A DNA stretch of 64,000 nucleotides from Auanema rhodensis (taxonomy: Eukaryota; Animalia; Nematoda): positions 7,192,001-7,256,000 of the forward strand of contig OZ059898.1 in the NCBI GenBank assembly GCA_964057225.1, written 5' to 3'. The notes beneath the pieces are model-generated. The model worked only from the letters and a program-made list of their open reading frames with translations. It ran no database searches and had not been told where the DNA came from. The first letter of the stretch is position 1. Each line of letters begins with the position of its first letter. A program made the position numbers and the translations under genes. Shown here piece by piece: positions 1 through 64,000 of this stretch.

Positions 1-1770
1 AAACATTCATATATTTTCTAAAAGAAAAACAATAAAAAAGAACACAAGTTCTATTGAAACAAAATCTAAAAAAAGCACTACCTATGATATCCAAGAAAAT
101 ACGACAAAAATTATTTTTAAGCTTAAAAATCTCAAGTTTAAAAACATTTTCTTTGCTGTTTCATGTTTCTCAAATGATCTTTTCATAATCATTCAATAGA
201 TAAATACGCTCTATGAATAATAGGTTGCTGACGACGTGCACTCAAAAAAAATTGAAATTGAGATTTGCACATTGCTATGATGGGGCCAGCTATTTTGCTC
301 GAGCAATACGTTCATTATTCACATTCAATCTTTTCTAATTTTTCTTTTCCCTTTTCCAGCTAGATTATTAAATTGTCTGTGTCAAGCTTCTATATATGCC
401 TACATGTATATATTTTTCTATATATACTATATATAAATATAAATATATATATTATGGATGTATTAAAGTATAGATATACATACGTTTATACATGTAGATA
501 AATTATCTGAGTTCACATTTTTTTTAAATGTTCATGCATTTTTTTTTTGAATAATTAACAAAAAAAATTTCTGTAGTTCTGAAGTTTTCTCATTTTTTAT
601 TAATAAATATAATAAAGACAGGCATCAACTATCCTAATATCTATATATAGCTTATCTGTATCATTGACCAACCACTTAAGGATCAGAAGTCGGATGTCTG
701 CACTAGAAGCTGACATCATCCCTCTCATCAGCCAGTACATGAAGCCATAATTGTGAAACAGAATGTTATCGAAAACTGTCAACAGAAGAAATATGAAAGG
801 GTGCCAAAGAACATTCACGGCGTGTTTCTTCTACTTTTGTCTCGCTAGAGTTGAATGAAAAAAAATTATGCTTGCAAGCTTTTACGCTTTTCAAGTATAT
901 TTGGAACAGAATTAATAAATATGAATGGTCAGCACCTTTTTCACAATAATATTATTATAAACAACATTTTCGGTTAAAAAAAACACATCGAAAACAAAAA
1001 AAATAAAGTGTGAAGTAAAAACTTGCTTTAGTAAAACTCCTCTACCTTTTCATCATGTATGTATTTTAGACGAAGACGTTTATTCATCCTGTCATTAATC
1101 AACATTGAATTGTTTTTTAACATTTTAAAGAATATTCATTTCTTGTTTATATAAGAATATTTAATTATTATTTTTCTTCTTATTGATATCATACTTGATG
1201 ACAAAAGCTCATTGATCTCTTCTATTTTATAATTTTTTTTTCAAATTACTTCATTGCTCTGCAGAAAAAAAAAATGTTGTTAACTCTTACTAAATTTCTC
1301 ATTGGGAGAGTGAAACTCTAAAGATTAAAGTCAAAAGAGAGATTATACTTCAGACTATTGAAATAATCTTGCTTGAATTCAGCATTATTCCACTGAAAAG
1401 TGAGAACATAATGAATGAGAGCACAGAACGAAAGGTGAAAGATTGGGATGTAAAGGACGCAGGATGTTCTCATTATTTCGGCATTTCCTTTTTTTCTCGA
1501 AATAACAATTTTTGATTTTTATTTCTCATTTTTAATTGTTTCTTTTTCTGTTTCCATTGTTCGAGGTGTTCTCAATTGTTTTTCTTGCATTTAAAGATTG
1601 GAATGCTTGATGTGCATGTCAAGAATATCTTTGAAGTTCTGTGGCGTCCTCGTTTCATGTGGTCCATCCCATACTATGATGTGCTGCTGGTCTTACATAT
1701 CGTTGTTGTAGAATAAGTAAAAAAATGTTCATTTTGGCTTTCGTCCTTGATTCTAGAATATACATATTCT

Positions 1771-1816
1771 TTCTCTCTCTCTCTCTCTCTCACTATATAT
1801 ATATATATATATATAT

Positions 1817-1847
<31 letters not shown>

Positions 1848-1905
1848 TATATATATAGAATATGTATGTATATATGTATATTATATAAAGAATATATATA
1901 TATAT
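1771..1905. repeat. Compound microsatellite (CT)n-(TA)n-(GATA)n
   Basis: Visible ctctct, tatata and gatagata runs. Confidence 0.85.
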
Positions 1906-3091
1906 ACCCTTATATTCATCCAACTACAAATCTTCTACAACAGTAATGCTGTTTCAATTGAAAATCTGTTTTTTGTTTTTCTTCTATTTATTGTTCATAT
2001 ACAATAATTTCACTAGAATAATTTATATTGAAATCTAAAATCAAAGGGTTATATGTCATAAAAAACATTAGCAGTTGTTTTAATCCTTCATATAAAAAGC
2101 CTACATGAAGCACGAGCATGTTCCGTTTGGTTTTGATTTATACTATTTTAGATTATTTATTCGTTTTTTTTGTTTTGGAATTATGATGTGCTTAGCAGGA
2201 AAACGCTATCAAATCGCATCTATTGCTGAAAAACAAGAAATGAACTTTAATAATTTTCTGTTCAAATTTGTAGTTACATCTGTAAATTCACCTACATACT
2301 TCTAATGCAGGTTACCTCCTCTTCATTAGCGTTGTACAATTCACGTTGTTTTGTCTGGCCATTCAGCTCTCAATAAGCGTTTACAGCTTGACTTGGTACA
2401 TTTGAGTTTCCAAGTCTTATTACTGATGACTGCATATTGTGCTCGTCAGATGCATTCCGGATGTTTTTACATTATAAAATATTGTTATCATAAAAAATAG
2501 TTATTTTGTAAATCCTCACTTGAATACTAATTTGAATAAAAATCATAGACAATCTAGCAATAGAAGATATATTATTAGCTTTCAGCATAATAATTGAATA
2601 ACGAACTACTAAATGCACAGAATTATAACACACAAATAATCATATTATCTAACAACATCAAAAGAGTTTCTAAATTTAGGCCATATTTCATAGCTTTTTA
2701 GATATTTCACTGAATAATCCTTATCGTTTGTCATTCGTTTTCCGGAAAACTTTCTGAATGTATTTATATAAATTGCATCATTACAGGCTCCAACAACGTA
2801 ACCTTGTCTGAGAATTGACTGTGTATCGACAAATGCCTAAATAAGAAAAATAACTCAACCAAAACCCAGTAGTCTATACATACAAGGAGCATCAGAGACC
2901 GAAGAGAAAAATACGAAAAAGAAGACATAGATTTGTGCTTGAGGCGGAGAGTCAAGAGAAGACAGGGGCTGAGAGATACATACACCAACAACTTCACCAA
3001 AGAACTCTCATCCTCCATCTCCACATATCCGTTGTCATTTTGGTCTCTGTTTTTCGTTCACAACTATTCACACTACTTGAACTTCGGAAGT

Positions 3092-6000
3092 ATGAAGAAC
3101 CTCAATGATTTATATCCATCTACAACTAATTTTATTCTTCAATCTATATTAATATTCACATTCCTTTCCTCATTAGTATTATCGTAAGTTTTTATTTTAT
3201 TTTCATTCAATTGTCAGCCTTGTTTAACTTATTATCTTTTATTCGAAGCTTCATGAGATCAAGTTATTTACTTTATTTAAGCCTTAGATTTCGAACTTTC
3301 GTATATATTATATGACATAAGATAGTTCTGAAGAAAAATATCAATATATTAAAATTCCGAGAGATATAACATTAAATGGAGTTATAGCACACAATATTAT
3401 ACAATGGAGTTCAATTTGACCCAAGCTTGTAATAAATAGTATGTTTGATTCATAAAGTTGAAATCTCATCCTTTTTATTTTTTCTGATCTCTGATATTCA
3501 TATCCACTGCTAATTTTTTTCAACAACCATTAGTTTAAAAATCCAAATTTGGAGTGCAAAGTGACAGCCTTCATCAGAAGAAAAGCGATAGATCATTTTA
3601 GAACTTTATTTTTTTCCTTTATCATTCATCTAAGCGTTCGAACTTTAGCAAAACGAACATTTTTTTTTTATAAAAGTACACCATAAGGACATACATATAT
3701 GTATATAAATCCATGATAATTGAAGTGTTTAGTTCCTATTCTATGGATTGTTTTGAAAGTTTAAACAAAAAAGTCAAAAAGTCATTTTTTGTTAGTAAAA
3801 GCTTGAACTTGTGAGGCTGTTGTTGATAGTTTTCTTGTACGTTTAGTAAAAGGAAATTAATCCTAGAAGTCTTTTGGAACAACATGAAAATCAGATTTTT
3901 AAAGGAACCAAAAGAAACATGCAAATAAATATAATTTTTAAGATTGAAAAGTGATGCATTAAAACATCAAAATCCCATATATGATCGTTTGGCTAAAAAA
4001 GCTCTTCCTCTCAATAATCGACCTTCTGATAAGCCTTTGCGTGTTTATGTAGGATTTTTCGTTGAAAGTCTTGGAAACTTCCGCTCAACAGAAATGGTAA
4101 TTCACTTTAAGAGATATTAAAGTTCATTTCCCGTTTAATGGTGCTTTCATGCTTTAGACTTTTGATATGGATCTTTATATGTATATGAGTTGGTTAGATA
4201 TACGAATGGCTCATAACGAATCCGATTATGTACTTGTCAACGGTGAGCAAACAATTTTATTTTGAAAAATTGGAAATCTAGACAAACGAATAGAAAAATA
4301 ATGATGTCAGTTTTCCCAAGTGTCTTCTTTCATATGAGTTTTGAATTTTTTATTTCCTCCTTTAAAGATCTCGAAAAGACTATTATCAAAAAGAATAAAT
4401 TGACTAAAAACATTCTCAAAATTGAAGAATACGTAAAGAAAGCAATTTAAGATAAGCACTTTCTTGAGAACATGTGGTTACCTGATTTGTACTTTGCTAA
4501 TGCTCGTACAGCATACTTTCATGATGTAACGGTAAGCATAAAACTTTCTATTCTACAAAATAAAACAGAAATCTATGTTATTTATTCATCTTTTTAAGGT
4601 TCATAATTTCAATATGTTTATAGCCCCAGATGGTATGATTAGTTATGGAACACGTGTAACATTGAATTTAGGTAAATAAAATTTTAATAATTTATTTTGT
4701 ATTATTCTATATTTAGCATGTAATTTGGATTTAAAAGACTATCCACTTGATCGTCAAACATGTTTAGTGAAGATTATTAGTTGTAAGTTTTTTAATAAAT
4801 TTAAATATTTAATTTCATTTTTATTCGTAAGTTTCATGTCGTTTCTTCTCCTGTCTCGACTTATTGATTTACATTTAGTTTAAGACTATTTGTTCACTCG
4901 AATATTTATTTTTATCTTGATTATATTCCTGAAGTGATATGCCTCAGCATGTTGTGCTCCTCTAACTGCTCTTTGCTCATCTTAGTTGGTGATCTTAAAG
5001 AAACTGAATAATATAAAAAAACAGAGTGAAAAGAATTGTTTAGACATTTTTATTTAATCTTTAACAAAGAAATAAATATATATCGATTTCACAATACAAA
5101 CGAAATGCCGTTAGAAAATAGATTATACCCCTCTATGAAAATAGAACGATCATCTTAATACTTGTCATCAGCCAAGGTGAATAACGTATTTCATCAGTCT
5201 TCTCAAGCATTATAAATTTTCCTAGTTGTATTGAGCAAGAAAGTCATGCAGAATGGGAACAGAGGCAGTAGATTCACGAGCTAAAATTGAGCAAATGAAT
5301 TAAATGTTCTGTTCATAACTAGCAAACCCGTAACCAATAACTTAACTACTTATGTTTTATAAAAACTTATACCATTATTATTTAAAATAGTAATTAGGAA
5401 AAAGTACAGAAAGAAAAAAAGTTACGCAGAACTTTTAAATCCATTTCATTTACTCTGAAAAGAAGAAAGAAAATTGAATTTTCACTTCATGCATGAACGT
5501 GTGGACATGGATCTTTGTTAGATAATCCCACTCACGAATATATTCTTCAGAAAATTTTGATAGTCGTGTATTAGAAACGATAGAATATACTATAAAAAAA
5601 ACCAAAACTTTATTCAACGTTTTATGTATTTCATATTTAAAACCAGAAAGCGATATGAATAATTTTCTTATTTTTAATTGAAATACTTGAAGTACAGTGT
5701 TCTAATATAAAACTATTTCATATGGTCATGTGAAAACAGAAATGAATGCTACATGGTTCGAGGAAGGTTCTATACGATATAATCCTGATGTAAGATTTAT
5801 ACAAAATTATTTAAACAATAACCGTTATATAGATCAATCTCCCAGAATTTCATATCATGTCAATGGAAAATGATTATTGTGATGGAGTATTCCATTATAC
5901 CATTACTCATAATTCTTCCAGATTAGGTAAGATATTTTCAAAATTACAGTTTGTTCTGAATTCTATGCAATTGTTTTTCAATTTTATATCATTTTGATTT

Positions 6001-6843
6001 ATTTTCAGGTGATTTCTCTTGTCTGCTTGGAAAATTGAATCTGAATCGAGCTATTGGATTTCATCTTGTGCAGGTAGCAATCATTGTAAATTAATTTTCT
6101 ATATTTGTTATTGATAGAGTTATATTCCAACTGCTCTAATTGTTGCTATATCATGGGTGTCGTTCTGGATTGATCGTAGAGCTGTACCTGCTAGGGTTTC
6201 TCTTTCTTTTACAACGTTATTAACTTTAAGTACACAGGTATATAAATCGTTGTTTTCATGAAATTATTTTAATCTTCAGGGTAATGGTATACGCTATATG
6301 CTTCCAGCTGTCTCTTATGCAAAAGCTATAGACTATTTTTATGGAGGTCAGGAACATATTACCAAAATATTCATCAAGATTTCCTTATATTTGCAGTATG
6401 TATGTTGTTTATTTTCGGAGTTTTGTTGGAATTCGCATTAGTCAATAGTTACATGCGTAAAGCGAATAAATACAATAGTATGGCAGAAAAATTGCAAATG
6501 GGGACACATGGGCGAGTGATATACGGCAACTGTGAGTGAATAATTCTATAATTCGATATTTCTATTCTTTAGCTGGTGATTATGATTCGGAATATGAAGA
6601 AGGACCAACGAAATACTATCCACATGTAAGCAAGAGCTCTGCACATTTAATGTTCAAAGCTCTTCAATATTCACGGAGAGCCTTAGCTATTGACAAGGCA
6701 GCAAGATTTGCATTCCCTTGTTAGAACCTTTTTAAAATTAGAGTACTCATCCTATCCTTTCAGCAATATTTTTCTTATTCAATGTGCTATACTGGATGTA
6801 TTACCTACGTGAACCATATGAAAGCTTAAGTGGACGCCATTAA
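3092..6843 (+). CDS. Cys-loop ligand-gated chloride channel subunit (GGR-1/LGC-57-like group), multi-exon
   Basis: Signal peptide MKNLNDL..SSLVLS; [10 protein letters not shown]; Cys-loop [15 protein letters not shown] (~4718-4763); M1-M2 [40 protein letters not shown] with the PAR anion motif; M4 [19 protein letters not shown]; stop TAA at 6841-6843. Confidence 0.92.
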
Positions 6844-7329
6844 AAACTACTCATCATTCAAATGAATCTCAGCTTATCACTTAAGTATATTTAAGCGCTC
6901 CATTTTATGAGAATATTATAAACGGGTGTTTCTATATTGGTATTATTATTATTATTATTATTAATATTATTAATATTATTAATATTATGACAGTACAAAA
7001 TATTGAGATTATTACAAAGTTATTAAATAAACTTCAATTAATCAGCTGTTATCGTTATATTGATTATGAATGCTCTTCTAAGTTCTACTTAAAATTTCAC
7101 AACGATATTATAGACAATTCATTTGATTACTCGTTTTGATAGAAACTCATAACAGGCGTATATTAATCCATCATAACAGCTTAGTTTAAAGCTATGCATA
7201 AATGATAAATTGTTTTAACACATCACAAGTGGTGGAAGTGACCTACAACGACGTCTTGCTGAGTTGATCAAAAATACGGAGAAAAGAAATCCCAGACGTT
7301 TGGTTCCTTCTTCTTTTCCCGTATATCTC

Positions 7330-9239
7330 ATGACTGTCACAATAACTACAGCTCTTCTACTATCTTCACTGAAGGCTAGCCATGTATTACAAGGCTGCAA
7401 TACCGTGGGTTTAATTTTCCACTTAGCACAAATTTACAATTTTTTAGCTTCCCTGTAATCCATGTTTTAATATTACGAATCGTCTTGAGATTCGAGAATT
7501 ATCTTCAGAACACAGATCAATAGTAATAAAACACTTCCATATAATCAAAAAAAATCATAACTATACGAGTTGGACATCATTAGTGCTATCTGAAAACATT
7601 TGTGAATTTGTCAAGCTGTAAGAACAGTGTTCATATTCACTTAGGTTTACCATATTATTCAGAATGGATGACAGTTTATCAGAAACAATGTTGAAGATGC
7701 CATATTGGGATAGTCAAATTGAGCAGAAAATGCAAAATCCTTTTAATTCACCAGTATTCATGGATTCTTTTTTTCCTTCTGCTATACAGCCTACAACTGA
7801 GACCAAGTACAGGTATATTATTAGCCAATGCATTTAAAAAACTAGAGCATTAATAAGGGATGACTTAATGCCGCAAAAAATTAAACGGGATCAATCGTTG
7901 AAATTATTCCTGGCTTCTATCAAAACATCTAGAAACGCTCAGTTACTTTCATTATTGAATAAAATTGGGAGAGCTCTTCAACGGCAAATACCAGGTACAA
8001 GATTCCCGAGATATTCAAACTTTATGTTGTTCAGACAAACCATGCTATCTCTGTTCTTTCCCGAATGCATTTCTACAATGCAATTTTGATAGTTATCAAT
8101 GTGAGAGCAAATTGAGACCCGGTTCAATTTGTTCTTCAACATTTTTTTATGATTCGAAATGCTACAACTCTGTATGCATAGATTCTTTATGTAGTGTGGG
8201 GAGCAGAAAAATACCATCAAATATCAAAACCATTTCTGCTAATCAGAAAAAAATACAAAACAAACGACTTATATCAACCATTGTTCTGCAAGAACAATCA
8301 ATCCATTCCCGCTATAAAACAGACCGCCCAATTGTTTCATCCCAAATTAAAAAATTTTCTACATATCCTAATCTCAAAAAAAGCAGATCTTCAGAAGATA
8401 TCTCAAAAATATCTAAAAAAACCTTAGAAAAGGCACAACGACACTTTACCAAGGACTTAATAAAGAATATCAAGATAACTGTAACCACTCAAGCAGCTAC
8501 CAATAACTCTTCCTTAACAATGCCGATTCAAAATATTCATAAATATGTTAAAGAGCATACTTCAGTTCCATTATTTGTACCAGAGAAAGTCCCAGTAGGA
8601 AAGGTGAAGTTCAAAAACCTGATTATAATAAATTTGTTTTACAGGTAGAAGTAAAAAATCATAAACAGAAGATAATGAATTTTAACAGCACATTAACATA
8701 CCCAACTGTGTTTTTCACAATAAGGATAAATCAACCAAATAATCAAAACAGCTCTTTTTCAAATAGTAAGAAAAGAGAAAACATAGATGTCTATGTGAAA
8801 GGGCAAGGAATACCTCATTATTTCCAAGAATACATAAAGGTTTTTATGCTCATCTAAATAAATGAGAAATAATTTCAGGGCCGTAAAGTTAACAGCAACC
8901 ACTTTATGGTGAGAGTTCCAGATCCAAAATTTGCAGAAATTGTGGAAGCAAGAGTTATTGTGAAAAACAACGGAAAACGCTGCGAAACTAAATGTTTAAC
9001 CCAAAAAGGAACGTATAAAAAATGCAACAAAAAAGTATTGCGCCTCAGCCATTTCGTTGATTATGGTGATGAAGTGTTGTATTATAAGGTAAAATTACAT
9101 AGTTAAAATGTACTATATATTATAATTTATAACATAATACGATTTCCAGACGGAAAAAGAAGCAGAAATAGCACTATGGACGTCATCTCCCTACGAACCT
9201 AATTGGCGAAGAGATAGTTTATATTATTTATGTACTTAA
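7330..9239 (+). CDS. Secreted tyrosinase-derived protein lacking copper-binding histidines
   Basis: Spliced ORF is intact: signal-like N-terminus, RLEIRELSSEHR (cf. RKEYRMLTDDER), KMPYWDS..NPFNSPVF (tyrosinase PYWD motif), Cys-rich FLQC..QCESKLRPGSIC..CYNSVCIDSLC, and C-terminal VRVPDP..GKRCETKCL..YKKC, all resembling nematode TYR proteins. Confidence 0.65.
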
Positions 9240-9594
9240 TCTGTTATAAAAATAAACCTTTTTACTAAATATGAGGAGAGGACATAATTTTATATAATAT
9301 AAAGCACAACCGTTCCTTTGAGATGAAACATTAAATTTGAAAACTTGATGAATATACTCATCTGTAATAGTTTTAGTATTTGGTCTCACCACGGAGAATG
9401 TCAACAGAGCCTGGTCACAGTCCTTCAAATCATATGAGGAATAGTAGCTTGGGCCTAAATATTTACTGAAAAATTGGTGTTTTCTTTCTTCTTTTGTGTT
9501 AGATTATATTATTTTTTGTTTTATATTATATCTGGTAAGAATCCAATTGCTTTTCAGCGTATATACATATATATATTGCGTTCTGCCATCTTGA

Positions 9595-10148
<554 letters not shown>

Positions 10149-10512
10149 CTTTCTCGCAATATAAAACTGTTAAAGTTAATATCGTCTTATATTTTAACAC
10201 TGCAATGCATACAAGATATTTATTGGGCATTTTATAAACTTATACAATATGTTGTAGAGTGTGTTGTAACAGGATTTACTGTTTCGGAAGTAGTTATTTC
10301 AATACTATACCTTTCAAATATTGGTTAGGCGTTTCCTGGGGGTTTTGTATTGTAAGGGTGTGGTATTGTTGCACAAATACGCTAGATAAACGCCAGTGCT
10401 GTTTGGAAGGCGCTTTTCTTGGGTATATTAAGCGTCTCTTATGTCACATTTTGTTTTTGTTACATTTTGAGTTACGCATGTGCAGATATTGTATTTTTAG
10501 TTTGAGTTTCTA

Positions 10513-11538
10513 ATGTCTAAGGACTATCAGGTTCGTGGTGGAGCTTTAAAGCTGAAGGGGAACAAACAGAAATTGTAAGAGGTTAATATTAGCTCATTAT
10601 TTTTCCACTGTATTAGGTTCAAAGCGGATCGCCCTAAGAAGATTAAGAAAAAAGCTACAGATGCCAGTACATCTGATCCTGATTGTGAAGCTCATGGTTA
10701 GCTGAAAAAGAGCTTGGTTAAATTATTTTGTGTTTAGGAGGATGGTGGGCCATTGACAATGAAGTTGACTTGAAGGGAGGAATTAATATAGCGATTGAGC
10801 AGGGGAAAGGCTCCGGTTGCTATCTAGCAGCCTTAGATAATGGCAAATTCACCGTTGGTGGACCACATTCAACGGGTGATGGTCCTAATCCAGAAGAAGT
10901 TTTTGCTCTTGTTCGTACTCCAGATGAGGACAAAATCAGGCAAGAGTTTGCTGTGCACTGTTAAATTTATAATATTTCTTAAGCTTGAAAACAGGCTATG
11001 GTAAATATGTTGGAATTGACTCCTCTGGTCAACTAATTGCTACCGCTGAAGCCATTGGAACAAAGGAACGATTTTTACCTGTTTTCCAAGATGTATGTTG
11101 TTTTATTAGTTTGTTTTATCATCTTTTTCGTATAGGGAAAGACCGCTATACAAGCTATATTCAATCCTTTGTTCTTATCCATGGACACAGATTCAGATGG
11201 ACATGTTTTTGTTTGCAGCAGACAAGCTAAAGAATCAGAGATGGTTACAGTAAGCTTGATTAGAAAATATTCCATTTAACTATTTTATTTAGTTTCGAAC
11301 GGATTCTGAAAAGAAAGGTCCTCAGGATTGGAGACCGGCAGAGGACAAAAAGAATGCCAAAGAATGCGAAACTGCTTATATAAAAATGTATCAGCATTCC
11401 AAAGTTGATCTCAAAGGTAGACAAGTCACTGTTGATCTCAAGAACAAAAAGGGAGTTAAAAGAGCTCAAGAAGACGGAAATCTTCATGACTTTCTTCTAG
11501 AAAGACGTGTGAAAACAAAATCTGATCGATATTGTTAA
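10513..11538 (+). CDS. frg-1: FRG1 homolog
   Basis: GGALKLKG, ALDNGKFTVGGPH..GPNPEEVF, LKTGYGKYVGID, AEAIGTKERF, C-terminal KTKSDRYC. Confidence 0.96.
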
Positions 11539-11820
11539 GTATACTTATTGTATTTATGTTGTGTTACAGAATGCATTTTCTAAATTGATTAATTTAAATT
11601 CGACAATACATGAAGGACAAATTTATAAAATGAGTAAAAAACATGTCAGTGCAACAAAAGTCGTAAACATACATGCACAACGAATAGAAAAAAAACAAAA
11701 AAATCCGATAAAAATATTGAAACCTTAAAACACCGATGATACTAATACATAAATATTATGATACAATTGACTAAATCAGTAAGCTGCAAGGAGACCCATT
11801 TCATTCTAAACATTATTACA

Positions 11821-14800
11821 TTAAGCCCGTGGTGGATCGTTTGTAGCACTACCAGTCCTACTCGGAGCTACACAAGTATTAGCAACATTTTGAAAGAGTC
11901 GTTCTATTTCAGGAGCACAACGTGTGAATTCAAACTTCCAGAACTTATAAGATGGATTCTTGATCAATTCGATAAATGTAATGAGAAGTCCCCATGGGTG
12001 AGGGCGTAAAGCAACAAGTCTTTCAAACAAAATACGCGTAATTTGTTCCTGAACAAAAATTATCATGATCTCTAAAACAAAACAAAACATACTTGAATGG
12101 CATCACAGTCAGAGTTTAGGAAGAGGAATAAGAATACGCAGCTGAAATAATGCGTATGAGCGTTGGGATAACGTAATTGATTAGCAATAGCGTTAAATAA
12201 AAGATAGCGTCCTGAAAAACAAATAGTAAGTAGATAAAAATATCCAATATTGAATATTACCCTCTGTACAGAGCTGAACAGCTAGGTTTTGGAATATGTC
12301 CATAAACGAAGTGTGGGCAATTGAAGAAATACTAATTGGCAGGCGGCGTTGACTTAAGCTTTCAATAGCTCTAAAAAAATTATATAAGGTAAAATTGAAA
12401 AGAAACACACGAAAATTACCTAATTCCAACATAAAGAACCACTGCGTTCATTACGGTTGTATTATATTTAGAACCCGGTGTTTGAGAAACCTGTAACATT
12501 CCAGGTAGTGAGGTAAGGAAATCTACAGAAGAGCGCGTGTTCAAATAGCAATCAAGAGGCACACGAATAGTATCTGGGATGATTGTAGTCATATTCAGAT
12601 TCGACTTCGGTTCTTGAGCCATATCAGGGATGCTATCAACTTGCTGTAAACAAATAATAATTAAAAGATATATAATTCGATTTCTGGAAAACCTTGAAGT
12701 TTAAAGCAAATGGATCTGGCAATCTCATATTGCGGGGGTAGGCTGACAAGACAAGATTTCTCAACTGAACACAGTTTGCAGGGATAGTATCACATATTAC
12801 ATAATGAAATTCGCACAACAACTCAGGGAAATCGTGCAGAATGACGAGTAATACTCTGGAACAAAAATATAAATAAAGACTTCTAGAACAAAAATCACCT
12901 TAAGGTTCCCTTATAAAGTACGCTAATACTTTTAGGAAGATGAATATTCCTTAAGAAAGGAGCAAGAAATTTAAGATGACAAATAATTAGTTGAGTGTAC
13001 ATAGCTTGCATTTTCATAGACTCTTGGGTGTCACTTGAGCCACCTAAAAAAATGATTATCTTCTTGAATGTCAAATCAAACCCACTTCCTAATAATCGTC
13101 CAATTACATTTCGATGTCCCACAATGTCTAACCAAGCAAAAGCGAAACCTGGACATCTTCTCGGCTGAAGTACAAAAAGCGCTTGACCAAATGCTTCTAA
13201 GATATTCCAAGCAATTGGCTCAAGAGACGAATTACTATCGGGTGAAGTGAGCTCATTAAATAATGTGATTAAGATCCGATGGTAAGGCATAGGATTAAAA
13301 TCAGTTCTTCGAACTTCATGGTCCAAGTGTAATACACTAGTTACTATAGACAATACTTTTTTCAGCAAAGTAATTTTAGTTTGAGCTTGACTACCATCAG
13401 AATGCTTGATCATTAACCTAAAATTTTGATTCCTTTAAAAAATTAAGTTGAAGGACATACGAAATAAGTTTCACATATGCATCCAAGGTATAGTAACATC
13501 TTTGCCTAATAATAGTACTTTGATGGAAAGAATTTCCAGGATCTTGTTTTAGCATACGTTGAGTTACATCAACACACATTTCTGTGCACATTCTAAAGAA
13601 TGTAGATACACGATCATCAGTTGATAGAACTCCGTGCTCATGCATCTGAATATTAACATTTAGATTAGCTTTAGGAAACACAGCATACAGTATGGATCAT
13701 TTGAGCTAAAGCTTCTTGAGGATTTCGTTGAGCCATTGGTGTATAACAGAGACTAATCCACTCTCGAAGAATGCCTTCAACCACCTTCTGTGAAATTTCT
13801 CCATCTTCTCTGTTTGACCCAAGAAGATCTGTAGGCGCAGGTGAATCCATTCCACCTGAAGATTCCCCAGGAGCAGGAATTCGAGTACCCGACTGCTGAA
13901 GTTGATGAACCTTGACGAGTTGCTCGTAAGTAAGAGTAAAAGCCTGAAAAACACAATAGAGGTCATTTTTTAAAAAATAAATCATACATCTTTTAATATC
14001 TGACACTTGTTAATATCAGATCCTCCGCTACTTAATAAGCGGAACAATCGCTGAGTAAAAACTGTAGCTTTCAAATTTGATCCTCCGTTTATTTCAATCG
14101 CCAAATGTTGATCGAGAGCCCCGGCTTGAATTAGGCTATGTTTGAGTAAAACTTCAAATGCCTCAACATTCCATTTATAATCAACATTCAGATTCACGAT
14201 AGTATTGGTGATTCTGCGAGAAACTTCGGCAATAGGAAGCCAGCCAAGAAGTACTCTGGTTACACCAATGAAAAGATCACGCAACCTTCTTGGCCATTCA
14301 ATGTCCAAAACATCTATAAAATAGAAATCACTGCAACAAATAAAAGAGATACTGACTTTTAGTTGTTGGATCAACATGATAAGCATGCAATAAATACTCT
14401 ACGCTTTTAGTTAGACAATTGATGACAGCAGCTGGATCTCTTGGAGTCATGGACAAATGAGAAAGTAAATCTCGCATTACACCAACAGCTTGATAGGCCT
14501 ACAAAAGCTAATAAGACAAATATAAAATTACGCTATACCTTGTTGTTAACATTAGGTTGAGCATGCATAGTAGTATCAATTTCTTTCACTATGATATTTA
14601 GCTGATGCACCAATGTCTCATATTGTTTATCAGTTTCTGGCATTGCAAGAGGTCTACTTTCGGCTGGAGCTGCATCGTCAGAAACATTCGGCTTGAAACC
14701 ACATATACGGCTACAACAGTAAAATTTCAAACGATGACATAACTATTTTTACCTGCTGAACTGCGCGTATATATCCATGAGTTCTTTTCTGGTAGTGCCA

Positions 14801-17800
14801 GCGCGAGTAGCGATGGCAGCAGGAAGACTTGCTTGAATTTTTTCAGCAGCTTCATCTGTGAACATAGTGCCATGTTGCTTGGCTTGAAGTCTTGGAGCAC
14901 ATTCTTTAGGTTCCAGTCTTTTGGTCATATCACTTCCAGCTTTTTCACAAGCAGTTTTGACTATGAAGTTAGTAGCGAGCTCAACATTATCGTGAGTAAG
15001 AGCTTGAGAAGCTTCTTCAATCATTTTCATCTAGAATTATCAGATAGATTATATATATATATTTTTTTTATTTATTTAATATTACCAATTCTTGGCCGTT
15101 GGGATTTGCAGTGGATCTAAGAGCTGTGTTGAACGCATTTTGTAAATAACCTGTCATAGTTGAAGCAAGTGGATCTCTGCAGGTAATCATAGCCATGCCA
15201 GCAGTCATTGCTCTCATCTAAGAACATAAATTAATGTTAAACATTATTTTGAACCTACCATATGGAATGATGCGAGTTTGATATTTTTCTCATCGGGATC
15301 AAGAGCGAAATCTTTTCGGATGAGATTTTCTGTGACCGTGGTAGCAATTTTCTGAGCTCTTTCAGCGACAGGTCCGATCAATTCCTTGATGGCTTGAGTT
15401 AAGGCTGGTTTAACAACAGTCTTCAATTGAGGATGTAACTGAAAAAAAAGTTGAAATAATGGAATATGATTAGTGTATTTACTTGGAACAATGGAAGTGA
15501 AGCTTTAATTTGAATATGAGGAGCTAAACCCTCGTAAGAAACGACATTGATTTCATGATATGAATAGTTTCCAAGTTGGGTGGCTTCTGGTTGATTCGAT
15601 GACTCAGCATCAGGTGCAGGAGTACCAGGCTAAAATTATCCATTTATCTTTATTATTGTTGGTATAAAAACCTTTGTATCAGATGCAACAGGTGTTCCTG
15701 AATCTGGTACTAACCGCATCTGACTAGGCACAGGTGAGCTAGTAGGCAATGTTTCAGGCCTAGCTAAGAGTTTTAAGTCAGATAATTGTTGTTGAACTCT
15801 CAATAATCGATCAGTATCCTTCAATATGCCTTCAACAGGAAGCATATGAAGCTCCACGTTCAATTCCTTGCATAATACCTAAACAGCACTCAGTTTTACC
15901 CCGAAATGATTAAAGCCAATATTACTTCAATTTCAAACTTAAGATTGATTTTTAAATCGGGTTCATTGTGCAGCTCAGCCAATATTTTTAATACTGATCT
16001 TATCCAAGCACAAGAAGCCCCAAATATCTGAAAAATACAAGTTTTGCAATACATGCCTACTAATAAAAAAAACCTCAGTTTTACTACAAGAGAACAAAAT
16101 TTTGGCAATGAAAGGAACAACAAATAGAAGTTCTTGTTGTCCTTTGTAATAAGCTTCCATTAACAAAGACTTCAAGTCCAATTCCTAGAATTTAAATAAC
16201 TATTCGACAGTTCAATGATCATAACATACATGAATAAGAATAGGTTTGCTGCGAGCAATTGTAATAGAACCTAACCACAATCCCAAGTTCTTCAATAATT
16301 GACGATCGCTGTAGTTAGAAGCAGCCTGCCTCTTATCGGACCGCAATAAAATCTAAACAATTATATAAATAATGCAAGATCAAAAATTTGAATACTCGAA
16401 TGTTTCTGAATGTTTCTTTCTTGATGTGATAATCAAGAAGAGGATGATCCACTGTTTGAACAAATGAGTTATACAACGGCTGGAAATTCTGTTCTACAGA
16501 AACTCTTTTCATTACTATGTATTGTGCAAGCCACTTGACAAATGGTTCTCCATGATCACTAATTAGTCCTAGGACCTAAAAATAAGAAGAACTATGTTAG
16601 AGAGAGTTAATATAACAAATACCTCTTCTCTTTTAGCCTGGATGTTAGCATTTGACAGGTTATTGAAAAGGAAAGACATCTTATCAACAACAAATTCAGG
16701 TGGCTGGGCAGCCTGTAATTGAAAAAATATATCATTTTTAAAAAGTATTGAGCAAACCTCTGCTCCTTCTTTTTCAGTTGCATTCACAAGGGTGTCCACA
16801 TTAGTATAAGAGAGAACATTACCCTTAAATTACAAAATTGAAAATATTTTTATATAAGTTGTTAGTCTACAGTTCGAGAAGGGAGTTTGTTGTCATTACC
16901 AGCCCTTTGTCCAGGTTGCCAAACAGGAGGAGTAGATCTGCCTTCATTTGTTGATGGGACAGAAGAAGAATTAGCAGGGAAATCACCATTCTTTCCCGCA
17001 ATTACAAACTCTTGTAATGCAGGGGGGAATCGGTGAAAGTTTTCCAGCATTGAGATCATAGAACACACCTGTAACACGTAATAAATAAAATAGTTCTGCA
17101 AATAAGAAATACCCTAGGGTAAGCTTTTAGCTTAGTACGACAATGATCCAAGGACACAATACCAAAAGTCCATAGCTTCGAGTTAGGATCGGCACTTAAG
17201 GATTCTATCACTTTTCTAACAGCCGTAGCAAAATGCAGATTACTTAATAAGAACAATACATTATCTTCCTAAATATATTATTACCTGATAATTCCTTCAC
17301 GAATAATACCACCATAAACTTCGGCTGTTGTTTTTAACTCCCTATCTGGATAGTCGCCAAAAAATCGATATTCTTCGAAGAGATTTTTGACAACACAAGC
17401 AAGCACCTGCGTGATATATATATATAATAAAACAAACATTATTCACACTACCTTTTGCTCCCTAGGATTGTTAGATGCTTTGAATCGTTTCAACCGCTCA
17501 ATGAGTTCTTGAACAGTCAGAATACCAGAACTGTTATAAATCTGTTCAAAGTAACTGTTAGCCTCTTCTTGAATATCTTCGGTGAACACTAGAGTAGAGA
17601 AATCATCAGCCATTTGATTTTGGTTTTGCCTAGCCTTAACAATATTTGTGTTATATTTTAAATGCTATATTACTTGAAAATCGGCTCCAGTTGGTGGTAG
17701 CTGGGCACGGAAATCAATTTGCTGTGATGGGGTGGGAGGACCGGCCGGCCGATGCCCAGTAGCTCCAGGAAGTGACCACGAAGATGACGAAGAGTTTTGT

Positions 17801-20800
17801 CTTTGAGGAGCCTGAGGTGCAGGAACTCGAGAAGATTGATTTGTTGGTGAATGAGTTCCATAACTAGCAGAACCAGGAAAAGTGTTGATACTGATGGGCT
17901 GAGCTCCCGTAGAAGACTGAAAGGTTTATTTTTTTTAAAGAATTCCAAAATATATTGTAGACAAAATGTTTGTTAAAGGTAGAAAAATCTACCTTAAGTA
18001 ACTCTTGACTTCCTCCTAGAGATTTTGCTCCGAACATATTACTCAAACCCATAGGATTGCCAGCTGAAAGGGCTTGCCCAGGCTGAAAATGATGCATACT
18101 CGCTTTATAATTAGGGGGTTCAAACCGGCATAAAGTTAGGAAGAGAGTTGAAAGATGGTGTATTATTAGGGAAAGCCATTGGCCTTGTAATTCGAGGATC
18201 AGAGTGAGCAAAACCTGACAGAGGATCCTTAGGTGGTAAAAAACCGGGCAGTCCTGGCTCCTTGCTTTGAGAAAAATTAGGAAGTATTGAATCCTTATGC
18301 ATGTTGAAACCAGAGAGCTGCTCAGAATGTTGTGGAAAACCAGGCATGGGAGCCCTCCCTGTTGAGGAAACAGAAGAACTACGCCCGCTCTCCTTCATAA
18401 CCTAAAAATGCCGTTCATGAAGGGAGCAAGTTTTCACCTGTTACACAACATCACAAAAACCTACCGAAACGAACCAAACTCAGGCAGTTAAATGACTAGG
18501 CGAAAAGTGCTATCATATGCACAAACATTTACTTAGATTCAAAGAGAATTTCAAAGATAATTTGTGAATTTATCAATAATTGTATTCTCAAATCACGCGA
18601 ATAACTCAAACCGCTCGCAGCACGCGCCGCAAACTTGCTAAACAGCGTACACAACCGTGTATTGCAAACACTGTTTGAAATAAAGAGAATACAAAATATT
18701 TGCGCTAGTCATAAAACCAGTGCAATTTTTTATAAGTATTGGATTTAGAAAACGTAGCATGAACGCTAGTTTTAAAATCAATGTGCGTCTTAACTATTTC
18801 AAAAGTAAGAAACTTCTTTTCAAAATAATATATATATGTCTCATACTTGTATGACGTGTCGTTGTGAATTATTCGATAAGCACTCACCGGCTGTGGTTCT
18901 AACTTGATCAATTGTTCCTTTATATTATCTGCACTGCTTCCGAGAATCCCAACCGCAGTTTTAGCAAATTTTAATAAGAATCCAAATGTTTCATCACTTG
19001 GAAATTGGGTTTGTGAAATTGGTATCCGTCTGCGGAGAATTGTAACAATTGCGTCTAGTAAAGGAATCTACGAAAGAAAAAAAAATATTTTGAATAGAGT
19101 ATGAAATTTTTACATAGTTACATAATAAGAGAATAACTTATAAACTCCTCACCTTAAAGTCATTGAATTTATCTAATAACCATTTGTCCAGCTTCAAATA
19201 ATCTCTTTTCGAGGCAAGACAAGCTAATTCTACTGAAAAAGCCAGCTCATTTGAGGAGAGGAGAGTGGCTAAACACCCGGGTTTTAATTCATGAGCGAGC
19301 TAAAGCTAAATAGTTAAATGATACCAAATAAACAAAACGCTCACATCAAGGATTCTGGCAAGTTTTCGAGCTTCGTCAATTTCAGAAGTATCTTTATAGA
19401 AAGCTATGAATACATTTTTAATCAGCAACCTAAATTCCGAACAACTTCGGCCCTAAATTCGTCAACTTTAGTTTGATTCAAATATTCATAAATATATAAT
19501 TCTTTCACCTCAGAGTTCCAGCCTTCATGTAAAATAGCTGCTGCGTTTGAATGAGTAGGTATTATAACTTTGAGAATAATATTAATTAGAGAAGATCTAA
19601 GTGATGCGAGAGTCTAAAATATGAAAATAAAAATCTGTTTAAATATTTTTTCTAGCCTGTTGTGGATAATAAGGTAACTGAGGTTGAAAGAGACCAAGTA
19701 GAATAAGATCGGGAAATTGAGGGATTGCGGTCCAGAAAATGTTTTGAGCTTCCTCTTTCAGTTCAGGAGATTCGTCGGCAATTGATAATAATATTGAGTA
19801 CAGATCAATACATTTCCTATAAAAAATAAATAAATAGTGTATTATATGAAAAAACTAACCAATTTGAAATGAAAATATTCTTCTCATCAGGAGGAGTCTT
19901 TAAAATACCTAACTGAATCGGGCTATGAGGATACAGATGCAAAGAAAATATATCAGGATTTTCAACTATGCCACGCAGCCAACTCAGTTGGCCTTTCCTA
20001 TAAGAATACATTAGCTTTAAAAAAAAAAAAAAGTCTTACACATTCTTCCATTTTTTGTATAGAGTTGAAACCGGGAACGGTTTTTCATCCAGGCCTTTCA
20101 GTAAAATATCACTAAGTAATTTCAATTCTCTTCTTGTTTCAACAAAAAATGATTGTGAATCCAGACATTGCACAACTTCTTCCCAATTTAACTGCTGATT
20201 CTATAAAAGCATGTCAAGAATAATCATATCAATCATCTAGGAACACTACAAAATGATTAAAGGTGTCAACAACCGCATTAGAATTGCATTCGGCAGCACC
20301 TTCAGAACTGCAATAAAATATTCTAAAAAATCTAATACTAATATACTTACAATTTCTTATTCAAGAGAACGATTATGGAATGAGCAACACTGTCAGAAGT
20401 AAAGCTTTTCACTGAATATATGTAGAATATGGTTAGTAAACAAATAAAACGTACCTTCAGAACAATTGTTACTGTTGAGGTATTCAATTAAGTGTTCTGA
20501 AGAATAAGCAACATTCCAACCACCTCTCTCTATTAGAACAGGTAGAATACTAGCAGTTGCATTTTCAAAAGCCATTGTGAGGTCCTGAAAAAGGTTAGAC
20601 CCAGTTAATATCATCAAACATTCGTTACAGATATATCAGCTACTCCTTTTTTGATGAAGTTGGACACCTGTTGAGCTAGTTGCCCAGCGTGAATCGTAGA
20701 AAGTACTTTATTGTGCTTAGCGAGCAATGAGAAAAGTAAAGGTTTAAAAGGATTTTTTTCGTCAAAGCTTCTATGTGGATCGTCGATTATCTGATGTATG

Positions 20801-21847
20801 AAAAAACTATAGGTATATATCAAGATTTCGTTACTTGATGAAGAAATCTGCTAACAGACACAGGACAAATTGTAGGAAAGTCTCCGTTCAAATAGAATTG
20901 AATAATGCGCCCAATGTAGTCCGATTTGAGAGGACAACGAATAACTGGAACAAAAAATAAAAGTTAGCTCTCAACACGCTCTAAACAACCAACCGTGATA
21001 CTCTACAAAAAATTGATGAAGCCTATTCGCTGATTCTCGATGACGTTCAAGAGCTTTATGAACTTCTCCAGGCGCTAATGATGCTATGAATGCTATCGAC
21101 TGAGCTGTGGGTGAAATAATAAAAAATCCCTTAAATGGAAAGTTTATTAAATAAATAAAAAAACTGAATTCTCACTTTACTATAGAATAAATCTACAAAA
21201 GTATCCCTAGATCTTTTACCAACAATAGCAGCGCTTGCACTGAAAAAAAAAGATAATATTTCAAAAATATCACAAATAAATACCTTTCGCTTAATGCTGC
21301 GAATAAAGCGTCCCCGCCTTTGATTTCTCTATTACTACGACCTTTTTGCTCTTCGGTAGCAAACTTGAGTATCTGTGAATAATGAGAATGAAATGGTAAA
21401 CATGTAATAAAACAATTTCATAATTTAATATAAATATGAAAGTATTCCTTCAAATGCAAAAGATATAAAACAGAATAAGAAAACTAATTTCCCGAAATAA
21501 GCAAATATGATATGAACAGGTATTAATAATTTGTCAAAACCTACCAATGAGATCAATTGACAAGCGTGCTGCTCACTTAGATGAGAAGCACTAGGGGGCA
21601 CTCGAGTTGGTATTCCTACAGAAGTGAGCAGACAATTTGCCGCGTGAACTGCGACAATACTCCACTCTCCACCACAGGCAACAAGTAAACGCTAAACAAT
21701 CATATAATATCATTAGCTGAAATGGATAGTGCTCTTTGATACCTGAAAAACAAGCTGAATTGATTTTTGAGGATGATACGAAAAGTTAGACAAAAGTTCG
21801 TCCACGTAGCATAAGTAAAAACGAGCGGTAGATCTTGTAATTGACAT
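11821..21847 (-). CDS. let-711: CCR4-NOT scaffold subunit CNOT1 (many exons)
   Basis: [86 protein letters not shown]. The start MSITRS at 21847 is inferred from splice phase. Confidence 0.96.
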
Positions 21848-22382
21848 ACAAGCAGCAGTGTTACATAAGCTTATAGAAATAAACGATTGACACGAGGATA
21901 TCCTGAAATATCCAATATTTTCAAGACTAAACTTGAAGAATTCAAATGGCTTATATCCTAACACAGCCATTTTAATCACACATCAACATTTTTAACTCAC
22001 AACTTTATGTATGCTTTCTGTTTCGTATGCTAAGATATCAAAATGGGCATACATAAGACAGGAAAAGAAAAATATGCTCTGCAATGTTTTATTCAATGAG
22101 TAACATAGTGCAAAGATAACACAATTTGCATATTATGTTGCCACAGTAAAAATCTACCCCTATATCGAACACCAAGATTAGATACAGTAAAATACAAATA
22201 CATTGATAATCGATCAGATAGATGATGAGAAACTTCGAGAACGATAGATTAAGCGAGTGCACAATCAGAGCGACGACAGTCAAAATAGATTATAGGTAGT
22301 ATTCATACAAAAATGACGTTTTAAATTAAATGAGGATAGAAAATACAGCAATTAGAGAAGAGTGCCATCACAGATGAGTTAA

Positions 22383-24004
22383 TTACCGTAATTTACATGC
22401 TCTGTGATATAATGCATCTACAACTTCACCCATCGCATGAATGGTCTCCAAAGCAGTTTCATAAGTGGCATCAGGAGGCGAAACATCATATACAATAAGC
22501 ATTCCATCTCCTTGATGAAGAGATCCGCTGAATTTGCGGTCTAAAATCATTTGCGCAAGCTTCTTTTCAACCTGAACAATATTTTTTTAAAGGTACAACA
22601 GATTTGTAAGCAATACCTTTGCACGATCAATTCCAATTTCGGAAGCAATGTGATCAATTTGAACAAAGGAATAAGGCTCAATTAGTCGGCATAAATCTTT
22701 TTCCAGCATAGTTTCAGATAAAGAATTGAAGTGCTTCTTCACTACCGCATCCATCTTAAACACATTATCACTTTCACATTTGAAAAATATCAAATACTTG
22801 AAGTTCTTGACGGTAGGCACCAAATGTTTGATTAAAATCTGCAAGACTTCTCTTTTTAGAAGCAGTAGCAATAGCGCGCATAGCATCAAGATCTGATCCG
22901 CTATATTTTAAAGCAAGCTTTCCAGCCAACAGCGTTGGCACCTCATCCGGTACATCAATCATAACCTAGAAGTAGAATATAAAGATAGAAATCCAACTAA
23001 ATAAAACCTTGCAAAGAAGCATATACTTCAATGATAAAAGAGCCAAGCTTTTCTCGCTGCACGAATCGTATCCTTCAAATGCTTCATAAAAATAAGAGAA
23101 GGCAGTTTTAAAATCTTTCTCGTCAGCAGCATGAAGTATACCAGATTGAAGATCAAGAGACGCCTAAACAAAATGAACAAAAAACTCATAAGTTTGCCTT
23201 CTAAACGCACCTGCATCTTAGGGTTAACATAGATAGCATTAGCTGTAGTTCTAGCACCAGTTAAAGAAGCACGAGCTTTTCCAACATTGCCCAAATGATA
23301 ATACGCTTTGGATTCCTCAAGTTCGACCTCTACGAGGACATCTTTGTCATCGAGTTTTTTCAATTCTCTTATCAATTCAGCAGCTATAACTCGAACAATA
23401 GTTAGAATATAACGCAAGAAACGTACCAATAGGCAAAGACTGGCTGTACCGCCCAAGATCGTTGAACAGACGTACAAGTCTAGCTTCTAACGTTTGACGC
23501 AAGAAAGTTCGGTTTTGTTCGGTAGCCCACTGAATACATTCTCTTACAAGTTCCACCTTAAAAAGAAATTGTATAAAAATTTTATGAATACACTTAAATG
23601 CTGACCTTTATATCTCCGTCCTGCCCATCAATCATCAAACAGAGATCAACAAGATTTCTCACAAGCTTAGCAGCTTTAGCTTTCCCAAGTGATACCAGAA
23701 AAGGACGAGTCTGCTCGATCATCTAAAGAAGAGAACCTTAACAACAAAGCAAAACAGTAATGTTAACCTTTCGAAGTTCCTCTGTTTGTTTGCTTCGGGC
23801 TAGTATATTCCCGAGTTCCATAATAGAGTCTTCCTTTTTCTTAATATCAGCATCGCCACTTGCAGGGGATTTAACTGAAATATATGTTAAAATACATAAT
23901 GTGAAATTTAATAAGCTACCTAAATTAGTTAAATGGCGGATAACATTTTGGTCATTTTGATGTGGCAGGGAAGGCATGTGATCCATAACGGTACCACCAG
24001 ACAT
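22383..24004 (-). CDS. rpn-6.1: 26S proteasome lid subunit Rpn6/PSMD11
   Basis: [67 protein letters not shown] domain [15 protein letters not shown]. Confidence 0.97.
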
Positions 24005-24642
24005 ATTAGGTAACACCTACCCAAAACCTCAAAAAAAATTAGTAATTTAAGGTTTAAGCAAATAAGAAAATATTTATGAAAATTTACAACGAAATAATAA
24101 TGATCAGAGGAACGTTTAAAAATATTCATTCTATCGTTTAGCAAAATCCAGAAACAAAATTTATGACGGAAAAATCGATAAGTATTTTCTACTATATCGA
24201 AAACAATTTCAAAGTAGAAAAACAAATGAAAATTCAAATTTAAAAACTTCGTTGCTTTATGTTAATCATAATTACATTATATAGTTTAATGAATTTAATC
24301 TAAAAATGTATAAAGAATATGAATATTTATAATATATATTTAATAAATTACAGAGCGATAATTTAATGAAAAACATATTTTTTTTACAGAAAAATTAAAG
24401 AGTTGCTCATGTACAAACAGCAGATGATTCTCAAACAAGAATCGCGCTCTTAGATGTGCAGGCCGATGGGTACGGTGCTCTTGGTATTGTGCCAGTTACT
24501 AGCTAGTCATAATTATTTTTCTTTCTTTGTGTTTATAGTTAAAAATTGAATGAATGTGTTCATTTTGTTTTGAGAACGGGTTTGAACTTATTTACTTGTT
24601 CAGGTGATTAATTACCTAAAAAAAGAGACAGGTTAAAAAAAA

Positions 24643-26764
24643 ATGTCTTGTGAGGCTAATCGGCAAAGTGCATGGGGGAAAATTAACAAAGAAGAGGTAT
24701 GCATTTAAAATGAAATTAAAGAGTTAGAAATTTCTTCAGCAAATCGAACCTGTAGTATCTCTTGTTGATATAATGAGTGAAGAACTTGCACAGACTCTTG
24801 TTGATGAGGATGAACGTAAAGAGACCGATTTTGTGGCAAAACTGTTGAATGAAGAATCAAATCAGGTTCGAAATTATGACTCTAATAAATTATCTTTTGA
24901 AAATATGCTACTCAGTCTTTGTTGACGGATGAAGATATTGCAAGAGCATTACAACGTGATTTTGATCGAGAATATGACTTGGAAGTTCGTTTAGAACGGC
25001 AGAAACAAATGGGAAATAATACTGGTTTAACTTTATTTAGATAATGGGCATATAGTTTTGTTACTTTTAGTCACTGTAACTCCAGATCGTTACAAACCTC
25101 GTACAATGCAGGATTCAGATGATGAAGAGTCCGATGATGATGATGCTACACGTGAGGCTGCCACTGCTTTGCTTTATGCTAAGGTACGTGACAAATATCA
25201 GATTTACATGTTTTTGTTATTAAGTTAGACAATGAACTTCCATCAGGAGCATGTCGCAATGAACATGGTTCCTGGACTACTAAACATGACGCTACAATTT
25301 CTGGAAGACGAAATGCAGATAAAGCTTTGAATGTGAGTATATTCTTAATAACAATTATTTTGTTTTCCATAGGACGCTGTTAATGTGCCGGTTGGTGATG
25401 TTGTTTCGCAAGAAATAAGTAACCGTGTTTTCAACGACCTGAGAAGTTTCGCTAAAGCTGACAATAAACGACAACATAAATTAAAAGACAAAGTTTTTTT
25501 CGATTTATAAATTGCATTATACTCTGATCCTAAGGAAGAGCAAGCTACGATGGAAACCTCTGTAGATGCTGCTACGAGATTGTCTTTGTTTAAATGGATT
25601 AATCAAGGTTTATTTGATAGAGTGGAAGGTATTGTTGCTACAGGAAAAGTATAAATAAGATAACTATCATTATATTGTGCTGTATGACTTAGGAGTCTGC
25701 TGTGTTACATGCCGTGCTTGGTCCAAATAATGAACAGCATTTTGCCATTAAAGTTTATAAGACCAGTCTAACTGAGTTTAAAAATAGGTTTTTTTTTCAA
25801 AATTTGTAGATAAAAAAATTGTCTTTACTTAGGGGTGAATATGTCAAGGACGACTTCCGCTTTAAAAATCCTAGAAGTGTTTTGAAAATATGGGCCGAAC
25901 GAGAATATATAAATCTCAAACGGTTTTTAATATATTTGTATATATATTTCTTATTGGAGTGATTTAGAATGATAAATCATAATTTACCTTGTCCACAACC
26001 AGTCAAATTAAAAAAACATCTTCTGATAATGTCTATGATAGGTGCTAATGTAAGTTGCTCTATTTATAACATTCTAAGTTATCTTTAGGGTTGTGCTGCT
26101 CCCCGCCTGCGAAATGTTGATTTTAACTTCTTTACAGAAGAGGAAAGGTTTGATATATATCATCAAGTTCAGGAGGTGAACTCTTAAATGTTGAAAAAGT
26201 CGAACTATGAGATTTAGATCATGTGTAAATTATACAAAGAATGTCAGCTTGTTCATGGGGATTTAAGTGAATTCAATTTACTATTTTCCGAAGGAAAGGT
26301 AAGTTTATTGGAGTTCAATGAAAATAATTGTTTCCTATTGAGATATTCGTTATTGATGTTTCTCAATCAATGGATGTATCACATCCTCGAAATTTACATT
26401 ATTTGACGAGGTAATTTATTGGTTAATATATTATTGGTTAATATATTATTTTGTAATATATTTAAGAGATATTCGAAATGTATTAGCTTTCTTTCAATCG
26501 TTGGGCACTCCAAACCTTCCAACTGATGCTGGGTTGTTTAATTTGATCACTGATTTAAATATGAAGGATGATGATAATTTACTTGTTCAAGTTAGTTTTA
26601 TATCCATTTCAATATATCATATCTTGTAGGTTGAACAATTCTCACGTGAAAATCGTTGTGTTACTCGGCGGAATGATAAATCTCATCCGGCAGATATGGA
26701 ATTACGGTTGTATAATGCAGAAAAAAAAGAAAGGGGAACGTCTCCAGCGAGAGATTACAATTGA
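24643..26764 (+). CDS. riok-3: RIO kinase 3
   Basis: RIOK3-type N-terminus SAWGK..SLVDIMSEELA; ATGKESAVLHA, AIKVYKT, VHGDLSEFNLL, IDVSQS. Confidence 0.92.
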
Positions 26765-27132
26765 CAATTTTTCAAAATGATGTACGTATAAATTATTAGT
26801 GAGTCAGCTTCCTAATTTTTACTTGTTAACTGTTTCAATATGAATGAAGACGTGTTTTTTTTAGTTTAATCTATTCAAACTCACCAATTTAACTAAACGT
26901 AAGTATCATGTTCCTTTAAAATTTATCTTTCAAGAATATATTTCTTTTGATTTTAACAACAAATTGAATATGATATTCATAACGTTATGATTATCATGGT
27001 ATGGGCAGTCCACATGCAAGACAATCTGTCACTGATAGTAGTCGTATCCATAGCAACTGTCGCCCATGAAATTCTAGCCGTTTCCTATTTTGCTCAGCAA
27101 TATTTATAAATATTATAATTTTACTAACTTAA

Positions 27133-30100
27133 ATGGACTCTGAAGATACGGATCCGGTAATTTTTATAATATATTCAACCTTATTTTTAATTAAAAAATA
27201 GACTTCTCATGTACAATTGCCCAAAATTGAAAAACCACCCAGACCGAAATCAACAGATTCTGTTTTATTTCAAAGTTCTTACGATTACACAACACAAGAC
27301 AGGTAAGCTTTTCGTCTTTTTAAAATGTATTTTCTAGAGTTACCTCTGACGATGTTTCTTTTTTCTTATTTTTATAGAGGGAATCCAAGAAATGTAAGGC
27401 AACAGATGATTAGACCAAGAGATCAACTCAATTGGCTTACTGATCAGATAACTTTTGAAACTGAGAGTAGATCTATGTATCGTGCTGATAGCACAAAAAG
27501 ATTAGAAGATCAGTTCAAGTCTAGTACCGATGATTCAAACCCCAATTACTCATTAGGACCACGTTCTAACTACAACTCATGGAAAGGAGAAAGATTTCAA
27601 ATGAACAAGCCTAAGGATCAGATTGATCGATCCTCAGACCCTTTAGATGGAACAACTATCAATAGTTCTACATATCAAGGAAGAGCTGGAGAACGATATG
27701 AGATGAATAGACCGAAAGACCAATGGGAACGATCATCTGGCCCTATGGAAGGGACCACTATTAACCGTTCTACTTTTCAAGGTGGAATAGGAGAGCGATT
27801 TCAAATGAATAAACCGAAAGATCAGATTGATCGCTCGTCAGACCCTTTAGATGGAACAACTATCAATAGTTCCACGTATCAGGGAGGAGCCGGTGAGCGA
27901 TATGAGATGAATAGACCAAAGGACCAATGGGAACGAACATCTGGCCCAATGGAAGAGACCACTATTAACCGTTCTACTTTTCAAGGTGGAATAGGACAGC
28001 GATTTCAAATGAATAAACCGAAAGATCAGATTGATCGCTCGTCAGACCCTTTAGATGGAACAACTATCAATAGTTCTACATATCAAGGAGGAGCCGGTGA
28101 GCGATATGAGATGAATAGACCAAAGGACCAATGGGAACGAACATCTGGCCCAATGGAAGAGACCACTATTAACCGTTCTACTTTTCAAGGTGGAATAGGA
28201 GAGCGATTTCAAATGAATAAACCGAAAGATCAGATTGATCGATCCTCAGACCCTTTAGATGGAACAACTATCAATAGTTTTACATATCAAGGAGGAGCCG
28301 GTGAGCGATATGAGATGAATAGACCAAAGGACCAATGGGAACGATCATCTGGCCCAATGGAAGAGACTACTATTAACCGTTCTACTTTTCAAGGTGGAAT
28401 AGGACAGCGATTTCAAATGAATAAACCGAAAGATCAGATTGATCGCTCGTCAGACCCTTTAGATGGAACAACTATCAATAGTTCTACATATCAAGGAGGA
28501 GCCGGTGAACGATATGAGATGAATAGACCGAAAGACCAATGGGAACGGTCATCTGGCCCTATGGAAGGGACCACTATTAACCGTTCTACTTTTCAAGGTG
28601 GAATAGGACAGCGATTTCAAATGAATAAACCGAAAGATCAGATTGATCGATCCTCAGATCCTCTAGATGGAACAACTATCAATAGTTCTACATTTCAAGG
28701 AGGAGCCGGTGAACGATATGAGATGAATAGACCGAAAGACCAATGGGAACGGTCATCTGGCCCTATGGAAGGGACCACTATCAATAGTTCTACATATCAG
28801 GGAGGTGTTGGTGAACGGTACCAAGCGAACAAGCCTAAGGATCAGATTGATCGATCCTCAGACCCTTTAGATGGAACAACTATCAATAGTTCTACATTTC
28901 AAGGAGGAGCCGGTGAACGATATGAGATGAATAGACCGAAAGACCAATGGGAACGGTCATCTGGCCCTATGGAAGGGACCACTATTAACCGTTCTACTTT
29001 TCAAGGTGGAATAGGACAGCGATTTCAAATGAATAAACCGAAAGATCAGATTGATCGATCCTCAGACCCTCTAGATGGAACAACTATCAATAGTTCTACA
29101 TTTCAAGGAGGAGCCGGTGAACGATATGAGATGAATAGACCGAAAGACCAATGGGAACGGTCATCTGGCCCTATGGAAGGGACCACTATTAACCGTTCTA
29201 CTTTTCAAGGTGGAATAGGACAGCGATTTCAAATGAATAAACCGAAAGATCAGATTGATCGATCCTCAGATCCTCTAGATGGAACAACTATCAATAGTTC
29301 TACATATCAGGGAGGTGTTGGTGAACGGTACCAAGCGAACAAGCCTAAGGATCAGATTGATCGATCCTCAGACCCTTTAGATGGAACAACTATCAATAGT
29401 TCTACATTTCAAGGAGGAGCCGGTGAACGATATGAGATGAATAGACCGAAAGACCAATGGGAACGGTCATCTGGCCCTATGGAAGGGACCACTATTAACC
29501 GTTCTACTTTTCAAGGTGGAATAGGACAGCGATTTCAAATGAATAAACCGAAAGATCAGATTGATCGATCCTCAGATCCTCTAGATGGAACAACTATCAA
29601 TAGTTCTACATATCAGGGAGGTGTTGGTGAACGGTACCAAGCGAACAAGCCTAAGGATCAGATTGATCGATCCTCAGACCCTTTAGATGGAACAACTATC
29701 AATAGTTCCACGTATCAGGGAGGTGTTGGTGAACGGTACCAAGCGAACAAGCCTAAGGATCAGATTGATCGATCCTCAGACCCTTTAGATGGAACAACTA
29801 TCAATAGTTCTACATTTCAAGGAGGAGCCGGTGAACGATATGAGATGAATAGACCGAAAGACCAATGGGAACGGTCATCTGGCCCTATGGAAGGGACCAC
29901 TATTAACCGTTCTACTTTTCAAGGTGGAATAGGACAGCGATTTCAAATGAATAAACCGAAAGATCAGATTGATCGCTCGTCAGACCCTTTAGATGGAACA
30001 ACAATGAATCGATCAACTTATCAAGGAGGTGTTGGTGAACGGTACCAAGCGAATAAGCCTAAGGATCAGATTGATCGATCCTCAGACCCTTTAGATGGAA

Positions 30101-33100
30101 CAACTATCAATAGTTCCACGTATCAGGGAGGTGTTGGTGAACGGTACCAAGCGAACAAGCCTAAGGATCAGATTGATCGATCCTCAGACCCTTTAGATGG
30201 AACAACTATCAATAGTTCTACATTTCAAGGAGGAGCCGGTGAACGATATGAGATGAATAGACCGAAAGACCAATGGGAACGGTCATCTGGCCCTATGGAA
30301 GGGACCACTATTAACCGTTCTACTTTTCAAGGTGGAATAGGACAGCGATTTCAAATGAATAAACCGAAAGATCAGATTGATCGCTCGTCAGACCCTTTAG
30401 ATGGAACAACAATGAATCGATCAACTTATCAAGGAGGTGTTGGTGAACGGTACCAAGCGAATAAGCCTAAGGATCAGATTGATCGATCCTCAGACCCTTT
30501 AGATGGAACAACTATCAATAGTTCCACGTATCAGGGAGGTGTTGGTGAACGGTACCAAGCGAACAAGCCTAAGGATCAGATTGATCGATCCTCAGACCCT
30601 TTAGATGGAACAACTATCAATAGTTCTACATTTCAAGGAGGAGCCGGAGAACGATATGAGATGAATAGACCGAAAGACCAATGGGAACGGTCATCGGGCC
30701 CTATGGAAGGGACCACTATTAACCGTTCTACTTTTCAAGGTGGAATAGGACAGCGATTTCAAATGAATAAACCGAAAGATCAGATTGATCGATCCTCAGA
30801 CCCTCTAGATGGAACAACAATGAATCGATCAACTTATCAAGGAGGTGTTGGTGAACGGTACCAAGCGAACAAGCCTAAGGATCAGATTGATCGATCCTCA
30901 GACCCTTTAGATGGAACAACTATCAATAGTTCTACATTTCAAGGAGGAGCCGGTCAACGATATGAGATGATTAGACCGAAAGACCAATGGGAACGGTCAT
31001 CTGGTCCAATGGAAGGGACCACTATTAACCGTTCTACTTTTCAAGGTGGAATAGGACAGCGATTTCAAATGAATAAACCGAAAGATCAGATTGATCGATC
31101 CTTAGACCCTTTAGATGGAACAACTATCAATAGTTCCACGTATCAGGGAGGTGTTGGTGAACGGTACCAAGCGAACAAGCCTAAGGATCAGATTGATCGA
31201 TCCTCAGACCCTTTAGATGGAACAACTATCAATAGTTCCACGTATCAGGGAGGTGTTGGTGAACGGTACCAAGCGAACAAGCCTAAGGATCAGATTGATC
31301 GATCCTCAGACCCTTTAGATGGAACAACTATCAATAGTTCTACATATCAGGGAGGTGTTGGTGAACGGTACCAAGCGAACAAGCCTAAGGATCAGATTGA
31401 TCGATCCTCAGACCCTTTAGATGGAACAACTATCAATAGTTCTACATTTCAAGGAGGAGCCGGAGAACGATATGAGATGAATAGACCGAAAGACCAATGG
31501 GAACGATCATCTGGTCCAATGGAAGGGACCACTATTAACCGTTCTACTTTTCAAGGTGGAATAGGACAGCGATTTCAAATGAATAAACCGAAAGATCAGA
31601 TTGATCGATCCTCAGACCCTCTAGATGGAACAACTATCAATAGTTCCACGTATCAGGGAGGTGTTGGTGAACGGTACCAAGCGAACAAGCCTAAGGATCA
31701 GATTGATCGATCCTCAGACCCTTTAGATGGAACAACTATCAATAGTTCCACGTATCAGGGAGGTGTTGGTGAACGGTACCAAGCGAACAAGCCTAAGGAT
31801 CAGATTGATCGATCCTCAGACCCTTTAGATGGAACAACTATCAATAGTTCCACGTATCAGGGAGGTGTTGGTGAACGGTACCAAGCGAACAAGCCTAAGG
31901 ATCAGATTGGTCGATCCTCAGACCCTTTAGATGGAACAACTATCAATAGTTCTACATTTCAAGGAGGAGCCGGTGAACGATATGAGATGAATAGACCGAA
32001 AGACCAATGGGAACGGTCATCTGGCCCTATGGAAGGGACCACTATTAACCGTTCTACTTTTCAAGGTGGCATAGGTCAGCGATTTCAAATGAATAAACCG
32101 AAAGATCAGATTGATCGATCCTCAGACCCTTTAGATGGAACAACTATCAATAGTTCTACATTTCAAGGAGGAGCCGGTGAACGATATGAGATGAATAGAC
32201 CGAAAGACCAATGGGAACGGTCATCTGGCCCTATGGAAGGGACCACTATCAATAGTTCCACGTATCAGGGAGGTGTTGGTGAAAGGTACCAAGCGAATAA
32301 GCCTAAGGATCAGATTGATCTGTCCTCTGACCCTCTAGATGGAACAACAATGAATCGATCGACTTATCAGGGAGGTGTTGGAGAACGGTACCAAGCGAAC
32401 AAGCCTAAGGATCAGATTGATCGCTCGTCAGAACCTCTAGATGGAACCACCATCAATAGTTCTACGTATCAGGGAGGTGTTGGTGAAAGATATCAAGCGA
32501 ACAAGCCTAAGGATCAAATTAATCGTCCTTCTGATCCTCTAGATGGAACAACAATGAATCGATCGACTTATCAGGGAGGTGTTGGTGAACGGTACCAAGT
32601 GAACAAGCCTAAGGATCAGATTGATCGTCCTTCTGATCCTCTAGATGGAACCACCATCAATAGTTCTACATTTCAAGGAGGAGCCGGTGAACGATATGAG
32701 ATGAATAGACCAAAGGACCAATGGGAACGATCACCTGGCCCTATGGAAGGGACCACTATCAATAGTTCCACGTATCAGGGGGGTGTTGGAGAAAGGTACG
32801 AAGCGAATAAGCCTAAGGATCAGATTGATCGCTCGTCAGAACCTCTAGATGGAACAACAATGAATCGATCAACTTATCAAGGAGGTGTTGGAGAAAGGTA
32901 CCAAGCGAACAAGCCTAAGGACCAGATTGATCGCTCGTCAGACCCTCTAGATGGAACAACAATGAACCGATCAACTTATCAAGGAGGTGTTGGAGAAAGG
33001 TACCAAGCGAACAAGCCTAAGGACCAGATTGATCGCTCGTCAGATCCTCTAGATGGAACCACCATCAATAGTTCCACGTATCAGGGAGGTGTTGGTGAGA

Positions 33101-36100
33101 GGTACCAAGTGAACAAGCCTAAGGATCAAATTGATCGATCCTCAGACCCTCTAGATGGAACAACAATGAACCGATCAACTTATCAAGGAGGTGTTGGAGA
33201 AAGGTACCAAGCGAACAAGCCTAAGGACCAGATTGATCGCTCGTCAGACCCTCTAGATGGAACAACAATGAATCGATCAACTTATCAAGGAGGTGTTGGA
33301 GAAAGGTACCAAGCGAACAAGCCTAAGGACCAGATTGATCGCTCGTCAGATCCTCTAGATGGAACCACCATCAATAGTTCTACGTATCAGGGGGGTGTTG
33401 GTGAAAGATATCAAGCGAACAAGCCTAAGGATCAAATTAATCGTCCTTCTGATCCTCTAGATGGAACAACAATGAATCGATCGACTTATCAGGGAGGTGT
33501 TGGTGAACGGTACCAAGTGAACAAGCCTAAGGATCAGATTGATCGCTCGTCAGACCCTCTAGATGGAACAACAATGAATCGATCAACTTATCAAGGAGGT
33601 GTTGGAGAAAGGTACCAAGCGAACAAGCCTAAGGACCAGATTGATCGCTCGTCAGACCCTCTAGATGGAACAACAATGAACCGATCAACTTATCAAGGAG
33701 GTGTTGGAGAAAGGTACCAAGCGAACAAGCCTAAGGACCAGATTGATCGCTCGTCAGATCCTCTAGATGGAACCACCATCAATAGTTCCACGTATCAGGG
33801 AGGTGTTGGTGAGAGGTACCAAGTGAACAAGCCTAAGGATCAAATTGATCGATCCTCAGACCCTCTAGATGGAACAACAATGAACCGATCAACTTATCAA
33901 GGAGGTGTTGGAGAAAGGTACCAAACGAACAAGCCTAAGGACCAGATTGATCGCTCGTCAGATCCTCTAGATGGAACCACCATCAATAGTTCCACGTATC
34001 AGGGAGGTGTTGGTGAGAGGTACCAAGTGAACAAGCCTAAGGATCAAATTGATCGTCCTTCTGATCCTCTAGATGGAACCACCATCAATAGTTCCACGTA
34101 TCAGGGAGGTGTTGGTGAGAGGTACCAAGTGAACAAGCCTAAGGATCAAATTGATCGATCCTCAGACCCTCTAGATGGAACAACAATGAATCGATCGACT
34201 TATCAGGGAGGTGTTGGTGAACGGTACCAAGTGAACAAGCCTAAGGATCAAATTAATCGTCCTTCTGATCCTCTAGATGGAACAACAATGAACCGATCAA
34301 CTTATCAGGGAGGTGTTGGAGAAAGGTACCAAGCGAACAAGCCTAAGGACCAGATCGATCGCTCGTCAGATCCTCTAGATGGAACAACAATGAACCGATC
34401 AACTTATCAAGGAGGTGTTGGAGAAAGGTACCAAGCGAACAAGCCTAAGGACCAGATTGATCGCTCGTCAGATCCTCTAGATGGAACCACCATCAATAGT
34501 TCCACGTATCAGGGAGGTGTTGGTGAGAAGTACCAAGTGAACAAGCCTAAGGATCAAATTGATCGATCCTCAGACCCTCTAGATGGAACAACAATGAACC
34601 GATCAACTTATCAGGGAGGTGTTGGAGAAAGGTACCAAGCGAACAAGCCTAAGGACCAGATTGATCGCTCGTCAGATCCTCTAGATGGAACCACCATCAA
34701 TAGTTCCACGTATCAGGGAGGTGTTGGTGAGAGGTACCAAGTGAACAAGCCTAAGGATCAAATTGATCGTCCTTCTGATCCTCTAGATGGAACCACCATC
34801 AATAGTTCCACGTATCAGGGAGGTGTTGGTGAGAGGTACCAAGTGAACAAGCCTAAGGATCAAATTGATCGATCCTCAGACCCTCTAGATGGAACAACAA
34901 TGAATCGATCGACTTATCAGGGAGGTGTTGGTGAACGGTACCAAGTGAACAAGCCTAAGGATCAAATTAATCGTCCTTCTGATCCTCTAGATGGAACAAC
35001 AATGAACCGATCAACTTATCAGGGAGGTGTTGGAGAAAGGTACCAAGCGAACAAGCCTAAGGACCAGATCGATCGCTCGTCAGATCCTCTAGATGGAACA
35101 ACAATGAATCGATCGACTTATCAAGGAGGTGTTGGAGAAAGGTACCAAGCGAACAAGCCTAAGGACCAGATTGATCGATCCTCAGACCCTCTAGATGGAA
35201 CAACAATGAACCGATCAACTTATCAAGGAGGTGTTGGAGAAAGGTACCAAGCGAACAAGCCTAAGGACCAGATTGATCGCTCGTCAGATCCTCTAGATGG
35301 AACCACCATCAATAGTTCCACGTATCAGGGAGGTGTTGGTGAGAGGTACCAAGTGAACAAGCCTAAGGATCAAATTGATCGATCCTCAGACCCTCTAGAT
35401 GGAACAACAATGAACCGATCAACTTATCAGGGAGGTGTTGGAGAAAGGTACCAAGTGAACAAGCCTAAGGATCAGATTGATCGTCCTTCTGATCCTCTAG
35501 ATGGAACCACCATCAATAGTTCCACGTATCAGGGGGGTGTTGGAGAAAGGTACGAAGCGAATAAGCCTAAGGATCAGATTGATCGCTCGTCAGACCCTCT
35601 AGATGGAACAACAATGAATCGATCGACTTATCAGGGAGGTGTTGGTGAACGGTACCAAGTGAACAAGCCTAAGGATCAAATTAATCGTCCTTCTGATCCT
35701 CTAGATGGAACCACCATCAATAGTTCCACGTATCAGGGAGGTGTTGGTGAAAGGTACCAAGCGAACAAGCCTAAGGACCAGATTGATCGCTCGTCAGATC
35801 CTCTAGATGGAACCACCATCAATAGTTCCACGTATCAGGGAGGTGTTGGTGAACGGTACCAAGCGAACAAGCCTAAGGACCAGATTGATCGCTCGTCAGA
35901 TCCTCTAGATGGAACCACCATCAATAGTTCCACGTATCAGGGAGGTGTTGGAGAAAGGTACCAAGCGAACAAGCCTAAGGACCAGATCGATCGCTCGTCA
36001 GATCCTCTAGATGGAACAACAATGAACCGATCAACTTATCAAGGAGGTGTTGGAGAAAGGTACCAAGCGAACAAGCCTAAGGACCAGATTGATCGATCCT

Positions 36101-39100
36101 CAGACCCTCTAGATGGAACAACAATGAACCGATCAACTTATCAAGGAGGTGTTGGAGAAAGGTACCAAGCGAACAAGCCTAAGGACCAGATTGATCGCTC
36201 GTCAGATCCTCTAGATGGAACCACCATCAATAGTTCCACGTATCAGGGAGGTGTTGGTGAAAGGTACCAAGTGAACAAGCCTAAGGATCAGATTGATCGT
36301 CCTTCTGATCCTCTAGATGGAACCACCATCAATAGTTCCACGTATCAGGGAGGTGTTGGTGAACGGTACCAAGCGAACAAGCCTAAGGATCAGATTGATC
36401 GATCCTTAGACCCTCTAGATGGAACAACAATGAATCGATCAACTTATCAAGGAGGTGTTGGAGAAAGGTACCAAGCGAACAAGCCTATAGACCAGATTGA
36501 TCGCTCGTCAGACCCTCTAGATGGAACAACAATGAACCGATCAACTTATCAAGGAGGTGTTGGAGAAAGGTACCAAGCGAACAAGCCTAAGGACCAGATT
36601 GATCGCTCGTCAGATCCTCTAGATGGAACCACCATCAATAGTTCCACGTATCAGGGAGGTGTTGGTGAGAGGTACCAAGTGAACAAGCCTAAGGATCAGA
36701 TTGATCGTCCTTCTGATCCTCTAGATGGAACAACAATGAATCGATCGACTTATCAAGGAGGTGTTGGAGAAAGGTACCAAGCGAACAAGCCTAAGGACCA
36801 GATTGATCGCTCGTCAGATCCTCTAGATGGAACCACCATCAATAGTTCCACGTATCAGGGAGGTGTTGGTGAGAGGTACCAAGTGAACAAGCCTAAGGAT
36901 CAGATTGATCGTCCTTCTGATCCGTTAGATGGAACAACAATGAATCGATCGACTTATCAAGGAGGTGTTGGAGAAAGGTACCAAGCGAACAAGCCTAAGG
37001 ACCAGATTGATCGCTCGTCAGATCCTCTAGATGGAACCACCATCAATAGTTCCACGTATCAGGGAGGTGTTGGTGAGAGGTACCAAGTGAACAAGCCTAA
37101 GGATCAGATTGATCGTCCTTCTGATCCTCTAGATGGAACAACAATGAATCGATCGACTTATCAAGGAGGTGTTGGAGAAAGGTACCAAGCGAACAAGCCT
37201 AAGGACCAGATTGATCGTCCTTCTGATCCTTTAGATGGAACAACAATGAATCGATCGACTTATCAAGGAGGTGTTGGAGAAAGGTACCAAGCGAACAAGC
37301 CTAAGGATCAGATTGATCGTCCTTCTGATCCTCTAGATGGAACAACAATGAATCGATCGACTTATCAAGGAGGTGTTGGTGAAAGGTATCAAGCGAACAA
37401 GCCTAAGGACCAGATTGATCGCTCGTCAGACCCTCTAGATGGAACAACAATGAATCGATCGACTTATCAAGGAGGTGTTGGAGAAAGGTACCAAGCGAAC
37501 AAGCCTAAGGATCAGATTGATCGATCCTTAGACCCTCTAGATGGAACAACAATGAATCGATCAACTTATCAAGGAGGTGTTGGAGAAAGGTACCAAGCGA
37601 ACAAGCCTAAGGACCAGATTGATCGCTCGTCAGACCCTCTAGATGGAACAACAATGAATCGATCGACTTATCAGGGAGGTGTTGGAGAAAGGTACCAAGC
37701 GAACAAGCCTAAGGACCAGATTGATCGCTCGTCAGATCCTCTAGATGGAACCACCATCAATAGTTCCACGTATCAGGGAGGTGTTGGTGAGAGGTACCAA
37801 GTGAACAAGCCTAAGGATCAAATTGATCGATCCTCAGACCCTCTAGATGGAACCACCATCAATAGTTCCACGTATCAGGGAGGTGTTGGTGAACGGTATC
37901 AAGCGAATAAGCCTAAGGATCAAATTGATCGATCCTCAGACCCTCTAGATGGAACAACAATGAATCGATCGACTTATCAGGGAGGTGTTGGAGAAAGGTA
38001 CCAAGCGAACAAGCCTAAGGATCAGATTGATCGATCCTTAGACCCTCTAGATGGAACAACAATGAATCGATCAACTTATCAAGGAGGTGTTGGAGAAAGG
38101 TACCAAGCGAACAAGCCTAAGGACCAGATTGATCGCTCGTCAGACCCTCTAGATGGAACAACAATGAATCGATCGACTTATCAGGGAGGTGTTGGAGAAA
38201 GGTACCAAGCGAACAAGCCTAAGGACCAGATTGATCGCTCGTCAGATCCTCTAGATGGAACCACCATCAATAGTTCCACGTATCAGGGAGGTGTTGGTGA
38301 GAGGTACCAAGTGAACAAGCCTAAGGATCAAATTGATCGATCCTCAGACCCTCTAGATGGAACCACCATCAATAGTTCCACGTATCAGGGAGGTGTTGGT
38401 GAACGGTATCAAGCGAATAAGCCTAAGGATCAAATTGATCGATCCTCAGACCCTCTAGATGGAACAACAATGAATCGATCGACTTATCAGGGAGGTGTTG
38501 GAGAAAGGTACCAATTGAAGAAGCCTAAGGATCAGATTAATCGGCCGTTAGAACCTCTAGATGGAACAACAATGAATCGATCAACTTATCAAGGAGGTGT
38601 TGGAGAAAGGTACCAATTGAACAAGCCTAAGGATCAAATTGATCGTCCTTCTGATCCTCTAGATGGAACCACCATCAATAGTTCCACGTATCAGGGAGGT
38701 GTTGGTGAACGGTATCAAGCGAATAAGCCTAAGGATCAAATTGATCGATCCTCAGACCCTCTAGATGGAACAACAATGAATCGATCGACTTATCAGGGAG
38801 GTGTTGGAGAAAGGTACCAAGCGAACAAGCCTAAGGACCAGATCGATCGCTCGTCAGATCCTCTAGATGGAACAACAATGAATCGATCGACTTATCAAGG
38901 AGGTGTTGGAGAAAGGTACCAATTGAAGAAGCCTAAGGATCAGATTAATCGGCCGTTAGAACCTCTAGATGGAACCACCATCAATAGTTCCACGTATCAG
39001 GGAGGTGTTGGTGAGAGGTACCAAGTGAACAAGCCTAAGGATCAAATTGATCGATCCTCAGACCCTCTAGATGGAACAACGATGAATCGATCAACTTATC

Positions 39101-41226
39101 AAGGAGGTGTTGGAGAAAGGTACCAAGTAAACAAGCCTAAGGATCAGATTGATCGATCCTCAGATCCTCTAGATGGAACCACCATCAATAGTTCCACGTA
39201 TCAGGGAGGTGTTGGAGAAAGGTATCAAGCGAATAAGCCTAAGGATCAAATTGATCGATCCTCAGACCCTCTAGATGGAACCACCATCAATAGTTCCACG
39301 TATCAGGGAGGTGTTGGAGAAAGGTATCAAGCGAATAAGCCTAAGGATCAAATTGATCGATCCTCAGACCCTCTAGATGGAACCACCATCAATAGTTCCA
39401 CGTATCAGGGAGGTGTTGGAGAAAGGTATCAAGCGAATAAGCCTAAGGATCAAATTGATCGATCCTCAGACCCTCTAGATGGAACAACGATGAATCGATC
39501 AACTTATCAAGGAGGTGTTGGAGAAAGGTACCAAGTAAACAAGCCTAAGGATCAGATTGATCGATCCTCAGATCCTCTAGATGGAACCACCATCAATAGT
39601 TCCACGTATCAGGGAGGTGTTGGTGAGAGGTACCAAGTGAACAAGCCTAAGGATCAGATTGATCGATCCTCAGATCCTCTAGATGGAACCACCATCAATA
39701 GTTCCACGTATCAGGGAGGTGTTGGTGAAAGGTACCAATTGAACAAGCCTAAGGATCAGATTGATCGTCCTTCTGATCCTCTCGAAGGAACAACAATGAA
39801 TCGATCAACTTATCAAGGAGGTGTTGGAGAAAGGTACCAAGTGAACAAGCCTAAGGATCAAATTGATCGATCCTCAGACCCTCTAGATGGAACAACGATG
39901 AATCGATCGACTTATCAAGGAGGTGTTGGAGAAAGGTACCAAGTGAACAAGCCTAAGGATCAGATTGATCGTCCTTCTGATCCTCTCGAAGGAACAACAA
40001 TGAATCGATCAACTTATCAAGGAGGTGTTGGAGAAAGGTACCAAGTGAACAAGCCTAAGGATCAAATTGATCGATCCTCAGACCCTCTAGATGGAACAAC
40101 GATGAATCGATCGACTTATCAAGGAGGTGTTGGAGAAAGGTACCAAGTGAACAAGCCTAAGGATCAGATTGATCGTCCTTCTGATCCTCTCGAAGGAACA
40201 ACAATGAATCGGTCAACTTATCAAGGAGGTGTTGGAGAAAGGTACCAAGTGAACAAGCCTAAGGATCAGATTGATCGTCCTTCTGATCCTCTCGAAGGAA
40301 CAACAATGAATCGATCGACTTATCAAGGAGGTGTTGGAGAAAGGTACCAAGTGAACAAGCCTAAGGATCAGATTGATCGTCCTTCTGATCCTCTCGAAGG
40401 AACAACAATGAATCGGTCAACTTATCAAGGAGGTGTTGGAGAAAGGTACCAATTGAACAAGCCTAAGGATCAGATTGATCGTCCCTCTGATCCTCTAGAT
40501 GGAACAACGATGAATCGATCGACTTATCAAGGAGGTGTTGGAGAAAGGTACCAATTGAACAAGCCTAAGGATCAGATTGATCGTCCTTCTGATCCTCTAG
40601 ATGGAACAACAATGAATCGATCGACTTATCAAGGAGGTGTTGGAGAAAGGTACCAATTGAACAAGCCTAAGGATCAGATTGATCGTCCCTCTGATCCTCT
40701 AGATGGAACAACGATGAATCGATCGACTTATCAAGGAGGTGTTGGAGAAAGGTATCAAGTGAACAAGCCTAAGGATCAGATTGATCGTCCTTCTGATCCT
40801 CTAGATGGAACAACGATGAGTCGATCAACTTATCAAGGAGGTGTTGGTGAACGGTACCAAGTGAACAAGCGTAAGGATCAGATCGATCGTCCTTCTGATC
40901 CTCTAGAAGGAACCACAATGAATCGATCAACTTACCAAGGAGGTGTTGGAGAAAGGTATCAAGCGAAGAAGCCTAAGGATCAGATTGGTCGGCGGTCAGA
41001 CCCTCTAGATGGAACAACTATGAATCGATCGACTTATCAAGGAGGTGTTGGTGAACGATTTCCCACAATCAAACCAAAAGATCATATATCCGCTTTTGCT
41101 AGAATAAGTGAAGATAATGATATGATACCTTTGAAATATCGCCCTGCTAGAAATGTTCCGACAATACGAATAATATCGGCCGTTAAGAATAAAAGACATA
41201 TGGTTCAGACCTCAACTTTGTTTTGA
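27133..41226 (+). CDS. Giant (~4657 aa) 34-aa tandem-repeat protein, SAXO/STOP Mn-motif-like
   Basis: Exons 27133-27156, 27202-27302 and 27378-41226 splice in phase with canonical sites; the 13.8 kb last exon is open throughout; AATAAA near 41371. Confidence 0.85.
27586..41085 (+). repeat. Coding tandem array of 102-nt units, 132 full copies plus a partial copy
   Basis: First GER codon at 27586 and last at 41050; the difference 13464 equals 132 x 102. Consensus GERYQANKPKDQIDRSSDPLDGTT(I/M)N(S/R)STYQGGV. Confidence 0.97.
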
Positions 41227-41947
41227 TTGTTCGTATCATTTTTTTGAGGAAGTTTCTATTTTTATGTTTGAATTATTTAGGCTTGTTCATTATGTGTATC
41301 ATTTTTAGTGAAGCGGTTCTTTAGCGACATATCTTTCATAAATGTTTGTATAATTTGTTTCATCAATTAAAATAAATCATTCTTCAGCATGATGTGTTAA
41401 TTACGTTCAAATTTGTAATATATGCATTTCAAACTTTCAAAATGCTTCCAATTAGTTATCTTTTGGAGTCTCAAATCGATTTCTATTTTAACTACTACAG
41501 TACGACCTCCTTTTCAAGGTCTTTTCTGTCGGTTGTCGTGTTTAGCTCTCCCATTATTCCGCAAATCGATCAAGGTATATTTCTAGGTTTATTTGGTCGA
41601 TATTGGATATTTGAACGTATTTTCATACTACGAAACAATTACAGAAAAAAAATATACTTTTTAACTCTTTGTCTTTTCATTTAATTGGCGAAAAACATTA
41701 TGTTCATGTCCTACAGTCTCTCGTGTCCAAAACTTGCCTACAGTGAGATTCCTTTTCTCATTCAATCAATATTTTTTTATCCTTTTTATCTACATTATAT
41801 GATATATATCAATATATTCGTAATATTTCACCTAAATTTTTCATTTTAGTAGATATAATATACATTTATTTATATTTATAGAAACATGCCTTTACATACA
41901 TATTTCATAAATTTTTATCTTTTAATATAATAAATATTTCGATGTTT

Positions 41948-41949
<2 letters not shown>

Positions 41950-41980
<31 letters not shown>
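41950..41980. repeat. (TA)n microsatellite
   Basis: Visible TA run; a similar run lies at ~42897-42921. Confidence 0.85.
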
Positions 41981-41985
<5 letters not shown>

Positions 41986-43180
41986 GTCGAAATAAAATGA
42001 ATATTATAAATAAAATTCTTTGTTATTCTTCAAATTATTCCCTGATATCTTCGATTTCTTGATTATTGTGATGTATGACTAGAAACGAGTTTTCATCTGT
42101 CAGTCCCACCTCTTTGTCAGAATACAACGCTTCTACACTTTCTTTTTCTTTGTTTTACTTTTTCCTTATTTGTCCACATCATTTTACATAAATTTTATAA
42201 TTTTTCTTCATACTTTTATAGTATAATTAGCTATCATAATATATTGTAAGTTTGATATGATAATATATTTTCTATTTTTTTTAAATTGGTTATAGTTTGA
42301 ACAAGTTTTTAGTTATAAAGTTTAATTTCTTCTTACTTAGTTTTTATTTTTGGCTGAATAGTTTTCGAACAAAAAAAATACTCAGTTCAATTTTCGTATA
42401 GACATGATAGAAATAGATGGTGAAAAATAATGACGACCAGAAGTTAGATGATGAGGAAATTACAAGCAGATCATCTTCACCTCATCTCTCCAAGTGTGTC
42501 CTCATTTCTCCATTGAATATAATAACCGTAATACGAACATGTATGTACCTCGACTCTTCAAAAAGAATAGGACGACAGACAGACATATATTTGTATCATA
42601 ACTAAAGGTTACCTAGGTTATAGCTATCCTATATTGAATATAATTATATGAATAATATATAATTTTTTATTTAAACATACATATATCAATCCTTCTTTTA
42701 TTTTCAAATTTTCTATAGATTAAGATGAGGATAATCATATGCATAATAATTTTTGAAGTATATCTACATGCATATATTATGCGTATATAATCTTTTTAAT
42801 CTTATTGAAATATACGTATAGTTAAATTTATTATTATGCTAATTTATTTTATTTATAAAAATGAACAAATCATGATAATGATGATGATATATGAGTTATA
42901 TATATATATATATATATATATGTTTTAATGTCATTAGTTTTATCAAGCATTTTCCTTGCTTGTTCATATCCTAATCCTGTTATATATGGATCTAATCCAG
43001 TAACTATATGATATAAGTATATTGTTATAATTTATTCTTATCAAATTAAGTCTACTCGGTAATCTAAGACAGTTCTTTAAAAATCATTCTTTTAGATGCT
43101 TCTGTAAACTTTCTATGGGTTTCCCTGCCCTTGACTCTGTCAGGGATATTTAACTATCTAGGCTTACTACATCGTTAATA

Positions 43181-46100
43181 ATGATTCTACCTATCTACAA
43201 ATCTCGACGTAAAACAAAAAAATTTCTATTTTATTCTCTATTCGTGCTAGGATTTTTATTACTGTGGTGTATTCTAACTATTATTATTCTCTTTCTACAA
43301 GATGCAGTAAGTTTGGCTAATACTATACAATCATTTTATAGTTTGAATAAGTCATACATTCAATTTGTAGCCATATTATTGAAAATTTTAAAAATATATA
43401 TTTATGACTATTAAATATAAATTTATCTTCAGGTTTTTGGTTCTTCTACATCGCCACCATTGCGAATTGGACCGAAACAGGAAGAGACCTTCAACGGTCG
43501 AGGTGTTCAAGTAGTAGTTGGACATTACAATGGCAATCTTCCAATGGAAAAACTGCGAAACATCTCTGAAGGTCTCTTTTTCATACCAAAAACCATTTTT
43601 TCTTGAGAAATGAAAAGAAAAACTTTTCAATTTGAGTATTTTAAAAAATGTTTTTTAAAATACCAAAATAGATATGTATATGAAGAATCCTAGGAAACAA
43701 GTACAGATATTATAAATATTTTATTATTATAGAAGACCTAAATGCAAATAATTATAATCCTATTAATGGCTGGGGTGAAGGTGGCAGCCCAGTTCATTTA
43801 TCGAAAGAAGAAGAAATTCTCGCTCAAGACATTTTCCCAATAAATCAGGTTTGTGACTATTTAGATCAATTTCATAGTTAAATTCGTGGTTATCCCCCAT
43901 TTGATATTACATTTTTTGAAATAAAATAAAAAATATTTTAAAATTTTAAAAATAATTTTTCAGTTTATGTTCTAAATTATGGTTTACTTTAAAAATTTAT
44001 AATTTCAATTTATTCTTAGTTTGAGAGACAAATCATATATTCTAATGAATTCTTTTTTATTTCATCTCTTTTTACGTGTTCATTTCTCGTTCATCTCTTC
44101 AAGATCCAATAACTTGAATCTAAATCCCAAAAAAATGAACAAAATAAGGCTTTGGTTGACTAGTTTTAGAATACTTCTCTCAATCTCTTCTCAAGTTGTT
44201 CTCTATATTTCTTATGATCTTCAACGATATTTTGTTCATATAAAAAGATATTTCATAAATTTATGATATAACCTAGTAAAACACATTCATATGAACTAAT
44301 TAAAAACGATTAAAGCTTTTGGTTTTTCCTATGAAAACGAAAGTATATTTTTCAGTTTAATCTCTATATCAGTGATAGGATATCAGTTCACAGATCTATT
44401 CCTGATATCAGAAAACCATCTTGTCGTGAAAAATCATATCCAGGTAGAGAGATAATTAAAGTTTTATATAAAGAGTTTATAACATATGTAACAGATCCTT
44501 CTGAACTTCCAAATACATCTGTTATCATAGTGTATCATAATGAAGCTTATTCAACATTACTTCGAACTGTTTGGAGCATCATTGATCGATCACCGCACGA
44601 GTCTATTCGTGAAATAATTCTCGTAGATGATTTTTCTAATAGAAGTAAAACATCAAATTTAAATAAAACAAAAACAAAAATTTTATTTTCAGCCTTTTTG
44701 CGTAAAGATCTTGACAATGCAGTTCGAATGATGCCGGTTCCTGTAAAAATAGTTCGAGCTGTTGAACGCGTCGGCTTGATTCGAGCGCGTATGATGGGGG
44801 CTCAAGTAGGCTTTGACAACAATGAGATTGAAATAATAGAATAATTTTTAAGGAAGCACGTGGTGATGTACTGACATTTTTGGATTCACACTGTGAATGC
44901 ACGATAGGTTGGCTAGAGCCAATGCTGACAAGAATTAAAGAAAACAGGTATCGTATACAATACACTTGTATAATTATTTATTTAATCTATGTTTTTTAAA
45001 GAAAAAATGTCGTTTGCCCTATTATTGACGTGATTAACGATCATACATTCCAATATCAAAAAGGGATAGAGCTTTTCAGAGGAGGTTTCAATTGGAATAT
45101 GCAATTCCGGTAATTGCTATCAGATGTACATAAACATACTTACATTTCTTTAGATGGTATTCTATGCCTTCAGCAATGGCTAAAGATCGTCTGAAAGATC
45201 CGACATCACCGATTACGTATGAAAAAGCCATTTTACCAAACTTTTATTAAATTTTCAAATTTAGATCACCAACAATGGCTGGAGGACTATTCAGTATTGA
45301 TCGAAAATATTTTGAAGAACTTGGCGCTTATGATCCAGGGATGGATATATGGGGCGGAGAGAATTTGGAAATATCATTCAGAGTGAGTTTTATTACTTTA
45401 AATAATAATTAGTTATACATATATCTCATGTACTTATACAACATATTCTTTTCCAATCCCTTCTATAATTAGTTTTTATTTTTCTCATGAAATATGAATC
45501 AAGAAAATTCATTTGAATATTAACAGTTTTGAGCAAATTATACGAATTGCAATTTAAAAACAATTTTATACGATTTGTTATATAAAACATAAATTCCATT
45601 TAGTAAGTTGTAATACTTGCTGAACGGTTATGTCTATGTATTATAACCAATTGAAACTACTGAATATGGGTTGTTTTCTTAAACTTCTATGATCGCTGAT
45701 CTTATAATCATTTTCCTCACGTGATACTTAACCGGTCTTCAAATTCTACAACTTTCCATGTCATTTTCAAACAATTTTTCTGTTTTAAATCATTTCTGAC
45801 TGGTTTGTTCTCATACTACTTTATAGTATATGTTATATAAACCTTACATACTCTATGCAAACTAAATATTGAATTAAATTTTTTTTTGTGTGTTTGACTT
45901 GTTTGGAAACAAAACTAACAATATGATTTATTTCTATTTTATAGATATGGCAGTGTGGTGGTCGTGTTGAAATTCTTCCATGCTCACATGTTGGTCACAT
46001 CTTCCGTAAAACATCTCCTCATGACTTTCCTGGTAAAAGTAGTGGCAAAGTACTTAACGGAAACTTATTAAGGTAATACAAAATCCAGTTATAATCGAAT

Positions 46101-47901
46101 AATTAAATTTATAGAGCAGCTGAAGTTTGGATGGATGATTGGAGACAGATGTTCTACAAACTATCACCACGTTAGTTATACGTAATATATTTAAAACAAA
46201 CTATATTTAGAAGCTGTAACAATGCGAAAAGATGCTGATGTGAGTAATCGAATTGAGCTGCGTAAGCGTTTGAGGTTTGTTCATTAATGATTTTTTTTTT
46301 GAAAAAAATAAAATATTAATACAATATTTATGATATTGTATATAAAATAATTTAATATTTATTTTCTAAAGATTTGGTTATAATCTAAAATAAATGAATA
46401 AGTTTGGTTATGAATGCCGTATGAATTATAAAATATATATTTAATTATATATATACTTATATACATATATATATTTATACAACTGATAAATCAATTATCT
46501 TTATAAAGTACTTTTAGTTAAAAACAAACTAATATTTAAAAAAAATTTTTTAAATTTAGATGCAAAGATTTCAAATGGTATTTGGACAATATATTCACGG
46601 ATCATTTCTATCCTATGCCAGGAGATTTTTTTGGACGGGTAAGAAACTATTCGAAAATGGTCTTTAATCGTTATTTTCGCAAAATAATTCAAAATGACCC
46701 CTTTATTCATTTCACATTTTGGAGAAAATCTTTTGGGTCTTCTAAAATAAAACTAAGTCATTTGCAGATTTCAAATGATGAACTAGGTAGTAATTCGACA
46801 GAAAACTGTCTGACATTGTCAGTTGAGGCATCAACTGGCCTAAGAAAAGCCAATTATTTGGAATGTCGGCTGACAAATAATTTTCCAAGAGAGCAGGTTG
46901 GGCTACGTACCATTATCGTACTTTTTCTTTCAAAATTCATCAATTTTAATAATAAATAATAAATAGATGATTGTATTCAAAAACAAGTTCTGATTAAAAA
47001 CTCGGTACGTAGCTCAAAATGCAAATTCTTAAAAGTTTCAATTTTTTTAATTTATGTTTTAAACCAATAACTCTTCAATGTTCAGAGTAGCTACGTATCG
47101 TGTTTTCAGATTCATAATGATGAATATTGCCTTGTAAGTCGTCCGGGTGATGCAGGCAATGTGAAGCAACATAAGCTTACAATTGGCCGATGTACACTTG
47201 GTTTTGACTTGTGGCAGGTGATCTTTTATTTTTTTTTTGAAGCAAAAAGATGTAAAATATAAAAAAATATGTTTTATTTAATTGAATTTAGTAAACATAG
47301 TATATTTTCATTATAGTTATGGTTGTTTACCAAAGATGGTCGTATACGATCTGACGAACATCTATGTCTATCAGCTACACAGATAGTTCATACAAATTCC
47401 CAATGGATGGTTCAATTGAAAGAATGCGCTGGTTATGAAGAAGAATATTGGACATATAGTCCAAAGGCATGTTCAAATATATATTTGAAAAATATTAAAA
47501 ATAAATTTAAAAAATGAATTTATACATTTATATGAATCCAAGTAATTTTTCTTTAAAACAGAAATAAAAATACTCTTTCATTAGAATATTTTATTTGTTA
47601 GAAAGCTTAGAAATATTTTTATTAACATAATTAAATTAAAAAATATTATTTTAGTACAAAACATTTGTACAAAAGAAAAGTGGACTTTGCCTCACACGAC
47701 CAGTAATTACATCAGTCACTGATATAAATTTGCCTTTGATTGTGAAATGTGGGAAGCCTTCACAGGTATAATAAACAAGTTTTTTATCTTATATAAGAAA
47801 AAATAATATCAAAAATCAATTTATATAAATATAATCTGTTTTTGTTTTAGCAATGGACTATGAAAACTGTTGCTTGGAGGCCTGAAAAGAGTCGTTCATA
47901 G
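43181..47901 (+). CDS. gly-6: Polypeptide N-acetylgalactosaminyltransferase with two alternative lectin alpha-subdomain exons
   Basis: Type II TM N-terminus; [11 protein letters not shown]; [21 protein letters not shown]; [10 protein letters not shown] (DxH); SPTMAGGLF; [11 protein letters not shown]; ricin domain [10 protein letters not shown]. These match recalled C. elegans GLY-6. Confidence 0.9.
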
Positions 47902-48746
47902 TTTTTTTCCTTTTATTATCTTTGTATAATGCTCTTTAATTTTTTCAATTCTGCTTATTAATACACATTTCTTTAAGCTTCTTATCAAAAAGCATTAACA
48001 TTTGCCATTACAAACGAGAACTTTAATTTTCTGCCATGGCTTGTCATGTTTTTTCTACCTTCCGCATAATTATTTTCTATTATATAATTTGATTTTTTAT
48101 AATTTGTCTGTCGTTCTTGGAAGCTCAATACCATCTATAGGAAATAATAATCTGTTAATATTTTTTATTTTTATACTACTCTTCTCAACTTCTTTTTTTT
48201 ATTATCTCAACAGATTTTTGCCAGAAATAGATTTTCATTGAGCTCATCCAACTACAAAGCAGCCATAACAGTTTCTGGTTTTCTAGCAATTTGTTCCCTT
48301 TTCCCACTCTGTGATACCTCTACAATTTTATATTTTTTTAACTGTTTAAATCTTTGAATTATTTATTCTTTTTCAATGTTGACATGAAATGTGTTGTAAC
48401 CTGCTCTAGATCATAAAGAATCCTTGTCACTAACATTTAGAAAATCTATTGAATTTTATATTCTATTAAGCTCTTTCTTATATATCTAAAGCTTTTTAAG
48501 CCTTTTTTATGATTGTTTTGTTAATTTAAAATGTTTTATCATTGTATATGATTCGTGCCAAAGATGTAGCAGCAGGCTACAAACAGAAACTGCTTTATTC
48601 TGATGCCAACATTACTATATACACTTTTTTTGTTATAATTTGTATAACTAATATGCATAATCTTATAAAACTGTTTTATAATTATATTTGTTTTTATATT
48701 TTATTATACAAATAGATTTTTTTACATAACAAAGCTATTTGTTTTA

Positions 48747-50590
48747 TTATAGTTGTTCATAGCATATCATGAACTTCTCTTCAATCATCTAAAAGTTTCT
48801 TAAAATAATAAAAAAAAAACTTTTTTTTAATATTCACCATGGATAATCGACCAATTAATGATATCGATTTAGTATATAACTCATCTACTTGAGTTGAAGG
48901 AAATAATTTTAAGGTTTGGGATTGTTGATCGATACATCCTTCAATGAAATGACAGATTGGAATTTCATATCAAATGTCTACATACCTTCAATTGTCTTAT
49001 CCAAAATCATTTTAACTAATATCTTTTCAGATATCTCTTCAGATAAACCTAATTGTTTAGCTATCATTGCTAAATCTATTTCCGAATATGGCTTGATTAC
49101 ACGTAATATTTCCTAAGAAAAAAGATTTTTCACAGTAACAATTGAAAGCTGATATCACCTTTTCTGTCAGACTTTCTCTTAGAGAAATAACATTCATCTG
49201 GATAATTTTATCGGATTCGAATTCATCATGATACAAATCTAAACACTAATACAAAACTATGTTTTTCAATAATATGAAAAAATTTACTGTTTGAAGTGAT
49301 GGTAAACAAGCTTGTTGAAAAGCAAAAGCTAGAGCATTCATAGCTTGTGCTTGGCGACAACTATTGTTCGTTATATCCTAAATTTCTCATTATTTAAAAC
49401 AAAATAAACAAAATAATAATGATAATAGCTAACTTTGGAAGAAATCAAACTTGGAATTATACTGTATTCATCATTCATTATCTTTAATATCAACATAATT
49501 TATGATGAAGTACGATTACCTACCTTGCAAAGACACATGTACATAAGAGATTTTTTAGCTTTCTTCTCATTCTTACTTGTTTTGAATCCATCAAATGCTT
49601 CGATGAAATAAGAATAAGCAGTGTTTAATTCTTGAGAACTGCATAAGTGAATAACTCCTGATTGAAAATCCAAACAAGCATAAAATTATTGGAAATATAA
49701 ATCAATATTAATCATTAAAATGAGCAAACTTGAACAAATGATGTTATATATGCTAATTGTGCTAATAGTTTCGCTTCTAACAAGTATGATTTAGCCTAAA
49801 TTAAAATTATAAATAACATACATATATTTGTATTTTATAATATATAAAGACCTTTGAAAGATTATTAAGTGCAAGATAAATAGAGCTTTGCGCAAGTGTT
49901 AATCTGACTAATACTTCTTTATCTTGTGAGTCTTTTAATTCCTGTTCAAGGTCATTTACTAAAATAATAAAATTAATAACTCAATTATATATTTTGATAT
50001 TACCTAAATTTAATGCTTGCTGAGCCAGATTTGATTCGTTATATACCTCCACAAGCATTACAATCAAATATCTTCTAAAGGAATTGCATTTATTTGATGA
50101 AGCCCATTCAATGCATAGTTTCAATAAAGAAATCTAAAAATTAAAAACTTTATTTTTAAATATACTTTTTATTATTATTACTATATGTTTATATTCATTA
50201 TCATATAAGTATCCCAGATCAACCAAATGCCTCAGAATGTTCGCAGATTTCGTTTTACCAAGCAGTGAGAGTATTGGCTCAAGGTTTGTGACGAATAAGA
50301 TCAGATCTAAAAATGTTGAGAATATTCAAAGAATATTGAACATTCATTTCAGATAAAAAACAAAAAAAATTATTAATTACCTTCAATTTGTTGATTTTTC
50401 CCAAGTTGTTCACCGTACTCTAATATACTTTTTGCAACTATTTCCATATTATTTTCATCATTTTTATTAGCAAACTTTTCAACTATAATAAAATAATTAT
50501 TAAAATATATTTATTAAAAATTCTTTATATATTATATGTTATAAACATACTTAATACATTAAGAGAATAAATTTTTTCACAAATCAACAT
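48747..50590 (-). CDS. Divergent Rpn6/PSMD11 paralog (rpn-6.2-like)
   Basis: LGKTKSANILRHLVD, CIEWA, LDFQSGVIH..TAYSYFIEAFDGF, LMYMCLCK, RVIKPYSEIDL..KMILDKTIEGCIDQ, all collinear with rpn-6.1. Confidence 0.88.
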
Positions 50591-51166
50591 GTTAGCGACT
50601 GTTTTTCACCGAAATATTTTTAAAATGAAAAGATTATATGCTAATTTCAAGAAAAGAGGCTTCAGATATGTTTCATAGTTTGACGTTGATTCAATTGATT
50701 TGTTACACGTCTGTTCCTCTTATTTGTTTTTCTTTCAATTGCTTATATGGCTGAAGCACCACATCTGATGACTTTATTGAAAAGGACTATTTAACGTAAG
50801 ATTTCTAAAATTAACACTTAGCTTATTCAATCAAAGTGTTAGAAGAAGCCGCTCAAAAATCTAGTTTTATCAAATGATTGATCAATTATGTGTGATGAAA
50901 TTGTTGACCTGCGACCCAAGAAATCTAGATCTGGGACTATTGAGCTGTCAGAATCTGTATTTGAGGCTCTTAGACAGTATGCAACGAGGGAATACACAAA
51001 GAGCTAGACATGTCGTTCCACTTAGGCTTTTTATTGTATTCGACAGGACTAATTCCTTAGTCGGAAAATCAGTTTCGACTAGAAGCACAGTCATTGATTG
51101 TCTCAGTAATCAAGTGTTTCAAGTGATTATATTAACTGTATTGTCTATCCTATATTATATCCCAGA

Positions 51167-52700
51167 ATGAAATCTTTATTCATATTATTATTAATTATTA
51201 TAATTCATTGTAATGCTCAAATGGCAGATAGAGACCGGCTTCAGCATGATCTCTCCAAGTTTTTGTCAATGCCTAGGTTTTACATTTTAATTTATTTCAA
51301 ACTAAATGAAACACTTTTAGATACAACGAAACGGAAAAAAGTATAGCAAGACTTGCTATTCAAACAGCTTTTGAAGGAATGGGCTTAAGTACATTCACCC
51401 ATACGTTTCTTAGTGAAGAATCAGTATGTTATTAGAAAATTATTAATTTATAATAACTATTTTTCAGAATGAAATGGGAATAAATGTTATTTCCATACAG
51501 AAAGGACCACATTACGGAACAGACGAAGATAATATTGTTGTTGTTTGTGCGAATTATGATACAAAACTAGATAATGCAGGTATTTGAAGAATGAAATTAT
51601 AGAAACAATCTTAAAAATGATACTTTTGTTTCAGGTGTTGATGACAATGGATCAGGTGTAGCAGCGTTATTAGAAACGGCTCGTGCAATGTCCACTTTAG
51701 ATCAATTGTATTCTAGACAAGCTACAATTATGTATGTTTTAGTTGACAGAAAGCATGAGGTATAACACTATTCTATTCAATAAATAATATTTTATATTTA
51801 GTCTTTTTCTGGTAGTCACGAATTTGTTGAGGATTTTCTTTTACCATTCACCGAACGTTATAATGCTACTGTTTCGTCAGTTCTAGTATTAGATGGAGTC
51901 ATGCATTTTGACCCATTCCCTTCATCTCAAGGAACACCACCTGGCTTCGAGGAGGTAATATTGCAACAAATAATTGACATTTATATATTGAACAAACGAT
52001 TTAGATTTTCTTGGGACCCGCTAAGCTTCTCCACGAGCATACTCATATGGGAGATTATATTCAAATTATAGGACGAGCTTCGGTGGATGATATTCTTATG
52101 CAAAGGTAACTCATCATAATAACATAATGATTGCTTTAAACAATAATTTAATTACAGCTTTTCTGCAGCATTCTCAAGAGCAACTGCTCGTCTGGAGAAC
52201 GATTGGTCATTCCGGCCTTGGCTTCTACCAATAGTTCTACAGATGAAAGAAATAACTTCAATGGATAGTTTATATAGGTATCTTTTCATTTTATTTCAAT
52301 ATATTTATGAATAATTTATAGGTTACAACCATATCTTTTTGCTGATCATTCATCATTTTATTTCCATTCACGATCAAATGTACAAATTCCAACGTTATAC
52401 ATCACTGATACTCGTAAGTATATTGGTTAATTAACCATTTTGTAGTTTTTTACTTGATAAGAGAAATATTTTTAGTTAATTATCGCGGTGTGAAGCAATA
52501 TTGTAACTATTGTGATGGCTTATATATGATTACTGAACCAAATATAAAATTTTTAACATTAATAACAGATGCAATCATTCGATCAGTAATTCATTTAGCT
52601 CAATCAGACGGTTTGTACATATATTTTTAAATCTTTTAATTTTCTCTTTATTTCAGCTTCTGCGGTATTAGATGAACTTCAGAGTAACTATAATAATTGA
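51167..52700 (+). CDS. Secreted peptidase M28-like protein with degenerate zinc ligands
   Basis: Signal peptide MKSLFILLLIIIIHCNA; VVVCANYDT, GVDDNGSGVAALLETAR, SGSHEFV, VLVLDGV, ADHSSF, ITDT. Confidence 0.85.
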
Positions 52701-52863
52701 ATAATAAGATTTGGTAACTTAATACATCTACACATATTGATATGTGAATCAAGTAAATTATATTAATTTATAAGATAATAAAAGTTTTTATTGTTCTAAT
52801 TCATTTCAAAAAATTATTCTGTCACGTATTGAAACGTAAAAATACAGGAAATTGTCATTTCCA

Positions 52864-53630
52864 ATGGAGGTACATGAGAGTGCGGTTGAATTCGATAAAA
52901 CCCAAAAGTTTTTATCCGCCGATGAAATATCCGTTTTATCGAGAAAAACTACTAGAACTCCACCGACACCGATGTCGGTCCGTACTCCTAGAACACCAGT
53001 AGATGGTGTCAAACTAGCATTTGTATGAGTGATTAGACACATTTCAATGTTGAAAATTATTGGTTCAGGATGACTTGATTACTCTACTTTACAAATCTCA
53101 TGGCATGTTTTATGATGTCCATGCCCAGAAGTTTGAAGCAAGCACAGGTCTCCGAAGAGAGCAGGTTACTAACAGTAAAAGTATTAAAATTGATATCTCG
53201 CTCTTCAGGGAATATATTGTTTCTGTTCCATAGTTGCGTTATATCTCATAATCGGTAGAAGCGCGGAATTTGTCTGTAATATTATTGGTTTCGCATATCC
53301 AGCATATAAAAGCGTACAGGTTAAACTTTGTTTTTATGATGCAGACAAATCAAGATCTAGGCTGTTGGCACAAACAATACTGATGATGACACACATTGGT
53401 TAATATATTGGACCGTATTTGCTACGTTTTCCATTTTTGATTTCTTTGCTCAATCCATTTGTAGTTGGTTCCCACCATATTGGCTGCTCAAAGCTTCATT
53501 TTTAATTTACTTATATCTTCCGCAAACTGAGGGAGCTTTGCATGTTTATCACAAAGTAATCGAGCCATTATACAATACAATAAATAAGTACATTCATCAC
53601 AAATTAAACGGAAATGTTAAAAAGAGTTAA
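52864..53630 (+). CDS. YOP1/REEP5 (TB2/DP1) family ER-shaping protein
   Basis: CNIIGFAYPAYKSVQA, DDDTHWLIYWTVFA, WFPPYWLLKASFLIYLYLPQTEGA. Confidence 0.93.
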
Positions 53631-53640
53631 AATAAAATAT

Positions 53641-54384
53641 TTACATATGAAATTGTGCGAATATTATTTATTCATCTGTTTCAAATCTGATAATCGTGCC
53701 ATTGATTCCTTTACATTCCAATGTAATTCCTAAAATTATAATTTTTCATTAAAATTTTTAAACAGTATTTTAAAGATGAACTTACTTGTAATTGTTGTAA
53801 GTTACACGTAAATGTAAAGGGTTCCGAAGCTGACGATCCATCTGATACCGCATGCAGTGTGATTGATGCAGTTGGCTTAGCGATTCTAGTAAGTAACGTA
53901 GACTAAAAATAGTGAAATATACAAAATATACGTATAACGTGCTACCTCTTTTGCTTTACAAACTGACCAATTAATATCAACAACTTCCGGATTATCCCAC
54001 CGAAGTGAACGCAATACTTCCTTCATTGATTCCTCATTTTTCTAAACTAAATGAACTAAAAACTCAAAGAAATATGAAAAAATTTACTTGATAAACATGG
54101 AAGAGTGTTTCAGCAACGGGTTGAGGCACTAACAAACTCAGTTTAGAAATTGTGTCATCTTGGGAATAATTCTTTTGACCAATTTCCACAAAAATAGACC
54201 AAATTATTCTTGAATGCTCTTCGGAAAAAATATCACTATTCCCTATAACAATTTTTCATTATAATCAGAATAAAGGTGAGTACTTGCATATAGAACTTCC
54301 CAATATTACTTGAATTAAATAGCTTAAGTTAGCTTCAGTTAGCGAGTTTACATCAATTTCTTTAATTTTTTCAAAACCGGACAT
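53641..54384 (-). CDS. COMM-domain protein (COMMD3-like); 3' end approximate (~53641-53666)
   Basis: C-terminal PEVVDINWSV..FTFTCNLQQLQELHWNVKE resembles a COMM domain; short canonical introns. Confidence 0.7.
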
Positions 54385-54654
54385 TAAAACCTTAAAAAAT
54401 AAGTAGTAATTATTAGTAGATTAAAGAAAACGTAATAATATTTAAATATATTTTTTCTTGAATTGATACGCAAAGCGGTCGTTACTTTTCGTTCACTAGA
54501 TTTTTTTTTACAGTAAGTGCTTCAGAAGAAGTCTTACATTGTTTTCAAAATCAAAGCACCAAGATAAAGGCAAATGATGTTTTAAGATAGCTTAAGTTTC
54601 AGCATACTTTTGAATTTGTGACGTGGATATTCATTTTCAATTGAATTTTTAGAA

Positions 54655-55158
54655 ATGGGGCTGTTTATTTTTTTCTCTTTGAGTTTTATTCTGGTTTTTA
54701 TCACAGCCGATGAAAGTTTGGTATTTTTCTTAATTTTATACTCGAAAAAAATTGAAAGTTTAGACATATGATCCAAAACATAGTTCATATATAAATTTTG
54801 AGCGAGTGAAACCTAATTTTGGTATCCCTATTACTATCTATGCTGTTTGATTGTTTTTTTTAAGGTTTCTTCAGCTTCATAACAGCGATGTTAGTTTTTT
54901 ACATATTTGCTGCTATAATTTATAGTTTAAACTCGCATTTTTCTGAGCAACAGAGAAGAAAAAAACTGTTAAAAGATTTTGAGGTTAGATTATTTGGCTA
55001 TATTGTGTTCTATGGTTATAAACTTGAAGATAACTTCTGCAATAAAGAAAGAATTAAGAAAAAAGGCTGAAATAGTAGCTGCAGTGAAAGAAAAAGCAGA
55101 AACTGCAGTTTTAGATCAGGAGTCAAATGAAGAAACGACGGATTTCAATTCAACTTAA
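54655..55158 (+). CDS. Small type I membrane protein, uncharacterised
   Basis: Four in-phase exons: signal MGLFIFFSLSFILVFITA, short ectodomain, TM FFSFITAMLVFYIFAAIIYSL, charged tail ending DFNST*. Confidence 0.65.
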
Positions 55159-55990
55159 TATTTTTCAAATCGATTCAAAATAATTATTACTAGTAATCAT
55201 GACTAAAGCTCTTTTTCTATTTTAATATTCATTGCTTTAGTTCTTCTTTGTTTCCCTTGAATACACCGATGATATCTGAATATAGGATTGTTGGATTATG
55301 ATTTTGGCAAAAGTGAGTGTTATAAAATCTAGTTGGGATCTCGATAACTTGTTTCTCGTTCAATGTATCGCTCTTTTTCTCTTTACCCTTACTAGATGCG
55401 AGTTCTAATTACTATAATAACACTTCTATAGAATTGTGATTCACCTTTTTTTTGTTTTTTTTTAATAGTTTTGTTTTATCACTTAGTGTTAAATCTTGTT
55501 TTCCTTTTTTAACAAACTTCTACTATATGTAAGCTTCAAATATAGTTCTTTAATGCACGGTATGCTTTTTTATATATAAAAAAATATGTATAAGTTTTAC
55601 AATTCAGCTATTCATGATTCATGATATAATGTATTCCTTTAAGTAGTTCTAAATGATTGAAATTTCTATTAGTCATGGCTTATGGAAATGGGAGTCATAA
55701 TAGTTACCTTGTTTCTGATATATCAAAATCTGATATTATAAATATATTTATTGATGTCAAGCATGGCACGTCATGCGATTCAACTGGCCAGACGACGGGA
55801 AATTCTTTTTGAAAAACTTTTAATGCGACCAGTTGTAGTCGGCATTCATACCAGTCACTTGAAAAGAGGTAGACTGTGATTCAATATGTTTCAGCCAAAT
55901 ATCTCCTGATCAATCGAAATATTTTTTGTTTCTAGATTCCGAAATACACTTGGTTCTTCAACTCTATTAAATTTTAAATTATATTTACAG

Positions 55991-56500
55991 ATGATATCCG
56001 TGATTACATTGGTATTAGTAAGTTCTCTTGGAGCTGTACAGGCAACTCCATCTATGTGGGCTTGTCCAATAACTCCAATCGGACCAATGATGCAGCCTTT
56101 TGATTTCCGAACTGGGGAAGAGTAAGCATATCTTTTATTAGGCAAAAACTAATGGAAATCATAAATTATATCAATTATATTCAACTAATTGTTTAAGTTT
56201 CTATTAATATATCTATTTTCCTTTTAGCTGTCCATCGGATTCATTTGTTCATTACTATTCCTGCTGTGATGATAATCCGTTCCAATGTTGCTTTCACTTT
56301 GAAACATGGGCTATGTAAGTAAAAAATATGTTTGACAAAAATATGAGATTACAACATCGTTGTATTTCGTTAGATAACTAATATGGTATTCCACCTTACT
56401 AATCCCGATTTCTTTCAGAGTTATATTCTCCATAGTTGTGTTAACTAGCCTTGCAGCGGGCCTCTTTTTTGCTGGTCGCTTATTACTACGATCAAATTAA
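55991..56500 (+). CDS. Small Cys-rich single-pass membrane protein
   Basis: Signal MISVITLVLVSSLGAVQA; CPSDSFVHYYSCCDDNPFQCCFHFETW; TM AIVIFSIVVLTSLAAGLFFA; three exons with canonical sites. Confidence 0.8.
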
Positions 56501-57089
56501 TTTAATTATGTTTAGTTTTTCCTTTACATTGTTGTTCATTTCTATCACTTGTAACATATAAATAATCTGTTCGGAAAAGAAACAAAAATTTGTAAACGAT
56601 GTATATTAATTGTACTAAATTCTTTAATTTTAAATAGATATAATGAATATTTCTAAATGATTTTATTTTTAAATGAATATTGAGTATTTTAATAATTGTA
56701 TACAAATGTCCTTGGACATGACCTCTACTCTTTTTACAAACAACCAAGCGTCTTTCACACTGAACTCCACCCCTTTTTTTGCGCTCTATTTTTTTCAAGC
56801 CTTATTTGAGGCTATGTTCCTTTTATATTAAATTTAATTAAAATATTTATAACAGCTTTTGATTTGAAAAATGTTTACAGAATCACTTTACAATATTAAA
56901 AAATTCTTCAATAGCGCTAGATTTTGCCCGTTTATGTTGTAGCATGCCCGCCTATTCACACGTTCAGAGCTTCTGCTGGGCTCTGCAAATGAAATGTTTT
57001 ACACTGATATGTTATTAAATTTGAAATCGAAACGATTCATACTATTGCACTTAGTTGACATTGTGAGGATCTTTCAGATATTGCTTTAA

Positions 57090-58133
57090 ATGTCTGACGT
57101 ACCACAGCAGATACAGCCGTCGTCTCTAGTTGCAGCTCTGAGTACTCCTTCTGTAAGCTTATTTTCTTTAAACTTCCGTGTTTGTGCATGTTCTGCTTAT
57201 TTTTGTGCATTATGATGAATAACCGCTTTGAATATTAATGTCTGTCTCGTTAATCGTTTCTCTATTGAATTGTTATCTTTTACAAATAACCATAACAGGT
57301 GGTGGAGGAATAAGTTGCTCAATTTCTTCTCAAACATGCATCCTCAACGTATGTCTTATTCAGGATGGTATCCGTCAAATGTAATTTTTAAAGTTTTAAT
57401 TAAATACCATATTTTGCACTAATTCTTACAATAATTCACTTTAAACTAACTTGGCATAGGACTAAACTGATTAAAAAGTACTGTTAAGTATTTTTCAACG
57501 GTTTTGCATGCTTGTTTCTCCCATTATATAGTTTCTCATGGTCTTTTGACTTTTTATTTTTGTCTTGTTACGCCTTCTGTGCTGCGGAGTATATTAATTT
57601 TAGATGAATTTTTATTATTTGAAAATTAAAATATATTTTATTTGTGACTCCATGATTGCTCTTAAATGTGCTAACCCAATTTTCTAGTCCATTAGCTAAT
57701 TATCCATTGCAAGTCCGTACAGTCCAGTTCCCTGTCCAAGAATGTTTTAAGCTTGGAGGAGTTAAACATGCCATATCGTACAAAATTACGATCACTTAAC
57801 AAATGGCACATTCCGAATACGGTACATTGAGTGTCGTGATAAGCAATAATGATATAATGAAACAAATATATATTTTCAAACTTCTTCGTTTTTAAGCAAG
57901 CAATGCAACAGTCACATCAACAACATCAACAACAACAACCGCAACATCAGCAGCACCAGCAGCAGCATCAACAACACCAGCAGCACCAGCAGCACCAGCA
58001 GCATCCTCAACTTCAACAGCATCCACAACATTCTCAACATCAGCAACATCCTCAACATCAGCAACATCCACAACATCAACAACATCAACAGCATCAACAA
58101 CATCAGCAACATCAACAACACCCTCAGCTTCAG

Positions 58134-58165
<32 letters not shown>

Positions 58166-58166
58166 A

Positions 58167-58198
<32 letters not shown>

Positions 58199-59230
58199 AC
58201 AACAACAGCAGCCACCTCCACAACAGCCCTCTCAACAAGGTCATGATAACTATCAAATTCAAAACAGTAATGGGCCTCAAGGAGTTGGTGGTCCCATAAG
58301 AGTACAACAACAAAGTAAGGTATCTTCTTTAATTTCTTATTAATTTCGTATAGTTCGGTTAGTACGACCGGCAATGGCTCCTTATCCTCAAAGTGGTATA
58401 CCCAACCAGCAGCAGCATATAAGACCGATAACAATTCATCAACCTCCACAGCAGCCGAGTCAGCAATTTCAACCTCAGTTTTCTGGGCAACAGGTTTGAA
58501 ATTATTCTGCCAATGTAAAACTTCTTATCTTTTTAGGTTGTTGTAAGGAATATTCAAAGTGTTCCGCAAAACAATGGCCCACCACCCCCTCCGCCACAAC
58601 AGAGCCATCCTCCTGCAGCACCTCCTTCAACTTTCGTAAGTCGAATGTTGATTTGATAACATTATTTTAAAGTTGCTACAGTCAGGACAAAATATGCAAA
58701 GCAATAATCTTCACCCTCACCCCCAAGGAACTGTTGTGCATCTTCCTATCACAGGTGGAGCTTTAATAGATAAGGTTTGCTTTTTAGTTGTTCATTTGAA
58801 TCAGTATATAATGTTTATAGGTGAAATTGGATGACCTTGTGCATCAAATTGATCCATCTACTTTACTAGAAGATAATGTTAAAGATGCATTAATAGAATA
58901 TGCTGATGAGTTTGTCAATGAGGTGAAATTCAATATTTATTCATATTATTGATGAGGATTTAGATAATTGATAAAGTTTGTCGCCTTGTTCAACATCGAG
59001 GAAACAAAAGACTCGAAGTACGAGATGTTGAAATGGTTCTTAGCATGGTTTTTAATTTGCCTTCGGTTAGTATTATTTATGTAAATCTGATTTATATTCA
59101 CATTTAGGTTCCGCGAGTCCATGTCTTTGGTGCTCCACCAACTGTACTTCCGAAGTTGGACGGATATCCTGCAACAGATGCTCACAAACAACGATTAGCT
59201 TTAATAAGAAAACATTTAAAGAAGGTCTAA
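57090..59230 (+). CDS. taf-12: TFIID subunit TAF12 with a long Q/H/P-rich N-terminus
   Basis: Histone fold KLDDLVHQIDP..EDNVKDALIEYADEFV..CRLVQHRGNKRLEVRDVEMVL; C-terminal TDAHKQRLALIRK. Confidence 0.94.
57906..58237 (+). repeat. Coding (CAR)n and QQH low-complexity repeat
   Basis: 9-nt periodic QQH/PQH units followed by a pure polyQ run. Confidence 0.9.
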
Positions 59231-59563
59231 ATTAATGTTTTCATGAACATCATCAAACAAATCAAATTATTCCGGGTGAATTCATCTTGTTGTTCCATAT
59301 ATTATATTTTTAAAATATGCTGTTGTATAAATTTCTTGAGTTTTAATGTTGTTCGTTTATGTAATATTATTCTTTAAGTTTTTTTTGATTTTTTATAGGT
59401 AGATATCCTATTTATACCGCTTGTTGTTTTTTATTGGAATTTCTTTATAAATTTGAATTTTAGGAAATCATAGGAGGGAATGATTGAGCCAAGTAAATCA
59501 TCCGGGTAGAAGGTAACGAGTATTGAGCATTATTTATAAGATATTCATCAATTTCAGTGTTCA

Positions 59564-61795
59564 ATGTTGTTCTCGTCAGTTTTGGCGGTTTTCCTTATAA
59601 CATGGTCTTCCCTATTTTTAATTGATTATGTTTTACGCGTGAAAGGTTGCATTCCCTATATAGCTTTCGCAGAAAAATACGGGCTTGAAGTTTCTCCGTT
59701 CCAGGTTCATAGATATTTTTAAGGTTTACTTTATTTAACTAGTGTTTGATTTCAGTTACGGATATATACGTCTTTGATTCGAAATGAGGAAACATTGATG
59801 CCCAAAAAAAATCAAAGCTCTATACAAAAAACGCTAGTTTCTCTTTGGTTTGCTGTAGGAGCCATTGTTTCAGTTGTTTGTATTTTCGCTGTCACCTTAT
59901 ATCTTGCAAGGCTTTTATGCATTGGTTTTCTAATACCTTTATTATTATTTTTATTACCTAGTATTTTAGAAACGTCAAGGTTTGGTGCTTCAAGACCTCA
60001 TGTAGCACCTTATAGAGCAATTCCTATTACAACTACTTCACCTCCTGTGATTACTACAACTACGGATGATTTGCCTGCTCAAGCTGTGGAAGATTATGAC
60101 ATTCTTGATGGCAGTGCTAGGGGTCATAATGGTATTATTAACTCAATACCTTTATTCTTTTTAAATAAATAAATTTTTAGGTTTGGTTCCAATCGTACCT
60201 GGTGTTAATCTTCCTTGGAGTCATATGCCTTTGTTCATGTTTGTGCTCGTAGTTGCTGCTATTTTTCACGAGGTAAAATTCATTATTTTGAAATACTCTT
60301 TAATGTATTTCAGCTCGGACATGCATGGGCAGCTAGAAATAGAGATGTTCAAGTCAATGGATTTGGTATCTTTGTTTTTGCACTGTATCCCGGAGCTTTT
60401 ACTGATATTGAAGGACAATCTCTCAGTATGTTTTAATTTATGATAATCTATACAACGATTGATTTAAGAGCGTGCTTCTATGTTATCTCGCTTGATGATA
60501 TTCGGTGGAGGAATATGGCATAACATCATTTTAGCTTCGGTAGCATATCTTTTTTTCTGTGCAACTCCGTATGTACTATTTCCTTTGTTTGCGGAAGGGA
60601 ATGGTGTCACTGTCACCAGTATGTCACAGACTGTTTGAAAAAGAATTTAAAGTATTCTTGTAGATGTTGATATAAGATCAGGGCTTTACGGGAGTGCCGG
60701 CCTATCTCCGGGCTTTGTAGTAACTCACATTGATAATTGTCATGTACGTGATTTGAAAAGTTGGAGAGAATGTGTTAGGATCTTGGAACATCAACGAAAT
60801 GGCAGATGTGTTTCTTCTGAGAAATTAGAATTAGCTAAAAGCCAACAAGTAAATATTCTATTGTGATGTTATTCGAATTTTGTTTCTAGACTTCAACTAC
60901 TGAAGATGAAATACATTGCTGTGGAAATTTTCAAAATATCACTCATGCTCATATGTGTTTTGAATCCGATGTTTCTATAGTCGTGCATGATCGAAGTACT
61001 GTTAGTCCAACCTTGAAAAGGGTTTTGAAAATGGGACCAAACATAGTATATAAAACTTTTAATACTATTTCTATATTAATAATTTTAGACAATAGAGGAA
61101 GTTGTGCAGGAGAGAGCGGAAGTTACAAGACAGTTTAGTTGCATGTCAGCTCGAATAGTAACAGATTATCAAATGTGCAATTCAACATATCAATGTGAAC
61201 AAGTTAGTTTATTCTGCATACTTGAGATAAACTCGAAATTGTTTAGAATGAGAACAAAGAAAGCCAGTTGTGTGCATATCCTGCTTTATATAATGGAACC
61301 CAACTTTCTAGAATAACTGTTAAAAACAGTCACCGACCTATTTTATACGTTGGAAGTTTAGATGAAGTATGTAAATGTAGTATGCAAAGATTTTTCAATT
61401 GTTTATTAAGCTCATAACATTTGTATCTATTCATCCTCTGATACCCCGCTTCGAAGGGGTTCCACATTGGATAGCAACTACAGTGGAAATTATTCCTAAG
61501 GTTTGCTTCTTATTTTCCAGTTTGTAAATATTCTGTTTCAGTATTTTTTTACTCTATCTGTAGCATTAGCTGCTCTTAATGCTGTTCCTTGTTACGCGTT
61601 AGATGGACAGTTTCTAGTCGTTACCCTAATTAACTGGTTAGCTAAGTCTCTTCCTAAAAGGTAAGTCATAATTTTGATCCAGTTACTCATTTTCTTTTCA
61701 GACGGCGTCAAATGTTGTCTTCCTTGATTTTACTTTTTGGTACATTGCTTCTTGCCGCTAATATTCTTATCGGCTTTCTCAAATTCTTGTTCTAG
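59564..61795 (+). CDS. Site-2 protease (MBTPS2, peptidase M50)
   Basis: VPIVPGVNLP, FHELGHAWAA (HExxH), YPGAF, GIWHNIIL, NAVPCYALDGQF. Confidence 0.95.
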
Positions 61796-62289
61796 CTAGC
61801 TAGCTATAGAATAAGTAGTTGATATTCATTTCTCTCGGGAAGATTAAGATATAATCTTCCTTATGCACCTTAATCATTATCGTTTTTTGTTTGCCTAAAT
61901 ATTGGTCTCTAAGAGCCTCTAAAGATCTTCTTCAATTGGGATTATCGTAGATTTTACCCCTTAGTGCAATCGATTATTCTTTTTTTAGAAATCACATCTG
62001 CACTTATTTTGTATAATCATTCCAAAACCTAGTTAAAAACTTTCGCCATACAAATCAATGGATTGCGAGTCATTTTAATAATTCAATAAGGCCAAATTAA
62101 CTTATTTTTTGTTAATCGAAAATTCCACTTGATAATTTTTTCCCATTCTTTATGCCGTGCTCTTCCACTTAATAAGTTGAACTTATTGTGATTTTTTCTA
62201 GTATAATACTTGTGATCAGTCTTTTGTTTTCACATGTTCTCTTTCGGGTAAATTTTGGTGATGAGGGAAATTGATGTGCAAAATTGTTT

Positions 62290-62400
62290 TCAAACGTGAT
62301 AAATAAATCTTTCAGAATCATTTTTTCCCAGTGTTAGTTTTTCTTCTTCTGCATGAGAGGATCCAAACTGAAATATATAGTTCATTTACTCTCAACACAT

Positions 62401-62487
<87 letters not shown>

Positions 62488-64000
62488 ATACCTGCAACTG
62501 AAATAAAAATTATAGATCCATTTAGGATGTGGACAACTAAAGGTGCTTTAACATAGTGAGCATCTGGTTTCATTCTTGCTGATTCATTTCTTACTGGAAT
62601 GGAAAATCTCTGAAAAAATAAATCAGAAAATATGTGACAATTATAACTACAATTTCATCTGTACAATCCTTTATAGTTTCATTTCCACATAACTCTGAAA
62701 ATACTCCACGTGGTTTATAACGCAATGGGCAACTACATCGTTTGAAACAGGGAGAGTATGTGAGAGGCTTGAATGTAATAAAATATAATATAAACCAAAT
62801 ATGCTGTCTATCACCTTCAAAGATGTAAAACACCCTGGTCCTTTGTCCAACATTTCAGAAAGCCTAATGCTGTAGATAGTTTTGTGTACAGCATGCTTAT
62901 TCAATCGTAGTAACCTAGCTAAATCTAAGCAATAACCACTAAAAAGAAAAATATCTCTTTAGTTTTCTGAATTAGTAACCTTGCTATCAAAAAGCCTTGT
63001 CCTTCTAAAAAAAGATTGTGATAATTCGGTTTAGGGTAGAAATGAGATCCAAGGAAAATATCCTGATAAAGTTTCTCAGTTCTACCTGTTTGCTTTTGAA
63101 TATGGTCCATAACCTTTAGTTGTTGAAAATATTATGCAGAAGTTGTATCACTTAATCATACTTTATACCAAGGTAAACATTTCTTTCCTGATTCCGAAGT
63201 TGTTTTATGGCCAAAGTAAGGAAGTGTATGATGTTCCTCGAAATTATCAAAAAATAATTTTGACGGTTTTGGCCAGCATCTGCGAATGAAACCATAACTC
63301 CAGTCATTAGTTTTGGTAGATATACGTTATCGTAGTGTCTTCGCAAGCTGAGAAACATGAATCCCACAATTGTCTTCCAACTTCGTTTATCATATAAGCT
63401 TGTGCGAAATTTTGATACAAACTATACCTCTTGTGGTTATTTATAAATCTGAGAAAGTGTTAGCAGTAAATACATGACTGATCGTCTTTTACGAAATCAA
63501 ATGGCTGGGAACATATCCTTGTACAGGAGCCCATGGTCCTAAAATTTCTGTTTGCATCCCAGATTGGTAGCACCTAAAGCCCATATAAAAACTTGAACAG
63601 TACTTTTTATCACTTTTTTCTGGTGGAAAATGATAATCCTTTATGCCATCCTCTGATAGATGGAATACCCAAAGGTCCAACTAAAAATTTTGTCTTTCAA
63701 AGTGAATCTGTTTAAATTATTTTCCTACCTTTATGTGATGATGTGAGAGCAGGTATGTTTCCAAGTATAGCGTCAACATCCAACAGATCTGTCAAATCTA
63801 AAAAAATATATTATTTTTTATCATTATGACATATAATAGACAACCAACCAATGACTTTATTATGCTTTTCAATCGTAACAACATCAATTACTTCTCGTGA
63901 GAATGGTAAATATGTCTCAAACGGCAGAAAACGATGATGCAAGCGAAATGGAAAATGACTTTTCCTCAAACATATCTGTTTTATATTGTGATTGCACGGA
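62290..64000 (-). CDS. Uncharacterised single-pass membrane protein with a degenerate kringle-like segment; 5' end lies beyond the window
   Basis: Series of short exons with canonical introns: YFGHKTTSESGKKCLPWY, GPGCFT, YSPCFKRC, then TM LVVHILNGSIIFISVAVWILSC-RRRK and a stop at 62290. Confidence 0.6.
62395..62489. repeat. (CA)n(TA)n microsatellite inside an intron
   Basis: Direct observation; it lies between the last two exons of the minus-strand gene. Confidence 0.92.

What the first reader, a model, noticed from the sequence alone, without database searches (positions are those of the whole stretch)
27133..41226. Giant 132 x 34-aa repeat protein: candidate micron-scale microtubule-lumen stabiliser or ruler
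Seen in sequence: a ~4657-aa protein with no signal peptide or TM segment, about 96% composed of 34-aa units, encoded by one 13.8 kb exon in a genome of tiny exons. There is no net indel across the array, and many differences are synonymous (cga tcc tca vs cgc tcg tca; acc acc atc vs aca act atc), indicating selection on the protein. Established: SAXO/FAM154, MAP6/STOP and apicomplexan SPM1 carry Mn motifs (roughly P-[FM]-[ED]-G-x-T-T-x-x-x-x-[YF]) spaced ~32-34 aa, each binding one tubulin dimer (8 nm), usually in about a dozen copies or fewer. PLDGTTMNRSTY and PMEGTTINRSTF fit this pattern. Inference: a greatly expanded Mn-motif protein that could span ~1 micron of protofilament, notable in an animal without motile cilia.
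Basis: partly seen in the sequence, partly recalled or inferred. Interest (0 to 1): 0.9.

Follow-up and report, generated by a model that had tools for sequence, protein, structure and literature searches.

The report
Giant SAXO-like microtubule protein, nematode
A nematode gene encodes a 516-kDa protein made of 132 near-identical copies of the short motif that SAXO proteins use to line the inside of microtubules, and its promoter carries the switch typical of sensory-cilium genes, so it is probably a micron-long internal brace of sensory cilia.

Summary
One open frame (27325-41226, +) holds 132 in-register 34-aa units with no indel. The units differ mainly at synonymous sites (pN/pS 0.15), so the protein is under selection.

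The Mn-motif/SAXO reading passes its sequence test. Pfam SAXO1-2 scores above its cut-off. The only solved-structure match is bovine sperm SAXO1. A library search found 109 relatives, many with the SAXO N-terminal cysteine motif.

The gene lacks that cysteine motif, the C-terminal CP motif and the basic charge of classic SAXOs, so it is an aberrant family member.

New points:
- The genome is a nematode's (SL1 leader arrays).
- The only X-box (DAF-19/RFX site) in the 64-kb window lies 76-89 bp upstream of the inferred start codon. The BBS5 and IFT57 genes of the same genome carry X-boxes at like positions. This points to expression in ciliated sensory neurons.
- Giant SAXO-like proteins also exist in sea spiders (5512 aa), spiders and molluscs, so the size is rare but not unique.
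- In Ancylostoma and Toxocara each unit is its own exon, whereas here the array has no introns.

Microtubule binding, luminal location and transcription of the full gene remain untested. RNA evidence is ambiguous.

The parts
27044..27057 (+). X-box (DAF-19/RFX site) GTATCCATAGCAAC, 76-89 bp upstream of the inferred ATG
   Evidence: It is the only match to GTHNYYATRRNAAC in the 64-kb window, both strands. Genome density is 832 matches per 181 Mb. BBS5 and IFT57 of the same genome carry perfect X-boxes at -71..-58 and -194..-181. The consensus and the preferred -50..-200 region come from 10.1101/2020.08.21.260547 and PMC1794439.
27133..27156 (+). Inferred exon 1 (ATG; MDSEDTDP)
   Evidence: Read from the sequence: an ATG followed by a GTAATT donor. 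The phase fits. No RNA support.
27202..27302 (+). Inferred exon 2 (101 nt)
   Evidence: Follows the acceptor ...AAAAATAG and precedes the donor GTAAGC. The frame joins exon 3. No RNA support.
27378..41226 (+). Exon 3: a single 13,849-nt coding exon including the stop codon
   Evidence: The ORF is open from 27307 to 41226. The acceptor TTTTTATAG ends at 27377.
27378..27600 (+). Degenerate N-terminal Mn-like units (for example QITFETESRSMY, with T at position 6 and Y at position 12)
   Evidence: Single copy in the genome and 32-34% like two array units. It aligns to A. caninum units.
27601..41064 (+). Array of 132 units of 102 nt / 34 aa. Consensus ANKPKDQIDRSSDPLDGTT[IM]N[RS]STYQGGVGERYQ, with the Mn motif at P14-Y25.
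   Evidence: Repeat structure and selection. PF05217 scores 69.8 bits on 33109-34638.
27601..29232 (+). The first 16 units alternate two subtypes (PLDGTTINSSTY and PMEGTTINRSTF), giving a 68-aa super-repeat.
   Evidence: In units 1-20, nucleotide identity is 0.69 at lag 1 but 0.90 at lag 2.
41065..41223 (+). Unique C-terminal tail of 53 aa (TIKPKDHISAFARISEDND...TSTLF)
   Evidence: Translation. It has no cysteine or CP motif and no detectable counterpart in the A. caninum or T. canis loci.
41371..41376 (+). AATAAA, a candidate poly(A) signal about 145 nt after the stop codon
   Evidence: Read from the sequence only.

Best explanation
This is a nematode member of the SAXO/MAP6 (Mn-repeat) family of microtubule inner proteins, expanded to about 135 motifs. 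The array has 132 uniform 34-aa units, and 2-3 degenerate units precede it.

The proposed mechanism is inferred by homology to SAXO1, SPM1 and FAP363; it is not shown here. The protein is disordered on its own. Inside a microtubule it would lie along one protofilament. [quoted passage not shown] The remaining residues of the unit, about 22 in all, including the conserved KPKDQ and GG.GER, would span the rest of the 8-nm dimer repeat. One molecule would then staple about 135 consecutive dimers, roughly 1.1 micrometres. The strict 34-aa unit length would keep it in register with the lattice.

A consensus X-box sits at -89..-76, so the gene is most likely switched on by DAF-19/RFX in ciliated sensory neurons. 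The microtubules it braces would then be those of the non-motile sensory axonemes.

Shown: the repeat anatomy, purifying selection, family-level sequence homology, nematode origin, the X-box and its controls, and kin in other nematodes. Inferred: tubulin binding, luminal location, 8 nm per unit, and ciliary expression.
For: Anatomy and selection:
- 132 in-register units, pN/pS 0.145, no indel although pS is 0.55.

Family:
- PF05217 scores 29.4 and 69.8 bits against a cut-off of 26.5. The second hit has 4 stretches significant on their own, each running collinearly over about 175 profile positions.
- A phmmer search of 1.84 billion representatives gave 109 hits. Many have the CxCxxCxCGRHxCPH motif and a 33-35-aa periodicity.
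- The best hit, P0001, is itself PF05217-positive through its N-terminus, at 80.7 bits. It aligns unit for unit with the array.

Motif definition:
- T/S at position 6 and F/Y at position 12 hold in 132 of 132 units (against PMC3280300 and PMC8144581).
- A 34-aa period equals a 15-aa motif plus an 18-20-aa inter-repeat. It is close to the 32 residues that fill 8 nm in SPM1.

Other:
- Disordered alone, pLDDT 40, as reported for SAXO6.
- No signal peptide or transmembrane segment.
- Nematode origin: the exact SL1 22-mer occurs 1267 times in 252-bp tandem arrays.
- X-box and controls.
- Kin in Ancylostoma (63% identity), Cooperia, Mesorhabditis, Toxocara (PF05217 30.1 bits), Steinernema, Meloidogyne and Aphelenchoides.
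- SAXO2 also lines non-axonemal singlet microtubules with varied protofilament numbers, so nematode lattice geometries need not be an obstacle.
Against: - There is no direct evidence of tubulin binding. No complex prediction could be run, because no unaltered full-length tubulin sequence was available.
- RNA evidence is weak. Two runs that are truly RNA gave contigs only on repeat units (depth 2.6-8) and none on the unique exons 27133-27561. Carry-over of genomic DNA from a 132-copy repeat could produce the same picture.
- The start codon and the first two exons are inferred from sequence alone.
- Three SAXO hallmarks are absent: the N-terminal Cys motif, the C-terminal CP motif and a basic pI (here 5.5, with zero Cys). 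Proline is 6.6% against 11-20% in SAXOs.
- HMMER scores on repeats are inflated by summing. Unrelated families also 'pass' that way (BssB_TutG, DUF7485, ELM2), though with no stretch that is significant on its own.
- An X-box match alone has a known high false-positive rate (PMC1794439). The consensus shows no overall excess in this genome.
Confidence: 0.6

Rival explanations
1. It is a real Mn-repeat microtubule protein, but it acts on non-ciliary microtubules. Candidates are long stable neuronal microtubules such as the wide touch-receptor type, or epidermal or muscle attachment arrays. It could sit inside or outside the tubule. On this reading the X-box match is fortuitous.
For: MAP6 is a neuronal, non-ciliary Mn protein, and SAXO2 lines manchette-like cytoplasmic microtubules. 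X-box scans have many false positives. The consensus is not enriched genome-wide.
Against: The X-box is a perfect consensus match in the preferred -50..-200 region, the only one in 64 kb, with a chance of about 1e-3 for a 250-bp promoter. Two ciliary control genes of the same genome show the same layout. The very low RNA level in whole-animal samples fits a gene expressed in few cells.
Confidence: 0.17
2. The protein is a secreted or extracellular repeat protein that starts at ATG 27325. The T-rich stretch MYFLELPLTMFLFSYFY would act as a weak signal peptide, and the N-x-S sequon in every unit would be glycosylated. The resemblance to SAXO would then be convergent or compositional.
For: The mechanical ORF starts at 27325 with a hydrophobic stretch. 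N21-x-S23 is present in 131 of 132 units. Repeat summing inflates HMM scores.
Against: - 27303-27377 looks like a standard 75-nt intron (GTAAGC...TTTTTATAG), and the hydrophobic stretch is what a T-rich intron translates to.
- The sequon is not kept in the Ancylostoma (TINRES) or Toxocara (TVSREA, TVNRET) units.
- The homology rests on long collinear alignments and on relatives that carry the independent SAXO N-terminal motif.
- There are no cysteines.
Confidence: 0.04
3. The locus is an assembly-inflated or decaying array. The true gene would have far fewer units, or it would no longer be expressed.
For: No read spanning the array was examined. RNA contigs cover only repeat units. In short-read assemblies of other nematodes the homologous arrays end in N gaps.
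Against: - A 13.9-kb frame stays open in an AT-rich genome, with pN/pS 0.145 and 89 distinct DNA units.
- Assembly artefacts give identical copies and decay gives stops.
- The longest exact internal repeat is 593 bp.
- Repeat word depth is about 74-81 times the flank depth in two independent DNA data sets.
Confidence: 0.07

Closest known systems
SAXO1/SAXO2 (FAM154A/B; Pfam PF05217), mammalian and protozoan 'stabilizers of axonemal microtubules'
   Same: The Mn-like motif has T/S at position 6 and F/Y at position 12. A conserved KP-containing inter-repeat follows, and the period is 33-35 aa. The alignment is collinear over 330 residues (E 2e-6 to bovine SAXO1 in PDB 8OU0). Both are disordered, filamentous proteins.
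   Different: This protein has about 135 motifs against about 12, and 516 kDa against about 50 kDa. It has no N-terminal CxCxxCxCG.H.C motif and no C-terminal CP motif. Its pI is acidic (5.5) rather than about 9. Its units are near-identical rather than divergent, and every unit is exactly 34 aa.
Toxoplasma SPM1 (subpellicular microtubule protein 1)
   Same: Tandem, uniform Mn repeats (32 aa against 34 aa here). By structure, SPM1 runs along one protofilament with an 8-nm period and uses all residues of each repeat. It acts on non-motile, very stable microtubules.
   Different: SPM1 has 6 repeats and conserved N- and C-terminal domains. It works with TrxL1/2. No direct sequence match to it was found in the PDB searches.
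Uncharacterised giant SAXO-like proteins: Pycnogonum litorale CAM1331508.1 (5512 aa), Nymphon striatum KAG1663059.1 (2266 aa, named 'Stabilizer of axonemal microtubules 2'), Parasteatoda XP_042903936.1 (2599 aa), Patella and Haliotis (1.6-2.2 k aa)
   Same: They are the best library hits (1296 bits for P0001). They show huge Mn-repeat expansion and a shared KP[KR]D[EQ][IL]D ... TTN[KR]..[FY] unit pattern.
   Different: The two looked at here, Pycnogonum and Parasteatoda, keep the SAXO cysteine motif. Their unit is a 67-69-aa or roughly 100-aa double or triple repeat. They come from animals with flagellate sperm. None was met in the papers searched here (no targeted search was made).
MAP6/STOP and MAP6d1
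   Same: Mn modules that stabilise microtubules against cold and nocodazole. MAP6 can be luminal, and MAP6d1 acts in cilia.
   Different: They have 3-4 Mn modules plus Mc and calmodulin-binding modules and palmitoylated N-terminal cysteines. They are vertebrate proteins.
C. elegans xbx genes (DAF-19/RFX X-box targets such as the bbs and IFT genes)
   Same: A 14-bp X-box matching GTHNYYATRRNAAC within 50-200 bp of the ATG.
   Different: No SAXO-like gene was met among nematode X-box targets in the papers read here. DAF-19 dependence is untested.

Membership tests
SAXO (PF05217 SAXO1-2) | Profile HMM score above Pfam's gathering cut-off (26.5 bits) | tested here: met
   29.4 bits on residues 1-492 of the ORF. 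69.8 bits (E 3e-19, 4 stretches significant on their own) on 15 middle units.
SAXO (PF05217 SAXO1-2) | Repeated Mn-like motif with T/S at position 6 and F/Y at position 12 (Dacheux 2012, PMC3280300; Wang 2021, PMC8144581) | tested here: met
   In P14-L-D-G-T-T19-x-N-x-S-T-[YF]25, T19 is T in 132/132 units and position 25 is Y in 106 and F in 26. It aligns column for column with PMEGLTTSRRDF of SAXO1.
SAXO (PF05217 SAXO1-2) | A motif of about 15 aa followed by an inter-repeat of 18-20 aa, in linear repetition | tested here: met
   The period is exactly 34 aa, repeated 132 times.
SAXO (PF05217 SAXO1-2) | N-terminal cysteine motif 1 ([GR][KT]CVC[ESR][LI]CTCGK[HC][KR]C) | tested here: not met
   The 4657-aa product has zero cysteines. 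A Meloidogyne SAXO N-terminus and a degenerate DNA pattern for CxxCxCGRHxC found nothing in the genome. An intron-split copy cannot be excluded.
SAXO (PF05217 SAXO1-2) | Last Mn-like domain carries a Cys-Pro motif | tested here: not met
   There is no Cys in the C-terminal tail. The Ancylostoma locus does have KPCP after its assembly gap.
SAXO (PF05217 SAXO1-2) | Basic pI (8.2-9.1) and high proline (11-20%) | tested here: not met
   pI 5.5, consensus unit net charge 0, proline 6.6%.
SAXO (PF05217 SAXO1-2) | Binds and stabilises microtubules against cold and nocodazole; short helix at the luminal alpha/beta intradimer interface | not testable with these tools
   No unaltered full-length tubulin was available for complex prediction, because all tubulin genes are split into tiny exons. 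The monomer model is disordered, pLDDT 40.
DAF-19/RFX X-box target (nematode ciliary gene battery) | X-box GTHNYYATRRNAAC in the preferred region, 50-200 bp upstream of the ATG | tested here: met
   GTATCCATAGCAAC at 27044-27057, which is -89..-76. It is the only match in the window. Genome density is 4.6e-6 per bp. Controls BBS5 (-71..-58) and IFT57 (-194..-181) are positive.
DAF-19/RFX X-box target (nematode ciliary gene battery) | X-box conserved in orthologous promoters | tested here: inconclusive
   The A. caninum locus has GTATCCATGGAAAC 2.8 kb upstream of its first unit (4 of 100 shuffles reach one match), but the gene's 5' end there is unknown. None was found in the T. canis locus.
DAF-19/RFX X-box target (nematode ciliary gene battery) | Expression in ciliated sensory neurons, dependent on DAF-19 | not testable with these tools
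   Only whole-sample RNA contig sets were available, and the unique exons were not covered.
MAP6/STOP | Mn modules together with a palmitoylated N-terminal cysteine cluster, Mc modules and calmodulin-binding modules | tested here: not met
   Mn-like motifs are present, but there are no cysteines. Mc and calmodulin modules were not separately searched.

The most novel reading that the evidence does not exclude
A single 4657-aa polypeptide threads about 1.1 micrometres of one protofilament inside the sensory-cilium microtubules of a nematode. It would act as more than a brace: as a molecular ruler or compartment-setter, with the copy number of its exactly 34-aa units fixing the length of a stable axonemal segment. 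The alternating two-subtype head (units 1-16) would give a 16-nm register or a polarity mark. Independent expansions in sea spiders and nematodes would then mark a general way to build micron-scale luminal rulers.
Probability: 0.1. Interest if true: 0.85.

Novelty: new variant of a known kind. Interest (0 to 1): 0.62.

Why it matters
Microtubule inner proteins of the Mn/SAXO type are known from motile cilia, sperm and apicomplexan cortical microtubules. Those proteins carry about 4-12 motifs. What fills the lumen of nematode sensory-cilium microtubules is essentially unknown.

A 132-unit, strictly periodic Mn protein under an X-box would be a candidate major luminal component of non-motile cilia. 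It could stabilise 135 tubulin dimers per molecule.

It also raises a mechanical question: how does a 0.5-MDa disordered chain enter a microtubule? Co-assembly at the growing tip seems required.

The uniform repeats suit reconstitution and cryo-EM, because every site is the same. Giant SAXO-like proteins also turned up in chelicerates and molluscs, so extreme Mn expansion is a recurrent and so far undescribed theme.

The intron-less 13.8-kb exon in a genome of tiny exons, set against one exon per unit in other nematodes, is a neat case for studying repeat expansion and intron loss.

Tried and rejected
1. The search for homologous proteins was blank twice, for the whole protein and for a 474-aa piece. 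The word prefilter is swamped by the repeat. The exhaustive phmmer search then found 109 relatives, so the blanks mean nothing.

2. Other Pfam hits (DUF7485 33 bits, BssB_TutG 34-75 bits, ELM2, FAO_M, Prefoldin_3) were rejected as repeat-sum artefacts. Each matches 10-30 residues, and no stretch is significant on its own.

3. A PDB profile search with a 3-unit alignment gave only SAXO1 (E 0.001). There was no direct match to SPM1, FAP363 or SAXO5.

4. AlphaFold2 on three units gave pLDDT 40. This is uninformative beyond 'disordered alone', so no fold search was run.

5. The ESM Atlas gave only weak leads (0.81; SAXO1-2 and SAXO5-like clusters).

6. Complex prediction with tubulin was not run. 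Every tubulin gene of this genome is split into exons of 235 aa or fewer, and no route to a full-length alpha/beta pair was open.

7. The search for a SAXO cysteine motif or a second SAXO gene in the genome found nothing. The array swamps protein searches.

8. IFT20 as a third X-box control was not found in six-frame search.

9. The unique N- and C-terminal regions have no detectable counterpart in the Ancylostoma or Toxocara loci.

10. The species was not identified. Ids are coded, and the closest kin are strongylid and Mesorhabditis fragments. The genome is not Meloidogyne, whose proteins are only 37-45% alike.

11. Genome-wide X-box count against a reversed control shows no enrichment (832 against 1478, the control inflated by repeats). 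That test says nothing either way.


Full report
**1. The observation**

Between 26000 and 42500 there is one ORF of 150 aa or more: 27325..41226 on the + strand, 4633 aa. Tandem Repeats Finder reports a 102-bp period with 131.9 copies at 27603-41055. G+C rises from about 30% in the flanks to 43-47% in the array.

Translated in frame, the array is 132 consecutive 34-aa units that never leave register. D6, Q7, P14, T18, T19, T24, Q26, G27 and G30 are invariant in all 132 units.

The first 16 units alternate two subtypes. Later units form higher-order blocks of a few units.

It has GT..AG borders and correct phases. It gives a 4657-aa, 516-kDa protein with pI 5.5, no cysteine and no hydrophobic segment.

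**2. More than chance, and under selection**

Over all pairs of units pS = 0.55 and pN = 0.08, so pN/pS is 0.145. There are 89 distinct DNA units but only 46 distinct protein units. The units are therefore old at silent sites yet held constant as protein. No indel has been tolerated, which suggests the unit length itself is constrained.

The longest exact repeat within the array is 593 bp, so a long-read assembly can resolve it.

Contig sets of DNA runs from two other species labels were laid on the 5' end. The single-copy flank has word depth of about 29 and about 10. Repeat bins reach about 2160 and about 810, which is 74-81 times higher. This is rough but independent support for an array of the order of 100 copies.

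**3. Organism and genome style**

The canonical 22-nt SL1 spliced leader occurs 1267 times in this 181-Mb assembly, in tandem arrays of 252-bp period. The genome is therefore a nematode's. Earlier notes of this scan say the same.

Exons are tiny. The upstream gene (26000-26854) appears in RNA contigs with five GT..AG introns of 39-56 nt removed. Tubulin, IFT57 and BBS5 match only as short exon pieces. A 13.8-kb exon is therefore exceptional here.

**4. Family**

- The first 492 aa score 29.4 bits on Pfam SAXO1-2 (cut-off 26.5). Fifteen middle units score 69.8 bits (E 3e-19), with four stretches that pass on their own and each run collinearly over about 175 profile positions.
- Other Pfam 'hits' (DUF7485, BssB_TutG, ELM2 and others) have no stretch significant on its own. 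They are sums of a tiny match repeated many times.
- Among 177,635 PDB sequences the only match is SAXO1 of entry 8OU0, E 2e-6 over 330 residues. [quoted passage not shown]
- In that alignment PMEGTTINRSTF lies on PMEGLTTSRRDF. The inter-repeat (Y.G..GE....KP) is alike as well.
- An exhaustive phmmer search of 1.84 billion representatives gave 109 hits at E of 1e-3 or better. Many carry the SAXO N-terminal CxCxxCxCGRHxCPH motif and a 33-35-aa periodicity.
- The best hit is P0001, 5512 aa, from Pycnogonum litorale. It is PF05217-positive through its N-terminus, independently of the repeats (80.7 bits). It aligns unit for unit with the array.

The published definition of the Mn-like motif is T/S at position 6 and F/Y at position 12, in a motif of about 15 aa followed by an 18-20-aa inter-repeat (PMC3280300; PMC8144581). 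Every unit here meets it.

**5. Where it departs from SAXO**

There is no cysteine at all, so there is no N-terminal motif 1 and no C-terminal CP motif. The pI is 5.5 rather than about 9, and proline is 6.6% rather than 11-20%.

Searches of the genome for the cysteine motif found nothing. An intron-split copy is not excluded.

PF05217 matches in the genome all fall in this gene. The unique N-terminal region is single copy.

**6. Relatives in nematodes and elsewhere**

Named kin:
- Ancylostoma caninum, 63% identity (a fragment)
- A. duodenale, Cooperia oncophora and Mesorhabditis spiculigera (fragments)
- Toxocara canis, itself PF05217-positive at 30.1 bits
- Steinernema
- Meloidogyne and Aphelenchoides, which keep the cysteine motif

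In the A. caninum locus the repeat period is 199 bp: a 102-bp unit exon plus a 97-bp intron. It runs into a 9.1-kb assembly gap. In T. canis the units are single exons 500-1200 bp apart, also followed by a gap. So the unit-per-exon layout is found in two other clades, and the intron-less array is special to this lineage.

Outside nematodes there are giant SAXO-like proteins:
- sea spiders, 5512 aa and 2266 aa (the latter named 'Stabilizer of axonemal microtubules 2')
- a spider, 2599 aa
- molluscs, 1.6-2.2 k aa

A loose motif count gives about 140 motifs in the Pycnogonum protein.

**7. A new clue to where it acts**

The 278 bp between the end of the upstream gene's RNA contig (26854) and the inferred ATG (27133) contain GTATCCATAGCAAC at 27044-27057. 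This is a perfect match to the DAF-19/RFX X-box consensus GTHNYY AT RRNAAC (consensus). It is the only match in the 64-kb window on either strand.

It lies at -89..-76, inside the preferred -50..-200 region (PMC1794439). Genome-wide there are 832 matches in 181 Mb. The chance of one in a given 250-bp promoter is therefore about 1e-3.

I first saw the site by eye and then tested it with the published consensus.

Two ciliary genes of the same genome served as positive controls:
- BBS5: GTTGCCATAGCAAC at -71..-58
- IFT57: GTTACTATGACAAC at -194..-181

The X-box logic therefore operates in this worm. The gene is most likely expressed in ciliated sensory neurons.

The A. caninum locus has GTATCCATGGAAAC 2.8 kb upstream of its first unit. 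The 5' end of that gene is unknown, so this is only weak support.

**8. Expression**

Two small runs are truly RNA, because they hold spliced contigs of the upstream gene. In this gene their contigs lie only on repeat units (depth 2.6-8) and none lies on the unique exons.

That pattern fits a gene expressed in a few dozen cells. It equally fits trace genomic DNA of a 132-copy repeat. Transcription is therefore not shown.

**9. Mechanism proposed (inferred)**

In solved structures, Mn motifs form a short helix at the luminal alpha/beta intradimer interface. They repeat every 8 nm along a protofilament, and SPM1 needs all 32 residues of its repeat to fill that distance. Mn motifs contact the alpha-tubulin S9-S10 loop. 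SAXO2 also lines non-axonemal singlets of varied protofilament number.

By homology, each 34-aa unit here would occupy one tubulin dimer, with T19-Y25 as the helix. About 135 units would then span about 1.1 micrometres. The chain is disordered alone, like SAXO6.

I put the SAXO-family assignment at about 0.85. The whole statement (luminal brace of sensory-cilium microtubules) I put at about 0.6.

**10. Rivals**

- A non-ciliary microtubule role: 0.17.
- A secreted glycoprotein starting at ATG 27325: 0.04. The N-x-S sequon in every unit is not kept in Ancylostoma or Toxocara units. The hydrophobic 'head' is what a T-rich intron translates to.
- An inflated or dead array: 0.07. This is contradicted by the open frame, pN/pS, unit diversity and depth ratios.

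**11. Novelty**

The family and the motif are known. The new points are:
- the scale and uniformity in a nematode
- the loss of the cysteine and CP motifs and of the basic charge
- the X-box
- the intron-less array

I found no paper in the library describing a nematode SAXO beyond one sentence that an orthologue was seen in a C. elegans extract. I met no description of giant SAXO proteins in the papers retrieved, though I ran no search aimed specifically at them.

Verdict: a new variant of a known kind.

**12. Limits**

Tubulin-complex prediction could not be run, because no unaltered full-length tubulin was available. The species stayed coded.

Noticed in passing
window 26000-26854 (+): The upstream neighbour is an expressed gene. 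RNA contigs of two runs remove five GT..AG introns of 39-56 nt (26050-26088, 26174-26215, 26297-26340, 26409-26464, 26591-26629). Its product was not identified. Its contig ends 278 bp before the giant gene's ATG, and it is not co-covered with the giant gene, so an operon is unlikely.
   Followed up: partly
G000:C3:6741531-6768501 and beyond (L011, L012): There are 1267 exact copies of the canonical SL1 leader GGTTTAATTACCCAAGTTTGAG. The copies listed (C3:6.74-6.77 Mb) stand head to tail with a 252-bp period, an unusually short SL1 gene repeat.
   Followed up: partly
L031 9847-10672 and N gap 10673-19778 (Ancylostoma caninum JOJR01000042.1): The orthologous array in the hookworm repeats exon and intron together (199-bp period, 98% identical copies), then runs into a 9.1-kb gap. 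After the gap comes a tail with KPCP, the SAXO-type Cys-Pro motif that the window's protein lacks.
   Followed up: partly
window 12895-18400 (-): CCR4-NOT subunit 1 (CNOT1) orthologue in many small exons, with Pfam Not1, ARM_Cnot1 and NOT1_connector hits.
   Followed up: partly
window 57903-58343 (+): A 146-aa open frame made almost wholly of Q, H and P (QQHQQ repeats). The opposite strand reads as poly-V/A/D and poly-L frames. It may be a low-complexity coding exon or a simple CAG/CAA-type repeat.
   Followed up: no
window 9722-10036 (+), 44530-44844 (+), 22587-24016 (-): A ubiquitin-family exon (PF00240). A glycosyltransferase family 2 exon that looks like polypeptide GalNAc-transferase. Exons that read like proteasome lid subunit Rpn6/PSMD11 by eye only, since Pfam gave no clear hit.
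   Followed up: partly
P0001 (Pycnogonum litorale CAM1331508.1, 5512 aa), P0002 (Nymphon striatum, 2266 aa): Sea spiders carry even larger SAXO proteins, with a 69-aa double unit and, in the Pycnogonum protein, an intact cysteine motif. This looks like an independent giant expansion.
   Followed up: partly
window 41951-41980: A perfect (TA)15 microsatellite 0.7 kb downstream of the gene.
   Followed up: no

What the first reader, a model, noticed from the sequence alone, without database searches (positions are those of the whole stretch)
46897..47109. Competing RNA base-pairing switch that masks either the exon A donor or the exon B acceptor
Seen in sequence: in an AT-rich intron, one central element (ctgattaaaaactcGGTACGTAGCTCAA, ~46990-47017) is complementary to two sites. 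Site 1 is TTGGGCTACGTACC (46898-46911), a 14-bp stem with one G-U that covers positions +2 to +15 of the exon A 5' splice site. Site 2 is AGCTACGTATCGTGTTTTCAG (47089-47109), giving 12 bp with one G-U, a mismatch, then 5 more bp that cover the exon B 3' splice site. Both stems use the same GGTACGTAGCT core, so only one can form. Inference: a bistable structure that always silences one of the two exons, enforcing mutual exclusion. It is a repressive counterpart of Dscam-type docking/selector pairing, and I do not know of a description for this gene.
Basis: partly seen in the sequence, partly recalled or inferred. Interest (0 to 1): 0.85.

Follow-up and report, generated by a model that had tools for sequence, protein, structure and literature searches.

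The report
RNA switch between two alternative exons
In a nematode sugar-transferase gene (gly-6), one short intron element can pair with either end of the intron between two alternative exons, and this conserved two-state fold probably stops both exons entering one message, the job a too-short intron does in other worms.

Summary
The gene is the nematode gly-6 orthologue, a polypeptide GalNAc-transferase. Exons A (46768-46896) and B (47110-47217) are homologous and in frame, and each encodes the first repeat of the lectin domain.

A core at 46997-47017 pairs with +2..+15 of the exon A donor (-28.9 kcal/mol) or with -21..-4 of the exon B acceptor (-25.5). These are the only two stems of that quality in the 64 kb. 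Together they take about 99% of the predicted ensemble.

The sister genome, Auanema sp. JU1783, is 45% identical at fourfold sites. It keeps exactly these three elements in a 168-nt intron. Helix 1 has two compensatory changes, and the two helices are again balanced (-18.2 / -16.2).

In nine other nematodes the same intron is 11-43 nt. In C. elegans (11 nt) this is the published steric block for this exon pair.

Best reading (0.6): a masking switch that stops removal of the A-B intron. It resembles the proven human ATE1 switch but hides a donor and an acceptor, so it is a new variant of a known kind.

Another agent of this scan noted a similar switch in ttx-7 of this genome.

The parts
46560..46638 (+). 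Constitutive upstream exon ([10 protein letters not shown]...FFGR). It is the end of the catalytic unit and ends in phase 0.
   Evidence: Translation; 85% identical to Auanema L001 6262-6339.
46768..46896 (+). Exon A: 43 codons, phase 0-0. It is the upstream alternative version of the lectin alpha repeat and corresponds in position to C. elegans gly-6 exon 8a. Its donor, CAG|GUUGGG, is weak.
   Evidence: The Auanema orthologue lies at L001 6409-6534 with 25/42 residues identical. Nucleotide identity by codon position is 0.67/0.83/0.48, a coding signature. There are no stops and only one 3-nt indel.
46897..47109 (+). Intervening intron between exons A and B, 213 nt, 27% G+C. It is long enough to be spliced, unlike its 11-43 nt counterparts in nine other nematodes.
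   Evidence: PMC4165533.
46898..46911 (+). Site 1 (UUGGGCUACGUACC), positions +2..+15 of the exon A 5' splice site. It pairs with 47004-47017.
   Evidence: Duplex energy -28.9 kcal/mol. Two compensatory pairs against Auanema: 46900/47015 and 46911/47004.
46997..47017 (+). Central element. 46997-47003 (AAAACUC) is specific to helix 2. 47003/4-47014 (GGUACGUAGCU) is shared by both helices. 47015-47017 (CAA) is specific to helix 1. The two private flanks could act as toeholds for strand exchange (inference).
   Evidence: AAAACTC and GTACGTAGC are conserved as exact blocks in Auanema L001 6620-6636.
47089..47109 (+). Site 2 (AGCUACGUAUCGUGUUUUCAG), the U-tract and 3' splice site of exon B. Positions 47089-47106 pair with 46997-47014.
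   Evidence: Duplex energy -25.5 kcal/mol. This helix is part of the MFE structure of 46880-47125.
47110..47217 (+). Exon B: 36 codons, phase 0-0. It is the downstream alternative version of the lectin alpha repeat and corresponds to C. elegans exon 8b. Its acceptor, GUUUUCAG|A, is a perfect nematode consensus.
   Evidence: It is 81% identical to Auanema and is the version present in most annotated orthologues.
47317..47466 (+). Constitutive downstream exon (lectin beta repeat). Its first residues, LW, complete the QxW motif of whichever alpha exon precedes it.
   Evidence: Pfam Ricin_B_lectin profile positions 39-87; 84% identical to Auanema.

Best explanation
The 213-nt intron between two alternative exons of the gly-6 orthologue carries a two-state RNA switch. 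A central element pairs either with the first 15 bases of the intron, hiding the exon A donor from U1, or with the last about 20 bases, hiding the U-tract of the exon B acceptor from U2AF. The two helices share 11-12 bases, so one end of this intron is always hidden. The intron therefore cannot be removed as a unit, and A and B cannot be joined.

Likely course of events (inferred). If U1 takes the weak A donor first, the core is left free to close on the B acceptor. A is then spliced to the downstream constitutive exon. If helix 1 forms first (it is transcribed first), the A donor is lost and the strong B acceptor is free. The upstream exon is then spliced to B. The private flanks of the core (AAAACUC for site 2, CAA for site 1) would allow exchange by strand displacement.

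Functionally, the switch replaces the steric lock that the orthologous pair has in other nematodes, an intervening intron too short to splice.

Shown: the complementarity, its uniqueness, its conservation and covariation, the balanced energies, and the intron-length contrast. Inferred: that the helices form in vivo, that they block U1 and U2AF, and that A and B are used exclusively in this species.
For: - The pairings exist and are unique in 64 kb.
- Predicted ensemble: helix 1 plus helix 2 account for 0.99 of the probability in three sequence contexts. Forced-state ensemble energies differ by 0.2-1.1 kcal/mol.
- The window and Auanema sp. JU1783 are sisters (support 100/99) and are 87% identical over clean exon columns. 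Their fourfold sites are only 19/42 identical.
- In the three introns of the cluster, the only shared blocks of 7 or more nt that contain G or C are TACGTAC(C), AAAACTC, GTACGTAGC and CGTGTTTTCAG. These are exactly the three elements. The flanking introns share only A/T runs.
- All three substitutions in the core's helix-1 arm keep pairing: G-C to C-G, C-G to A-U, and G.U to G-C. RNAalifold picks this helix.
- The two helices are matched in stability in both species although absolute stability differs by 10 kcal/mol: -28.9/-25.5 against -18.2/-16.2.
- Both exons are under protein-level constraint.
- Each exon encodes one alpha repeat with its own Cys pair and QxW junction, in a fold that has three repeats.
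- C. elegans gly-6 exons 8a/8b are experimentally mutually exclusive, with an 11-nt intervening intron classed as steric (PMC4165533).
- The same intron is 14-43 nt in nine further species of clades I, III, IV and V and lacks the motif.
- Neither NMD nor intron size can police this pair here, because both exons are 3n and the intron is 213 nt.
- A masking switch of this logic is proven for ATE1.
Against: - There are no transcript data for this species.
- Covariation rests on two species only.
- Helix 2 has no double compensatory change. In Auanema it loses its three outer pairs, and one inner pair becomes U.C.
- The conserved heart of all three elements is the palindrome TACGTA. Its conservation alone would equally fit three copies of a protein site.
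- Which helix dominates in the prediction flips with the length of flanking sequence folded.
- The switch does not explain why at least one exon is always included.
- The Auanema annotation shows only the B form.
Confidence: 0.6

Rival explanations
1. Only helix 1 is functional. A hairpin sequesters the weak exon A donor to set the A/B ratio, as in hnRNP A1 exon 7B or tau exon 10. The complementarity to the B acceptor is a by-product of the repeated motif and does not enforce exclusion.
For: All compensatory changes lie in helix 1. Helix 2 is eroded in Auanema. Helix 1 is transcribed first and is the more stable in both species.
Against: - AAAACUC, the private arm of helix 2, is conserved as an exact block in mid-intron with no other evident reason.
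- The two helices stay energy-matched in both species.
- Without masking of the consensus B acceptor, an active A donor should splice to it.
Confidence: 0.15
2. The three elements are three binding sites for a protein that recognises the palindrome UACGUA, or TACGTA in DNA. Pairing between them is incidental.
For: The invariant part of all three elements in both species is TACGTA. A palindrome reads the same in all three places.
Against: - Conservation and covariation extend outside the hexamer. The pairs 46900/47015 and 46911/47004 change on both sides and stay complementary.
- The helix-2 arm AAAACUC/GUGUUUU lies outside the hexamer.
- ACGUA-type motifs are absent from the catalogue of conserved nematode intronic splicing elements (PMC1500816).
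Confidence: 0.08
3. The repeats are a relic of the event that enlarged the intron. Site 1 and site 2 would be a target-site-like duplication around an insertion that carried an inverted copy. They are kept by descent, without function.
For: Site 1 and site 2 are direct repeats (GCTACGTAYC) at the two ends of an intron that is short in all outgroups.
Against: - Neutral sites between the two species are near saturation (45% at fourfold sites against 28% random), and the rest of the intron is unalignable. Exact blocks of 9 and 11 nt would not survive without selection.
- No other copy of the element exists in the window.
- An insertion origin would not exclude a present function.
Confidence: 0.05
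4. The duplexes serve another RNA-level purpose, such as a structured non-coding RNA or a processing or editing substrate hosted in the intron.
For: The helices are stable and conserved.
Against: - No Rfam family reaches threshold in 46700-47400. The best hit has 20.5 bits against a gathering score of 85.
- Both partner sites coincide exactly with splice signals.
- The loops are unconserved.
Confidence: 0.04

Closest known systems
Human/vertebrate ATE1 exons 7a/7b: R1-R3 / R3-R4 competing structures (Kalinina et al. 2020, PMC7797038)
   Same: One conserved element in the intron between two homologous mutually exclusive exons pairs alternately with two similar sequences that overlap splice signals. 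The pairing hides a splice site rather than activating one. The isoform ratio follows the energy difference.
   Different: - In ATE1 both masked sites are 3' splice sites, one upstream of each exon, so the first helix loops out exon 7a. Here the masked sites are the donor of the upstream exon and the acceptor of the downstream exon, which are the two ends of one intron, and no exon is looped out.
- ATE1 has a second, 30-kb module (R2-R5). Nothing comparable was found here.
- ATE1 is proven by mutagenesis. This case is computational.
Steric-hindrance lock of C. elegans gly-6 exons 8a/8b, and of egl-15, let-2, bet-2 and gly-5 9b/9c (Kuroyanagi et al. 2014, PMC4165533)
   Same: It is the same gene and the same exon pair, both exons are 3n, and the outcome needed is the same: the intervening intron must not be removed.
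   Different: There the intron is 11 nt (14-43 nt in nine other nematodes) and cannot be spliced for lack of room. Here it is 213 nt, so the lock would be RNA pairing.
Dscam exon 6, 14-3-3xi and srp docking-site/selector systems of insects (Graveley 2005; Yang et al. 2011; Yue et al. 2016, PMC4691838)
   Same: Competing, mutually exclusive intronic base pairings decide which of several tandem homologous exons is used. They are conserved, with covariation.
   Different: Those pairings activate the exon next to the selector by bringing splice sites together or relieving repression. The docking sites lie in flanking introns, and the helices do not cover the splice sites.
Single splice-site-sequestering hairpins (hnRNP A1 exon 7B CE6IO duplex; tau exon 10; chicken beta-tropomyosin exon 6B). 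Recalled from my own knowledge, not re-read here.
   Same: A stable duplex covering a 5' splice site or a polypyrimidine tract lowers its use.
   Different: Those are one-state repressors. Here one strand is shared by two such duplexes, which couples the two sites.

Membership tests
Competing-RNA-structure control of mutually exclusive exons (general class) | A cluster of tandem, homologous, same-phase exons of which one is used per transcript | tested here: inconclusive
   - Homology, phase 0-0, the same alpha-repeat slot and protein-level constraint on both exons are shown.
- Exclusivity is proven only for the C. elegans orthologue.
- Two Logan transcripts of other rhabditids carry one exon each: P0155 has B and P0185 has A.
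- There are no RNA data for this species.
Competing-RNA-structure control of mutually exclusive exons (general class) | One element complementary to two or more others with overlapping footprints, so that only one helix forms | tested here: met
   The shared core is 47003/4-47014. Duplex energies are -28.9 and -25.5 kcal/mol. Together the two states take 0.99 of the ensemble.
Competing-RNA-structure control of mutually exclusive exons (general class) | Evolutionary conservation of the elements, with compensatory substitutions | tested here: met
   All three elements are conserved in Auanema sp. JU1783 against an unalignable intron. Helix 1 has two double compensatory changes and one G.U to G-C change. 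Helix 2 has none. Only two species were available.
Competing-RNA-structure control of mutually exclusive exons (general class) | Disruptive and compensatory mutations change and restore splicing | not testable with these tools
   This needs a minigene or genome editing.
ATE1-type masking switch | The selector sequences overlap splice signals, so pairing hides them | tested here: met
   Site 1 covers +2..+15 of the A donor. Site 2 covers -21..-4 of the B acceptor, including UUUU.
ATE1-type masking switch | The two selectors are duplicated copies lying upstream of each alternative exon, so both are 3' splice sites | tested here: not met
   One selector is a 5' splice site and the other a 3' splice site, and both lie in the same intron. 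It works like ATE1 but has a different layout.
Dscam/srp-type activating docking-selector system | Pairing brings splice sites together or loops out exons. The docking site lies in a flanking intron and the helices lie beside the splice sites, not on them. | tested here: not met
   All three elements lie inside the A-B intron and the helices cover the splice signals. The flanking introns hold no conserved block.
Steric-hindrance mutually exclusive exons | Intervening intron shorter than the minimal spliceable size (about 40 nt in C. elegans) | tested here: not met
   The intron is 213 nt here and 168 nt in Auanema. The orthologues have 11, 14, 17, 18, 28, 33, 41, 41 and 43 nt.
Frame-shift/NMD-policed mutually exclusive exons | Exon lengths are not multiples of three, so double inclusion or double skipping shifts the frame | tested here: not met
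   The exons are 129 and 108 nt, both 3n and both phase 0-0.
Polypeptide GalNAc-transferase, nematode GLY-6 orthogroup | A GT2 catalytic domain plus a C-terminal ricin-B lectin domain, grouping with named GLY-6 proteins | tested here: met
   Pfam Glycos_transf_2 and Ricin_B_lectin hits. The best relatives are named gly-6 or CBN-GLY-6. The tree places the window as sister of Auanema inside Rhabditina.

The most novel reading that the evidence does not exclude
In the Auanema lineage the ancestral steric lock on the gly-6 exon pair, an intron too short to splice, was lost when the intron grew to about 170-210 nt. It was replaced by an RNA lock: one core that alternately hides the donor and the acceptor of that intron, with U1 occupancy of the weak A donor transmitted to the B acceptor by strand exchange. 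This would be a natural handover between two unrelated mechanisms of mutual exclusion at one locus. It would also be the first RNA-structure-based mechanism reported for mutually exclusive exons in nematodes.
Probability: 0.45. Interest if true: 0.8.

Novelty: new variant of a known kind. Interest (0 to 1): 0.68.

Why it matters
In nematodes, mutually exclusive splicing has been explained by RNA-binding proteins, too-short introns and NMD. I found no report of a competing-structure mechanism in the phylum.

Here the same exon pair is locked sterically in C. elegans and eight other fetched species. In one lineage it is apparently locked by RNA pairing instead. That gives a clean comparative system for asking how a splicing constraint is preserved when its physical basis is lost.

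The layout is also the simplest conceivable way to make an intron unspliceable as a unit: both ends of one intron are masked in turn by a central strand. It could be searched for genome-wide.

The element is small (about 120 nt between the outer arms), and Auanema species are culturable. Disruptive and compensatory editing is therefore directly feasible.

Tried and rejected
- Reads. The look-up of sequencing runs gave four small runs of uncertain type holding 0.37-0.41 of the sampled words. They were only part of the window file read by my local scripts.
- A protein search with the downstream exon (66 aa) to find exon-sized ORFs of unannotated relatives found no candidates.
- Two metagenome scans, for site 2 plus the start of exon B and for core-gap-site 2, gave 0 hits.
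- The look-up of the Steinernema protein P0173 found no record.
- An Rfam scan of 46700-47400 found nothing near threshold.
- I looked for conserved or complementary elements in the flanking introns, which would indicate Dscam/srp-type docking. There are none.
- I considered a MITE or transposon. There is no other copy in the window.
- I considered that both exons are constitutive. This is rejected on the three-repeat logic of the lectin fold and on the selective masking of exactly this intron's ends, but it is not excluded by data.
- Pristionchus entomophagus has no A-type exon between the upstream exon and B. I did not pursue this.
- I did not look up the full predicted isoforms by exact sequence, because that would have required typing long sequences.

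Full report
**The sequence**

The region lies in an AT-rich stretch (27% G+C) of a nematode gene on the + strand.
- Exon A is 46768-46896 (43 codons) and exon B is 47110-47217 (36 codons).
- Both are phase 0-0 and both begin I(S/H)NDE. Their first 22 nt, including the acceptor, are 82% identical.
- Each carries two cysteines. Each ends so that the first residues of the next exon (LW...) complete a QxW motif.
- The next exon (47317-47466) matches positions 39-87 of the Pfam ricin-B lectin profile. An upstream piece matches Glycos_transf_2.
- A and B are therefore two versions of the first (alpha) repeat of the lectin domain of a polypeptide GalNAc-transferase.

**The pairings**

- The intron starts at 46897.
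- Site 1 (46898-46911) and 47004-47017 form 14 consecutive pairs with one G-U.
- 47003-47014 and 47089-47100 form 12 pairs with one G-U. After a U.U mismatch they are followed by 46997-47001 with 47102-47106.
- Duplex energies are -28.9 and -25.5 kcal/mol. Site 1 with site 2 gives only -10.6.
- The 11-mer core with at most one mismatch occurs three times in the 64 kb, all here (expected 0.23).
- A full scan for ungapped stems (at least 12 bp, at most 1 G-U, at least 6 G-C, loop at most 300 nt) finds these two and nothing else.
- Three TACGTA hexamers in 213 nt have P of about 8e-6 at the window's own density.
- The MFE fold of 46880-47125 uses helix 2.
- In three sequence contexts, helix 1 plus helix 2 together take 0.99 of the base-pair probability. 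The split is 0.24/0.75, 0.17/0.82 and 0.70/0.30. Forced-state ensemble energies are 0.2-1.1 kcal/mol apart.

**Which gene**

- A representative search with a stop-free catalytic piece gave P0027 as the only full-length protein that aligns along the whole locus.
- Its relatives are the nematode GLY-6 orthologues, named gly-6 in Pristionchus and CBN-GLY-6 in C. brenneri.
- The closest is P0153 of Auanema sp. JU1783.
- A tree of 25 proteins puts the window as its sister (support 100/99; 87% identity over clean exon columns) inside Rhabditina.

**Published context**

- Kuroyanagi et al. 2014 showed experimentally that C. elegans gly-6 exons 8a (108 nt) and 8b (105 nt) are mutually exclusive.
- They are separated by an 11-nt intron. 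The authors class the pair as physically incapable of double inclusion, because C. elegans introns below about 40 nt are not excised (PMC4165533).
- All such steric clusters have 3n exons, as this one does.

**The orthologous intron elsewhere**

I fetched ten gly-6 loci and located the exon pair in each. The intervening intron lengths are:

| Species | Intron (nt) |
|---|---|
| C. elegans (from the paper) | 11 |
| Mesorhabditis spiculigera | 14 |
| Toxocara canis | 17 |
| Mesorhabditis belari | 18 |
| Dirofilaria immitis | 28 |
| Aphelenchoides besseyi | 33 |
| Ancylostoma duodenale | 41 |
| Trichinella sp. T9 | 41 |
| Haemonchus contortus | 43 |
| Auanema sp. JU1783 | 168 |
| This window | 213 |

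- None of the short introns holds TACGTA.
- Given the tree, the long intron is derived in the Auanema lineage.
- Pristionchus entomophagus has no A-type exon at this place.

**Conservation and covariation**

- In Auanema (L001) exon A' is 6409-6534, the intron is 6535-6702 and exon B' is 6703-6810.
- The two species are only 19/42 identical at fourfold degenerate sites, against a random expectation of 0.28.
- Across the three introns of the cluster, the only shared exact blocks of 7 or more nt that contain G or C are TACGTAC(C), AAAACTC, GTACGTAGC and CGTGTTTTCAG. These are site 1, the two parts of the core, and site 2. The flanking introns share only A/T runs.
- In helix 1, all three substitutions on the core side keep pairing:
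  - 46900/47015 changes from G-C to C-G;
  - 46911/47004 changes from C-G to A-U;
  - 46901/47014 changes from G.U to G-C.
- One further change in site 1 creates an A.G mismatch.
- RNAalifold on the two-sequence alignment returns helix 1 with these covariations.
- Helix 2 keeps its inner arm, AAAAC(U)C / G(U)GUUUU, including the same U.U mismatch. It gains G-C from G.U at one position and an extra G-C at the inner end. It loses its three outer pairs, and one pair becomes U.C. It has no double compensatory change.
- The Auanema duplexes are -18.2 and -16.2 kcal/mol. Both helices are weaker by about 10 kcal/mol but remain matched, as expected if balance is selected.
- Either helix can dominate the Auanema ensemble, depending on the context folded (0.79 helix 1, or 0.95 helix 2).

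**Are both exons real?**

- Exon A is 25/42 identical between the species, with a single 3-nt indel and no stop.
- Its nucleotide identity by codon position is 0.67/0.83/0.48. Exon B gives 0.83/0.92/0.67. Both are coding signatures.
- Among annotated or assembled orthologues, some carry the B type, some the A type, and some gene models carry both.
- The two Logan transcript-derived proteins carry one each: P0155 has B and P0185 has A. They come from different species.

**Mechanism**

- Neither size, nor frame, nor spliceosome type can stop the A donor from being spliced to the consensus B acceptor 213 nt downstream.
- The structure can. Removal of this intron needs both of its ends, and the core always occupies one of them.
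- U1 pairs with -3..+6 of a donor, and nematode U2AF reads UUUUCAG (established knowledge, not re-read here). Both footprints fall inside the helices.
- The donor of A is weak (GUUGGG here, GUUCGG in Auanema). The acceptor of B is perfect in both species.
- I infer that U1 capture of the A donor frees the core to close the B acceptor, giving the A isoform. Early formation of helix 1, which is transcribed first, hides the A donor and leaves B open, giving the B isoform.
- The private flanks of the core would serve as toeholds for exchange.
- Double skipping is not prevented by this device.

**Comparison with known systems**

- The logic is that of ATE1, where R3 pairs with R1 or R4 and hides one of two 3' splice sites. 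That case is proven by disruptive and compensatory mutations and antisense blocking (PMC7797038).
- The layout differs. Here a donor and an acceptor of one intron are masked and no exon is looped out.
- It is not the activating docking/selector type of Dscam or srp.
- The duplication model of Ivanov and Pervouchine (PMC6071210) does not fit directly. Site 1 and site 2 are not in equivalent positions relative to their exons.
- As direct repeats at the two ends of an enlarged intron, they might instead date from the event that enlarged it. This is speculation.
- No Rfam family matches.
- I found no paper on RNA structure at gly-6, or on docking/selector systems in nematodes.
- Another agent of this scan reported a similar candidate in ttx-7 of this genome. 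I did not test it.

**Limits**

- There is no transcript evidence.
- Only two species carry the long intron.
- Helix 2 rests on conservation, not covariation.
- The palindromic core leaves a protein-site reading open at low probability.

Noticed in passing
window 47464-47472: The intron after the lectin beta-repeat exon seems to start with GC (AAG|GCAUGU) rather than GU. The reading frame into the next exon (47655-) and the Auanema orthologue, which has AGA|GUAAGU at the same codon, both require this junction. It is a probable GC-AG intron.
   Followed up: partly
window 27325-41226: A single 4633-codon ORF built of about 34-residue repeats lies just upstream of gly-6 on the same strand. Its first 492 residues hit Pfam SAXO1-2 and DUF7485. 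Another agent of this scan has already reported it (s1-421775).
   Followed up: no
window 46761-46782 and 47103-47124: The acceptor plus the first 15 nt of exon A and of exon B are 82% identical at the DNA level in this species. The Auanema exons are not alike there. This could be local gene conversion or chance.
   Followed up: no
L001 6481-6490: Auanema exon A' contains a fourth TACGTA (CCUACGUAAAG, in the codons for GLRK) that is 90% complementary to the core (I17). The window has AGA for that Arg codon and lacks it. It may be a further competitor for the core in Auanema, or it may be incidental.
   Followed up: no
L005 6715-6890 (Pristionchus entomophagus): There is no A-type exon between the upstream constitutive exon and exon B, where only a 51-nt intron lies. 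The alternative exon may have been lost in this lineage.
   Followed up: no
L004 8340-8380, L006 4804-4846, L009 about 3775-3815: In Ancylostoma, Haemonchus and Trichinella the intervening intron is 41-43 nt, right at the reported minimal spliceable size. Gene models of Haemonchus and Trichinella splice it out and include both exons. Whether the steric lock still holds there is open.
   Followed up: no
It was left alone afterwards.
   Followed up: no
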